The notes beneath the pieces are model-generated. The model did not search any database, was not told the origin of the DNA, and saw only the letters and a program-made list of their open reading frames with translations. A stretch of 64,000 nt of DNA from positions 20,720,169 to 20,784,168 of the forward strand of contig OZ316891.1 in NCBI GenBank assembly GCA_973895155.1, written 5' to 3'. This DNA comes from Marsupella aquatica. Its lineage: Eukaryota; Plantae; Marchantiophyta. Positions 1 through 64,000 of this stretch are shown here, in pieces (within the stretch, counting starts at the first letter, position 1; each line of letters opens with the position of its first letter). A program made the position numbers and the translations under genes.

Positions 1-169
1 AGTTACGAGAACCATAATGTATACCAAAACATAAATTAATCTTGCTCTAGTGAGGAGGGTGACATCCACTTTTTGGTTCACTGAGAAGCCCACACAGAAC
101 CTATTTTTCTAAATGATTGTATCTCACTAAGATTGAACATATCAGGTGGTGGTGTCATGGCCCACCACA

Positions 170-500
170 AGCCCATTTTGTTTGTCTTCTCCCTGGCTTT
201 TTTGGCCCTTAGGTTTGTCCCCCCTTGATTGGGTCTCTGTCATGAGGGATCGTGTATCCCGGTTGGACTCTCTTTGTTTTTTGGGCAGTTTGAAATATAT
301 TTTTGAAATTCTTCTTCTTTGTCCTTCCTTGTCTCCTCCAAGAGCCACTAGCCATGACAATATCTAGATTCACCAGGTTTCATTTTTAGTACATTTGGTT
401 TCACCATTTTTAGTACATTTTTCCTGAAATTGTGGAGCAAAGTGAAAAAGGGAGAAATCTTGGACTCTTCCCCTTTATATGGCTAGTGGTGGTTTCAGCT
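170..500. repeat. Dispersed repeat fragments with paralogs in the window (about 175-300 matches 20385-20500; about 365-490 matches 4320-4450)
   Basis: Shared strings seen by eye, e.g. 'ttggccctt..gt.tgtcccc..ttga..gggtc...tgagggatc.tgt.tccc.gttggac' and 'caccaggtttca..ttttt...tgaaattgtgga.caaagt'. Confidence 0.55.
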
Positions 501-1005
501 GTTTCTACATACTTCCTTTCACCTTCAGCATCTTCTTTTAGTTTATCATCTGGTTGAGCTCCTTGGTTTCTTTGAGTTCTCCTTCATTCTGTCTTTTTGC
601 TTGAGCTTCTTCTTCTTCGTCCCTTGTTTCCTTCAGCTGTTTCTAGAGTCTTCTTTTCAGCTTCAAAGTTTTCCCCGACAACTTCATTTTGTCTGTCATC
701 TCCTTGAGCTCCTCTGTTTTCTTTGTCTGCTTCATTCTTCCGTCTTTCTTCTTGAGCTTCTTTCTTATTCTTCCCTCATCTCCTTCAGCTGTTTCTACAG
801 TCTTCCTTTCGGCTTTAGTGTCTTCATTTTGTCCGTTGTCTCCTTAAGCTCTTTCATTTTCTTTGTCTTTTTCTTTTGCCGTCTTCCATCTTTCTTCTTG
901 AGCTTCTTTCTCCTTTGTCCATTGTCTCCTTCAGCTGTTTCTACAATCTCCCTTTCAGCTTCTGCGTTTTCTTTTTCATCCGTCGTCTCCTTCAGCTTCT
1001 TTGTT
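495..1005. repeat. Pyrimidine-rich degenerate tandem repeat (recurring 'ttcagctgtttcta' unit)
   Basis: The motif recurs at about 495, 632, 784 and 930. The overlapping F/S/L-rich ORF 601-1152 is a composition artefact. Confidence 0.55.
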
Positions 1006-1276
1006 AAAAACGTCCAAGTGATGCTTCACCCAAGAGCACTTTTAGTTATGATTTCATCCTGGAGGGGTAGACTATCTAATTTTTTTTTAACCAAGTGTGA
1101 TCCAAAATATGTATTTTTGATAGAAATTAGCCCAAAAAAATTAAAATCATAGTAGACAAAAGAAGGTATGATAAACTTGCATTTATAGAATATTCTCTAA
1201 GATGTAGCTTCTATATAGTCAAATAGGTAATTAATATGAAAGTGAAGCCTGGATGGACCACCATGTTTGACACAAT

Positions 1277-1637
1277 TGTTGAGCATAGATGACAATCACA
1301 ACAATTTGAGGTTAGGACCCAGGTTAGGATGGACACATCCAACGCGCAAGTAGTCGACACAAGAGATACGTGGTTCACCTCCTTGAGGTTACGTCCTCGG
1401 GAACACACAAGAGAGCTTTACTGAACTCTAAGCTTGTCGACCATACCAAGTCTCCACAGTGTAAGCTCTCCTCATCTCTCAAGTGGCTCTATAACAATGA
1501 GCCTAAGTTTCACTTATCCAAGAAAACACCACTTGGCATATAGTGTGCATCCTAGTTAACCTAACCACGTCTCCAACTATGGTTAGCCTAACTATGGTTA
1601 CATGTCGTAATCCTAGACCTTGAATAAATACCGAGCA
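1277..1637 (-). mobile_element. Diverged solo LTR of a Ty1/copia family related to the element at 43121-49853
   Basis: TG...CA termini and 5-bp TSD ACAAT (1272-1276 and 1638-1642). The reverse complement matches the copia LTR ('tgttgagcatagatgac', 'gtcgacacaagagatacgtggttcacctcc', 'ataacaatgagcc'). Confidence 0.8.
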
Positions 1638-2243
1638 ACAATGCTCCTGGGACCACATTTTGGTGGACCATGGGAGTTTTGGGCTTATAATTTAATGATT
1701 ATAAAAATATAGATTTTCACCGGCAAGGCAACTACTCGGGCAACTAGAGAAGGTGGAGACACAAAAAAACAAGCCCTAATATTTCATATTAATGCAATGA
1801 GAATTAATCTAATACAATTAGTCCTCCGCATTCCATGATGAATAATTCAACCAAAATGGCTAAGAAATCACTTTTGCTTTGATGGAAGTGTAGCTTACTT
1901 ACTCCTCTAGCACATCCTCAAAACTTAAAAAATAGTTGAATTTATGAACATCAAATTATACAATTAAACTCAAATTTTGGGAAATGTGGTCCATGGGGTT
2001 TCAAGACCAACGTTGTGGTCCATGGGAGCATCATTTTCAATTAATATTGAAAATATAGAATATGCTCGATAATTTTCTTTAGAAAATAGGTGTATTTATA
2101 TTAAATAAGCTATAACTCCAGTGGTACCCCAAAATATACACTAATTTAACCCCTTGAAATTACACCTCATATTGTTAATTGTACTTCATACATTTTGCAT
2201 GGAGCACAAGAATACATTTGAATCTTGCATCTAGGCATTGGTC

Positions 2244-2587
2244 TGTTAGATATTGCTCTAGTCTTGTGACTCATGAGCTAACCACAGTTAGTCTAACTCG
2301 GGTTAGGACTTAGCTAATGTTAGCGGTAGTGCTGTTGTGTATATAGCCAGGGCTGATGCCAGACCCTGGTGGAACTTAGGCTCATTGTTACGGAGCTAGT
2401 TGAAAGATAAGGAGAGCTTGTGCTGTGGATGCTTGGTATGTCCGGTCGGCCTAGAGTGCAATAAAGCTCTTGTGTGTTCCCGTGGATGTAGCCTCATGTG
2501 GAGGTGAACCACGTATCTCTCTGTGTCGACTCTTGTGCGTTGGATGGTTCATGGGCATGCCGTTGCGAATGTCGTCTATGCTCAACA
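2244..2587 (+). mobile_element. Solo LTR (344 bp) of the same Ty1/copia family as 43121-49853
   Basis: Runs TGTTAGATATTG...CTATGCTCAACA and is colinear with the LTRs at 43121 and 49510, with scattered substitutions. TSD TGGTC at 2239-2243 and 2588-2592. No PBS or PPT adjacent. Confidence 0.95.
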
Positions 2588-3729
2588 TGGTCAATGTATA
2601 AGGCACTGTTTATATCACCCAATTGTCCTCAACTTAAAGTAAAGGGCGTTTGCTCATCCCATAATGAGGTATATTAATGCCTCCCGAATATATTCTCCTT
2701 GTGTATGCGGATGGATCATATATTGTTGAAAATATCTACTACTTTAATAAGAATCCTGCCAAAGATGGTGGGTTGTCCGTTTACACTCACTTTTGGAGGG
2801 AACATTCTTTGACCATTGGATTCATACTTTCATGTATCCTAGAGTTTCATTACTAAAAAAACAATCTCCCTAGTCCAAAGCAGACAAGACAAACTAATTT
2901 GGTATACCACAAAGTCTTTGTAGAAGAAAGATGCACCCATGGGTAAGGGGCTGAATAGTATCAGGGCTACTGTACCCACCGCCCGCCAATTGTTGCCCAA
3001 AGTGTCTGCTGCAAAAATTGTTTAAGTGCTAGAAATGCTTCATGCTTTCATGCAGCAGGCTTTAGCGTATGGTAGCTCATGCGAGTGGGGAGAAGAGGTT
3101 CCAGGTTTGAACCCCCTTGCATGTGCAACTTTTTACACAAACCCCACCCAAAAGTGAGGTTCAAAGGAAGCTTATGTGACACTTAGAAAAATACCAATTT
3201 GGGATTTTTGTGGGCAGAAGGCGGGAAGCATGCGATGGAAAGCAATTAATGACTTTCCAGGGAATGGTCTCCTTGAATCTAAATAGTACTATACCCTCCC
3301 ATAAGTACCTAGGTGGAGGGGATGAGAGATAGGGGATGGGACAAAGTGGAGCAAAGGAAGAATGATGGAAATAAAGAAAATAATAACAAGCATAAGAGGG
3401 ACACCCTTGCCTTTTATTGGGTTGTGGAAGACAGGGGGGAGGAGTTGGGAGAGGAAACCCAAGAGAAAGGGGGAGAGGAGGCCATGAGGAGGAGGGGGGA
3501 TGCTACCTTCCACCTAACGTTGTGTGAATGTGTCTGCCTCGGTTACCATCACCTATCTTGCACTCTCCCTTATCATTTTTGCAACATCTTTTTGACAATT
3601 GACATGGTTTTTGCAACATCTTATGTGCAATGCACGGGTATTGAACACGAACACAACATGTGTCAACAACGACAACTGTATGGGATCACACATAACATGT
3701 GTCAATAACTACATTACAAAGCCTATATT

Positions 3730-4200
3730 TTCTTGCCTTGACATATTTTTCTCATCTCGTCATCTTTCTCTCTTTCCTTGGTATCTTTATCTCTCCATGA
3801 CATCTTTTCTCTCCTCGATATCTTTTCCTAACCTGGGTCCTAACCTCAAATTGTTTTCTCAACTTGACATCTTTTTCTTAGCTCAACATATTTTCTCTCC
3901 TCAATATCTTTTTTGACCTCAACTTCTCTTCCTCTCCTTGATATCGTTCTCACCTCAACATCTTATCTTTTTCTCATCTCGCCACCTATTTCTCACCTTC
4001 ACATCTTTATCTTACCACAACATGTTTTTCTCACCCTCTACATGTTTTCTGTCCTCTACATCTTTTCCTCACCTCAACAACTTTTTCTTACCTTAACATT
4101 TTTTGTCATCTTGTCATCTTTTCTCTCCTTGACATATTTTCTCTTCTTGACATCTTTTCGCACTAACTTGAGATCTTTGGTTCACCTTGACATGTTTTGT
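3730..4200. repeat. Degenerate short-unit tandem repeat ('acatcttttctctcctc'-like)
   Basis: Many imperfect copies of about 18-20 nt containing acatc/ttttct. Confidence 0.5.
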
Positions 4201-5016
4201 GCTATGCGCCGGGCTAGTACCTCATGATGGAAGAGCAGGTGTCCTTAAGAGTATGGGGCTAGTACCTCACAATGGGACAACCATTGTCCTTAAAGTGCCA
4301 CTGTCCATGACAAAATCTGGATCCACCAGGTTTCACCATTTTTAAACCATTTCCCTGAAATTGTGGAACAAAGTCTCACCCTAGAAGACACAAGTGTGAA
4401 AAAGTGAGAAGTGTTGTACACTAAGTTTTCTCCTTTTATATGGACAGTGGTACCTCATATGGGGCTAGTACCTCATAATGGGACAGCCAGCTCCTTACAC
4501 TAGTATGCGTTTTGTTAGTCGTTCTTCCGTCTTTCTCCTTGTGCTTGTTTCGTCTTCGTCCCTCGTCTCCTTGTGCTTGTTTCGTCTTCCCTCCGCGGAT
4601 TGTCTACTACTGTTCAGCTCCTTTCTTTCTTCGTGTTCTTGAGCTTCATTCAGCTGCGTCTTCTGTCTACCGTGGATTCCTTCAGCTGCTTCTTCGGTCT
4701 TCTTTCCGTCGACTGTTTACTGCACCACTTCTACGGCTGTAGTGTCTTGTTCAGCTTCATCTCCTTCGTGTTCTTCGTTGCGTCGAGTCTTTCCTGCTTC
4801 GATTGTTATACGAAGGAGAGTGTTTTCGATTCTCAGAAGCTCGAGGAGTAAGCAGTGTCTGCTCGTTATCGTGTCGTGGTTGTTTGGGCGGAGCGAGGAG
4901 AGGAAGGAGTGGAGCTAAGAAATAAGAGTGGGAGAGCATTGAGCATAGCAGAGGAGAGAGGGGAGCGGAGGTGGTGGAGGTGACAAGCAGTGGATGAAGG
5001 AGGGGAGGTTACGGGT

Positions 5017-7670
5017 ATGCAGCAACAAATGGCTTCCTATGCGGGCACGACAATAACGACTGAGCTCATTCAAAAGGTGAGACTGGGCCCGCGAGTGAGA
5101 TTGTGTGCGTTTGTCGAGTTGGTTTACGGGCGAGTGCGTTTGTTGGAGGGAACAGTTTCGCGTGTATGGCGTGGTTTTAAAAATTTGACGTTGTACCTGA
5201 AGGTGTTCAGCTGGCCTCACGTATGCGTATGCGTTTGTGGTTGTGGTGTGTGTGTGTGTGTGGGTGGGTGTGTGTGTGTGTTTGGCAGTATTTGGACGAG
5301 AACAAACAACTCATCCTCGCTATTCTTGACAACCAAAACCTGGGGAAACTAAATGAGTGTGCCACGTAAGTAATGCGACTCTTTCTAAATAGGCTTTTAG
5401 TGTTCTTGCTTTCAAAAAAATTCGCTGTCTCTGTCTGCACGAGTTTGTTGCTGGGGAGAGGGAAAGGGGAAATGTTCCCAGCGGCTTTATGGTTGATGTT
5501 TTTATAGTGCAGGGAGGTTTCTCTCGTATAGAGGCTTGCACTGCGAAGTTCGAATGGATTATTTGTTTTCAGTATTGCCCTCTTCGGTTGAGTTCCGTCT
5601 CTTTGGGCTTAGTCAGCGATAGGGAAATAGCGCTGCCGTCATCTTAGTTTTGGCAGAAATTCTTACTTGGGGGCAAGGTCTTAGAGACGTTCTCGATGCG
5701 CAGGTATCAGGCAAAACTACAGCAAAACCTTATGTACTTGGCAGCTATTGCTGACGCACAGCCCCAAGGACCCCAGTCTTCGTCGCAGGTACCCATCCTG
5801 AACTCTGTTCATTTCTCGGTTTTAAACGTTTTAATAGTTGAACAAGTAAATGTATGATTGCTTGCTTTCCTGTTCTTCCTATCTTATTTTCTCCACCTGT
5901 GGACCAGTAGGTTAAGAATCTCACCCATCTGGCTCACCCCTATTTCTTTCATAATATTACTCTGGGCAGACACGGTGCAGTGTCTTGATGACGCCGAAGA
6001 GCAATCCAGTGTGAAAACAGTGTGACTCTGTTTGGAAGCTTGACAACTGAGTCAAATTCCTCTATCTGGAGATGGGCTTACGGGGTCTGTCAGTTAAATA
6101 AGCAAGTTGTCCACGTACCTGGACATCTTCTAAATCGACCAGGTTATCCGCCTAAACTGTTTTTAAATTCTGTGAAATAGTCCATGACATAGTCTCGAGG
6201 GTTGGTTTTTGGTCAAAATTTTGGAATACAGGTTGATCATGGCGGGTCTTTCGAATCTGCTTGACCTTAGCAATACTTTTGTACTGTTCAATGGAGTGAA
6301 GAGTAGCATCTTCAACATTGATCAAGCAGCTCAAGGTTGTCTACTCTCCGATCCTCTTCAACGTTCTGACCAGTCAGCTGCTTGTGGATGAGGAAGAAGT
6401 GGATCTGGGATTCAGGTGAGAAATATCACTATCCCAGCCCTTCTGGCCTTTAAGGAAGATTAAAAGGGCACTCATTTTCGGTAGTAAATAAAGCTTGCTT
6501 GCCAGCTTTGAGGCATACTATTGAATGAGTAACTCCATGCGTGGATTGAAACTGAACCAATCAGCTGCACAGTCAGTTGCTAGAGGTTGAGAGTTAAGGA
6601 AGTCCTCTCGTCTACCACTTGCTGCCAGATTAGGTATTCTAGGCTTTAAGTCTATCAAATACAGCATTCTGATCCCACCTCCTCCCACTTTTAAGGATCT
6701 TGTGGCTTTCCTTCGAAAGGCTTACGTACATACGCAGCTTGTATCCCGAAACTTCTATGCACTGTAGTCTCCCCTCCTACCGCTGTCCCTTCTGAACCAA
6801 AACTTTAGTTATGTCTTGAGCGATGCTTATAAACAACCTACCTTATGCCAGTATAAAGAGAACAGTCCTCTTGTGATAAGTTCCGGGTTTTCCATTCCAC
6901 AATTGCCCTCCAAAATATCCCTCTTGGCAGTGAGGGTTATCCATACCTCCATTGCGTGTCCGTCCCTCGTTGTAACTGGAAGAAAAATCATTTTCCGGGT
7001 CGTTCATGTTTCAGGAGTTAGCAATAGTTAGTTGAAGTCTTCACGTTTGATAAACATATTTTATTCTCCTTAGCTAGGATTATGTGCATAGGTGTTCAGG
7101 AGTAATGCATTGATGATGTTTGAGTATTTTCTTCGGTACTTCATGCTCTAATTTGGTTTGTAACGAAATGTTTCAATAAAATTGTCTCAGGCCACTGCTT
7201 CCAATGCGATGCCGGCGGCACAGCAGCAGTACATGCAGCAACAACAGCAGATGACTCACCAATCCATACTAGGACAACGGGGTGGGTCCGCGCAGTACCT
7301 TGGTCAAGGCCAAGGTTCTTCTCATCAGTCTGGGCAGCAGCAGCAGTCATTACATGGGCAGCAAGGGATGATCTCGGGTGGCAGTTCTGGACTACATATC
7401 ATGTCGGGTGAATCAGGGATGGGCGGGAATGGACCTCCTTCTGGTGGGTCTAGTTTTGGCGAGTATGGTCATGGAAAAGGTGGAGTTTCTAGAGAGGGAG
7501 CACTACAGCAAGGTGTCGTACTAAGGGGTGCCGGTGGAGGATCAGATATGCAAGGCCTGGGTGGCCATCAAGGTGGTAGGGAAGGAGGGAACTCTGGATC
7601 TGGGCATGGTCACGGTGGAGATGATTCAGAAGCCTCCTACCTAAAGGGATCGGACGAAGACGGTAATTAG
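5017..7670 (+). CDS. GIF: GRF-interacting factor (GIF/AN3-like, SSXT/SNH domain) transcriptional co-activator, 233 aa
   Basis: Exons 5017-5076, 5289-5365, 5704-5788 and 7191-7670, all GT-AG and in frame. Encodes ITTELIQK-YLDENKQLILAILDNQNLGKLNECAT-YQAKLQQNLMYLAAIADAQP, then a Q/G-rich tail ending YLKGSDEDGN. Confidence 0.95.
5246..5280. repeat. (GT)n microsatellite in GIF intron 1
   Basis: gtgtgtgtgtgtgtgtgggtgggtgtgtgtgtg directly before the acceptor. Confidence 0.85.
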
Positions 7671-9269
7671 GCAAGAACGTCGAAGCGAGGATTCTGGAGC
7701 AGACTGTAGTGATCACTGCTTAGCAAACTATTGTTTTTCAACGCTCCAACTGGGTTTGTTCATTTGGTGAACTAGATAGGATCAGTCAGGCAAAGCGAGA
7801 GGAAGCCCCAACAGGCCAATTTTTGTCCGTGGTAGTTTTCAATGAACGTGCACCACGTTGGGTTTGCAGCTGTGATTTGTGTCCAGGTGGCGCAGGTGGC
7901 CTACAGACTTCTGGATTGTTCCTGAATGACAGCCAACAAAATGTCTGGTGGTTTTTGACATAGTGGTTGGTGCCTTTCTGGGGTATCATTCACTGCATAC
8001 AGGAGTAGAACCAGGCAGGACAGTTAGTGGTGTATCTGTTGTATAAATCCTGTTACTGAACTCGGCTTAGGCCGCAGGGTGCGATTTTCCAACTCGGTGA
8101 AGGTTTAGGGCCCCTATAGGTCTATTTTTGATGTGATAGATTGGCCGAGCAATGTGACCACGATGTAATAGTTTTTCCAACCGCCACTAGGAAAGACGTC
8201 AGGATTCTAATTTTCATCTGCCTCGTCGGTTTTCTGGGAATTTTGTTGTTCAACGTGTATAGCAAACTTTTCTTTGTCAAAACAATGTGCTCAATGTAGT
8301 AAGAGATAAACAGCTCCACGGCAGCAGGACAAGTAGTTCTCGTCCTCTAGTATCGCATCCTTGATTTTCGTATGAATTTGTGAGACCTCAGCGTACGAAC
8401 TCGGTTTGCCCAAACCTTATCCTTCTGTTGACTGTGTTTTACGAACGATTAGATGTCAGACCAGCTCCAGGTTTCTGTTTTTTGAAATGCTTACATTGAG
8501 GCAGATATAATCATTCCGATTGCCTTCAAAGCTGATTCCCGTGTGAGCGAGGAGAAACCTCTTTCGTGGACTTCTGATTCAATCTCTGTAGTCCATTTCG
8601 TTTTTTCCACAGGGCTTAGGGGTGCTCAATTTATAAAGGCCTGAGTCAATCACTCAGTCCTTCCGTTGTACCCCATCAAAACGCTGGTAGTGGCCATGAT
8701 GAGTGAAGAATTTCGAAAGCACTGTTCTCGATTTGTGAGTGCAGGAACAGAGTGGTGATGACCACTCAACGAAGCACGTGCTCTTGCGGTGGACCTTTCG
8801 AAGACCGTGTCCAACAATGTAATCCCCCCGGCCTCGAGTAATGATTGATTCGCCAAATTCCACCTCCCCAAAAAGTGTTCGCCACTTTTGGCTAACATTC
8901 CCCAGATACTTTGTATTTCATTCCATTAGCCAGAATGATTCTTTGTATGTCATTCCATTAGCCAGAATGCTGCGGTCATCTGTAAATCTAGGGATATCTC
9001 TAGGGATATGTGATGGTCACTATATAATGCGTAAAAACTGACAATATAATGAGATATCTCTAGGGATATGTGATGGTCAGGATATAATGAGTAAAAACTG
9101 ACAGAATATTTCTAGAATCTCCCCTATTAGAGCTGCTGACATTTGCCACAGGGCCATTTGCCACTCTGCTAAAAACAAAAACCTTACAAATATGCTGGAC
9201 ACAGACATTTACTCGTGCAGCCGAAATGTTCAAACGCTCCAATTTGTCCAATGCTCTCTCACTGGCTTA

Positions 9270-9720
9270 TGTCATAATTCCTGTCACGAAGCAAGGTTAT
9301 CTTGTAACCTTTTCTACTAGGTGCCACTATTTCCATAACCCCCTCACGAAGCAAGGTTATCTTGTAACTTTTTCTACTAGGTGCCACTATTTCCATAATC
9401 CCCTGCCTAATGTCATAATTCCTGTCACGAACTGTGTGTAACCTTTTCTATTAGGTGCCACCATTTCCATAACCCTCCGCCTAGAAAATGTTCCAAGTAA
9501 TCTTTTATCCGGGCTACTAGGTGCCACCATTTCCATAACCCTCTGGCCAAAAAATGTTCCCGGTAATCTTTTATCCAGGCAGGAATTACGTATGTGCCAC
9601 CATTTCCATAACCCTCTGCCTAGAAAATGTTCCTGGTAATCTTTTATCCGGGCTACTAGGTGCCACCATTTCCATAACCCTTTGCCCAAAAAATGTTCCC
9701 GGTAATCTTTTATCCAGGCA
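9270..9720. repeat. Tandem repeat array with about 55-65-bp units
   Basis: About 6 copies of 'ggtgccac(c/t)atttccataaccc...aaaatgttcc.ggtaatcttttatcc'. Confidence 0.85.
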
Positions 9721-9734
9721 GGTATTAGGTATGA

Positions 9735-9868
9735 TAATGACGGCTTGGGCTGGGTTATTGTCTGAAACCTGTTCCCACAAAGCTCAGAAAAACTTCCCGC
9801 CGGTTAGCATTTCTTCACTTTCTGGTCACAGGGTTACAGACTAGTAACCCAAGACTAAGCCGTCATTA
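9735..9868. mobile_element. Small foldback/MITE-like element with imperfect ~45-bp inverted repeats
   Basis: 'taatgacggcttgggctgggttattgtctgaaacctgttccca' pairs with 'tggtcacagggttacagactagtaacccaagactaagccgtcatta'. Confidence 0.5.
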
Positions 9869-9960
9869 CCTTGTAAGTAATGCTCTCTCTGCACCGGCTT
9901 AAGGTTTTGTACAGTACCTTCTATTGCAGTTTCCCCCTCTCACAAGTTGACAGTACAATA

Positions 9961-10450
9961 CAGTCGGCCGTGCATAAGTGCATCCTGGATAAGTGCATTT
10001 TTCATGGCTAAGTGCAGGCTGGCCATGTAGCCCCCTAATATTACACCAATTTCCATTGTAAATACAACAAAAATGCAAACAGTTTGCATAAGTGCAGGTA
10101 GACCCTACCTTAGAGTCTCCTGATATTGTATAAGTGCAGTCAACATATAAGCTAGATGGTCCCCTCATATTGTCATAAACCAAATGGTCCCCTAATACTG
10201 TATTAGGGCAGGCTGGCCTTGGAGTAAATTTATAAGCCATACATTCCCATAATATTTTGCAAGTTTTGTTGTAAATGCCAAAAAAAAAAATCTTTGCATA
10301 AGTGTAGCAAAAAAATATGTACTTTGCATAAGTGCAGGTAGACTTCACTAAATGACATATATGGGCTCTTTGTATGCATATGTATACTTATGGACAGAAA
10401 TGCAGTTACTATGTTGTGCTTCCCAAATTTGTCCATATGTGTGACCTAAC
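9961..10450 (+). mobile_element. Non-autonomous DNA transposon end (Tc1/mariner/pogo-like) with repeated ATAAGTGCA subterminal motifs
   Basis: TA followed by CAGTCGGCCGTGCATAAGTG, with many ATAAGTGCA copies. A homologous inverted copy ends at 31060. Confidence 0.5.
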
Positions 10451-10689
10451 AACATAAGGGAAAGTGCATACGCAATTCCCCATGCACACAATGCTGTCCA
10501 GTGCACTTAAAACACAGTGCACACCACAGATAAGTTTCAGGTTTGGGATGTCTTCTTGGGAGCCTACACTTAGACACAACAGACTGCATATGAAGTATCC
10601 ACTCTCAAAGTGCACACCCCCAGGAAGGAGTATACAGACAGTGTGCACACTTGTGTTGAGTCTAAGAGCATTGAACGGGGCTGAATGAC

Positions 10690-11180
10690 CATGAACTGAG
10701 ACCAGAGCAAAGAAACGAAAGGAACAAGCACTAAATTGAAAACTTTAGAGCGCTATCTAAACCAAACTTTAGAGTTCACTTGTGCACTGAATCAAAATGA
10801 GTGAGCATTGAGAGCAGGCCAAGCAAGCACTCAATGAGAGCTGAGCACAAATGACCAAACACTGAATGGAAGTTGAGATGGCACCAACTCAGAGCACTAA
10901 ATGAGAGCAAAAATGAGAGCACTCAACAAGAACCGAGCATTGAATGAGAGTTAAAAACAAGAGCTAGCTAAAAATGAGAACCACAGATAGCAAGCACTGA
11001 GACGAGAACACTAAACCAAAGCCAAACACTAACAATCAAGCACTGAATGAGAGCTGAGATAGCACTCAGTGAGAGCAGGGGATGAGGACCAAAAATGAGA
11101 GCATTGGAAGAGAACTGAAAACAAGAGCCAAAAAAAGAGCCAAAAATGAGAGCATTGGAAGAGAGCTGAAAACAAGACCT
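10690..11180. repeat. Degenerate tandem repeat ('gagcactgaatgagagc' / 'aaaatgagagca')
   Basis: Numerous imperfect short copies. Confidence 0.55.
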
Positions 11181-11534
11181 TTTTTAATGTAGATTTTTTA
11201 ATATCTCTAGCCTGACTACCTGTTCTTTTGATTGTAAATATAGGTGAGTACCAAAAAGCCTTGCAAGAAAAACATTCTTGACACATACTCATTGATGATT
11301 TGTCCCCATTCCCTGCACCTCCAAAGTTAAGTGACACAAGTAGAGTTAAGGTCTATAGGATTCACTCCAGACCTTGGCCATAAAAGTATGTTTCTATTGT
11401 GATATACTAGTAAGATGTACCCCCCAATCTCCTGCCTCGAATACCCTCCTTGCTTACTTTAAGCATAGACAAATCATTACAGGACAAAATAACTTTTCAT
11501 GTTCAAGGATGAGAGTGCTATATTTTGAAATAAG

Positions 11535-12010
11535 TTTTACTAGGTTAACCCCCAAACTGAGCGTTATTACAGACCGGATATTTTTATTATTACACTACCC
11601 CAAATAGTATATGAGTGCCCATAATCCTGCCATGGTAGTGCCTGGTTGGTCCAAAGCGTGAAACCCCAATGTGACTGAGGTATGCTTGTGGAGTGTGATT
11701 TGAGTGTCCCCAGGACAGCAGCATGTCACATTCTCCATGTTTTTTGAAAGAAAGACAAGCCAACGGGGTGCAGCGTGCTGGGGAGGCACTGGGTGGATGT
11801 TTCATGGGCGATGCCCAAGTAGGAGTGACCAGACTGAGGGGAGCGGGGTGAATTAGGCTAACCCAGTTGGATGACCAATTAGGTGCTCTAGTGAGCAGAA
11901 ATATGCGTAACTTAGACTTGTATACTATTTGGGGGGCAGCATAGTAATAAAAATAGATTGGGGGTCAGGTGTGTAATAAGCGCTCACTTTGGGGGTTCAC
12001 TCACTAAAAA
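11535..12010. mobile_element. MITE/foldback-like element with imperfect ~70-bp TIRs
   Basis: 11543-11611 'ggttaacccccaaactgagcgttattaca...ccccaaatagtata' is inverse to 11921-12000 'tatactatttgggggg...tgtaataagcgctcactttgggggttcac'. Flanked by an imperfect direct repeat 'gct(a/g)tattttgaaat(a/c)ag'. Confidence 0.55.
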
Positions 12011-12059
12011 GCTGTATTTTGAAATCAGTTTCAAAACATTTGTGTGTTATCTTTAGTGG

Positions 12060-12560
12060 CATCAGTTGTTTACTAACCTGTCCCCCAAATTACCCAGTGT
12101 TATTGACTTGCCCCAAACAAAATTAATTATCAACCCCCCCCCCCCCCATTTCATATTCGGGTTAGTATTAACTTGTACATGGGTTCCCATTGCCATGAGG
12201 CAAGTTGCTACTGGCTAGCCTCAACCTGCCGTGAGCCCCTTCAGCCTTCCCCTTCCCCGTTGCAGGACACAGTCGCAAGTGTGGGAGGGGTGAAAACTCA
12301 CCATTTTTTCCCGGCTTCCTAAAAGAAACCCTACTCTTTCGGCCCTCATTGTTACTCAGGAAAACGCAGCAGGGAAGGGGGACCAAGGGTAGTCACTGTG
12401 GGCTAGCCAGTAGCAACTTGCCACATCGCAATGAGAACTCGTATATGAATTAATAGTATCCCAAACACAAAATGAAAGGTAGGTTGATAATTAATTTTGT
12501 TTAGGGGACACTTCACTAATAGGCGGTAGTTTGGGGGACAGGTTAGGAAAAAGTTGCTAG
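12060..12560. mobile_element. Long-TIR (Mutator-like) non-autonomous element
   Basis: Arms at about 12073-12220 and 12401-12546 are inverse: 'ctaacctgtcccccaaa'/'tttgggggacaggttag', 'aaacaaaattaattatcaac'/'gttgataattaattttgttt', 'gcaagttgctactggctagcc'/'ggctagccagtagcaacttgc'. Confidence 0.6.
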
Positions 12561-12729
12561 TGGCATTCCAATGTAAAAAGTTGTTAGTATGTAAAAGTGA
12601 CACACGGCTAATGAGCGGTAGTTTGGGGGACAGGTTAGGTTAGTAAAAAGTTGTTAGTGGCATTCCCATGCAAAAAGTTGTTAGTATGTATCAAAGTGAC
12701 ACATGGCAAAAGTGCCAAACCTGGAGACA

Positions 12730-12963
12730 GGGTCCCAAAGGCAAAACAACCCAACCCAATAAAGGGAAGGAAACAAAAGGGGTGCCAAAGCCAAAACAAC
12801 CCAATAAAGGGAAGGAAACAAAAGGGGTCCCAAAGCCAAAACAACCCAATAAAGGGAAGGAAACAAAAGGGGTCCCAAGGCCAAAACAACACAATAAAGG
12901 GAAGGAAACAAAAGGGGTCCCAAAGGCAAAACAACCCAATAAAGGGAAGGAAACAAAAGGGGG
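12730..12963. repeat. Minisatellite with ~39-bp unit, about 5-6 copies
   Basis: Unit 'ggggtcccaaaggcaaaacaacccaataaagggaaggaaacaaa'. Explains the repetitive ORFs in all frames here. Confidence 0.9.
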
Positions 12964-13089
12964 AAGGGACTCAAGAAGACCCAAGTTGTTAATGGCATTC
13001 CAATTTGAAAGAAGGAAGTCAGTCACTACCGTACCCGTCTTGTAACGCCACACAGAGGTTTACAGTAAAGTTGTAGGAGCACGAGATTG

Positions 13090-13530
13090 AGCCCAGCAAG
13101 GAGGCTTTGCTTTCGCCCAAGAAGAACTTAAATTTCTTTGCCAGGAAATAAATTATCTGCACGAGTGGAAACGGCGGATTTTTTCATGCTGGGGCTGAAG
13201 CTGGGGCTGAGCTTTAGCTTACGGAGGTAGCAACAGAATCAGCCGAGCAACGAGGCTTTGCTTTCGGTCAAGCGGAGCTCAATTACAACGAGGCTTTGCT
13301 TTCAGTCAAGAGGAGCTCAATTTCTTCTCCAGCAAATAAATGAGCTGCAGGAGTGGAAACGGGCGGGATTGTGCGTGCTGGGGCTCAGCTTCAGCTTAAT
13401 TACAGAGGTAGCAACAGAATCAGCCCAGCAACGAGGCTTTGCTTTTGGCCAAGAAGGAATTAGCAGAGCAGAGCAGAGCAGAGTTGCTTTCGGCCAAGAA
13501 GGAATTAGCAGAGCAGAGCAGAGCAGGGGT
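13090..13530 (+). repeat. Local tandem duplications in the presumed RPC17 promoter/5' leader
   Basis: 'gcaacgaggctttgctttcg', 'gagtggaaacgg', 'ggaggtagcaacagaatcagcc' and 'ggccaagaaggaattagcagagcagagcagagc' each recur. Confidence 0.7.
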
Positions 13531-14611
13531 TGCGAGTCTGTTATTATTTCGTTGGAGCTGTTGGTGTTGGAGAAAGCCGCGGTTTCTGCTTCGATCGTCG
13601 GTACTCTTCTCGGATCCGATGCAGCGCGGCAGACAGCTGCCATCCAGGTGCGGATCTCGATCGAAGGCCATACCGAGTGCTGTTTGAGAGATTCTGAGAA
13701 TTTTTTTACCCCCCGTTTTTCGATGTTTGCCGGTGTTCGTATCGACTGTAGTAGAAAGTGGTCATTCAAGAGAAGGTGTTCTGTGGTCTGCGTGACGAAA
13801 TGCTTGATCTAGAATGTATGGCGTCGTCATCGGTTATATAAATATCTCCTTGTCGCTACGTTTCTGCAGTCTGTATGGCCCGTTCTTACTGTATCATGAA
13901 AATTGGTTGTACGAGTGTTTTTCTGGAAGACGCTGAAACTATGCACGCCTTGGAAGCTTCAGAGGTAGAACTGAGGTCCTGTGTAGTTCTCTCGAGATTG
14001 TGGTGGAGGTGTGCACGTAGAATGAAGGCTGCTTCAGTTGAAATTTGACGATCTAAAAGCCAATGGGTGCATGTTAGTTTTTTTCCATGGTTCCGTCCCA
14101 AGAAGTGAAAGCAACTTATTTGGTGTCGGTTGCTGTAGTCGTATTGTGGCGTTTGGGTCTATGGATTTGCTGTTGTTCGGAGTTCCTGGGCTCTACTTTT
14201 ATAGTTTGTCGATGCAACTATGTACGAGCTGAGGTGTCCTTTTTCTTTCCTTCGTCAATTATTTCGTCAGCATGGATTGGCTATCTGAGATGTTTGTCTA
14301 CTTTCTGTCGCTGTTGTACAAGTTATCACATGTTTGGTATATTCAGACCTAAGCTTGTAGCCCCTTGTGAGCCTCACATCCTAACATCCGGTTAATCACC
14401 TATGATGTATTAGTCCCGGCACCATGAGACGCTCTGTTTCCCTGGGTCACCTGGCAAACTCTCTCTGCGGACGGACAGACGGAAGGAAGGAAGGAACGAA
14501 CTATTTCTCGTCTAAGAGCCCTTACAGCATGGGAATATTGGAGATCTTCAATTCACTTACGTAAGCAGAAATGCTTAGTCTGAGCCCAATTTTTTCCAAT
14601 TTTGTCGACAG

Positions 14612-17600
14612 ATTGGAGGCTAACGCCGGGTTGCTGTCAAATTTCGAAGTGAGGGATTTGTTACTCAAACGTGGAGCTGACAAGGGCCCTCTTGGTGGCT
14701 CGATAACAGTTGGGGAGTGCAAGGTTGCTCTCTCCGACATATCTGTAGTTTTTCCTTCAATCTCTTCACTTCACAGCTCTAACTTTTCTGTCTCTGTCTG
14801 TGAATTCATAGTGATTCAAAACCATGTGGTTCCTTTGAGTCGCATGGCTGGACCCTATCAGTGATTTGGCCAATTGCGGCTTTGAGGCTTTAAATTCATT
14901 TCAATTGAATGTTAGTACTCCTGGGAGTCAGGTTAGAAAGGTGGAGATTCCGATTTCGCTAGGACCCACAATTCAGCTTACGATTTTGTGATCTAATCCA
15001 TTTGACCAAGTGAAGAACAAATATACTCTTGGCAGCCTGCCAAAGTTCCTTGCACCCATCTTCATTTGAGTCTCTCCACATGAGCCCGTCATCTCTCCGA
15101 ATATGCAACCTCTTTTAGGACGAAGCTGTTAAGACGGTACATCCAATATATACGTACTTGTCAATGGCTGAACAGTATCGCAACGAATATCCTCCGAAGA
15201 AGTATTTACAGTACCTGTCTTGGTTACGAGAGGCCACGTCATGATGGGTGGCTGAGCTTTAGCATATTGATAGGATCTGGAAATAGAGCAGAGGAAATGG
15301 GTGCTGAAACATATGAGGGGAAGTTGATTGATGAATTTGAGGAGAATCACGCGGGGCGGCGTTTGGTTTTGGAGTACCCCATATCACAAAGCACAAGAAT
15401 TCAGGTAGTGGTGCTTGATTCTGCTGACACACTGGGAGTTGAATTTATTATGAAATGTGCTGCTATGCTGGTTCCTTCCGGGCAGGAGATGGATTGGATG
15501 TATTCGTCAGAGGGAGGACAGTGGCAGCTGCTAGCCTCTGCTGGCGTGAGCAGGTTGATCCTCTTTTCGAGGAGCTATAACATAGTGCACTCTGATAAAA
15601 AGGGAAAGCGTATACATAGACATGATAATTACGGTCACGAAAAGAGAATGGATCAGCATAATGAATCAAGAGGCAGAAGATCGAAGAAAATGGAAGAGCT
15701 ACAGCGAACAAACAAATTGTCTGGTCCGACAAACCTGCCAACAGCAGTACCAGAAGATGAGGTATTAAAGCACTTGCTAGGTCCTCTTGTTCTTGCTCTT
15801 GCCCCTAAGGTTACTTTCGATACTGGGGTTCCCAGCATTCCTTTCGTGTGCTATAATGACAATGTAGTGCAACGGGTGTTGGTGGAGGAAGCCTTGTCTC
15901 CAGTGACAGGCTTGATGAAGGTTGAAGATGTCGAGGTGGAGAGTGAAAGTTCTGATTTGGAAGCAAAAGCCATCCAGCAGAACCACTTTGTAGGAGTTTT
16001 CAACGAAGAAGAATCTTCCCAGCTTAAATTGAAGAAACACACAAAGTCATGGAGACGGAGGCTGATTTTCAGGCGGATGCCTAATTTGATTCAGACAGAG
16101 GTCCTTCTTACGATACAACCTTGTGATAACAAGAGAAAAGTCTTACACAAAGGGAGGGAAAGTGACGATAGCGGGAGAAGGTTTCTTAAACATACGACCA
16201 ACCTGAAGCAAGAGCACCTGGACCACATGAACCTTGAGCGAGTAGTGAGGCAGGTCGATCATAGTAGGTTGGTGCACAAGTACCTGCCCCCCATAATAGC
16301 TGGGTTTGTGCTGGTAGCCCCACGCTTGGATGCCTGCTTAGTGTGTGATCCAGGCCGTGCACGAGTTCTTTCCATTGGGGTTGGAGGAGGTGCTTTACCA
16401 ATCTTTTTGCAGCAACATTTTCGATTCCACATTCAGGTAATATTCAGCATTTGGTACAAGACCAAAAGGCAAAGAGCGTATGCAACTATGGAATTTTATG
16501 TGTCCGTCACGATTTTGTCGAGTCATGGGCCGAAGCACTTGACATACTTGACTTTTGTCTCTCTGTGCAGGCAATTGACTTGGATGCGGGGGTCCTTCGA
16601 CTTGCTAGAAAGCACTTTGGGTTGACAGAAGGTACCCATTTCCAAGTGGCTGTAGGGGACGGTTTAACTGTTGTTGAGGAAATCGCGGCAAGGGTCATAA
16701 AGGAGGGTATTGTAGATGAAGGACTCAAGGATTCTTGGACCTCTTGTGTACCCATTGGTGAATCTACCGTATTTTCTTCTCCACATGGCCCCTGGTCTTC
16801 TACAGAGAATCTGGGACTGTCTGCGGGGCCATCTCGTCAGGAAGATGACTTGAACGAAGGTTCCTGTAATATCTATGGTCATCTCAGGAAGAGTAAGGAA
16901 AGTCTTGTAGAAGGCGTGGAGGAGAGTTTCCTGGTGTGCTCGCCAGAAGCTTCAGATAAAGTACACAACCTGACGCGGGATCCATATTTTACATGTCAAT
17001 CGGAAGTCTCATCATCCTCAAAACCGAACTCCTCCCGTCATAAACAATATCAATCTGATCCTCGAGTGGAGCTTATAATCCTGGATGTAGATGTGGGTGA
17101 CGCTCGGTTGGGTCTCAGCTCTCCTCCCCAATCTTTTCTCGAGCGGAGATTTCTCCTTTCAGCAAGAATTGCCCTACAAAAAGGGGGCATGCTAGCTATG
17201 AACGTGGTGCCGTGTGGGGAGAAACCTTTTGCAGCTGTCGTCGAATCCTTGCGACATGTGTTTACTGAAATTTATGAAATAGCATTGGAAGATGATGTGA
17301 ATCATGTGGTTTTTGCCCTTCCAGGTCCGGCCTCCTTGAATCATCACCTTCTCAATAGTCACACAGTTGAACAAGTCAAGAAAGTGGTAGGTGAGAAGAT
17401 GATTCAACACATTCGGCGGTTGGACAACGTTTCAAGCAATGAGTGAGCTGAAGACCATTCTGGTTAAGGAAGAAAGATGTTGCTTCTTCATCTACAGTAC
17501 GCATGGCCAATGTCCTATCGTGCAATGTTAACGCCATGTGGATAAGCGGTCTCTACAGAATTGGATCCCACTTGTAACTTTGAGTATATGAGCCTACACG

Positions 17601-18654
17601 AATGTCAGGGGTAGAGGTGAACGGATGGAAAGTGGCAGGTTGTGGGAAGCCGTTATACTCCGGTCCCTCTTGAGGAGCATTTTCTTTGCCAAATATGTTG
17701 TCAGAACGCGCTCTTCACTTGGGTATAATGTTCACTCGAGAGCATCCAGTACGGAAGGGAACATATTTTACTCAGTGATTGGATGACATATTTCCCTACT
17801 TCTTGATTCTCCACAAATGTTTGAGAATCTCAGAGGTCACCGTCCACAAGGGCCTTCTTTGCTTGTGGACGCTGTTTTTTGTGGTCCACCAGCTGATACT
17901 TTGTACCTAGTCCTCTGCCAAACGTGCCCGAGAAACCAAGCCTGCCAATGTTTGGACTGATCGAGTCACACATTCCTGTTTATCACTTGGGAGGGCGGTT
18001 GAACCGATGGAACGCCCTTACTCGCACTACGTAGCGATATCAAGCTCTATGTTGTTGTTTGTGGTTCAACACAGATGGGTGAGAGAACTCTGAGCCAAAA
18101 ATGTTCTGTTTCATGTGGCTGAAGGTTTGTTTGGCTCTAAGAGAAAATGAATGGTCTATTTCTCAGGTTTATGAATATTTGGTAGAAACTCCTGCTGGGA
18201 CACAGACAAAGACAAGCATAGAAGAGTTTGTGACCGGAGTGAAGTCTTTCAGACTGACAGATGCAGAGAAATTGCAGTCTATTAATCTACGACCTGCCAC
18301 TGCAGTTGAAGTTCACTTGGTAAAACACAAATTTCTTCCAGTCTTTGTTCGTTTGACTACTTTTCTTCGCCTTGACCCGAGTGTCTTGACTTTCCCAAGT
18401 TGTCGCTTGCTAAAGTTATGTTAGAGGTTTCTTACCCTTACAGGTGCCCCTCCCCCTCGATCTGTGTGCAGATTGTGGAGGATTGTGACGAACGTCTCTC
18501 AACTTCACAAGTGGAACGATTTATTGGAACAGTCACGGAAACCCTTCCAGAACCTCCGTTGAAGCCTGAAGCTGAAGCTGAAGGTGAAGAGGAGGAGATG
18601 GAGGAAGCGAATCCCGATAGCGAGGAAAAAACAGAGCAAGTACCAGACGAATAA
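14612..18654 (+). CDS. RPC17: RNA polymerase III subunit RPC17/RPC9 (CRCP, Rpb4 family). First micro-exon with the start codon is unresolved.
   Basis: Exons 14612-14723 (LEANAGLLSNFEVRDLL...ECK), 18167-18319 (VYEYLVETPAG...AEKLQSINLRPATAVEVHL) and 18472-18654 (IVEDCDERL...acidic tail). Junctions are GT-AG and in frame. Confidence 0.9.
15297..17446 (+). CDS. SAM-dependent methyltransferase resembling the eEF1A-KNMT/METTL13 C-terminal (spermidine-synthase-like) domain, about 671 aa, nested in an RPC17 intron
   Basis: Exons 15297-16436 and 16571-17446 (CAG|GTAATA...TGCAG|GCA). Motifs: VVVLDS, LVPSGQEMDWMYSSEGGQWQL, RRLIFRRMPNLIQTEV, VLSIGVGGGALPIFL, GDGL, LIILDVD, GGMLAMNV. Confidence 0.9.
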
Positions 18655-21600
18655 AAGCAGATTACAATGATGCTACTCCTGACTGATAGGTTGTCGTCGC
18701 TAGACTGACTGTTATTGTCACCCTGTTATGTCATCGCGGGCCACATGTTCGTAACGAACTGTGACCCAAGTCACGAGATGCAATTTTGAGGGACACAACT
18801 TGTGTGTAATGGGTGATTTAGCTCACCGTATTAGTTGCACAAATCTCGCACAATAGTTTAGTGATTTGGTCACCTTGTTGGATCAAAGGCTCAGAGTAGA
18901 CCAAATTGCAATGCAATCTGATAAAATGAAGTCTTGCATGGGTTTCAAGCTTACAAAACAACAGGTACTAGGCAGAATTCTCCTTCCGGTCAACAACTTA
19001 AATATTATGTCGCAAAGTACTTGAAGTTGACTAGCATGTGTGCTTCTTAGGTGTCCCCGTATTGGCTTTCTGCCTGATGTCTTGGATAGAAATCTTACCT
19101 ACAAAAGCAACAATAGTTCCTTCACACAGATGATGACCTTTAAGTGTAACAAACTCCTATTTCCAGAGCATTTTGGGCAATAATAGCCCCTTAAAACTTG
19201 AGCAGAATATCCCACAATGTCTTGTAAACCCGACTTAACTATAAACTTGATGCCCTTTGTGCTTTTTCTCTTTGTAATTTTCAGGGCATTATTTTATGGA
19301 GGAGAATGCGCACTCAAGATTTGGATGAACTCATTATGAAGGTTTTCTCTATTTTACTAAGAGAAGTCTATAGGCTTGAAAGTGTATTAAAGTGCTGTTA
19401 TTAGAGTATTATGGCAAATAATAGCCCTCCCAAACTGGAGCTGAAAGCTCTCAATTGTTGGGGCATTATTTAACGGCATTATTTAATGGCACACAATGCA
19501 GCTCTAAACAAGACTTCACTGTATGCTTTGTGTAACCAGGACTTATGTAACCAGGACTTACTAATATACTTGCCTGTGTACTAATATACTTGCCTGTGTA
19601 TCAGTGCAGGCAAGTACCCCCATGGAAATCTCATTCCAAAATACTTGGAAGCACAAAATCCCTGGAAGCACGTGCAACCACATAAGCACTATTGGTCACA
19701 AACAAGAACTATTAGTTATGCTAAAATATTCATGTTTGAAACAAAGCAAAGAAAAACAATGGAAAACTGGAAAGTAACACTTCAAATAAACAAAAATAAG
19801 GAAAATAGGGGTCATTGATATATTAGTGTTTTCTGGTAAATTGATTGAATTTTCAATTTGATTCATTGGCAAACATTTCAAATAGCCATAGGTAGAAAGT
19901 ATTTTCAGCTTTTATGGTTAACATAAGAAACTCTGGACAAAGGAATACCAAGAGAATGTAAGAAACCACTATGGACAAAGGAATACCAAGAGAATGTAAG
20001 AAACCCTCCCGTTACCATGGGAATATCAACAGAAGGTAAGATACCCCTTGGCTACTTTAACAGTTTGCATGGACTCTATGGAATGTCATAAGGCCTCTGT
20101 AGACATAGGAATACCAAGGGAAAATTCTGCTTGTTATCATGAAATAGTCTCCTCTTTATGTCCTCTCATTTCCATACTCAACCTTATTCCAGTATGCAAC
20201 TTTTCAACACTCCATTCTCAGCACTCCAATGTGTTGATGAACATGAAACTCGCAGGGTTAAATAACTTCCTTCTCAAGTACTGTAGTTTTCTAAATTTGC
20301 ATCTGAGGTGTATTTTGCTCTACAAGGCTCTTCAGTTTGCCCACGGGTAGGCTTTAGGCTTCTGGTTTTAGGTCTGCTGCTTCTCTTTTGTTTCCTTGCC
20401 TTTCTTGGCCCTTTGGTTGTCCCCTCTTGATGGGGTCCTTTGACTGAGGGATCATGTCTCCCCGTTGGACACCATTTGTCTTTTGGCAGTCTGATATATA
20501 TTTGAGGTACTGAAAAATGATTTGTCTTTTGGTAGTGTGATATATATTTGAGGTAGTGAAAAATGATGCTTGGATAGACCCCTAGGTTTGTAAGATTGTC
20601 AATTAGTCTTTTTGTCTAAGGTCCATGGGAGCATCATTTTCGAGGCAGTGTGAAATGTATCTGAGGTGTATTCAGCATTAATTTTCGCGGGGATGTGTTC
20701 AAAAAGACGGAGAGGCTTCGCTTTCAAAATGCTCTGAAGTACGCGCCTCGAGAGCCTCAAGAGCTCAGCTGGTTTCTCTACTCGTCCTGCTCGAATCGGA
20801 GCTGCCACACTTTGAATCGATGCGGCCTCCCTCCGAATCGAAGCGGCCACACGCGAATCGAAGTTGCCATCGCCGTTCTCAAAAACCTGGGAGCAGAGCT
20901 GCTAAGGTCCAGAGGAATAGCATGGTAGCCAGTTGGATGTCATGATGCCAATTCGACCGACATTTCGCTCGCTGGGGATAATAACTTGACGCTTGCAATG
21001 TCGATTGTTACTGATATGGTGGGATTTCAGGTATGGGATCTTCGTAGCACTACCATTCACTACTCTGTCGTTCACGCGCTCTCTCAAATTGCCGTGACTG
21101 GAGATTGGACTCGATTGGAAGACGAGCAGTGGCTGGATCCTTCCCTGCCCAGCGCAGCACAGCAGAGGGTAGGATGATGGCTCCGGTCTGTATCATTAGG
21201 GACGGAAGGAGGTGATCCGACGGATTGAAGGGCGTTGGAGTGGAATTTCGTCGAGGTGTTTGTCGATAGTGAGTGAGTAGACTGCTTGTTGATCTTCTTC
21301 ACTGGCACTCTCTTCACCACTGACTCTTTTCTTGAGTCTGAAATTGTCATTTGGACGGACCCCTGGGATCTACCTGTGAACGAAGAACGTTTTGTCGATT
21401 TGATGGAGAGGGGTCATAGCGTTTGAGGAATATGTCTGGTCGGATTCTGTCTGTGAGTCGTCTTAGCTTGAGCCTTGATTCTTTCGTCCTCTTAGTCAAC
21501 CTCATGGATATATTGTTTGCCTTGTTCCCAAGCTGGACAACTGCAAACCGCTGGAAGACAAGCTTGAATCGGCCTTTTGCGTCGAAGCAGTTTGTCCTGT

Positions 21601-22075
21601 TCCAACTCTCTTACAAAACCCTATAAGTGGAGCCTCTCTTCATTTCAGCACTGCCAAGCTTTGAATTTCTGGACTAGAAGTGAGCAGTAAGACACACATG
21701 AGAGTGATTGAATCGAGTCGGCGTTCGGGTCGTGATTTGAATAGCTCTCTCCAACAGCTGAATCGTATGTGCAGGAATCCACGTTGATCGAGAAATGGAA
21801 AGGCAAACTAATCCAAAACAGTGAAGGAAGATGCAAGTCTTATCCCTTTCTTGAGAGAGCGTTAAGTTCATGGCTTGAGTAGCTTCATTTGCTCCTTGTG
21901 GATCTTTGCACACAACCTACTGTAATTGAGCTGAAGATGAAGCGAGTGTGCCTCGCAGGAATAGAAACGCACGCAAAACAAGAATTCAGTTCATTAGCAG
22001 ATCATGTTCGTGTTAAGGCAAAGTTCAGGTGCAGGTAGCTAGTCCAGCATTGCTACCTTTGGAGGTACTACAGAA

Positions 22076-23806
22076 ATGACTGGAGGGTGCATCTGCGCAA
22101 TATGTTATGAAGATGTGGACCCTGCCAGCGAGCTTCTGCAGTCCATTGCCCTCTGCGGCCATGTATTTCACGAGCTCTGCTTGCAGCAGTGGATCGAATT
22201 CTGCCCAAATGGTCGCGCACCCACTTGCCCTCTATGCAAACAGCACTGTGGTGTCAAAGATGTTCATCGTCTTTACTTCCAGTCGGATTCCTCTCTGGTA
22301 AAGAAGGATGTCACTCATGAACCCTGCCAGAAGAATCTATCGGAGAGAGAGCTTTCCCAGGAGGACCAAGTGAAACTCTGCAGGTTGGAGGCGAAGGTGA
22401 CAATGCTCACAGCAGAATGCAAGGCCTCGAGGGAGAAACTATCGACGGCTGAAACCGAGGGACACAGACATTTGGAGCAGGTGAAAGTGCTTGAAACAGA
22501 GAAATCAAAATGGAGGAAAGACAAAGGCCTACTTGCTCAATCAATTGCCAGAACTCAAGAGGAGCTTAGGAAAACCGTACAGCAAAGAGAGGAATTGTTA
22601 AAGAAGACAGAGGCAATGGCTAATGACGTTGCTGCGTACAGGTTGGCTACTGATGTGAACCTGACTGAGGTTGACATGTCTAGGCTCATTTCTCCTGCTA
22701 GCCGTTCTGCCAGTAAAGATGACGTCATTGATATGATGACGAAGACCCTCTTTCTCCAGAACAGGGCATTCAAGGATCTCATGCACAAGTGCCAAGAACT
22801 GGGGATGGGGGAATCTCGAGCTGAACAAAAGTCCCAGAAGCTGACCGAGCAAGTCAGGCGCATGAAGGCACGGATACAGGAGATGGCCAAAGCCGAAGAG
22901 GAGAAGGAGAATGCAAAAGTGAGATCTCTAACCAGAACTAGAATTTCTGCCGAGACAAACATGAGGCCAGAATTATCCCTAAATGATGCGCATTCTGCCC
23001 AGCTGGCCAATGCCACCGAAAACATTCCCTTGCTATCTCGTCCTCATTCGAAGAAAAAGAAAGTTGGCGACAGCAAGGAGGCAGCAAGTCTGCCTCTAAC
23101 TCCTGTGGCTCCCAATGTCATCTGTCTCGATGGTGATAGTGAAGCATCAGAAGCAGAAGCTCAAAGAGCAAAGGTGAACAGGCAGGGGTGGGTTGCCGGC
23201 TTCTCGGAAATCGTGCCTGCAACTCATGACTGTGACGAGGAGTTTACCTTGAGTAAGAAAAATCAGAATAGTCTCAGTCGACCTGATTGTGCAACAATTC
23301 AGAGTTTGGAGCCTTATTCCCAGTCGTTTGGTGAGGAGACTCAGGAGGACTTTGCTCTAAGAACAACGCTGAGACAATGTGCTGACGAGGGAGAAGATGT
23401 AGGATCTTCTCGGTCTAAAGTAAAACCCAAGCTGACTATCGGTTTGGATGGAGATATTGATGATGTAGATGCCCTCAGACGGAGGCCAATGTTGCCCATT
23501 AGGCAGGAATTGGGTCTTGGACAGGGAGCAACATCCTTCACGCGACCCCAATCTGCGACGGGCTTCCAGATGCCTGCAACAACGGACCAAGCAGTTCCTC
23601 CTTCCGAAAGCAAATTCATTCTGTCAGGGGCTGATGGTCGCGGTGGCAGGGTTAGAGTTTTGAAGCCTCCTAGGCTTGTTCCTGGAGGTGGAAGTAGCAG
23701 CAGTGTCTGGGGAGCGATGCGTGGAAAGCGATTCAAACCCACCTCTCACATTGGTGGTGCAAGGTCGTCATCGTTGAAAATTGAGCATTTTTTTGGACGA
23801 GGATGA
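22076..23806 (+). CDS. TRAIP: TRAIP-like RING-H2 E3 ubiquitin ligase with coiled coil, 576 aa, single coding exon
   Basis: N-terminal CAICYED...CGHVFHELCLQQW...CPLCKQ...RLYFQS, a long coiled coil, conserved GADGRGGRVRVL, and a C-terminal PIP-box-like LKIEHFF. Confidence 0.85.
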   Translation: MTGGCICAICYEDVDPASELLQSIALCGHVFHELCLQQWIEFCPNGRAPTCPLCKQHCGVKDVHRLYFQSDSSLVKKDVTHEPCQKNLSERELSQEDQVKLCRLEAKVTMLTAECKASREKLSTAETEGHRHLEQVKVLETEKSKWRKDKGLLAQSIARTQEELRKTVQQREELLKKTEAMANDVAAYRLATDVNLTEVDMSRLISPASRSASKDDVIDMMTKTLFLQNRAFKDLMHKCQELGMGESRAEQKSQKLTEQVRRMKARIQEMAKAEEEKENAKVRSLTRTRISAETNMRPELSLNDAHSAQLANATENIPLLSRPHSKKKKVGDSKEAASLPLTPVAPNVICLDGDSEASEAEAQRAKVNRQGWVAGFSEIVPATHDCDEEFTLSKKNQNSLSRPDCATIQSLEPYSQSFGEETQEDFALRTTLRQCADEGEDVGSSRSKVKPKLTIGLDGDIDDVDALRRRPMLPIRQELGLGQGATSFTRPQSATGFQMPATTDQAVPPSESKFILSGADGRGGRVRVLKPPRLVPGGGSSSSVWGAMRGKRFKPTSHIGGARSSSLKIEHFFGRG

Positions 23807-24523
23807 GTCTTAATCTCATTTATTGTTGTACAGCTCAGCTTGCAGCTTCACGAGGAAAGCTGCCTGATGACCTTTTCGGAGCGATTGCACAACTGTGTTC
23901 AAAGTCTTTTAGCCTGCGTGTTTTGTTCACTGTCTCAATCCTACTCAAAGTCAAGCATGCAGTTAATGGTTTCGTTCTTTAGCCCGGAGGTGGGTGCAGC
24001 CTGCGGTGGAAAGACCCAGGAAACCATCTGAGCACACCAATAGACGACCATGCAGTTACTGCATATCTAGGTCCACTCGACGTTATGGAGCTGTATGGAG
24101 TAGATATGATTGACTCTGTCGCAATGCATCTTGACCAGCTGCAGACAATATGAATAGGAGCAAAGATTGAAGTAATGTTTGATGTCTAGAATATCTGCTG
24201 TCCTGAGCTTTGCTCCGTCTCCCTAGTTGCTCTTGGATACTCGATCGCAAATGCTGCAATGCAAGTCTTGACGAGCTGGGGTTGAAGCCCCAAGTAGGAA
24301 CTGAACTTCAAGTCCGCAATTTTGTAAGAAGGAAATGGCACTGGTTTCTCCCAATTTTCCAGCGTCTGTGGTGATGGTGAGGTCCTTGGTACCGTGGTCT
24401 GGGGACTCTTTTCCGAGGCCTTCGAAAATAGAGCCCTGTTTTCATGATAACCATGTCTAGTATGTTCAGAATTTTTGGAATTACGTGCTTCCTTGAGATC
24501 TTTTGGCAGAAAGGCTCATTTCA

Positions 24524-25860
24524 TCAATTGTATGGCCTCGTCGGATCAGAATTCGATTCAGAAACCAACTGCTCCCGCTTCGAAGTAAACTGACCACCAC
24601 ATCATAACGAATCATGCATCAGGACAGAACCCAATTCTGAAATCAATCTTGTCTAGAGCTTGAAATTAGAAGCTAACTGGAACTCAACACACAGCGCAAT
24701 CCCCAGACTGTTTCGCTGTCACCATCTACGACACCAGCTGCTATCCAACGTCGTCACACTCTGTTGGTTCTCCCAAATCCCGAATAGATTAACTACTCAA
24801 GCCGTGAGGAAAGAGATAAAACCAGGATGTAAAAAGGAAGCCAAATTTCACCTTCTCTAGAGTCATACGCACGGCATCTCGTCCCACGACAACCAGTCTA
24901 GCAATCTGCACCAAATAAAAGCGTATTTCAGGAATTTGGAAGGGGCTCAATGAATAAAATGAGAAACCCTATCAAGAGTGCAATTGTACACAAACAATGT
25001 TCCTATTGGAATCAATATTTCTTCATGCTCCCAACCTAGCAACTTACTGAGAGTGGGAGACCTACCAAAATGACGACAAAGACTTCACGTGTTGGCAAAG
25101 TGACAAGTTGGCAAGAAGGAACGAACCGTCTCCGGGTCTTTCTCGAATTTTGCAGCCTCAAACTCTCTTCGTGCACTCAGCCTCAGCATATCCTTCCTGC
25201 ACCAGGCGCCTTGATGCTTTAGCTCCAAGCCTCCAGCTCGCAGCGGTCTATCAAATGAGACAATGAGGAACCACAAACACAGAGAGAACCTAGCTTCCTC
25301 CTCCAACCCTAGTCGCTAGGAAAAATCAAGGTTGGCTGCAGCTACGAAGCTTTCTATACCGAAGTCATGTCTCCTAAGACAGCAACCCTCGCATATTCGA
25401 CACTGTGGAATTACAGGTGGATGCAAATTTTTCTAAACACATTGCAATCACTGGGTGAGGAGTGAACGGCCCTGCTGAAGAAACTGAACATCTGTGACCC
25501 TTAAACAAATTGGATGGCCTTGCATCAGAGTGCCCTCAACAATCACAAACCCAATTGACATCAGAGCCGATTCAACCAATCTAACACAGAATGAATTCCA
25601 GCAGCGTACCAGGGGATGCCTTCCTCGTTAGCCCAAGTAAACACTCGAGTAGCACGCCAGATATCTCGGTAGAGGGACAAAACTTCACGGCGGGTGGTTG
25701 TGATACCGATGAGAGGAGACGACGTTCTGGTCGGGGCCAAGTGCTTGTCCAGAAACTCTTCCACGGGAATCTCGTCGGATGTCAACAGCCGACGGCCGCA
25801 CGCTGCTGCCGGAAGAGTCATGTTCATAATCTGGCCCCTCGCCCGCAACTTCAACCACAT
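24524..25860 (-). CDS. CIAF1: Mitochondrial LYR-motif protein, CIAF1-like complex I assembly factor, 146 aa
   Basis: Exons (minus) 25860-25610, 25196-25127, 24905-24852 and 24589-24524, GT-AG and in frame. Encodes TTRREVLSLYRDIWRATRVFTW...W-KDMLRLSARREFEAAKFEKDPET-IARLVVVGRDAV, with an Arg-rich N-terminal presequence-like start. Confidence 0.85.
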
Positions 25861-25898
25861 TTTGTGTCTTCTCTCTATCAGTGACCAGTTTAACTCAA

Positions 25899-26245
25899 AG
25901 CTTACTTCGGATTTCTGAAACCCAATGTCGACGGAAGATATCGATCTCCAGCACAGCCACCAGAAATTCACTCCGCTTTGGAAGTAGCTTACTTCTGATT
26001 TCTCAAACCCAATGTCGCCGAAAGTTATCGATCTTCAGCACAGCCACCCGAACTTCACGCCGCTTTGGAAATAGCTTACTTCTGATTTCTGAAACCCAAT
26101 ATTGTCGACGAAAGATATCGAGCGTCAGCACAGACACCACAAATTCACTCCGCTTTGGAAGTAGCTTACTTCTGATTTCTCAAACCCAATCGCCGAAAGA
26201 TATCGATCTTCAGGACCGCCACCAGAAATTCACGACGCTTTGAAG
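25899..26245. repeat. Four tandem ~87-bp units immediately upstream of the CIAF1-like start codon
   Basis: Unit 'agcttacttctgatttct(g/c)aaacccaat...aagatatcgatc..cagcacagccacc.gaa.ttcac..cgctttggaa' starts at about 25899, 25986, 26073 and 26163. Confidence 0.9.
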
Positions 26246-27342
26246 GTCGCTCAATGCACGATCCTCTGTAGAACTTCCTGTTAGATCGTCTGTCATCTCG
26301 ACTCCACTATGCAGTTGTTCACATAATTATGGGGATTTCTGGGGTCACAGCCTCTTTTCTTCCGATTGTTTGGGTTCTGCTACACACCAGATTTCTTCCG
26401 TCAACGATTTGTGTTTGGTGCACATGTCATGCCTCTCTCAGGACTCAATTGTTTGGGACACATCAGAATTACTTGCTCGAACTTCGCATCTGAACTTCCT
26501 GTATCGATGATTACTGAGAAGTGTAATGTCTCAATGAAGTTGCACAGTGCATACATCAATGTGATCAATTGCAGTCGATCTGTAAATCTCAGGTCGCTCT
26601 GTAAATCTCACAAACTGTGGAGAACAAACAGAGTAGATGGATCTCAGTCTACAATAGAAATATCTGTGTTGTTGTTTGTCTCCCAATTGAAAAAAGTATA
26701 TCCTCGATGGTGTACTTCCAAGCATGAGGTCAGTTCATATCAATTAGTGCTCCACACACAATTGCATACAAGCGAGCTCACAGTTTTAGAAGTGAGGGGC
26801 TTTACCGTGATGTGCACACAGTTTGAGAAGTGAGGGCTTCTTGAATGAATTTCAATTGGTTTTTTCAAGGCAGAAAAAGAAAGAAAGCGAGGGGCTTTAC
26901 CTCATTGTGCACACAGCAGCACGTAACTTCTAACGTCGAGCACCAATGAAGCAATCAATTCCAGGAAAGAGCACATGCTAATACACTCGGAATTGCAAGA
27001 AAAAGTGGCCAAGAGTTGTCCAATAATAGGGGATAAACCTCAAAATTTGATGGACCTTAACTTAGTAGCCGAGTTAACTTAGTAGCCTAGGTTAAGAACA
27101 GAAAAGGTAGGTTAAGGACAGAAAAGGTTATGGACTACCAATAACCCTAAACCCTGAAGTTTTTGCCATAAAGATTAGTCTCATGTCATGACCAAAACTC
27201 ACTCTAGTGGCTAGTGAGAAAACAAACAAACTTGTATACAACCCTGTGAAAAGCTGTGACCATCTGTTTATGGTCAAAAGCCATCGTCCCCAACTTTGAA
27301 GCATCAAAACACCCTAATGAATGAGTTTTGTAACCATTCTCT

Positions 27343-29564
27343 TTTTTTAATTTTTAAAAGGGGGAGCGCAGGGCCCATCAATAACACGCACAGGGACGAA
27401 AGCCACCCAGAAGAAAACAAAGGGGCCCAACACCCGGGCCAGAGACCCCAGAAAAACCAACCCTAGTCAGGCCAGAGAGCCCAACACCACCACCACAGAT
27501 TCTCCACCCTGGAGATCCTGGAATGCAGCAAACTACACTTCTCCTTTCCATCTCTATGAATCCTATGTTTTCTCGTATTACCCCTAAGATGACACTTATC
27601 ATTGGTGTCCTCATTGAGAGGCTTCCAGTCATGATTACTCTCCTGGCTACTACCCCTCTTGTGATTCTCGCTCTTGCGAGCGCAATGCCAACCAATATGT
27701 CCTGCACACTTAAGGTGTTGGCTACAAACACAAAAAAAACATCCTGTCAGTCATCATTATCGGATGCAGATTGAACGTGGGCTCTCCACAGTCTCCCAGG
27801 GTTGGAGAACCACTTGGAGTTGACTGATAGCTTTCCTCAGTTGTCTCCATTTGTTTTCTGATCTGTTGACATCAAGCATGGCAAGAAGATGCTTGGCGGT
27901 TTGCCGTAATACCACCCATCCCGGGAGTCTCCCCAGGAATTGTGTGTATGTGGCAGTGTTTCTCGCCTTCCAAATGCTTGAGCACATCTCCGTAATTAAA
28001 ACAAGGGGGCCAGGTCTCCTCTTGTGCCTCTTGATAGCAGTATAGATGTTATCATAAAGGGATCTTGTGTCAATCTGCATCGCGTCCAACCCTTGCAATA
28101 GAGTGCGCACCTCTCTCCACCGGTTTTGAACCGTGCTGCAGCTGAAAAACATATGTTCAGTAGTTTTGAGTTGCAGCTTGCATTTCGTGCACTGTCCGTC
28201 AAACACTCCTCAAGTGTGAGCCCTTCTATTGTTGACAAAACCGTGGTGTAGCAGCCTCCACATGTAGAACCTCACTTTCAGGAAAGACCATCCTCTCCAA
28301 ATTTTGCTCCAAATCTGCTTCCATTGATGAAGAGTATTGGTCTGTCCCCATTGTCGGTTAAGTTTTGTAACATCAATCATAGGCTTTACTTCGCATTGTC
28401 TCCAAGTTTTGATAGGAAAGGTCCACCCTCTGTTCATGCCCTTCCAATCCCACACCCATCTGCTGCAGCTTTGTAGGTTTGAGGGGGAAGGGCCAGATCC
28501 CTGTCTCAGTTGTCTATAAAATTCACGGAACGCAACATCTCCAGTCTGTTGCTATGAATGGTTTGAAGGATATCCGCCGTATTAGTCCACTCTCCTTGTT
28601 TTGTCTTGAGATCCCTGAGGTTCTTGATGGCTCGATTGGCAAGGAACAGTCTTAGATCAATATCTTCTTGCTCCGTCATGTCCCCGTCCCATAGGAAAAG
28701 TAGCACGGTCCGTTTGATGGACAGGTGATTTGGCAGTATGCTAACCCCAAAATGGAATTTCAGAAACCTACTCTTCTCAAACCACCCATTAATCAGATCT
28801 TGCAAAGTTGGTGACCTTTGTATTGTCATCCTGTTGCTCAACAGGATAGCTTCCATGGGTGTCCACCGCCTTCGTTCTTTTTTGCCAGCCCCAAAATTCA
28901 ATCCTTTGTGAATGATCTCGTTCGCCATTTGCACCCAATCCCGGTTCTCTCCTGTGAAAATCTTAGAGATATATCTTATCTTGAGCAGCTTGGCTTGTTC
29001 CTGAAAGGCCAGCAATCCCAGACCCCCTTCTCCTTTATGTCAGTAATTACCTGCCAGGCGATCAACACTTTCTTGTATGCGTTGTGGTCTCCCTTTCCCC
29101 ACAGAAACCCTCTGTAGATTTTTTCCATTTCCTTGTATCCAATCTTGTACAACACCATCGACGTAAGGTGGTAGGTAGGGATAGTACGCAGAACGTGCTT
29201 GAGAAGGACAGATCTCCCCGCCATCGTCAAGCTTATGTTAGTCCAGTGATTCAGCCGACCTCTTAACTTCCCCAACAAAAAAGCGGCTTCGTGAGATGGA
29301 CACATTTTAAATCCAATTGGGCAACCAAGATACTCAGTGAGTTCGCCTATTCTTGCGATCTTGCACCCAGTGCTGTGCAGCCAGTTCGGGTACAACCCTT
29401 CTGGGAGGTAAATAGGTATAATCTTTGATTTCTGCAAGTTCAGTAGAGCACCTGAAATGTTCTCGCACTGTTGGACCACCTCTCTAGCTGTCCGGAATTC
29501 ATTTTCAGTTGTAGCGAGGAAAAGACCAGTGTCGTCAGCAAAAAGTTGGTGGCACAGGCTGTCC
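27343..29564 (-). mobile_element. 5'-truncated, frameshifted L1-like LINE (RT C-terminus plus zf-RVT)
   Basis: 15-bp TSD TTGTAACCATTCTCT (27328-27342 and 29565-29579) and an A-rich tail. Peptides HQLFADDTGLF, SGALLNLQKS, EYLGCPIG, GRSVLLKHVL and CTKC...TTEHMFFSC. Confidence 0.93.
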
Positions 29565-30299
29565 TTGTAACCATTCTCTAAACTATGGGGTACCCAATAG
29601 GTATTTTCATATTATGTTGACCAAAAAGTTTATGAAGTGCAAAAAGTAAATAACCTGTTATAATAATTAAAATCAAGATTAGAATATTGCTAGAATAGTA
29701 CGTTTATAAAAGGGGTATTTGTTAGGTTAGGATTGCAAGTGGTATCTAAAACATACACTAAAGGAGTCCTTTTAGTCTAGTCTGAGCCTTGTTCATACCT
29801 AAATGTATTTTGCAATCAAAGTCTACCATTCATGACCTACTCGGAGTGTAAAGCCATATCTAAATTTATATGGTAACATAAATTCTTGACATTGACAGTA
29901 GTCTTGTGAATAGTGATGGGTATTGGGAGCCTTTCCTGTGCATACACATTGGTATTTGGGCTAATATTTTGAATGTCTGGCAGCTGAAAATATGCCCAGG
30001 GAGTTTACATATGTGCAGGAACCTTTTATTATGTACTCCTGGGTATATGTTCTCATTTATGTTAATGGTTTTATATAGGATAAGTGCAGATTGTGATCAA
30101 AGGGTTTCAACTAAGTGAAACGTGCATGTATTTGACATGTGATTCTCTTCTTAGGTCACACACTAAAGTCCTCATACCCGAAACTCTTGTACAGGCCCTT
30201 TTGAAATGGATAAATTAAGTGCTTCTAAATACTCTATATGATTTAAACCAGGCTCTTACAGATAAGTGCCAGTCGGAACCAGGGTCTGAACCTATTATT

Positions 30300-31060
30300 A
30301 ATGAAAACATATTGTATATAATGTGCACCAAAGATAGATGCATGTGTACTCCGACTTATAAACAAACTGCATCTATGTATTTGTCTTTTATTGAGGGTCA
30401 ACATGCACTTATGCAAACTGCATTTGGTAGTTCATTTACAAAGAAAATGGCATAATGTTAGGGGACTACATGCCTGGCCCAAACTCAACCATGGAGTGCC
30501 GTTATAGACGGTGCACTTAGACTAGGGGGACTGTAGAGTGAATCGTGTCTAAGTGCAGGCTCCGTGGAAGACACCACCAGCCAGCACCTATCCACAGAAT
30601 GCACTATGCTATAAGTGCATGAGACATCATTTATGCACTTCTCCATATGTGCATAGTCTGCACTATCTAATAAGTGCATGGGAAATCACTTATGCACGTC
30701 CCTGTTGTGCTGCCAGGTCACACACATCGGACTCCTCGTACCCTGAGCCGTCCTATAGCATATTTCAACTGGATAAGTCCATGAATCTACTTTAGTAGTT
30801 GTTTGCTCCACTTATCTATAAATGCATCTCCTCTATGCATTGCAGTAATTGATAAATGCATGTATACACTTATCGACAGAAATGCACTTATGTATTAGTG
30901 CCATATTTTGTCTTTTAGTGAGGGCCTACCCGCACTTATGTAAACTGCATTTTCTGTTGCATTTAGGAAGAAAATTCTTATCATTTTAGGGGAAAACATG
31001 CTTGGCCTCCACTAATCCACATAATGCACTTATCCCCCTCCACTTATACACGGTTCACTG
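30300..31060 (-). mobile_element. Second copy of the ATAAGTGCA-rich Tc1/mariner-like transposon end
   Basis: Ends ...CACTTATACACGGTTCACTG|TA (reverse complement TA|CAGTGAACCGTGTATAAGTG), with many TGCACTTAT copies. Homologous to 9961-10450. The left boundary is approximate. Confidence 0.5.
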
Positions 31061-31175
31061 TACATTGCAAAGCAGAAACGAAAAATCAGGCTAAAGCTAT
31101 AGGATATACATTTTTTTCATGAAACTGGGTTAACTTACTCCACGAGTATAGACTTGCAATGGAACCGAGCCGCCA

Positions 31176-31192
31176 AGGGTTTAGGGTTTAGG
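31176..31192. promoter_or_regulatory. Telo-box (short interstitial telomeric repeat) upstream of the RNA helicase gene
   Basis: AGGGTTTAGGGTTTAGG about 340 bp before the ATG. Telo-boxes are typical of plant ribosome-biogenesis and translation gene promoters. Confidence 0.55.
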
Positions 31193-31531
31193 ATTCCTCG
31201 AATCCTCTCCAGACGCTTTCTTTCTGGAATGGCCAAATTCAACAGCTCCACAAATTTTGCGCTTGGAAGAGAAGACAGGACCAACGCGAATCCTCAACTA
31301 CGTGATTGTGTTACATCACATTGACACACTGCTATCAAAATTCCCTTCTCGACATGCTTGGATCGGGTCGGAACTGGAGACCACGAGATTTCGAGTTCCT
31401 TGATGTGGAACCTTGTCTCTCACTCACAGAGATTGAGGACCTCGAAGCAAATTGAGACCAGACGAGTTTTCTAGTTATTCTGGAAGACAACAGAACTGTT
31501 GCGCTTGAATGACCTGATTTTGATTTTCGAC

Positions 31532-34500
31532 ATGAAGAAGCAAGTTGCAGCTCGTGGTGAGGGCTTTAAGCTGCGGAAGAAGCCGCGTGGGATAGGCCTT
31601 AAAGGACCGGCACACGATGAGGAGAAAGATGACCAGGAACTGTTGGAATCGAAGACCGGGATGGCTGCTGAGGATTCTTCTCGGAGCAAGACCTTTTCAG
31701 CTGGTCGATTTCACGACTTGGGTCTAGCGGAGACTGTGGCTAACCACCTGCACGGTGAGCGGCCCTTCCCTTCTCTACCTTAAACCCGTTCTCATTTACT
31801 TTACTCTCCCGAAGCAGAGAAAATGGATGAACTGTCAAGTGTGGAGCCAGATGGCGTTAGTAGTTTGTGCTTTTTCAGATGGCTTCACACCTTCCTCTGC
31901 ATGCCATCTCCGAAACAGCAAATTCAGATTGACTGACTGTCCACCACGGCAGGCTCTAGCATTATTTCTGATGGTCACAGTAAAATCAAATTGTGCCCCG
32001 TAGGCTGATTTATTGTCTGTTTGAATTTCAGGTCGCATGGGTTTCACAGCACCAACTCACATTCAGAAGGAGGCAATTCCTGTCATTCTTTCCGGAAAGG
32101 ATGTGTATCCTGTCAATTGACTGAATTTTGTTAATTGCCTCTCTTAATTTTCTTAATTCTCTCTCTTTTCTTTTGTGGTAAAGTTCGGCAATTTTAAGCC
32201 TCGCCTGGTGTCTGCCAACTTGTTGCCCTTGATAAGACTCAAGATAGACTGGTAAATGCGGGAACAGGAACTGGCAAGACGTTGGTGTATCTTGCACCGA
32301 TTGTGAATGCTCTACAGGGCAATAAGAAACGGATTAACCGCACAGATGGCACTTATGGTAGGTCAATCATGAATTGACTGTGAAACATTTTCCTCAAGGT
32401 TTAATGTCATTAATGTGATTCCGTTCCGTCAGGTAGTCCGACCTGATCGTATCTTACAATCTCTTTCCCGGCATAAACTGAGAACGTAGACATTTGGTCA
32501 GACAGTGCACTCAGAGATAACTCAAGTCGCATAACGCATATAATCTATGAGATATGTGCTGAAGGTTAGAGTAATCCATCCGTGTTTAGGCAATGAGCAT
32601 GTTATAGGTCATTCAGTGTTTTGTTTTGGTAACTTTCCAAAGCTGACACGACGAAAGTGCAGCTTTGGTGCTGGTTCCAACACGGGAATTATGTGTACAG
32701 GTTTTCTCCGTAGTGGAAAAGCTAGTGCATCGTTTCATTTGGCTAGTCCCTGGATCGCTTATGGGGGGCGAAAACCGTGCAAAAGAAAAGGCACGTCTTC
32801 GCAAAGGTGGGTTTTTAATACTGTTGGTCGAGTTAGATTCTGTTAGCGATTCCTCCTGACCATTCAGTCGGATTTCCGTTTGAAAAAACATTTCTGTCAA
32901 ATTTGTTTTCTCTCTTCGCAGCCGAATAGCTGCTTAGGGGAATCCGTCGTCATTTGCTTTCACAAACCATTCTCAAAGGGCATATTTTTCGATTGTTTTT
33001 CAGATTGATATAAGAAAGATTGCGGCACCTTCACTACAATATGCATTCGACTTTGTTGCATATCCTGATCGTGTGGCTTATTTTGTTTTGATTCAATGTT
33101 TGTGATGGGTTTTTATTTCAGGTGTCACTATTCTCATCGCAACTCCGGGTCGTCTGTTGGATCATTTAAAAAACACCAATTCATTCAAGCTTGACAATCT
33201 GAAATGGCTGGTATTTGATGAGGCTGATAGGTGAGACTTTATGCCTAACAGTTGTGAAATCTGAGTGTGGAATGGACTCCATTTTAATGTTCATCAAGCC
33301 AGCATCTTCTTCCTCAGATTGCTTAGATGGAAGAATGGCAATGCGGGTAAAGGGGAAGAATGGCCATGCTGGGTTCAGACGCTATAATTTTGGAGAATGG
33401 TTTGTAATATGATTGATACTTGTAGTTTCTGGGAACTTTTATGCTAGTTTTGTGTGGAGAATGTGTCTTTGCCCCAGGTTCAGCAAAACCGTTTATTATG
33501 CTATTGTAGTACGTTATAGAGTTGTCGTATGTGGCCACAAGGACTTAAGTGGTTGCATGGTTTCATCAGCACATTCTGAGAGATAGCGAACATTACTTAT
33601 TCAACGTTATATTGATACACAGATTGCTGGACATGGGTTTTGAGAAAGACGTACAGAGTATTTTGTCGTTGTTGGATTCCCGACAATCTACACCCAATCC
33701 CGGCAGCAGTATTGGTTCCGTCCAGCACAATGATGGAAGACAAAATATTCTGCTGTCTGCAACTCTGAACGAGCATGTGAATCAACTTGCCCAACTCAGT
33801 CTCAGAGATCCTATTACTGTAGGGCTCCACACAAGAGAAACCAATGGACAAAGTGAAAGCAGAGAGACATCAGGCAAACTAAAAAACCATAACGATGATA
33901 TAGACCAACACGACGAAGAAGGCATTTCTGATGGACAGGCTGACTATAATATACCTTCACAGTTGAAGCAGTGCTACTACAAAGGTATGTAATCTTTTTG
34001 ATGAACCCCTGTAATGATTGATGGAAAAATGAAATTTTTGGTTAGCTGTCTCAGGTTCCATTCCAAGCTTGGGAAACTTAGATATGTAGGCCGATGGTCG
34101 AGAGAACGATGCTCCCTGAGTTCTTGTGTCCGGTCAAACAATTGCAAGTGATGGATTTGAAAAGGTGTTAGATCGAAGGACATCAAGTTGGAGTAGTGGG
34201 TTATTGACAGAACATCAGAAAGTAGAGCTTAAGTGTTTATCTTCTAAAAGGAACTGCTTTGCGGGAGCGAACTGTACGAACAGTAATCTCTCTGCCGTGC
34301 GGGTTTGTCAATGAGGGTCTTTACAATGCAGGAACAAGTATGTGCTTGAATACTGATAAATTTCCTGGTGGTTGGTTGTCACATGTTTTATATCTGATAA
34401 TGGATTGTTTATTATCATGTAGTTCCATCCAAACTCAGACTCATAGCACTACTAGCCCTTCTACGACAAAGATCCCAAAATTCAGGCACAGGCAAGGTAT

Positions 34501-36407
34501 GCACTGAAAATCCATTGATCACGCCATTGATGATTTGGAAGAGCTTCAACAAGTTTTGGTCATGTCATCTAGTTGAGAATTGATGCAGAGAATATATTTG
34601 GTGAAAGGAAAACTGAGCTGTGTGGGTCAATGGTAGGGTCAGTTTTAGAGGGCACCTTGAGACCTATATGATTTAAATTACTGTGTCAATTTACTGTACG
34701 TGGTCATTGTCGTAAGACCCATCTCTCCCTGAAGCAGCTGTCCCCATCCTTTAGCATTTTGTCAGTGCTGCTGTTGCTTGGCATATTGGGCACATCCTTT
34801 CTATTTCACTCTGGGAAACATTTAGTGGCTCTGTGTACTTATGGAATGGCTCTGGTGTTCTTCCTGCAGCTGGTTGTATTTCTATCAACATGTGATGCCG
34901 TCGACTTCCATTTTTCACTGCTCCAAGAGTTCCATATGCCGACGGGCATGAATATAAGGACCCACAAAGGTGAAGCATTTCTGGAGTCCAAGGTTTTCCG
35001 ACTACATGGGAATATGCTGCAAAAGGATCGCATTGAAACTTTTCAGAAATTCGGCCAAGCATCAGCTGCTGTGTTAGTGTGCACAGATGTTGCATCTAGA
35101 GGGTTAGATTTCAAGGGTGTCACCTGCATCGTGCAATACGACCCCCCTGGAGATGCTGCAGAATATGTGCATCGGTGAGTCGCATGAATTAACCGGCATC
35201 TGTAGTTGAAGCCCATGATCAATTGAGACAACTGCTCTTTTTTGGACTTCTGTTGCTTGTAATCTGTACAAAGGCATCGTAAGTAAATATGTTGACGATG
35301 GATATGAGAAACTTCCGAAGGCTTTTTACAAAAAGCCAGTCTACTTCCTTTTTGTGAGATGTTTGCAATACTCTCAGGACGTAATATCACCAAGACTCGA
35401 TGTAGTCGCTGTCTGCAACGAAAGAGGTTGTGCTTTTACTAATCGTTTTGCTATGTTCGTTTATGGTCAATATTTCAGTGTGGGAAGGACAGCACGACTT
35501 GGTCAGGAAGGTGAAGCCATCTTGTTCTTGCAACCTTGTGAAATAGACTATCTGAATGTGCTGCAGAAGCACAGTGTCACTTTGAAGGAGCTTCCTCTTC
35601 GGAAACTGTTGGATGTTCTGCCCACGGATCGTAAACGCAAGCAATCCGATGATTTTACTGCTCTAGAGACGCATCCAGTTGCGTCTTATATGCATCTGGC
35701 ACTGGAGACTTTCGTTTCTAAGGTAAGTACTTGCTACTTGATGGCAAACCTCATACAGTTGCCAGGGATCTAGTGTTGTCTTTGTGACTTAAGTGATATG
35801 ATGGAAGGGAAAAGCTCATTTATCCATTATTGGCTGGAAGAGTATGGCATCTTTGGCTAAAGCAAATACATTAATATTTCTCCCACAAACTGGCCTGGAT
35901 GGCCTTCAGCTGGACCAAAGCTAACAACTCCGCAGTTCTTTGCTTTCCAGTGGGATGCTCTTCTTAGAATTAGAGATAATGGCGTGTCGTAAACTTTGGT
36001 AAGATTTGAATCGGGTGAAGACACAAGAGATATTTTTGGTGCTTGCACATATCTAAAAGACTAACTTCGATCACTCTTCATGTGTAATTTTTTATTTTAA
36101 CTTGTGTTCCTTGTGAATTTATTAGAAGGAGAGAAATGCTGTGGCTGCAAAAGCATTCGGGTCTTACGTCCGTGCATACTCTGCACACAAGGCAGAGTTG
36201 AAACCGATATTTCAGGTCCACAAATTGCATCTTGGGCATGTTGCAAAGAGTTTTGGATTGAATTCAGCACCGTCTGTGCTTGGAAAGATGGGGAAAAGGG
36301 CACCCAAGAGTAAGGAGCAGCTGAGAACACAGTACGCTAAAGATTCAAACGTACAGGGAGGTATTAAGAAGAAGCAGCGGCTGCATGCTGCCATCATGGG
36401 GGAGTAG
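31532..36407 (+). CDS. RH17: DEAD-box RNA helicase RH17 / DDX31 / Dbp7 (60S biogenesis)
   Basis: Ten exons: 31532-31754, 32032-32104, 32248-32357, 32663-32806, 33122-33230, 33623-33984, 34423-34496, 34870-35174, 35479-35722 and 36126-36407. Motifs: Q-motif [83 protein letters not shown]. Confidence 0.95.
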
Positions 36408-37994
36408 ACTCACTTTCAGCTCCATACTTGCTCCTAGTATGGGCCAACCCAGTTTTGTAGCAAATTAAGCTAGTGATTTCTTTAGTATTTTAGAAAGTAA
36501 CCTAGAAGGTATGGTTTCAAGAGTCAACGAAAGAGGTATTTGCCGAGGTGGAGAATCTTTATAAGCTGTGAGCGTAAGCTGAGGTCCTGGTGAAATCCAA
36601 AGTATCAATTGTGTGAGTATTGAGCAAATTGCTTTCGAGTCTCATGATATATGAGTCATCTCCGTTTTAGAGGACCAATGATACCTCCGACTTTGCTAGT
36701 GCATTGCAAGTTGGCAGGTCATGTTTAAAAACCTATTTTCGTCAAGAACAACTGATAAATCAGCTATGCAAAACATATCTTTCCATGTCTACCAAAAGGC
36801 TGGATGAAGCCTTCAACCTTGATCCCAGAGAGATCAAAAACATTTACAGGAAATTCATCAGCCCAACCTTTCCTGATTCCCGGAGTGGATATGGATATTC
36901 CATTGTAGACAAGTATCTCAATCGGAATATGGAACATCTATGCTGGAAAGAACCAATTGATTTATATCCCTATTGCAGACAAGTCTCTCGCTCAGAACAT
37001 GTAACATGTCTGCTAGAAATAAACACTTCATAAATCATCTGCACCCAAAGGGTGAGGGGCTCATTATCAAGTGTCAGACCATTTAGGAGATGTGATCAAA
37101 AGAGATCTAATCCATGTATCATCTCTACAAGAATAAATTCTAGCCTTTGACACTTGGTTTTCTTCCTTGTTTAGGCCCATGTTCCTTTCGTTTTAAACTG
37201 CAAAAGAAAAAGGGCTGAATGGATTGGAAAATGGGCTGAATGGATTGGAAAATGGGCTAGAAAAAACTCGGAAAACAAGGTAAGGAAGAAACATTGGATA
37301 TCCTCATTCAGATCACATTTGGGATCTCTCAACTGAGTTGATTAAGGCAACAATGGCAGTGAACAAGAGTGAATGAGAACAAATTCACAATGCCATTGTT
37401 GCTCAAATCAAATTAGGCAATTTAGAATCACAAACTAAGTCTTTGCTTGCCATTCGTTTTCCAGTTCAGAATTCACCATTCTGGATGGCAAAAAGTTTAA
37501 TTATTTGTAATTTTTTTTCAGACTTCTAGTGGTTGGCCATTTTATTATATCCCAGCCACAAATATTTCCCAATCTCCTTTTTCCCTCTACTTTGCTGTTA
37601 CCTAGCCAAAACCTAGCCAAAACATGTGTTGGCAGTCTAGTTCAACCAAAACATCCTTTTCTACAATATTTCACCTCTTATAAAGTTTTATCCAGGCTGT
37701 TGTGGATGCAATTGAATATCCTCCATTTAATTACTACAACACCCTGCATATTCTTGTAGCCCATCCTCTTTGGGATGTGAAAATTAGGCCAATGTTTTTA
37801 AATTAATTATTATTTCGATGAACCAGATCAGGACTATTCTATCTACACTTATGACTGAACTAGTTGCACTTTCTAAATCTGGAGCCTCGTGCTGGATAGG
37901 GTCCCACCCGCTACACTAGATTTTAGGTCCCTTCAGTTCTTCTGACTCGTTAGTTCCACTACAGTAAGATTGTCTAGTTGTGTGTAGTACAGGT

Positions 37995-38163
37995 TGTTAC
38001 ACCCTGGCTTATTTCCTGTTGGGTTGCCTGTCTTTATGCGTGCATTTCGTCCTTAATCACATCAGCCCACATGTTCAAAACACATGCTGTTTTATTTTAT
38101 TTGTCTCCAAACATGCACGCATAAAGACAGGCAACCCAACAGGAAATAAGCCAGGGTGTAACA
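37995..38163. repeat. Perfect inverted repeat with 51-bp arms and a 67-nt spacer
   Basis: 37995-38045 is the exact reverse complement of 38113-38163. Confidence 0.9.
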
Positions 38164-39141
38164 TTAAGGACGAAATGCAAGATCGAGGCGAGTTAATGCT
38201 GTTTAAGTCGCCCTAAATTGTGGACGGCTGTCCTCTGCCCGAGCAAGTTTGACCCTCAATTTGACCAAAAGCTCACTTTTTAAGTACCAGTAGTGGATGG
38301 GGCAAGCCACTCGAAAGTGCACCGCCTGGTGGGGGCTGCTCTAAGTGACAGTTCATAGGTTGCAATGTCCAAAAACACTAGTGCCTCCAGTACCCTTCTA
38401 GCACAAACCCCACCCAAAGTGGGGTACACTCCAAACCTTTGGTTGCAACCTTATAAAACTCAGGCAGTGGGAGGAGTAGGGGCTTAGGGGCACAAGGCTC
38501 ATAATGAGCCTTTGTCTTGCCTTTTGTCTTTATTCAAACCTGTGAGTATGGCGTGAGTGAATGTATTTACATGGTCCAGTACACAAATTTGATAAGAGAA
38601 TCTTGTAATACGAGAGGAGAAAGTTTACAAGTATAAATTATGGAGATCTTTAACTACAAAACTTCAGAAACTGAAGCTCAGATGGAGGATACATTGTCCC
38701 TGCCCATCCTAATGGATTGCCTGCAAAGTGTTATTAGTGAGTTTTACATTGAAATAGAAAAGGGAGTCATTTTGTGGATCGAAAATAGCCTGCAAACTGA
38801 AACACCTGGGGTCAGCAAACAACTACTTGGTCCATCCAAGTTTCAGTTTCAAACAATGAAATGAAAAATAGTGAATGGTTCACAAAGGCCCGGCGCAATC
38901 TGGGATAACACTACCACACAATCCAGGATATCACCACCATAATTTTGGTGTCAAGCTAGTAATTTTAATGAGTTTGTAGGATAGGATAGGAAAAAATGGT
39001 TCCATAAATTTCCTTTTTCTTCTCGAAAGTTATGTCACTTCATTCAATTCAATTCTAACATTCCGAACAGCTTTTTTTCGACCTTGACTGGAAGAACTTC
39101 CGGTCAAGTGGGGACCGGCGCCTGCAGTAACGGCGGTTACT

Positions 39142-39239
39142 GTACAGGTACGATTCGCTAACTGTTAGTAACGCCCGTACCTCCAGTAAGTAAGGTGTCC
39201 CAAAGTACGGTACACCCGGTGAGGTCCTTAGTACGGTAC
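39142..39239. promoter_or_regulatory. Cluster of GTAC / CCGTAC motifs (SBP-box / copper-response-element-like)
   Basis: Seven GTAC at 39142, 39148, 39177, 39205, 39210, 39231 and 39236, within a CpG-rich island. Confidence 0.45.
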
Positions 39240-39560
39240 CCCGTTCCTGTCAGCAATACGCACGCACGCACGAGCTGGATGAGATACGGACGACGGTGGA
39301 TGCGACGGTAGACGATACGTTTGATACGACTTGACTGCGAAACGTGTCATGAGTTTTGTGGACGTGTGTACTTCTTTGTCGTGGAAGTCTTTGTCTTGTA
39401 ACTGCGGTTAATGGCCAGTGTTTGCACCAGCTCTAACAAGCTCTGACCACGGTTAACTGGCTCTGTTTTCCTCTGATGATGGTGGTGATGGATTTCAGAT
39501 CGAGGCTGCTACATTTATATAGCAGAATATTGTCTAAAAAAACAGTGGTTAATGGGCTAA

Positions 39561-39902
39561 GGGCTGTCTTGCATGTGCAAGAGTCCTTGAAAAAGCTGCC
39601 CTTAGCAGCCCACACATCTAGGGAAAAACATGTAGGAAAAAAGTGTATGACAGGATATACACACAATCAAGAACAGCTTACGTGTGACGAGCCCACTCAG
39701 TTGTAGCTACAAGCCCACTCAGTTGTAGCTACTCGTGTTACGTCTGCTGTTTTGTTTTGTTGAGATTTGAAAGTTCGGGACCTTGCCCTTGCATCTCAAG
39801 CAAAGATGCTGTCAGGACTGCTGAACTGTCGCTTCATGAAGGAATGCCACAGGTTCATTTCAGGGCCGGAAAGCAACGGACCTTGCACATGCAAGATGGC
39901 CC
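39561..39902. mobile_element. Tourist-like (PIF/Harbinger) MITE
   Basis: Imperfect 25-bp TIRs GGGCTGTCTTGCATGTGCAAGAGTCC / GGACCTTGCACATGCAAGATGGCCC, flanked by TAA and TCA. Confidence 0.45.
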
Positions 39903-41149
39903 TCAGTCTTGCACCAGCTCTAACTACCTCTGATAACCGTGGTTTTGGATTTTCAGATTAAGGCTGCTACATTTATATGGCAAGAACTGTGGAGTAATTT
40001 GGAGTGGCAAGTTTTCCAAGTAATGTTTGGATGGATCACTCTCATAACCTTGCAACCCAGATGGACCAGGTTATGCTGACTAGAAAAGGGTGTATTTCTT
40101 TCCAAAGAAAAAGTGCCATCTGAGTTGTGCTGGTTCATGCTGGCATTTTGTCAAAACTTAAGGTCCATTAGTGTCATAAAGCGTTTTGTCCATGCAGTTT
40201 AAACTTTGTCAATGCTTCACCTTCCTGTTGGAAAAAAGTTCTAGGGCTCTTTTCCTTGAAAAAAGAACTTTCTCAAAGATAGTTTTATGTTCTATTCTAT
40301 ACACTGCTAGATCTTTCAGATCTAGAAGACAATTATTTGGAGGTGTGACAATTTGACGCTCAACTCACGAGATTTGACAAAAAGGATTAGGAGAAGGAGG
40401 GTAATAGGGTGTGTCAAATAATAAAGCTAGAGTGACTTCCAACCAGGACAGACTACGGGAATACTATAGTGCCATCTTGGTTTGAGCAGGAGCTGCAAGA
40501 GATATTATCCAGGAAGTAACATAACACTAAATATTATTCTCCTGTCTTAGTTCTCTAATTTTAAAAGTAACGTGTATACTAAACAGTGAGTGTTTACACT
40601 AAGATGCTTAGAACACTCTTAAACTGACTACATCACCATATTCTTTTGCAGTTTCACATTTATGCATTCTTAATATTTTTTCAGGGTCCCATTTTTTTAA
40701 TTAGTTGTTTTTCCCAGCAATATATTTCTTAAGTAATGCTCCAATGAACCACTCCCATGAACCTTGCAAGCCACATGGACCAGATTACTATTGATCAGAG
40801 AAGTGTGGATTTTTTTACAAAGAAAGAGTCGGGAAAGGAGTGTTTTTCAGAGTACAAAAATGTTTTTCTTGCTGTTCATTTGGGTGTGGCTTTTTCATCC
40901 AGACTTTTTATCAAACATTTTGGTCCATGGGGGCTTTAGTTCCATGCTTTGCTCTACATAAGTAGAAGCTCATTTATGTTCAATTAGTTCAGACAACTCC
41001 TCACACACTGTGCCATTTTCAGAGACTCAGCGAGCCCTCAATCTCCATTTGAACACCTGCAAAACCCCAACTTCAGTTATGGCACAAAGCTACCCTGTGA
41101 ATTCACCATGGACCCTTAACTGTCCATGGGTGTAAAATACAACAAAAAA

Positions 41150-41425
41150 TCTTACCAACGAAGTGATAGTGAATTTTTGGCCATTTTGATTGAGTTAATC
41201 ATCATGAGAAGCTGAGGGGTAAATTCTAATAGAATAATTTTATTGTGTTAATATGAAATATTAATGCTTGCGGTTTCGCATGTCTCTTCCTTCTCTAGTT
41301 TAAAACTATAAATTATTTGAAAACTTTATAATCATCAAGTTATATGTTATATGTCCAAAATTCACATGGACCACCAAAATGTGGTACATGGGTGCACAGT
41401 GTCCAACGTGGAGGTCCATCCAGGG
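41150..41425 (-). repeat. Dispersed repeat, inverse paralog of about 1245-1276 plus 1643-1890, lacking the solo LTR
   Basis: Reverse complement 'cctggatggacctccacgttggacac..accacattttggtggtccatg' matches the flanks of the 1277-1637 solo LTR. Confidence 0.65.
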
Positions 41426-43120
41426 GTCTCAAGCTACTGTAGTTAGGAAAAAGGTGGAAGAGTTTATACTTGTATAAAGGACATGTACTTAGAAATAGGG
41501 TACTGTACTTGACCGAAATGAGATTTAGACCAGGCCATACCGTACGTGCCGTCCCACCCGTGCAGTTAGCGATGTCTGGAACAGTTAGGCTTGAGCCTGA
41601 CCGGAGCTAGCCATGCGGATTGGGGGCACTCACTGACATAATTAATTATTTGGGGGGAATCATACTTGACACGCTAAAGCAACTGCTCCCAATTTAGCTG
41701 GAACGTATTGCGGAAGTCGTGCAGCACCAGGACAAAACGGCACCCAATTTTAAATACATTCAAAACCAGATAAAAACAATTAGTACGGAGAGGGGAATTT
41801 AGGAATAAAAATAAGGGGGGGAGCAATCTAGCAACATCTGCTACAAATTGGCACACAATATTTAAATGGAATCAAATAATCATGCCATAAAAAAGGATTA
41901 GTAAGGAAAAGGAAACATTAAAAAGGATTAGTACGGAGAATAAAACTTTGGGAATCAAAACATCGGGAAGAGTCATGGAGCACAGCACCAGCTGTAGTTA
42001 CAAACTGGCACTCAATTTTTAGACGGAATCAAATACTTTAGCAAGGAAAAGGGAAATTTAGGAGTTATCTTAGGTTAAGGAGGTGGAGGTGGAGGTTTTT
42101 AAAGCATCTTCTTTGAAGTCTATCCAGGCCTTTCCAGAAAAGCAAATCTCGCTGAAGTTACAAAATGGCACTCAAGTTTAAGAAATTGAATTCCATATGG
42201 ACCTCCAAATTGCCAAATGGTTAAATAGACTTTTTCAACCTGGTGGACCCGAGGGAAACCCTCTTCTGCTCATACAACACATATTACACTACAAGTGGAA
42301 TGTGACAGAAAAGATGTGGCAATTAATTGAGATTTCCACTAGCTATGGAGTAATTTGAATGTGAAAGTTACTTAGTTGCTCCAAAAATTTGGAAGTGCAA
42401 AATGTGGACAATAAGTGGTAGAGTAATTGTTAGAAATTCATCTGTCCCTCAATGTTGTGGACATGAGAGATGTTAGACTGGCTGGAAAGTACTTTCCAGA
42501 GCAGCTTTCAATGAGCCCATCTGTTTGGTATCAAAGGAGATATCATTGAAGGTCAAACTTTGTTGCTGAAAGTTTTGCTGAAAAAGAAAGATGTCAATAA
42601 ATGAAAGTGTAAAAAATTTCAATAGAAAGAACAAAAATTTACACAAAAAAGAATAAACAAAGTACAATGAAGGGAAAGTAAAAGAGACCCAAACAGGACA
42701 AACTCTAAACATAAGAAAAGAAGAAAAAGGCAAATGCAACAGGGAAAACTGAAAAAGAAGAAGAAGAAAAATGGCACACTAGTAAAGGTGTCACTGCCCA
42801 TGGGGTTTGCATTGCTCACGGGCTCTCTTCATGGGAGCATCATCAATTTTCATTTTCTCATCTTGTGGCATTTCTTGAAAATGGAAAACTACTATTAGCC
42901 AGGATATTTGTTTTCAATCTGCCTGTTTCTCTTAGCCACAGACCCCACTAGGCAGAATTTGATGGTTACCCTTAAATCTGGGAGATCTAATCTGTCAAAA
43001 CTTAAATCTATGAATTACTATTTTGTCCCACTTGCAGATTTAGTGCATGACACTAGATGTCTACCATTAGTTCTAGGTACATTACTTTAGATGTGTACAT
43101 TAGTCCATCCTTCTAGTGCC

Positions 43121-46100
43121 TGTTAGATATTGCTCTAGTCTTGTGACTCTTGTGCCAACCACAGTTAGGCTAACTCAGGTTAGGACCTAGCTAAGGTTAG
43201 CGGTAGTGCTGTTGTGCATATAGCCAGGGCTGATGCCAGACCCTGGTGGAACAAAGGCTCATTGTTATGGAGCTAGTTGAGAGATAGGAAGAGCTTGTGC
43301 TGTGGATGCTTGGTATGGCCGGTCGGCCTAGAGTGCAGTAAAGCTCTTGTATGTTCCCGTGGACGTAGCCTCATGTGGAGGTGAACCACGTATCTCTCTG
43401 TGTCGACTCTTGTGCGTTGGATGGTTCATGGGCTTGCCGTTACGAATGTCGTCTATGCTCAACAAGTGGTATCAGAGCATGCCTGGGAGGTGACGAGGTT
43501 TTTTCGTGACAGGTTTTTTCCAGCGTTCATTGTCGATGGTACATTCAGAGTTTCATCGCATGAAACTTGAATGTGTGTGGCTGTGCGGATAGGTTAGTGA
43601 GAGGGCTTTCTAACGGTGGTTAGAACTCGCTGATCGGTATCCGTGGTGCGAAGGAATCGAAGTTTGCGTCGTTCAGGTTTTATTCGTGTTCGACGGTTTT
43701 TTGGGGGAGAGACCAGAGTTTGTGTTTTCAACAGTGTGAGCTGTGCGGTGCGGGAGGCGTCGCATGTTGTAGCTCAAGTTGAAGGTTGAAGCAAGCTGAT
43801 CGTTTCGGTAGTTGATTTATTGCCGAGTTGTTACTGAGTGCGACGTGACGAGTGACGGAGGCGTTCAGGTTTTTTCACAAGCTATGGAGCTTGTTCTCAT
43901 CTGAACCGGGTTTCTCTTCGTGACGTCCGACTCGGTGGAAGAAACGCGAAGTGCTACGGCTCAACGGTTTGATCGCGGCGAAGCGGTCGTTTTGAGCCCG
44001 GGATTGGCACTTGATGCGGAGTGAAGGCGACGCGACGGAATTTTTTTATTCTGCTGGAGCAGTAGACTGCGCCGGTGCAATTCGGCAACATTTCTCGTCG
44101 GCGGCGTTCACTTTACTCGTGAGAAGCAACGGCGTTCAAGGTGTGTAAACGGCTTTTTTGTTTTAAAGTCAAATCTTGGCTTTGGTTAGGGCCACTTTTA
44201 GTGTGTATACACACCCTCCCGGCCCTTGGTCCCCCATCGTTTCCCCTTGTACACCCGACCCCCCCGCACCTTGTTTTCCCCTCATCCTTCAGCCGCGGCG
44301 ACGAGCTGCGCAACACCGGCCGACGCTTTTTGTGCGCTCGTATGCCCTCCGCCATACTGTGTCGGTCGCTACCGCGGCACCGCCTTGTCATCGTATGCCT
44401 AGCCCTTTGCGGCTCTACGCTGCTTGTACGCGGCTGTACCCTCATCCCGCCCCGACGCCGGCCATACGCCCTTCGTACCCCCGACCCTTTACGGGGTATT
44501 TTAGGCTTTAAGGGGCTTAAGCACCCCCTTTAGTGCCCATTTTTAGCCTTTTTTTCCCTCTCATTAGTTTGTCCCATGTGCCGGGACCTGCCGCCCTCCG
44601 TTTTAACCGCTTGGACAGGGGGAACTGCCCCCTGTGAGACCTGCTGTACTGTGCGGGGTCTCACCCTGAAAAACAGAGAGCTATTTTTGGCCGTTCGACA
44701 AAGATTCCGTCTGCCGAACGGTAACTTTTTTGGTTCTTTTTCGGTGAGGACGTTGCCACTGGAGTTAGCAACGCAGCGCACCGATCACATCGCGATTCCG
44801 ACGACGGGTTGTACTGGGTATTTTGGTTATTCTCCGAGGTGGTCAAAACGAGGGAGTTTTCCAAGGTTTTACCCACCCCGACCAAAATTTGAATAACTTT
44901 TCTGTCAAATTTTGATTTTGATTTTGGCTTTCAGTATTGGACTCCTAGCTTCGTGGGCTACGCGGTGGTGTTGAGTTTTGAGTTTTATGAGAAGTTTCAA
45001 AAAAAGACGTTTTTTCATGATTGTTTCATATGAGTGACTCGGAGGATACTGGAAGAATTGGCGTCGATAGAGCTTCAGGATCACGACGGTCAAACGGTGA
45101 GTCTGAGGAGGAGTTGCTACCGTTTGAGGAAGAACTAGTGACACCGGTACGATCACCGGTGCGGCGTGCAGTGGAGGAAGCTGTGTTACTACCAGAGCTG
45201 TCGATAGTGGGAAAGAAGAGGGAGATGGCAAGATTCAGAGGAGTAAAGTTTGAGGTGGAGAAGTACGATGGTCATACTGACTACTTGCTGTGGGAGAAGC
45301 AAGTGAAGGGTGTTCTACGGGCCATGGGCTTAGCTCATCTGCTCTCTTCGCGAGAGCAGTATGATGGAGAGGAGGAGATTTCTTTGAGACAGTGGAGACA
45401 GGAGCAGGTGATTGCTGTCAATGCAGTGATGCTATATCTCAAGCCGCACATCATCAAGCAACTGGATGATTATGCGGATTGCACGTCACTGTTCAAGGCT
45501 CTAAGAGAGAAGTACTACCGGGAAGATGCGTCAGACCGGCTGTACAAGAAGTCTCTCTTGATGAGCCTTAGGCTCAAGGAAGGGAGCAAGATGCAGGATC
45601 ACCTAGATGAATTTGACAGTCTTGCGGTGGATTTGTCAAACCTGGGAAAAGGAGTTGAAGATGAGGATAAGGCCTTGCTTCTGCTAAGCTCCTTACCGCC
45701 GTCTTATCAGGGCTTGAAACAGGTGCTCTTGTACAGAGATCTGAAGTCCATTTCGTATAATGAGGTGGTGAGCTCATTATTGTCTGATGATGCTCAGAAG
45801 AAGCTAGGTCAATCACAGACAGCATCTTCTTCTGGCACTGCGCTCAATGTAAAACAGGGGAAGAGCAGCGCAGTGCACGAATGGGCAGAACAGGTTTAGA
45901 TCTACATCACAGGGGAGATCTAAATCCAGAGGGAAATCGCAAGAGAAGAAGCCTCTTGCATGTTGGAATTGTGGCAAGGCTGGCCAGATGAAAAGGGATT
46001 GTCGAGTAAAGGTCCCTACTGCCTCTGCTAATGCGGCATCGAGCTCGCATGAGGTAGATTTACTCGATGATGATGACATATTGTGATGTCAAAGTTATGC

Positions 46101-49100
46101 TCTCAACGTAGTGTCAAATCCAGGTAAAGATGACTGGATTCTAGATAGTGCATGTACTTTTCACATTTGCTCTAGAAGAGATTGTTTCAGTTCTTACACG
46201 GTTTCCAACGGGTCAGTGTTGATGGGAAATGGAATCCCATGTCAAGTTGTTGGACTTGGATCTGTAAGATTTCAGATGTTTGATGGTGTTGTGAGAACGT
46301 TGAGGAATGTGAGACATATTCCCAGCATGATGAAAAATCTCATTTCACTTGGAGTTTTAGAGGCAAATGGCCATCATTGGAGTTTTGCTAATGGTGTCCT
46401 TCAGGTTTCAACTGGTACTAAAGTTGTATTGAAGGGAAAGAGACATAGCAATCTATACGTTTTGGAGGGCAATGTAGTTTGTGATGAAGCCAATGTAACC
46501 TTATCTCATGAGGAGACGGCCCGGCTGTGGCACTTCCGTTTGGGCCACATGAGTGAAAAAGGTTTGGTTATTCTTCAGAAGAAAGGATTACTTTCTAATT
46601 TGCAATCTTGTAAGTTGGAATTTTGTGAGCACTGTGTGCTAGGGAAGCAGCACAGGAAACCCTTCGGAGTTGGAACTCACACCAGCAAGGAGGTACTTGA
46701 GTATGTACATAGTGATGTGTGGGGTCCAGCCCCTACTCCCTCACATTCTAGACGGTTATACTATGTCACGTTCATAGACGATTACTCAAGGTATGTGTGG
46801 ATATACTTTCTACACAATAAGTCTGATGTTTTTGCCACTTTTAAGGAGTGGAAAGCCCAAGTTGAGAATCAGACTGGTAATAAGGTGAGATATCTTCGAT
46901 CGGATAACGGCGGTGAATACAGTTCCGGTGAATTTGGAACGTATTGTAAGGAGCAGGGGATCACCCGCCATCTCACAACAAGTTATACTCCTCAGTAGAA
47001 TGGTGTTTCTGAGAGACTCAACCGAACACTATTGGATCGCTCGAGGAGTATGTTGAGTCAATCATGCTTACCACATGAGTTTTGGGCTGAAGTTGTCAAC
47101 ACTGCAGCTTATTTGATAAATTTTTCTCCATCCAGTTCTATTGGATTCAAGACGCCATTTGAAATGAGGTACGGGCGTCCAACAGATTACTCACATCTGA
47201 GGATTTTTGGATATGATGCTTATGTGCTTACACCTTCCCAGCTTCGATCCAAGCTGGAGTCCAAGTCGAAGAAGTGCATTTTCCTTGGCTATCAGAAAGG
47301 TGTTAAGGGTTATAGGTTGTGGGATCCAGTAACCTGTAAACTAATTGTCAGTAGAGATGTGTCCTTTAATGAATCCAGATCATCAAAGGAGGGGGAGAGT
47401 TCTTAGGACTCCCATACTGACAAGGGGAAATCTCCCATCCCGGACCGGGTTGAGGGGGAGATTAGTCATGATCCAGTTCATGACAGGAGAGATGGAGAAG
47501 CTTCGGGCTTGGAGCTGGTTCCTATGATGGAACAAGAGCAGATTGTTGCTGGGGTACCTCAAATTCAACCAACAACAGTTGCAGATCAGCCTGAGTCATC
47601 TACTAGAAGAACTTCCAGTCGTTCTACTAGAGCTCCTACCAGGTATGGTCAATGGGCAGACTCATCTAAGCTAGATGATATTGACATTGCACCTGATGAA
47701 GATGATATGGCTTTGATCTTGGAAGAAAGAGAGCCTTCTTCGTATAGTGAGGCTTGTGCTTCAGAGCAGAAGCATGAGTGGAATGCAACAATGCAGAGGG
47801 AGTTGCAATCTTTGAGTGACAACAAGACATGGGAGCTGGTGGAGCTTCCAAGAGGTCAGCAAGTGGTGGACAGCAAGTGGATTTACAAGTTGAAGGACAG
47901 TCCTTCAGAGGGTGGAGATAAGATCTACAAGGCACGGCTTGTTGCCAAGGGATTCACTCAGGAGAAAGGAGTGGATTACAATGAGGTCTTTTCACCGGTA
48001 GTTAAGTATTCCACAATTCGGATCTTGTGTCAGCTTGTTGTGTTTTTTGGTCTGGTGATGGATCAGATGGATGTTGTTACTACTTTTCTCTATGGCAACT
48101 TGGAAGAGATGATCTTCATGAGACAACCACTAGGCTTTATGAAGATGGGCCAAGAGAACTTAGTTTGCAGATTGCTCAAGTCCTTGTATGGATTGAAGCA
48201 GTCTCCCAGACAATGGAACAAGCGGTTTGATGATTTCATGCTTGCTCAAGGTTTTACAAGGATGGTGTATGATCCTTGTGTGTATACGAAATCAGTCAAG
48301 AATGATGCATTCGGTTTCATCATTCTGGTGATCTATGTGGATGACATGCTGATTGTGGCTAAAGATCAATTTGAGGTTGACAGTCTCAAGGCGAAATTGA
48401 GTACTGAATTCAGGATGAAGGATCTTGGTAAGGCCAAGAGGATCTTAGGGATGGAGATTTTTAGGAACTCTGAGACTGGACAGTTGTGCTTGAGTCAAGG
48501 TCATTATGCGAGGAAAGTACTTGCACGATTTAACATGGAAAATTGTAAGCCAGTGAGTATTCCTTTAGCTTCACATTTCAAGTTATCATCGGCTTTCTCT
48601 CCTACGGATGCTGTGGAGAAAGGTCTGATGACTAAGATTCCTTATGAGAAGGCAGTAGGCAGTCTGATGTATTTGATGACTTGTACTAGGCCTGACTTGG
48701 CCCTAGCGATGGGCAAGGTTAGCAGATTCATGTCAAATCCAGGGAAGGTACACTGGGAAGCTGTGAAATGGATTCTCAGGTATGTGAAGGGAACACAGGA
48801 CTATGGATTACTATTTGATAACAGATCAGATAGAACGTTGATTGGCTATGTAGATTCTGACTATGGAGGCTGTCTGGATACAAGGAGGTCTACAACTGGG
48901 TTTGTATACACTCTTGGAGGAGGATGTATCAGTTGGAAATCTACCTTGCAGAAGTGCATATCTCAGTCTACTACAGAAGCAGAGTATGTTGCAGCAGCAG
49001 AAGCAGCAAAGGAAGCAATTTGGTTGGATAAGTTGATCGCGGAGATGGGTTTAGAGCATGGAAAAATGACTCTAAACTGTGATAGTCAGAGTGCTCTTCA

Positions 49101-49853
49101 CTTGGCTGCTAACCAGGTGATGGATAGTAGGGTGAAGCACATTGATATCAGGTACCATTTTATCAGGCAAGCAGTGTCTGATAAAACTTTTGAGCTAGTC
49201 AAGATTGATGGAAAGCTCAATCCCGCTGATGCCTTTACCAAAGTGATTCCTTTGGAGAGTTTCTCAAGACACCGTGCTACTTTGCAGGTTTTGCAGTTGT
49301 AGTGCAAGTAGAGTTATTTAGCAATGTGTGACTATTTGTATATGGATTACTCATTCCTGTTAGGCTACGACTTAGTTCTAGTTAACCCTTAGTTAACCCT
49401 TGTGGTTTTTAGGGGGAGACCTGGTTTGGTGATTGTCTAGAACTTCCCGCTGAGGATTCCATATGGTAGCTTTTAGTCCAGTCCCCAAGACAAGAGTCAA
49501 GGGGGAGTTTGTTAGATATTGCTCTAGTCTTGTGACTCTTGTGCTAACCACAGTTAGGCTAACTCAGGTTAGGACCTAGCTAAGGTTAGCGGTAGTGCTG
49601 TTGTGCATATAGCCAGGGCTGATGCCAGACCCTGGTGGAACAAAGGCTCATTGTTATGGAGCTAGTTGAGAGATAGGAAGAGCTTGTGCTGTGGATGCTT
49701 GGTATGGCCGGTCGGCCTAGAGTGCAGTAAAGCTCTTGTATGTTCCCGTGGACGTAGCCTCATGTGGAGGTGAACCACGTATCTCTCTGTGTCGACTCTT
49801 GTGCGTTGGATGGTTCATGGGCTTGCCGTTACGAATGTCGTCTATGCTCAACA
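43121..49853 (+). mobile_element. Full-length Ty1/copia LTR retrotransposon (Tnt1/Tork-like)
   Basis: LTRs 43121-43464 and 49510-49853 (344 bp, TG..CA, one mismatch seen). TSD GTGCC. PBS TGGTATCAGAGC (tRNA-iMet) at 43467-43478. PPT AAGGGGGAG before the 3' LTR. Domain order gag-PR-IN-RT-RNaseH. Confidence 0.98.
45029..49302 (+). pseudogene. Disrupted copia gag-pol polyprotein
   Basis: Gag KFEVEKYDG and LLSSLPPSY, Zn-knuckle remnant CWNCGKAGQMKRDC, PR WILDSAC, GAG-pre-integrase LWHFRLGH, IN HSDVWGP and LRSDNGGEY, RT YVDDML, RNaseH CDSQSA and KHIDIRYHF. A +1 frameshift lies near 45856, with stops at 46084, 46996 and 47404. The start coordinate is approximate. Confidence 0.92.
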
Positions 49854-50854
49854 GTGCCTTGTTAACAAAATTTCCTTTTTGTTCCCAGGTTGCACTTGCT
49901 TCTTATGCGTTTGTCCACTTTGGTTTGCATTTGGCCCTTTCTGCTTACTACATTCTTCCACTTTCCCTCTTGAGACCAAAGTAACATTAAAAAGTAATGT
50001 ATTGAGGTGTGCAGATTTAGTGTTATATTAACACACTAGTTCTTGGGTAGAGCCCAAAAATGATTGTACACTCTCGAATTAATGTAACACTTATTCCCAT
50101 GAACAGTGTAGCATTTCTCCTGCACACAATGCTGGTGGCATTCCTGAAAAAAACATTACAACCTTAAAAGAGGTTACCTGATGGTGTGGTGTACTAAGGG
50201 AGTCCTGGTTTCTCCTCAGCCCCTTGCTAGTCCACTTTGGGAACCTGGTTCAACTCTCTCTCCCTCTGTGGGGTCCCTGTTGGATGCCAGGGTATTGCCC
50301 CCTTGCTGCTACCCTAGGGTAATGAGCAAGATCTGGAAGAGGAATGTATGCTCACTTGGATGGGTCTCGTTAGAGTCTGGTTTCGGTTTTCAAGGGAAAA
50401 AAAATGGTTTTCAAGGGAAAAAAAATGGTTACCTGATATGACATGAATGATTTTGCCGGCCAGCGAGAAAAGTAAGGTATAAATGCACGGAACAAACCGT
50501 CACCCCCGTACCGGAATGTAATACGGAGAGTACCGGAATGTAATAAGGAGACTGAGCAATGAAGAAACCAACACAGTAACACAGTGGAATGAGCTGACAT
50601 GGTGGTTAACACATTAATCACGCGTTCAGAGACACAACCAGAACCTGCTCCTCTCTTCGTCGACATCATTCTTCCTCCTTCTGCCTCCGGATTCCTGAAT
50701 TTGTAATCTTTGACTTCTCAGAAACGACCATCACACGCTCTCAATCAAATCCACTCGCTTGCTCGTCCCTCTCTCACTTCACTTCACTTCACTTCTCTTC
50801 TTGTAGAGGAGTCGTGGTGTGGAGTCTGCTGGTATCGCATTGTGGAACGGAAAG

Positions 50855-51470
50855 AGAGAATGCTGGATTGCTGCGGGTGTTTGGTTTGGAGTTGAGGCTA
50901 GGCTCCAACTACTGTACATTCAGCTTTTCCTTGCTGGTAGTTACTGTACTCGATATTTGTGCAAACCTCGGGACTCCCTCCCTCCGTAGAGCTAGTGTAG
51001 ACTCTGCTGGTTTCTCCTTGTGGAACGAACGAGAAAATGCTGGATTGCTGCCCGGTGTTTGATTCAGAGTTGAGGCTAGGCTCCAACTACATTCAGCTCT
51101 TCCTTGCTGTTGGTTAGTGTACTCGATATTTGTGCAAAGCTCCGGACTCCCTCCCTCCCTAGAGGTAGTGTAGACTCTGCTGGTTTCTCCTTATGGAACG
51201 AACGAGAGAATGCTGGATTGCTGCCCGGTGTTTGATTCAGAGTTGAGGCTAGGCTCCAACTAAATTCAGCTTTCCTCATAAATGCTCTTGCAGTTAGTTA
51301 CAGTGCTCGATATTTGTGCAAGGTCCGGTCCCACAAGTTTGAGGAAGAGATTTGTCGCCAGCTCCCCGCTCTTGTAGAGCTGGTGTAGACTCCGCTGGTT
51401 TCTCCTTTTGGAACGGAGGAGAGAATGCTGGATTGCTGCCCGGTGTTTGATTCAGAGTTGAGGCTAGGCT
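50855..51470 (+). repeat. Tandem duplications with ~175-215-bp units, 3-4 copies, in the probable 5' leader upstream of the PADRE gene
   Basis: 'gagaatgctggattgctgcccggtgtttgattcagagttgaggctaggct' at about 50857, 51032, 51206 and 51421. Confidence 0.85.
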
Positions 51471-54400
51471 AGGTCCCTACTACTAAAGTTACCTTTTCCG
51501 AAATGGTAGAGCTCGTTGCGAACTTGCTATTACAGTTTTCCATATTTACAGCTCCGGACGCACATGTTTACAGTAAGAGATTTCTCTCCAGCTCCACCCT
51601 CGTTTCCCTTGGGGATGAATGATATGGAGAAAATTTAGAAGCTAGGGTGAGATGCGATAGATTACTGCACCTCTAAATTTTCAGAGCAGCTGCTGTAGCT
51701 AACAGTAAGTTGTTCTCCGTCGTTTTGGTAGGAAACAAGAAAAGTGCGAATCCCGAGCTCATCAGAAGAAAGTCAGGGAACATTTAGGTGGGCTGCCCGC
51801 TAGGCACCGGACTCCCGTCCGCAGAGAATGCAGCTAGCTCATAGACAGGCAGCAATTTGTGAGCAGCTGTAGAAAGAGGATCGCTCGTAGGTGTGTGCGT
51901 GCTTTCGTATATTTTATGTTTCGTAGACGACTGGCATACATGGGGGAACCAATTCGGTGTCCAGGGATATATGACTCGATCATTGATGTTGCGAGTTGGG
52001 AAAAGGAAGTGTATTGACTCCCTGTCCGCGCCAGCACTGTGGTGCCGATTGGTGCACACAGTGTTTCACGGCTGGGTGGTTCCCTCCATCTTTGAATGGA
52101 TCTGAGCCGGAATGGATACAGTAGATGGATAAAAGGCAATCTGTGAAATTGGGTCCTGAACGTTTTGAATTCCCACCTGGAGAGGATTTTTTTGTCAGTC
52201 GTGGCGAAGAGGAAGAAGGAAAGTCAGAACGTGGTATTTCGAATTCTTAGCAGCCCGACGTCGGTGGAGGAGCTCGCTGAATGCTTGGATGGAAGTCAAG
52301 GATCGAACAAGAGTAATCAGCCCGTAGAGTGATGTGCAGTTTGTGTGATGAGCTAGTCATGTCGCGCGACCGGTACGAAGGCTGTGCGCACGAAAGATCG
52401 TAAGTATGTTCCCCCTTTGCTTCCTTTCTAAATATTCTCGCGTCAATTTGTGGATTGGTTTCTCGTTTATGTGTTACATTATTAGGCGCTAAAGTTCTGA
52501 AGTGGTAGCGATTCCCTGATCTCTTGTCCTTTCTCATCCCGTGTCTATAATTAGCGAGGAAGTACTTTTCAGCTATCGGTGTTAAGTCTCCCAGTTTGCC
52601 TCGCTCCAGGGGACGAATGACTAACCGCTTTTGATTAGATCGTCCATGAAGTTGTGTAGCAGGTACAATAGCTTTCGCTACGGAATGTCAGTTTGTCGAG
52701 AGGTTAGCCACTTACTTTTCAACCTGGGTAGGTGAGTAATCTTAGCCCGTGGTTTAGTCCAATAGCTACCATATTCTTCGATGCTGGAGACCTCCGGTAG
52801 AGATTGAGGTCTTCAGTTACGAACCTCACTCCGGTAGAGATTGAGGTCTTTACGAACCACTCTATCTTATTGCAGAGGTATTTTTGGCGTAACAACATTC
52901 TGAAAACCACTAGTGCAGCGAAGCCTATTTTGCACCATGACGGAACATCCATTGAGAACGTTGAATTCTCTGGCGAGGTGCCTGGACAGGAGTCCATTGA
53001 GAACATTGTGCAGTAGAATGTTGTGGCGACTGTTAGCTCAGCTATATGTAAGCTGCAGTGAAAACAACTTCTTGTCGATGATAACAGCACTGTTGCATGA
53101 GATCGAGCTGGATCCGGTGCAAGCTGGATCCGGTGCAAGCTGGCTGTCGGTGGGAATGCTTCAGTTTCAGACTGTTGAATATAATCGGTTGGCTGCAGAA
53201 TAGACAGACAGGTAATAAAGTCAGCTCAAATCTGACTCAAGAATCGTTAGAGCACTTACTTCCCTCGTCCTGAAGTTAGTTAGAAATTGACGTATACAGT
53301 AATTGAGCGCGGATGCCTCCAGTGTCAGTTTGAGTAAAAAGCTGGGATTCAGGAGCTGAAGTTGGACCAGACGCACATTCCGTATTGTGACGTTGGAGCG
53401 CAGCTTGGCAGTTGTCGAGCGACTACGGAGCGAGTTTAGAACGTTCGAGTACAGTTTGCAGTCAGGAGGAGCTGTGCCAGCGGAAATGCCTGTTTCTTAT
53501 TATTTCTCCTCACCGCTGGAGGGCTCTGATACATACAACCTGCCAAATCGGTTTTCGTTTATAAAAATCGAGGTCCAGAACTGACTGTGGGCTGAGCGTC
53601 ATTTTCATTAGATAGGGTCGGATTTTGTTTGTCTTCTGGGCCAAACTCGGCTCTGTGTTAGAAAAGGAAACCTCTACACTGGCCTCTGGGTGTCCCATAC
53701 TCAGAATGACGAAGTGACCAACACTACCCATTCGTCTCCTGTGCATTTGTCGATGCCGTTCTTAAGCCGGGTAGTGCGCTCTGGGCGTGATCCTTGAGTT
53801 CTCTTCTGTGGCAGGGGAAGTGTCGTTTTTGGGCTGGGAATTCCGAGTCGCAGCTTCGAAGCTGTGAGATGCCTAGAAAGTACCTTGAATGGGATCTATT
53901 CCCACGTCACGGAGGTCTAGTTGTCTAGTCGTCTAAATGTGGTGTTTTTGAAAACCGTCCTGTTTCATGGGCCCAGTGAGGGCAACTAGCTCGACAAAAG
54001 GAATAGATCTCAAGAGAAATTGCTTCCTTCGAGTTCCTCCTCGAGACGGGTGTCTGAAAAGTACGGACCCAGCTTCGGGTCCTCCCAGTTTACGAGAGAT
54101 CGTTTTGGGTTTAGGCTTTTGTCAATGTTGAATCAAATGCCTGAGCACAGTTTCTCAACTAATAATCTTTGATGATTTTCGTTTACCAGCACTCAGCTCC
54201 ATACTGTACCTGACCAGCAGCATAGCCATGCGTCATGGCTGCATTGCTGCTCACGACAGCAAACAAACAGACTGAGATTCATTTTCACTCACCGTTCACG
54301 GAAAGGGATTGAAAGGTTTTCCCTTAGTTTGCTCGATCCCTTGCCAACTGAGTGTTGTGTTTAAATGTTGCCATTGTGATGTAATTCTTCATCCCTGGAC

Positions 54401-55694
54401 GTCACGTGATTATCATCTGTGGATTCTGGTGACCTCGCGCAATGTGCCCTCTCCACGGATTTACAGTCTGTTCCAACGAGCTGGCCTCGACAAGTGGAGC
54501 CAACAAGCTTCGTTAAAATGACCGATATCTTAGTCTCCCCCTTCCCTGAACGATTCTACTAGTATTCCGTTGTTGACCGCTGCCCAGCTGGGTTGCAATC
54601 CATTCTTACTGGATTCAACACTGACACACTTAAGCCACATCCCCCATAGTTCCCTGCATGCCTGTTAAACCGCCTTTCATGAATTGCATGGGACACTGGC
54701 AAGCTATCATTTGAAAGTGGATTCTCGATACCAGAAGCAACTTTGCACGTGCAGAACGAAGCAGTCGTAATACTGCTCTGGACACCGAGGTTTATGTCCG
54801 TGTATTGTCTCGCGCACCTCGTCGTGTTACAACGAGCTTCCGTTTTTCGTTGTTCGTGCTGGCTGGCTGGCTGGCTGAGAGATGGACAAGCTCTTGCATA
54901 CAGTGCTGTGCCCCGATCGTAATTTCTGATCTCATGAATTCGTTCCTCATAGAACTCGAGAGAGAAACTAGCTTCGTCGCCAAAGTCTTGTTCACAAATC
55001 AAGTTTTGCAGCCCTGGTTGAATGACGGTCTAACGACCACACTTTCGTATCTGGAGAAATTGTCTTTGCGACCTCATAGTTAATTTTAAGCGCAAACTAA
55101 CAGACTTGATTTGTCGAAAAGCAATTATTCATTATGTCTTCTGGTATCCATCCCTGCCGTGTTCGCCGTTTCGTGAGTCTTCAATAATTGAATGCAGGTC
55201 ACACTCATTCTGGTTTCCTCCGAAGTTTCCTCCCGAGTTTCCTCTCGTTTTGTCTCTCTAGTAGTACGTTATAGCAATAATTCTACTCGAGTGTTGGCAA
55301 TGATTTGGTGCTTTAATCCGCTCGTTATGATGTTGTTTTGCAGGTAACATTTATACAATTTAGTTTCTCTTCATGAGCGGGTTGTGGGCCGATTGTAGTC
55401 TGAAACGTTGTCCGAGGCAGCTTGCTTGAACTTGACGGTTAACAAATTGTAAGCCGGTGAGTTTCACTCATGGGGGTTCGATTGGATTAAGGAGGATCAT
55501 CCAGCTGCTGCTGGAGCATTGTCCGAGGCAGGTAGCTTTCAACTTGACGGGTTACAATTGTAAGCCAGTGAGATTCAGTCATGGTGGTTCGAATAGATTG
55601 AGGAAATCATCCAGATGCCAGGGAATCGGCAGCTATAATCAATTGGCTCTCGGTCGGTTGGGCTTGGGCTTGGGCTTGACGGTCGGCTATTAGA

Positions 55695-56221
55695 ATGGGA
55701 AATAGTCCATTGACCGTGTGTATCAGTCAGGCTTTTGAGAAACAGACAGTGCAGGTGGTACTATCGGATGGGCAAGTGTTGTTCATGCCGCATCCGCTGA
55801 CGGTCGGAATGCTGATGGAAGCCCATCCGAGCCATATCGTTTGCCACGGGAGCCCATCACTATTAGAGCAACGTCTCCCCATTCACCAGAGACTCGAGAG
55901 TGGAGAAATTTACTACCTGCTTCCCTCCTCTCAACCGGCTGTTCCAACAACTCCAACCAGAGACTTATTCCAAAACATTAGACTACAGCAACAGCAGTCA
56001 AAGGTGAAGCAGTTCAAGCAGAGGGTCCCATTCAAACCAGCCCCGGCTGATTTCTCTGATTATGCCCGACTGAGCTTGAAGCCGCAACGATGCCTGATCA
56101 ACCTGTTCGTTTTTCGGCAGAGTGTGGCATCAATTATGCCAGAGGAGTCCTTCAAGGTGGTTTCTCAATCTCAAGGGGATCCTTATCATCAGCACGGTAA
56201 TATCCCCCGAGCTGCTGCTGT

Positions 56222-56254
<33 letters not shown>

Positions 56255-56732
56255 AGCTCCTAGTACTCTTCTTAACAACAAGAGAAACCCACCACAAATC
56301 GATCAATCTCCGAAGCAGCAGCACAGAGGGGTGAAGGGAAGAAAGCATGGAGCCCCGTGGAAGCCCCACTTGGAGAGCATTTCAGAAACGAAGCCTGTGA
56401 TGCACAATTTTTCATCTTCACTCCCCATCATCACCACGAACAAGTACAGCGACAACAATTTTATTCACAGCTTCTCTGGGCCTATGATCTCCGGCGTTAA
56501 ATCATTATCGCCTGCCAGTTCTCCCCAAGGCTCTCCTCTCAACAATCTTCTGCTTCCTCTTCATTCATACGGGGGACAACACTATCAACAACAATTCAAC
56601 CGAGGACAACCGCAACGCTTAGGAGGAGGGGTGATTCATTCCCCTCTAGCTAGTCCTCTGGCTAGTCCTCTAGCGAGTCCTCGACCCGGAGATCGAGATA
56701 ACACTCGACAGAGGTTCATCTACTCGGCATAA
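55695..56732 (+). CDS. DUF4228 / PADRE family protein, 345 aa
   Basis: MGN start (N-myristoylation-like), VQVVLSDGQV..TVGMLM..HPSHIVC, LESGEIYYLLP and WKPHLESISE motifs, followed by an extended low-complexity tail. Confidence 0.85.
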
Positions 56733-57312
56733 GATACATAGACATTTGAACAGAGTTGAAGCCTATCTAGGATTCATATCCAGAGTATGCCATGATAGCC
56801 ATCGACAAACGCTCAGCAGGGAAACGTCTGGCGCCGAAACAGAACTTCGTAGAGGGTAGTGCTGCTGCTACCCAAAGAGCAAGAAGCTCGTCTGATTAGC
56901 TCTACAATGGGATGCCGCTGTAAGGGAGAAAGGAACCGTACGTATCTCCTGCGCACAAGGAAGAATTCCCGGGGCGCCCTGGGCACCAAGCTCCTCCCGA
57001 CCAGAGGGGAGTCTTCTAATCAACAGAAGTTCATCAGACTAGGACCAGGACGAAATTTGTCAGTGGCTAGATCTAATCAGTTCTCTTGGAGTCCCAAAGT
57101 TTTATCGGCTCCTACACCCCTATCTGTCCCATGGAGAAATTAAATCTCCGTCAGTCAATTGTACATATCATTGTTCTGAAATCTACCGACCTCCCATATA
57201 CATTGATCTTGGGATCGACGAAGAAATCATCTCTCGAGTGCGCATTGATCTACGTGCAAATTGTGGATGTGACATGTCTCAAGTTATTTCTCGGTCGTAC
57301 AACGAATGGAAC

Positions 57313-57629
57313 TGTTGGAAATGAACCACACTCGAACGAAGATGGAACTGTAGCTCAGTGGTAGAGCACTACGATGTACACGGGAGGTCCTAGGTTCAAT
57401 TCCTAGCCGGTCCATGCTGTTGAAAGTTCCAACATGGTATCAGAGCCAAAGAATAGGAGTTTCCCTTGTAACGAGTGCGGCTCAAGGGTGAGTGTTGGAA
57501 ATGAACCACACTCGAACGAAGATGGATACAGCCACAAAGGGCCTGTAGCTCAGTGGTAGAGCACTACGATGTACACGGGAGGTCCTAGGTTCAATTCCTA
57601 GCCGGTCCATGCTGTTGAAAGTTCCAACA
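57313..57629 (+). mobile_element. TRIM (non-autonomous mini LTR retrotransposon) with tRNA-derived LTRs
   Basis: LTRs 57313-57434 and 57493-57629 (TGTTGGAA...TTCCAACA). TSD GGAAC at 57308-57312 and 57630-57634. PBS TGGTATCAGAGCC at 57435-57447, PPT AAGGGTGAG at 57484-57492, and a 58-bp internal domain. Confidence 0.95.
57539..57609 (+). pseudogene. tRNA-like sequence within the 3' LTR of the TRIM (a 5'-deleted copy lies at about 57349-57414)
   Basis: Acceptor GGGCCTG/CCGGTCC+A, D-arm GCTC-AGTGGTA-GAGC, T-arm CTAGG-TTCAATT-CCTAG. A box TAGCTCAGTGG and B box GGTTCAATTCC. The anticodon arm does not fold canonically. Confidence 0.8.
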
Positions 57630-58639
57630 GGAACTGTGTTGTGGTTCGGAAGATTTTCTCAAGTACAACAGATTGCGAATTGGCGGTCACTCCTTCCTGT
57701 GAGAAGCTATTTTAGAGCTTGAGGTGATCAGAGTCAGGGACCTCCTGAATCGCAAACAAGGTTTGACTTAAAACTTCTAGAACATGCTGATCAAGCCGTG
57801 TAAAAGAGATGTGTTTGAAATCTCCCTCCGGTGTTCACAATTGTGACTCAGTTCTAGAAAGAACCTGTCAGTTCAAAACCTTGATGAAAGACGAGAAGAA
57901 TAGAGATGTTTGTGTGCCAAGTGTTCCCTAATTCAATTTCAAAAGTGAATACAAATTGAAGCCAAAAGTGATTGTGGCCAAGTCAGAGAGCAAAAGGGGT
58001 GTCAAAGTTCTCCCCTAACCAAAGTGTTTGTTATGACTTTATTTGTGGGCGTCTCACCCTTATGAGGTACTTATTTTGGTAGTCTATAGTGATTTTGTCT
58101 GGCCGCAACAGATGTATGTCTATGTATGTCCTGAGCCGTCACTGAGTCTATAGCTATGCTTTGACACGCCCTAATACAATGGTGGCATACATCCAGGAGT
58201 TGCAACCCTTTGAGATTAGATTCCTAAAATTGACATGACTGGGATGGCGAGGGATGAGACTTTGCACCCACAAAAAAAAGTGAAGTTGTAGGCTGTTTAA
58301 ATTCTGCCACATTGAGCTCAGAATGGTGTAGCATGCCCTAGTGCTTGACTAGGCCTTTGCAGGGTTGAAATTTAAAGATGGTGCCCATGGATTCGAACTT
58401 TATTCTCTCAAAATCTGCATCAATCTCATATCAGGTAGTTGCACTATCCTTGCATGGTAAAGTAATTCCACAAGAAGAATATCCAAAACATGAAAAAGTA
58501 TGGTGAACTGACAATAATCAGCATTCGTGCTAGCAGTATTTACGCAAAGCTTAAAACAATTTGCAGAATGCCCCACAAAAAGGACTTGATGTGAGTTGTT
58601 GGGTAGTGTCACACAGCACTACAATGGGAACAGGATGCC

Positions 58640-58803
58640 AGGCGTTGCCTTTGAGATGACAGCCGCAACATTATATGATTGGGGGACATTATATGATTGG
58701 GGATGGCAAGGGATGGGACTTTGGGCCAACGGTGTTGCCTTTGAGATGACAGCCACAACATTATATGATTGGCGATGGCAAGGGATGGGACTTTGGGCCA
58801 ACG
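58640..58803. repeat. Tandem duplication of about 75-90 bp
   Basis: 'gttgcctttgagatgacagcc.caacattatatgattgg.gatggcaagggatgggactttgggccaacg' occurs twice. Confidence 0.8.
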
Positions 58804-59004
58804 AATGACAGTCGTAGGTTGAATGCCTCACTTCAGAATGGTACAGAGTAGCATACCCAGTGCTTGATGACAGTCAGCAAGGCATTAATAGTTGCACATC
58901 AAAATGTAAATATATATGGTGTATTATGTTACTCCATACCATGAGAAATCCTGGAAACCCAATTATTCTCTTGCATTGTACATCAAAAGGTAACAATATA
59001 AGGT

Positions 59005-59299
59005 GTGCAAGGAGGGCCGGCCTATAGAGAGTGGGGCAGGGCACTTATGGGGCAACGGGAAGCACATATGGGCAAGGGGTGCACATTTCTTCCATCAATG
59101 GTCAGGGAAAATAGCTAATTGAAGACAACGGCTAAGGATCTTTCCTGCCCATGAACTTTTTTAGGGAGCGCATTTCTTCCATCAATGGTCAGGGAAAATA
59201 GCTAATCGAATCCAATGGCTAAGGATCTTTCCCGCCCATGAGCTTTTTTGTATTGGGACGAAGGACAAAAAAAAGGGGATCCCTTATTATAGTTGTAGA
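59005..59299 (-). mobile_element. Non-autonomous Helitron-like element, 3'-truncated, with an internal duplication
   Basis: Reverse complement begins A|TCTACAACTATAATAAGGGATCCC, identical to the start of 61913-62146, and is colinear with it. Confidence 0.55.
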
Positions 59300-59594
59300 T
59301 TGTGTCACTCCATACCATGAGAAATACAATTATGATGTTTAAATCCAAGTATGTATCATAGGTGCCAGGTTTTGATGTGCTAATATCTCGAGTTCATTTG
59401 TGTTGTTGTGCAATGTCGCCCAGTATAAGTATACCCCCCATACTTATACTTTAGAGGAGGCAGATCAGCAACAGTGCGATAATGTGTGATGGTGAGGGGC
59501 TAGTGTAGCTTTCTAGACCCCTATCTACAGGAGAAGTGCAATAGTGTATAAACCAATCTTGGAGTTGGTTTGACTGGAAGCAAATAAGGGGGAG

Positions 59595-60575
59595 ACTATG
59601 AGTATGAGCAGCCACACATGATCATGGGGGCACTCAGTACAAAGCAGGCTTCAAGAGCTCCAGAAAGGGGGCTGTAACTAAATCACGTGTGTGGTCTAAT
59701 TGGTTGGTTGCTAATCACGTCTAATTGGTTGGTTGCTAATCACCAATTAGACCACACAATCAGATTCCAATCGTGTATTTTCTTACTTTTTAATCATTTA
59801 AAAGGACCCTACAAGGCCACTTTAATTCACGTGATCATTGGACCTCCTTGAAGGATGTTTGCTGCCCACCAAAGTCTTGTGCACATTTGTTTCTTTTGGA
59901 AAAAAGTAGCCACAAGGGGGCTTTACCACGGGCTTTACAAGAACGAGAGGGCACACAGTGTGACATACCCTGGACCAAAATGAGTGGACACTCAGATACT
60001 TGAGCTTCCAGGCCTCTCACGAGAGGGGCCTGTGCGGGAATGCAATCAATGGATTCCAAGAGATTGAGCAAACAAAGCTTTAGACTACCCCTTGGGGTGA
60101 TCTAAAGTGTAGACTTAGGTCATAAAAAGAGTTTACAGGTCACCATTCTGCCTTTTCTTATTGGGACCCACCAGCTGCCATGTAGGACCGGGCAAAATTG
60201 AGCTGAAATAGATTGAAGTGTTCTACAAGAAAAATGGCTTGCCACCTTAAATTAACGATTGATATGGAATCTCAGTCTATAAAAGGAAGACTTGTCCATT
60301 GATTCTCCCGTTCCTGTAAAGCCTCCAGTATGAGCAGCCACACATGATCATGGTGGCCACTCAATGCAAAGCAGGCCTATCTTCAGGAGCACCAGAAGGA
60401 GGCCATAAATAAATCATGCTACGTGTTTGCAGCAACCAACCACGACGATTTCTTATAAGACCATACAATTGCAAAATTTATTGTTTTTTAATCATCTAAA
60501 AGGCGCTTTAATTCACGTGATGAGTAGACGTTCCTGGAGAATGTTTGGTGCCTACCTAAAGTCTTGTGCACATTG
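59595..60575. repeat. Diverged direct repeat pair (about 59600-59890 and 60328-60575), with related pieces near 62600-62790
   Basis: Shared 'agtatgagcagccacacatgatcatgg', 'tttaattcacgtgat' and 'aaagtcttgtgcacatt'. Confidence 0.6.
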
Positions 60576-61912
60576 GCTTCTTTCTGAGACAAGTACACTG
60601 TTTCCCGTAATTAGTATCATAACTTATATAGTCTCCCTGCATAAATAGTATCACACACACGACGAATAAGGGTGTGATTACAAATCTGAAAAAATATAAA
60701 TATTAGTGCAAGTAGAGAGTTCAGTCTATTGTCATTCGTTCTAATTTTGATTTTGATTGTATTTATAACCTGGTTTTCATTTCATCATACTTTAATGAAA
60801 TCTGACTTTCAATTGACATTCATTTTTAATTTTATATGCCATTGCAAATATATCTTACTACTAGAAATATTTGTACTTTTTGTAAACTATATACATAATA
60901 TGTGTTCATCACACACTATTTGAGTGTCACCAAAAATAATCTCACTTACTCTAATTTAGAATAACATGTATTTAGTCTCACTTTTTATATAGTCTCACAC
61001 ACATTAATTATGGTGACAGCTTTCAAAATCCTTTGTTCCCAAATACTGGGTGTGAGATTAATTACGGTAATCAGTGTAGCCCTTAATATTGTGCATACAT
61101 GCACAGAAAGGGCTCCGTGTATCCCCACAGTTGCATACCCGTCCCTGTTCACAAGCAAAGTCTAAATACTAAAAAGTTATGTTACTGGACAAATTATGGC
61201 CCCACTCTACAAAGTAAGTCATGAACAGTAGGCTTTGATTGAAACTTATAATATAGATTTTGCTGTCCACCGAGGGTGAGGCCGTACACTCAAACTTCCC
61301 CCTAAGCCTTGATATCCAATTTATTTCTATACAAAGTTTGGCAGTGTTTTGCAACTTTTTGGTCAAACCACCACAAATTTTGTTAGAAGTTTGGGACCCA
61401 TGAGCCAAAATATGACAGCTCCATAGATCTAGGGAAATCTAATGATCATACAATCAAACGTGTCTAAGGGCATGATCCCCCTGGAAGAAGGTCAGACCAC
61501 CATGCAGTTACTCATGATGGCATCCATCCACAATCATGGTATAAGTGCGTACTTGCTCTGATTGCTTAGGGAAACTTGCACTTGACTCGTAGGTATCACT
61601 AAGTGCGTCTCAAAGTTGCCGATGATGGCTTTCAGCTTTATCACATGGTTAGAGCTTTTTCCACAGGGTTGTGTAAAAGTTTTTTTTTGTTCATTTTTTC
61701 ACTAGCCTCTACAGTGACTTATGGTCAAGGCAAATGTGACCAATCTTTCTAGCAAAAAATCATGGACTACAAATTTGGTAGTCTACAGCTTTTTCTATTC
61801 ATAATCTCAATTAAAGTCCACCAAATTTTGAGGTTTGAGGCTCCTATTATGTTCTAACTCGTAAAAGCACAGTGCACTTCCAACTACCGTAGATGCTAAA
61901 TGAATTTCCATA

Positions 61913-62146
61913 TCTACAACTATAATAAGGGATCCCGCATTTTTTTGTCATTGGTCACCATACAAAAAAGCTTCTGGGCGGGAAAGATCCACAGCCGTTG
62001 GATTTGATTAGCTGTTTTTTCTCACCATTGATGAAAGAAATGTATACCTCTATCACTTATTTGCTTCCCGCTGCCCCGTAATGCCCCCGGCCAATCCCTA
62101 TGGGCCTGTCCTCCCTGCACAGTGCAAAGCACTGGCATAGGGCTTG
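61913..62146 (+). mobile_element. Non-autonomous Helitron-like element (234 bp)
   Basis: 5' A|TC start and a 3' hairpin CAGTGCAAAGCACTG (62120-62134) followed by CTTG|T (degenerate CTRR). Inserted between A and T with no TSD. Confidence 0.6.
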
Positions 62147-64000
62147 TAAAATCAAAATGCACTTCAACTTCTGTGCAATACTTTCTCTGTCTTAATAACT
62201 GTGTCGTAGTCAAGTACTCCTCCGGTGCAAGTCTCGACTCTGTGGAGTATCGAATATTGTGATATTGCTGTACTAGATTACTACAGTATATAAGCATGTC
62301 AGTGCATTAAACATTCATTTCTCAACAAAGGAAACCTGTAGAGATAAGTATTGTATGACCTACAATACATTTGTAAGCACTCAGAGATTTGGCGTTTAGT
62401 GAAACTAAGATGCATTTATAGAACCTGCATGCTTTCTACATTTTCCATGGGAATTTTTGGGGAGATAGCCCTGAGCCTGCACTTATCAACGTTATGCTTT
62501 TACAGATGTTGCACTAGACACGCTCTACTGTGTTTAAATCTAGAAAACATCTATATGGATTAATCACCATAAATTGGGGCGTCTCAGAGGTCGATCCTGA
62601 CTGGTGATGGCTTTGTGCCACAAACAAATGGCCTTAACATTTTCATGCAATTGTGTAAAAGTCTTGTTAAAGTTGTTTTCCCCTCGTCTTCACAGTGACT
62701 TCCCTTCATGGCATATGATCATTCTTTATGGTAAGAAGTTGACGGGGGCTTTACAAGAATCCCGGACAAGAATGAATGGACAAACATTGAGAGATCACAT
62801 TTGTTTTCAACAGGTCGATTAAGACTTCTCCTGACCAGAAACAATGGTCTGATATTAATGCATTTGATATTGTCATGACATGATGAGACAAGACCCAAAG
62901 GTGGTCAAACTACAACTACAAATAAGCATCTTGGTGGTCTCAACCATCCTTCTTTTTAGTGGCAACATTCACCAGATTCCACCAAAAATTCATTAGATTT
63001 ACACCAAAAAGTAAAAGGAACCGGTTGTGGATTGCAGTTGACAACTTTAACTACCTTGGGAGAAAGTAGTCAAGATGTCATGGTGATCCTGAGTAACGGC
63101 ATGACATCTTGAGTCTTTCAGGTCCAAGGTTTTCAAGTCATCAAATTACCAAAACCAGTTTGATAATGTAATTGAAAGGAGCTGCAAATGGTAAGGAGAC
63201 CATTTACAGGTCAAATTTCAATCAAAAGTGTACATAGTGTTATCTGAGTAAATTTTAAATGTTCTGACCAAGTATGTCCAATCTTTTACACTCCATCTGG
63301 TCTCCATCTGGGCTTCATAGACAAAGTGGAGGTCTATCGGCAGGCTTTAGTTTCTTGGTTATTACTAATAACCCCACAAGATTAAATAACAATCATTTGT
63401 TCCCACCAGGATTTAAAAGTTAGACGAGTGATTTCCAAGGGCCTGTATGTGAATGGTTCTGATGAAATGTAAATGCTCTCTGAAGCTACAGTCAAATTTG
63501 GTACTCTCTTTCTTGTAAATGCCTCTACACTCTATCAAGCGATTAAGTATCCACTATCCCGACATTCGTTCATGCTCCAGAGCTTGACCTCGTCAGGATG
63601 AGCTTTACTTTGCACCATGACTTGACTTGCCTGGACGATTTTGTGGCAGGGCTGATCTCAGGAAGAATTTTACTTCACGCCATGACTTGACTGGAAGTTA
63701 TTGTGGCAGGGCTGGTCTCAGGGAGAATTTTACTTCACACCATCGATCATGACTTGACTGGAAGTTATTGTGGGTACATGACTTGCAATCACAGTAGCTC
63801 TGCCAGGGCTCTTTGTGGTCACATTAATGTATTGCATACTGGTGCTTTTAGCTTGCCTACTGAAGCTCGATGACTGCAAACTGTGATCTGTCTTCCTGCC
63901 TGACTCATCCGCCCTGCCTGCCATGTGAGCTCATGTGGCCGCCAATACATTCACTCAAGGATTTGGATCGATCTAATGCGCAACGCGGGAGCCGGGAGAG

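Follow-up and report, generated by a model that had tools for sequence, protein, structure and literature searches.

A methyltransferase coding sequence within an RPC17 intron of a leafy liverwort: a probable single transcription unit with two alternative mRNAs

How is the mRNA of an RNA polymerase III subunit made when a complete coding sequence for another protein lies on the same strand within one of its introns? The question is raised by the window, i.e. the whole analysed stretch of 64,000 nucleotides, for which an earlier note had described a two-exon methyltransferase gene of about 671 amino acids nested in an intron of RPC17. This description was confirmed, as the segments 15297-16436 and 16571-17446 together hold 671 open codons in the orientation of RPC17, and the RPC17 exons bordering the intron at 14723 and 18167 join in frame, with GT..AG ends and an open frame throughout. 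A search of the 64-kb window with 11 RPC17 queries returned clear matches to exons 2, 3 and 4 only and no second copy of exon 2, in agreement with the claim that no alternative upstream RPC17 exon is present. The features of the locus are collected in Table 1.

Table 1. Features of the RPC17/methyltransferase locus in window coordinates.
Feature	Position	Strand	Remarks
RPC17 exon 1, coding part	13619..13647	+	ATG at 13619 in weak context; donor at 13648; phase 2
RPC17 intron 1, 964 nt	13648..14611	+	mostly high-copy repeat
RPC17 exon 2	14612..14723	+	ends at donor (intron begins GTTGCT)
RPC17 intron 2, 3443 nt	14724..18166	+	excised whole in RPC17 mRNA; GT..AG
Putative 5' leader, 573 nt	14724..15296	+	same X6 contig (14697-16328) as methyltransferase CDS
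Methyltransferase CDS exon 1, 380 codons	15297..16436	+	includes motif I
Methyltransferase intron, 134 nt, phase 0	16437..16570	+	X6 joint, 132 letters on short side
Methyltransferase CDS exon 2, 291 codons + stop	16571..17446	+	Post I, DG, Post II and Asn647-equivalent positions
Methyltransferase 3' UTR to second donor	17447..18078	+	following intron begins GTGAGA; X6 contig of 1065 letters
88-nt intron, methyltransferase 3' UTR to RPC17 exon 3	18079..18166	+	acceptor 18167 in common with the long intron
RPC17 exon 3	18167..18319	+	coding in RPC17 mRNA; 3' UTR in methyltransferase mRNA; PF03874
RPC17 exon 4 and shared 3' UTR	18472..18998	+	CDS to 18654; relative's contig alignment stops at 18998

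Joining of the four RPC17 exons (13619-13647, 14612-14723, 18167-18319 and 18472-18654) afforded an open frame of 158 amino acids, in which the last three are connected by in-frame joins with GT..AG ends. Exon 3 matches Pfam PF03874 (E 1.9e-7), while a profile built from close relatives matches the family with E 2e-26, and all four PDB matches of this profile are the Pol III subunit. As the relatives carry the name RPC9, the protein was assigned to RPC9 rather than Rpb4, and is thus predicted from its sequence to be the Pol III stalk subunit RPC17/RPC9/CRCP (PF03874; PDB 7A6H chain D). Exon 2 shares 36 of 37 residues with the Calypogeia fissa model CAM6089086.1. Exon 1, which the earlier note had overlooked (donor 13647), comprises 9 codons and 2 bases and would give the protein a longer N-terminus than that of the relatives P0108, P0109 and P0162, which begin Met-Lys-Val or Met-Gln-Val; its link to exon 2 is drawn from a single 30-letter loose end before 14609 in a contig of run X6, which corresponds by eye to window positions 13615-13644 (28/30 letters). 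The position of intron 2 appears to be conserved, since the gene-caller fragments P0161, P0169 and P0176 of other plants break at the same place.

The nested protein is identical to C. fissa CAM6089085.1 at 528 of 671 positions, and its best match in sequence is the C-terminal domain MT13-C of METTL13 (PDB 5WCJ; family profile E 3e-27, window exon 2 E 1.4e-10). MT13-C was likewise the best fold match for a structure model of the C. fissa orthologue (E 2e-11). This domain is the eEF1A N-terminal methyltransferase domain of METTL13 (PMC6109062), and the suggestion of a putative translation-factor methyltransferase is in keeping with the resemblance. The window enzyme retains the positions matching Gly503, Asp551-Gly552, Asp575, Asp577 and Asn647 (residue numbers obtained with an offset of 451 that we set for the 5WCJ chain), whereas Glu524 of MT13-C is replaced by Asp. 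Unlike MT13-C, the enzyme domain is split by a long low-confidence insert (pLDDT <50 at 448-536 in the C. fissa model). PDB matches were confined to the MT13-C-like part, and no counterpart of the lysine methyltransferase domain MT13-N was found, as neither exon 1 nor P0001 gave a Pfam methyltransferase match. The relatives of the enzyme begin at the same conserved block as the window protein. Taken together, sequence and structure model predict a SAM-dependent protein N-terminal methyltransferase like MT13-C. A retrogene origin was considered and rejected, because the intron is kept at the position found in five of five Sphagnum-like loci.

Transcript evidence was obtained from the contigs of run X6 of organism C, a close relative about 91% alike to the window. 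All of it stems from this single run, one of four compared with the window out of eight (X4, X5, X7 and X8 were left out); none of the listed runs is on record as RNA, and X6 was treated as such because its contigs skip GT..AG introns. As contigs, they show neither start sites, single molecules nor expression levels, and isoforms are not ranked here by contig depth (99, 45, 34 and 24). Among ten joints in total, the contigs contain 14723>18167 (70 letters on the short side) and 16436>16571, both predicted by the earlier note, together with 18078>18167 (one contig, 30 letters on the short side) and 18319>18472 (two contigs), all of them GT..AG. The 88-nt intron ending at 18166 had escaped the earlier note. 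Donors 14723 and 18078 thus share the acceptor 18167, and a mutually exclusive splicing choice exists in the relative.

The contig carrying the joint 18078>18167 comprises 1065 letters, runs through 17110-17472 and 17539-18077 and continues in RPC17 exon 3, tying the methyltransferase CDS and its stop codon to the host gene. This joint indicates that the methyltransferase message runs on into RPC17 exons 3-4 instead of ending within the intron. The earlier proposal that RPC17 mRNA has to bypass the nested unit holds insofar as the whole unit is skipped by 14723>18167, but the assumed intronic poly(A) signal finds no support: in the relative, a single contig extends past the stop codon and resumes in exon 3, and 17447-18078 lacks all four poly(A)-like hexamers looked for, which is a weak criterion given the looseness of plant signals. 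Of the postulated splicing/polyadenylation switch, it is the splicing choice that is supported.

At the other end, an X6 contig is unbroken from 14697 to 16328, starting within exon 2, crossing its donor and entering the methyltransferase CDS. As 14724-15296 is kept while three short introns downstream are skipped, this stretch does not look like background DNA. The methyltransferase message probably also starts in RPC17 exons 1-2. The contig reaches 27 letters into exon 2, and its start lies 30 letters ahead of the point at which the spliced and unspliced paths, both beginning GTT, diverge, as would a graph branch point at k=31. The links to exon 3 (30 letters) and exon 2 (27 letters) both lie just below the 31 letters required of a bridge in the contig comparison.

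Based on these observations, we consider it fairly probable that the locus is one transcription unit giving rise to two mutually exclusive mRNAs through competing donors, with a truncated RPC17 frame serving as a 93-codon upstream ORF and the last RPC17 exons as 3' UTR of the methyltransferase mRNA. Joining of the exon-2 donor at 14723 to acceptor 18167 would yield RPC17 mRNA, whereas skipping of this donor and removal of only introns 16437-16570 and 18079-18166 would be the likely route to methyltransferase mRNA. On the latter, a ribosome would meet the RPC17 start, in weak context and heading the truncated frame, and then eight more ATGs ahead of the strong-context start at 15297, which would have to be reached by leaky scanning or re-initiation. 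RPC17 exons 3-4 would form the 3' UTR, placing splice junctions 632 and 785 nt past the methyltransferase stop, so that this mRNA is predicted to be sensitive to nonsense-mediated decay (NMD). For moss, PMC6009662 reports that splice junctions in the 3' UTR predict NMD, distant junctions being less efficient triggers and retained introns pointing against NMD.

The RPC17 frame, when read past the exon-2 donor, continues to a stop ending at 14864, which delimits the 93-codon upstream ORF. The first ~45-60 nt after the donor are unusually conserved, and 13 of the first 15 read-through codons are identical to C. fissa. A HMMER search with exon 2 and the read-through against 1.84 billion representatives gave nine matches, none over the full read-through; most were long proteins aligned in several short stretches. 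ATGs are not depleted in 14724-15296, where eight occur compared with 10.7 in shuffled sequences (18% of 1000 shuffles had eight or fewer), and two of the five leader ATGs checked are struck by substitutions in the relative. In a more far-reaching version, which we regard as rather unlikely, the sole copy of this conserved methyltransferase in leafy liverworts would be expressed from an RPC17 isoform, with the first host coding exons working as a conserved upstream ORF and the last ones as a 3' UTR that marks the mRNA for NMD. A selected element past the exon-2 donor would set the ratio, and the Pol III subunit and the translation-factor-modifying enzyme would be switched reciprocally.

The 5' end leaves most room for another explanation. 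Scanning ribosomes would be poorly served by a 714-nt leader with nine upstream ATGs, which speaks for a start site closer to 15297, and the methyltransferase may accordingly possess its own promoter early in the intron and have no more than the last two exons and the poly(A) site in common with RPC17, so that the connection between exon 2 and the intron would reflect slowly spliced pre-mRNA or a minor non-productive isoform. This is possible, although we would not expect it. The resulting short leader would abolish the problem of upstream ATGs and sit well with their undiminished number; the C/T-rich tract at 14727-14800 could be a Y-patch core promoter element; and an internal start would leave the contig unbroken, the link to exon 2 being just 27 letters. 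On the other hand, the contig continues from exon 2 to 16328 although short introns are skipped elsewhere, and no TATA-like heptamer was found on the + strand of 14724-15296, itself a weak test. Moreover, X6 includes a methyltransferase contig from a second organism in which 632 letters ahead of 15329 are unaligned; by arithmetic alone, these would reach ~14697. That the nested gene is fully independent, relying on a promoter of its own and on a poly(A) site within the intron past which RPC17 transcription continues, appears improbable. Contigs cannot show ends such as a poly(A) site at 17.5-18 kb, and 18078>18167, seen in one contig, might then be a minor read-through product, but the only contig of the 3' UTR runs up to the GT donor and resumes in exon 3, and the region lacks the hexamers mentioned above.

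We also considered whether the functional product is a fusion of the enzyme with the C-terminal half of RPC17, or of the RPC17 N-terminus with half of the enzyme. The C. fissa model CAM6095527.1 fuses the enzyme to RPC17 exons 3-4 (96/111 identical), the window contains the corresponding donor at 17386, which agrees with the donor consensus at six of nine letters, and the relevant junctions are all phase 0, so that joins 14723>16571 and 16436>18167 would keep the frame. Such joins are nevertheless absent from the ten joints of X6, contigs being prone to drop rare forms, and for the other C. fissa copy the model is unfused and has the same C-terminus as the window protein, which makes a functional fusion highly improbable. 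The simple in-frame fusion of the RPC17 N-terminus to the enzyme was rejected, as the host frame stops at 14864 and the contig is unbroken over 14697-16328; among seven YAG acceptors in 15084-15296, none is, by arithmetic, in frame with the enzyme. Finally, a misassembly or a dead gene copy deserves next to no credence and is largely refuted. Run X1 covers 14352-19292 in a single contig with 0 differences and may be the source sample itself, but in run X3 of organism B, from another study, one contig independently spans 13956-19128 (141 differences, 37 gaps) and the C. fissa models agree, while both frames are intact, conserved and spliced in X6.

The nested layout is accordingly conserved in the DNA contig of organism B and at both C. 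fissa copies, for one of which CAM6089085.1 and CAM6089086.1 are consecutive accessions on contigs of the same size. Beyond these, the two genes lie apart, by locus tag, in eight of eight other land plants, and none of 16 metagenome loci holds RPC17 exons. The layout is restricted to one lineage and may be an accident. It was likely established by insertion of the old two-exon gene, as an intact genomic copy, into the old RPC17 intron, and likely in the leafy-liverwort line after its split from Marchantia and Riccia. It would then represent a possible dateable marker of a leafy-liverwort clade. Annotation already suffers from it: a fragment and a fusion are all that the retrieved C. fissa models show of RPC17.

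If true, the proposed arrangement would add a plant example to a layout known mainly from animals, in which a single spliced transcription unit yields two unrelated, conserved housekeeping proteins, with the particularity that host coding exons double as guest UTRs. It would further offer two natural tests: how the spliceosome of a liverwort excises a 3.4-kb intron across two short internal introns with chimera-capable phase-0 sites, and how translation and escape from NMD are achieved for an mRNA with nine upstream ATGs and two 3' UTR junctions. No plant case of such a layout was found in the literature searched (mostly open-access main texts; bryophyte genome papers may hold one), and neither RPC17 nor NRPC9 was found among the matches listed.

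The closest parallel is the insect Su(var)3-9/eIF2gamma locus, where, according to PMC1435931 and PMC4528330, a methyltransferase unit resides in a conserved same-strand intron of an unrelated housekeeping gene, either product arises by alternative splicing, and the arrangement is confined to one lineage and thought accidental. The liverwort guest likewise lies in a conserved host intron on the same strand, and alternative splicing from two donors to 18167 appears to yield either product, judging from the relative's contigs of one run. The insect proteins, however, share 79-84 N-terminal residues in frame, whereas the liverwort pair has no shared in-frame N-terminus, and, unlike in insects, the liverwort guest transcript is spliced back to host coding exons that now form its 3' UTR. 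In humans, the same-strand genes CPNE1 and RBM12 have 5' exons, and presumably the promoter, in common without resembling each other in coding sequence (PMC2568002). These common exons are non-coding, and a poly(A) signal of its own is discussed as the end of the shorter gene, whereas in the liverwort the putatively shared 5' exons encode part of the host protein and sharing extends to the 3' exons. The liverwort locus resembles these animal loci in drawing unrelated proteins from exon-sharing isoforms, and would differ in that the host coding exons serve the guest as upstream ORF and 3' UTR.

The methyltransferase coding sequence lies on the same strand between RPC17 exons that join in frame, as the earlier note had claimed, and this layout recurred in organism B and Calypogeia fissa. 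Four of 8 listed sequencing runs were examined against the window: X1, which may be the source sample, covered 14352-19292 in one contig with 0 differences, while a single contig of X3 (organism B, from a separate study) spanned 13956-19128, showing 141 differences together with 37 gaps. Judged from the gene models, the layout is also backed independently at both C. fissa copies, CAM6095527.1 continuing from the enzyme into RPC17 exons 3-4 (96/111 identical) and CAM6089086.1, consecutive in accession to the enzyme and located on a contig equal in length, consisting of RPC17 exons 1-2 read on into the intron. The misassembly that the earlier note had considered is ruled out by the one-contig span in X3 together with both C. 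fissa copies, and the nested arrangement is real and conserved across several liverwort species. A tblastn search of the 64 kb with 11 plant RPC17 proteins gave clear matches at exons 2-4 only, and the claim that the upstream exon has no other copy here was upheld.

Features of the window and splice joints observed in run X6
Feature	Position	Strand	Evidence or remark
RPC17 exon 2	14612-14723	+	joins in frame with exons 3 and 4
Methyltransferase CDS	15297-16436 + 16571-17446	+	671 codons, between RPC17 exons 2 and 3
RPC17 exon 3	18167-18319	+	Pfam PF03874 match
RPC17 exon 4, coding part	18472-18654	+	frame joins exon 3
Joint	14723>18167	+	GT..AG, short side 70 letters
Joint	16436>16571	+	GT..AG, short side 132 letters
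Joint	18078>18167	+	GT..AG, short side 30 letters, one contig; unforeseen
Joint	18319>18472	+	GT..AG, short side 153 letters, two contigs
RING-finger protein, presumably TRAIP-like	22076-23806	+	single long ORF, RING by Pfam, then charged region (probably coiled-coil)
LYR-motif exon	25561-26034	-	weak
Reverse transcriptase fragments, presumably LINE-like	27757-29611	-	broken; weak RVT_1 domain match
RNA-helicase exons	33549-35773	+	Helicase_C
Retrotransposon, presumably Copia-type	45021-49302	+	RVT_2 domain match, in-frame stops
PADRE-domain ORF	55680-56732	+	

Transcript evidence came from X6 (organism C), ~91% alike to the window and RNA only by guess, which was aligned alone to 14390-19120 and yielded 17 contigs with 10 joints (complete joint table), four of them GT..AG. 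Both junctions named in the earlier note, across RPC17 intron 2 and across the enzyme's own intron, were present in this relative. Acceptor 18167 is common to two donors, 14723 and 18078, so that a molecule either is RPC17 mRNA or keeps the enzyme CDS. A 1065-letter contig takes in the end of the enzyme CDS with the stop codon and the 3' UTR before crossing an 88-nt intron to RPC17 exon 3, and a second is continuous from 14697, within exon 2, to 16328. None of the 10 joints corresponds to the in-frame cross-joins 14723>16571 or 16436>18167 or to the join of the C. fissa fusion model, contigs being prone to drop rare forms. These data represent assembled contigs of one run and one relative rather than single molecules or mapped transcript starts and ends, and the key links have short sides of 30 letters (to exon 3) and 27 letters (to exon 2), just below the tool's 31-letter rule; such lengths are what branching of the graph would produce for k = 31. 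The proposed mutually exclusive splicing/polyadenylation switch is supported as a splicing choice and probably does not hold as a poly(A) read-through problem, as the enzyme contig seen in X6 passes its stop and is spliced to exon 3 instead: the locus is most likely a shared-exon splicing choice.

The loose end of an X6 contig before 14609 fits 13615-13644 in 28/30 letters (by eye), which places the exon 1 donor at 13647 and the ATG at 13619 and gives an RPC17 of 158 aa. RPC17 relatives start with Met-Lys-Val or Met-Gln-Val just ahead of exon 2; in the window (13619-13649), exon 1 ends in an Ile-Gln-Val-like codon run, but the relative's junction puts the donor two bases earlier and the ATG farther upstream. 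The RPC17 start seems shifted. X6 also contains a second organism. Its methyltransferase contig is ~81% alike, and the 632 letters that stay unaligned upstream of the match would reach ~14697 (by arithmetic, letters unseen); its RPC17 5' end is of the usual Met-Lys-Val type. High-copy repeats at 13200-14350, overlapping exon 1 and intron 1, and at 19200-19300, 3' of RPC17, are matched by many contigs in the four runs, X6 matching the 5' ones only.

On the preferred reading, transcription of the enzyme-coding form would begin at the RPC17 promoter; counted from ATG 13619, its leader would then measure 714 nt and contain 9 upstream ATGs. The first of these would open a truncated RPC17 frame of 93 codons ending at 14864. 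None of the 9 upstream frames overlaps the main start at 15297, which, by the established context rule, has purines at -3 and +4, start 13619 having C at both. An intronic promoter combined with shared 3' exons remains a serious rival, because 14724-15296 shows no depletion of ATGs (8 vs 10.7 expected) and 2/5 checked upstream ATGs are altered in the relative; no TATA-like heptamer was found on the + strand of 14724-15296, although this says little. A single transcription unit with competing donors is our preferred reading. The enzyme 3' UTR spans at least 1312 nt, with splice junctions 632 and 785 nt after the stop. For moss, PMC6009662 describes junctions of this kind as predictors of NMD, with a weaker effect for distant ones.

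Just past the exon-2 donor, the first 59 intron bases (a boundary picked post hoc) carry 1 listed substitution in X6 vs 6.6 expected (P ~0.01; 40 of 465 rows listed, those for 14724-15105 assumed complete), and the C. fissa read-through keeps 13/17 residues (13 of the first 15), compared with C. fissa identities of 79% across the whole enzyme and 54-64% for its variable linker. On these sequence comparisons, the stretch points to selection, as RNA element or peptide, and is a candidate control element.

The nearest relative of the enzyme among 93 matches from 5497 candidates was C. fissa CAM6089085.1 (528/671 identical), which makes a leafy liverwort the probable source of the window. For a 12-sequence profile and for the enzyme's exon 2 alike, the top match was the human METTL13 C-terminal domain (MT13-C; PDB 5WCJ), and the fold predicted for the C. 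fissa orthologue (mean pLDDT 62) also matched it best. Compared with METTL13, using key residues from PMC6109062, the enzyme has a predicted MT13-C-like fold and retains most of them (Gly503, Asp551-Gly552, Asp575, Asp577 and Asn647; numbering mapped by us), but has Asp at the Glu524 equivalent. It is thus predicted to work like MT13-C, though not as a full METTL13, since no second methyltransferase domain was found with Pfam.

The nesting, whose spread the earlier note proposed to check, held for C. fissa and was not seen in any of the 8 other land plants compared. By locus tags and the lengths of the contigs, the two genes lie apart in Marchantia polymorpha (AXG93_154s1020 vs AXG93_1862s1170), in Ceratodon (same chromosome; 11G020600 vs 11G091500) and in M. 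paleacea, Riccia fluitans, R. sorocarpa, Sphagnum magellanicum, Diphasiastrum and Ceratopteris. RPC17 exons were found in 0/16 metagenome methyltransferase loci (5 Sphagnum-like, 11 legume-like; three < 5 kb), the sole matches being 29% identical (E 0.09-0.16) and within the enzyme match. The enzyme intron occupies the same codon in 5/5 Sphagnum-like loci, and RPC17 fragments of other plants break at the same intron-2 position. The simplest reading would be that the old methyltransferase gene moved at the DNA level into an old RPC17 intron in the leafy-liverwort line. In legume-like L009 and L016, the two alignments shown, the methyltransferase aligns as one unbroken frame. In a Riccia sorocarpa gene model (P0110, R1sor_011115), a HIUase/transthyretin domain (PF00576) is fused with a second copy of RPC17; the two may truly be neighbours or fused, or the annotation may have merged them.

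Literature searches, limited mostly to open-access main texts, turned up neither a plant case nor a description of the RPC17/methyltransferase locus. CPNE1/RBM12 (PMC2568002) and the H-DBAS nested loci (PMC1716722) offer looser parallels, and the nearest known system is Su(var)3-9 within an eIF2gamma intron (PMC1435931, PMC4528330). As described there, those two proteins share an in-frame N-terminus, whereas RPC17 and the methyltransferase have no coding frame in common and, unlike in Su(var)3-9/eIF2gamma, the methyltransferase transcript rejoins the last exons of its host.

What the first reader, a model, noticed from the sequence alone, without database searches (positions are those of the whole stretch)
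57308..57634. Minimal LTR retrotransposon (TRIM) whose LTRs are built on a tRNA gene: a Pol III-driven LTR element
Seen: a 317-bp element with TSD GGAAC, two LTRs, an iMet PBS and a PPT. Each LTR carries intact A and B boxes (57351-57361/57393-57403 and 57546-57556/57588-57598) in a tRNA-like fold with a degenerate anticodon arm. There is no TTTT inside the element (first at 57654), so Pol III starting in the 5' LTR could read through PBS, PPT and the second LTR to make a terminally redundant genomic RNA. Its PBS and its PPT/LTR junction resemble those of the copia element in this window. Known: Cassandra TRIMs use 5S rRNA-derived LTRs, and tRNA-bearing TRIMs have, as I recall, been named Helenus, so the type may be described although this family may not be. 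Inference: a SINE/LTR hybrid parasitising copia machinery and dispersing Pol III promoters, here about 580 bp after the PADRE stop codon.
Basis: partly seen in the sequence, partly recalled or inferred. Interest (0 to 1): 0.9.

Follow-up and report, generated by a model that had tools for sequence, protein, structure and literature searches.

The report
Liverwort mini-retrotransposon with tRNA-like ends
A 317-base gene-less jumping element, multi-copy and absent from the same spot in a close relative, carries a broken tRNA-like gene in each end repeat in what is likely a leafy liverwort; the kind was described in 2024 as Helenus, and the self-complementary loop that replaces its anticodon may serve to pair two RNA copies during replication.

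Summary
The element is real: 5-bp TSD, two LTRs with 8-bp inverted termini, an iMet-type PBS, a PPT, and a tRNA-like unit with boxes A and B in each LTR. A relative's contig holds the empty site, and the family occurs in at least four coded organisms. The host is likely a leafy liverwort. It meets every testable defining feature of Helenus (Kojima 2024), so the kind is known. This scan has met it before (37 findings, at least 16 genomes). I found no earlier bryophyte record.

Corrections: the LTRs are unequal, because the 5' LTR lacks 15 nt at the tRNA start. The window's copia is disabled and its junction spacing differs. Pol III transcription is untested.

New observation: the anticodon-position loop is a palindrome (TGTACA). 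A sister subfamily appears to swap it for TGGCCA by a double change. The Selaginella member has a different palindrome at the same place. By eye, 80 of 89 fungal Helenus loops hold a palindrome, against 27 of 81 animal ones and a background near 25%. A kissing-loop dimerisation role is plausible (about 35%) but unshown.

The parts
57308..57312 (+). 5' target-site duplication GGAAC
   Evidence: a single copy at the empty site in organism B (joint 57307 to 57630)
57313..57434 (+). 5' LTR, 122 bp, termini TGTTGGAA/TTCCAACA; net 15 nt shorter than the 3' LTR around 57346-57347
57344..57414 (+). tRNA-like unit of the 5' LTR (box A 57351-57361, box B 57393-57403); acceptor stem damaged by the deletion
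   Evidence: Rfam RF00005 42.9 bits; stem pairs listed
57375..57380 (+). palindrome TGTACA in the anticodon-position loop, 5' copy
57435..57446 (+). primer binding site TGGTATCAGAGC, no spacer after the LTR; same 12-mer as the window's copia and as Cassandra; iMet identity recalled
   Evidence: the same junction in relatives (table 7)
57435..57492 (+). internal region, 58 bp, non-coding
57472..57514 (+). imperfect inverted repeat (arms 57472-57484 and 57502-57514) that would loop out the PPT and the start of the 3' LTR
   Evidence: fold (z -0.63, not significant alone); same layout in the window's copia (10 of 10 bp); known feature of copia elements (PMC2829016 section 8)
57484..57492 (+). polypurine tract AAGGGTGAG abutting the 3' LTR
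   Evidence: most laid relatives have purines at 57489 and 57491
57493..57629 (+). 3' LTR, 137 bp
57539..57609 (+). tRNA-like unit of the 3' LTR (box A 57546-57556, box B 57588-57598); acceptor 6 of 7 pairs with G3.U70 and A73, D stem 4 of 4, T stem 5 of 5, anticodon stem 3 of 5
   Evidence: Rfam 46.3 bits
57570..57575 (+). palindrome TGTACA in the anticodon-position loop, 3' copy
57630..57634 (+). 3' target-site duplication GGAAC
57654..57657 (+). first TTTT downstream, in host flank; would be the earliest Pol III stop for this copy (inferred)

Best explanation
This is a recently inserted copy of a multi-copy, non-coding LTR retrotransposon (TRIM) of the Helenus kind, with a tRNA-derived unit in each LTR, in a host that is likely a leafy liverwort; it is likely transcribed by RNA polymerase III and likely copied by the proteins of a Ty1/copia element. 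Shown: the anatomy, insertion with a 5-bp duplication, and the spread of the family. Inferred steps: (1) boxes A and B recruit Pol III, which would start at or just before the tRNA-like unit of the 5' LTR (about 75%). (2) With no T run inside, the RNA would run through PBS, PPT and the second tRNA-like unit and stop in the flank, so the tRNA-like unit is the terminal redundancy. (3) Host initiator tRNA primes at the PBS, and the PPT, held in an inverted repeat as in copia elements, primes the second strand. (4) A copia integrase, probably not from the family in this window, inserts the cDNA (about 80% copia). (5) The anticodon loop no longer decodes; its palindrome would let two RNAs, or the two ends of one RNA, pair loop to loop for packaging or strand transfer (about 35%).
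For: Anatomy. Empty site: (X3 record 17, 3259 nt, depth 64). Family: in X1 the summed depth is up to 5895 on the element against 19 on the flanks, 314 contigs laid, and record 2 is a second full-length copy with 40 other letters and 13 gaps. The LTR is followed by a PBS-like sequence in organisms B (43 contigs), K (19) and D (8) (table 7). Listed variants cluster in the anticodon stem (57565-57569, 57576-57580), with none listed at 57558-57564 or in box B. Definition and plant member of Helenus: PMC10886601. Copia link: 5-bp TSD and 3'-end Met-type PBS, PPT inverted repeat. Palindrome: and by-eye tallies.
Against: The cloverleaf is not the predicted minimum-energy fold, and the anticodon arm alone is predicted unfolded. 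The loop hexamer is mostly paired in the predicted 314-nt RNA (unpaired probability 0.08-0.62). This copy's 5' unit is damaged, so this copy may be a poor donor. The window's copia has stops at 46996 and 47404 and 2-nt spacers. UGUACA pairs weakly with itself (-4.8 kcal/mol), whereas HIV-1 selects GC-rich palindromes with central G-C pairs (PMC5874298 passage). In Ty1 the initial kissing contact is between two different motifs, not a palindromic loop (PMC5454406 passage). Animal Helenus show no palindrome excess (27 of 81).
Confidence: 0.85

Rival explanations
1. An ordinary Pol II TRIM that carries a dead tRNA or SINE head in its LTR as a passenger; boxes A and B play no part in making the genomic RNA.
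For: No transcript evidence was available. Kojima states that the Pol III promoter of Helenus is not experimentally validated.
Against: Across four organisms the listed variants avoid box B and the D stem while CpG and non-CpG changes pile up in the anticodon stem (the table is blind near the ends of the laid stretch). U3 is only 46 nt and varies between subfamilies (table 7). Acceptor and T stems differ from Helenus-1_SMo by changes that keep pairing (by eye).
Confidence: 0.12
2. It is a Helenus element, but the loop palindrome is incidental: inherited from source tRNAs (anticodons AGN give CTAG), produced by CpG decay, or acting as a DNA-level protein site, not an RNA pairing site.
For: 23-26% of random or canonical loops and 4 of 12 real tRNA loops hold a 4-nt palindrome. 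Fungal rows are related, not independent. Animal Helenus sit at background (27 of 81). Weak duplex energy and poor predicted exposure. The pattern was noticed after looking.
Against: Different palindromes occupy the same place: CTAG, CATG, CCGG and GTAC at positions 32-35 in fungi, three of which lose the U33 that the canonical-loop model assumes. The liverwort and Selaginella hexamers differ at all six positions and both are perfect (about 5e-4 if independent). The central TA to GC double change in organism K cannot be explained by pairing within one hairpin. A supplement part read after the idea was noted gave 29 of 31.
Confidence: 0.55
3. A pair of functional tRNA-Tyr genes, or a local duplication of a tRNA pseudogene.
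For: ARAGORN calls both tRNA-Tyr(GTA); Rfam scores exceed the gathering threshold.
Against: The loop reads ATGTACA, with A32 and C37, and the anticodon stem has 3 of 5 pairs. LTR termini, PBS, PPT, TSD and an empty orthologous site are present.
Confidence: 0.02

Closest known systems
Helenus-1_SMo, Selaginella moellendorffii (Kojima 2024, PMC10886601)
   Same: Similar size (325 bp against 317), 5-bp TSD, TGTT.GAA/TTCCAACA termini, PBS TGGTATCRGAGC with no spacer, PPT abutting the LTR. By eye the tRNA blocks match at 24 of 26 and 27 of 32 nt, with G3.U70, A73 and a palindromic loop at the same offset.
   Different: U3, the middle of the internal region and the anticodon arm do not align by eye. 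SMo has TTTT in U5; this copy has no T run. The loop palindrome is a different sequence. The core match does not prove common descent: SMo matches the fungal Helenus-1_AmAr at 31 of 32 and a bivalve family at 26 of 32 in the same block.
Fungal Helenus (Pucciniales, Agaricomycetes; Kojima 2024)
   Same: Copia-type features, 5-bp TSD, tRNA-like unit with intact acceptor, D and T arms, loop palindromes (80 of 89 by eye), and an inverted repeat around the PPT visible in several.
   Different: Most use half-tRNA priming, have T-rich U5 stretches, and carry the palindrome at positions 32-35 rather than 33-38.
Cassandra (5S rRNA-bearing TRIM; PMC7215508 passages; summary in PMC10886601)
   Same: Non-coding TRIM with a Pol III-type promoter in both LTRs and the same PBS 12-mer; the only such lineage with validated Pol III transcription.
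   Different: Its promoter is 5S-derived (boxes A and C), it is 565-860 bp, and it is reported from vascular plants. No 5S match here at E up to 1.
Retroviral dimerisation initiation sites (PMC5874298 passages) and Ty1 kissing loops (PMC5454406 passages)
   Same: A short palindrome in an apical loop, with alternative palindromes in different lineages.
   Different: A functional analogy only. HIV-1 palindromes are GC-rich and sit once in the leader; here the loop is AU-rich in this copy and would occur twice per RNA. Ty1 starts with two different complementary loops.

Membership tests
Helenus (TRIMp3) | TRIM: under 1000 bp, non-coding, two LTRs | tested here: met
   317 bp, LTRs 122 and 137 bp, 58-bp internal region; reported range 311-1263 bp
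Helenus (TRIMp3) | [quoted passage not shown] | tested here: met
   motifs as defined
Helenus (TRIMp3) | PBS and PPT between the LTRs | tested here: met
   LTR-PBS junction in relatives
Helenus (TRIMp3) | 5-bp TSD (plant and fungal members) | tested here: met
   GGAAC twice; empty site skipping 322 nt
Helenus (TRIMp3) | interspersed, multi-copy family | tested here: met
   314 contigs laid in X1, a second full-length copy, unrelated loose ends at LTR termini; not a copy number
Helenus (TRIMp3) | tRNA-like part unlikely to be a working tRNA | tested here: met
   anticodon stem 3 of 5 pairs, A32, C37; sequence evidence only
Helenus (TRIMp3) | transcription by RNA polymerase III | not testable with these tools
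   no RNA holder listed; also unvalidated for Helenus in the paper
Helenus (TRIMp3) | mobilised by an autonomous LTR retrotransposon (copia for 5-bp TSD members) | tested here: inconclusive
   PBS, TSD length and PPT inverted repeat fit copia; the window's copia is disabled and has 2-nt spacers; no genome was held to look for another
Same lineage as Helenus-1_SMo | shared sequence beyond the generic tRNA core and generic copia signals | tested here: inconclusive
   by-eye comparison only; fungal and bivalve members match the core about as well
Cassandra | 5S rRNA-derived sequence in the LTRs | tested here: not met
   no 5S match at E up to 1 in 56800-58200
tRNA-derived SINE (SINE2) | single tRNA head with a 3' tail, no LTRs, PBS or PPT | tested here: not met
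   two LTRs with inverted termini, PBS, PPT, no A or T run in the element

The most novel reading that the evidence does not exclude
Copia-dependent Helenus elements use the captured tRNA twice: as an internal Pol III promoter in DNA, and as a folded RNA scaffold whose anticodon loop has become a self-complementary kissing loop that dimerises or circularises the genomic RNA. The loop is kept palindromic through coordinated double changes in liverworts, a lycophyte and fungi. If the liverwort and Selaginella families share descent, this lineage would also go back to the earliest land plants and predate Cassandra.
Probability: 0.3. Interest if true: 0.7.

Novelty: new member of a known kind. Interest (0 to 1): 0.4.

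Why it matters
As it stands it is a clean, young example of a rare element type, in a plant group for which my searches found no record, and it comes with an empty orthologous site. It also warns that tRNA finders will count these LTRs as tRNA-Tyr genes. If the palindromic loop is a dimerisation site, it gives a concrete handle on an open question stated in Kojima's paper: how a TRIM that shares no LTR sequence with its helper stays dependent on it. It would also explain why several of the tRNA types inflated in rust genomes (Thr-AGT, Ser-AGA, Sup-CTA, Ala-TGC) are those whose loops can read as palindromes. A 70-nt RNA is enough to test it.

Tried and rejected
No whole genome was held, so no copy census, TSD survey, phased covariation or helper search was possible.

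A box A + box B + PBS pattern scan of the metagenome collection gave 14 loci; 14 of 14 lacked a second LTR and were bacterial-type tRNAs or chance matches. No RNA holder was listed, which says nothing on expression.

Weak Rfam matches to mascRNA and Plastid-ycf2 (E 0.16-0.88) are below their thresholds and were set aside.

A plant-type CAA start motif (recalled) lies just before the 3' unit, but other subfamilies have a different sequence there (table 7), so I dropped it as evidence.

Folding z-scores were not significant for the PPT hairpin (-0.63; copia -1.38) or the tRNA units (-0.29, +0.41).

I could not tell whether the short 5' LTR form exists in other copies: the longest listed relatives carry the long form, but the tables are cut. 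Organism C (X10) had only 9 short, shallow contigs and is not counted as a host. Absence of listed variants near the ends of the laid stretch is not evidence: the change at 57417 does not appear at its twin 57612.

The naive binomial P values ignore relatedness, predate, and are not used. G.U-tolerant pairing rescues 5 of the first 7 fungal misses, but its background is 44%, so this is not significant.

Full report
1. Observation. The element lies at 57313-57629 (317 bp) between two copies of GGAAC. It consists of a 122-bp LTR, a 58-bp internal region and a 137-bp LTR. The LTRs are identical over 34 + 87 nt and differ only by a net 15-nt loss in the 5' LTR at the start of the tRNA-like unit. 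Both have perfect 8-bp inverted termini. There is no TTTT inside the element; the first is at 57654. The PADRE frame (PF14009) ends 581 bp upstream on the same strand. No other copy lies in the window.

2. It is a mobile, multi-copy family. No genome was held, so I laid public contigs on the locus: 7 of the 24 runs listed, in two calls. In X1 (organism A) contigs run from both flanks into the element with no differences, so X1 may be the window's source. Summed depth there rises from 19 on the flanks to 5895 on the element, 314 contigs were laid, and one holds a second full-length copy with 40 other letters and 13 gaps. The tool warns that summed depth is no copy number. In X3 (organism B) one 3259-nt contig at depth 64 joins 57307 to 57630 with nothing between: the empty orthologous site with one GGAAC. 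Its flanks differ from the window at 13 letters and 20 gaps over 408 nt on the left and at 10 and 2 on the right, so B is a close relative and the insertion is younger than the split or polymorphic. One search shows the LTR in organisms B (325 contigs), D (55) and K (95), followed by a PBS-like loose end in 43, 8 and 19 contigs. Organism C gave 9 shallow contigs and is not counted.

3. Host. A window RING protein is 72% identical over its whole length to a Calypogeia fissa protein; the next plant matches covering about half of it reach at most 45% (27 hits). The host is likely a leafy liverwort. This rests on one protein.

4. What is known. Kojima 2024 (PMC10886601; I read parts 1-4 of 6 of the text; a word search; supplement parts 1, 3, 4, 5, 7, 8, 9 of 11; and two supplement searches) defines Helenus as TRIMs with a tRNA-like sequence in the LTR, PBS and PPT between the LTRs, and 5-bp TSDs in fungi and plants. 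The only plant member is Helenus-1_SMo of Selaginella. All features testable here are met. Pol III transcription is not validated for any Helenus. By eye SMo matches this element at 24 of 26 and 27 of 32 nt in the two tRNA blocks, and in termini, PBS and junction spacing. Two stem positions differ on both sides and keep pairing (acceptor 5-68, T stem 51-63). But SMo matches a fungal member at 31 of 32 and a bivalve member at 26 of 32 in the same block, so common descent is not shown. Searches for a bryophyte record found none (PMC13570524 passages only cite Kojima). The library lacks most subscription papers, and Repbase was not searchable. This scan has 37 earlier findings on Helenus-type elements in at least 16 genomes, none holding the bryophyte or palindrome words that I tried. 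One search listed two phage tRNA look-alikes with palindromic loops, seen after I had noted the idea and not checked.

5. Mechanism. Shown: insertion with a 5-bp duplication, and conserved cis signals. Among differences of 8% or more in any of four runs, one search lists none at 57558-57564 or in box B, and most lie in the anticodon stem (up to 26% at 57567 in X3). The table is blind near the ends of the stretch. Inferred: Pol III starts at the 5' unit and, lacking an internal T run, makes an RNA of about 314 nt that has the tRNA-like unit at both ends. This differs from SMo and many fungal members, which have T runs in U5. A Met-type 3'-end PBS is typical of copia lineages and also of most chromoviruses (PMC6317226 passages), so it does not decide the helper alone. 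The inverted repeat around the PPT is a described copia feature (PMC2829016 passages and section 8); it is present here (not significant alone) and in the window's copia. That copia shares the PBS 12-mer and 10 of 11 PPT bases, but has 2-nt spacers at both junctions where the TRIM has none, and two in-frame stops. It is therefore not a demonstrated helper. That such spacers reflect integrase end-processing is my recall.

6. The palindromic loop. The anticodon-position loop reads ATGTACA; TGTACA is one of only two distinct 6-nt palindromes in the element, the other lying at the T-stem. In X3 the loop positions vary by at most 6%, against 7-26% for single changes at the most variable stem positions next to it (57567, 57568, 57576-57578), though several of those are CpG sites. 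In organism K three changes, at 57569, 57572 and 57573, share the depth value 224.1 and so likely sit on one contig. They give GTGGCCAC, an 8-nt palindrome, and the two central changes are adjacent bases that cannot pair within one hairpin. This phasing is inferred from equal depths, and I could not check that the contig has LTR ends. Two other variants (57569 A to G, 57576 C to T) each extend the palindrome to 8 nt. SMo has a perfect hexamer at the same offset that differs at all six positions.

By eye, a strict 4-nt palindrome lies within loop positions 32-38 in 80 of 89 fungal LTRs (25 of 26; 29 of 31; 23 of 29; 3 of 3), with CTAG, CATG, CCGG and GTAC replacing one another at one place. Animal members give 27 of 81 (coelacanth 2 of 2, ctenophore 0 of 1, sturgeons 0 of 2, other fish 0 of 14, oysters 9 of 12; other lophotrochozoans 5 of 13 and wasps 5 of 11; wasps 2 of 18 and 4 of 8). 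I dropped records cut at part boundaries and two wasp rows whose loop I could not place; parts 2 and 6 were not read; register is uncertain by one base. Background is 23-26% by enumeration and 4 of 12 in real tRNAs from the chance loci. The paper's main text holds no 'palindrom', 'dimer' or 'kissing', and a search joining these ideas with non-autonomous elements returned only a Ty1 paper.

Against a kissing-loop role: the fungal rows are relatives; animals show no excess; UGUACA pairs weakly (-4.8 kcal/mol, against -10.2 and -14.5 for two of the 8-mers); the loop is not predicted to be exposed; HIV-1 favours GC-rich palindromes (PMC5874298 passages); and Ty1 starts dimerising through two different loops (PMC5454406 passages). 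I put the role at about one in three.

7. Verdict. A real, young Helenus-type TRIM: a new member of a known kind, apparently the first from a bryophyte in what I could search. The added value is the empty site and the palindromic-loop pattern, which is cheap to test. Interest 0.4; 0.7 if the loop proves to be a dimerisation site.

Noticed in passing
window 43121-49853 (+): Young but disabled Ty1/copia element: 344-bp LTRs with 1 mismatch, TSD GTGCC, gag and pol in different frames, in-frame stops at 46996 and 47404, a 10-bp inverted repeat around its PPT. Lineage not tested.
   Followed up: partly
window 2244-2587 (+): Solo LTR of the same copia family, 94% identical, with TGGTC on both sides.
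   Followed up: partly
window 22043-23806 (+): Uninterrupted 587-codon frame for a RING-finger protein, 72% identical over its length to a Calypogeia fissa protein and at most 45% to other plant matches covering over 40% of it; used to place the host.
   Followed up: partly
window 57539-57609: The unit has G3.U70 and A73, as in the real tRNA-Ala genes printed (alanine identity elements, recalled), together with a Tyr-like GTA triplet. If matured it could be a mischarging tRNA, which may be one reason the anticodon stem is broken.
   Followed up: no
PMC10886601 supplement parts 7-9: Many wasp Helenus carry a 6-10 nt palindrome centred on GATC that straddles the 3' edge of the loop (8 of 18), and 10 of 14 fish families have CATG one base outside the loop; both fail my strict count but may be the same signal in another register.
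   Followed up: partly
PMC10886601 supplement: By eye, an inverted repeat pairs the sequence before the PPT with early U3 in several fungal, fish and Selaginella Helenus; not counted, and not seen in the parts of the paper that I read.
   Followed up: partly
window 59171-59300 with 61912-62042; 27109-27299 with 61610-61807; 50817-51601: Inverted repeat pairs (87% and 73%) and a roughly 175-bp tandem array, probably other repeats.
   Followed up: no
   Followed up: no
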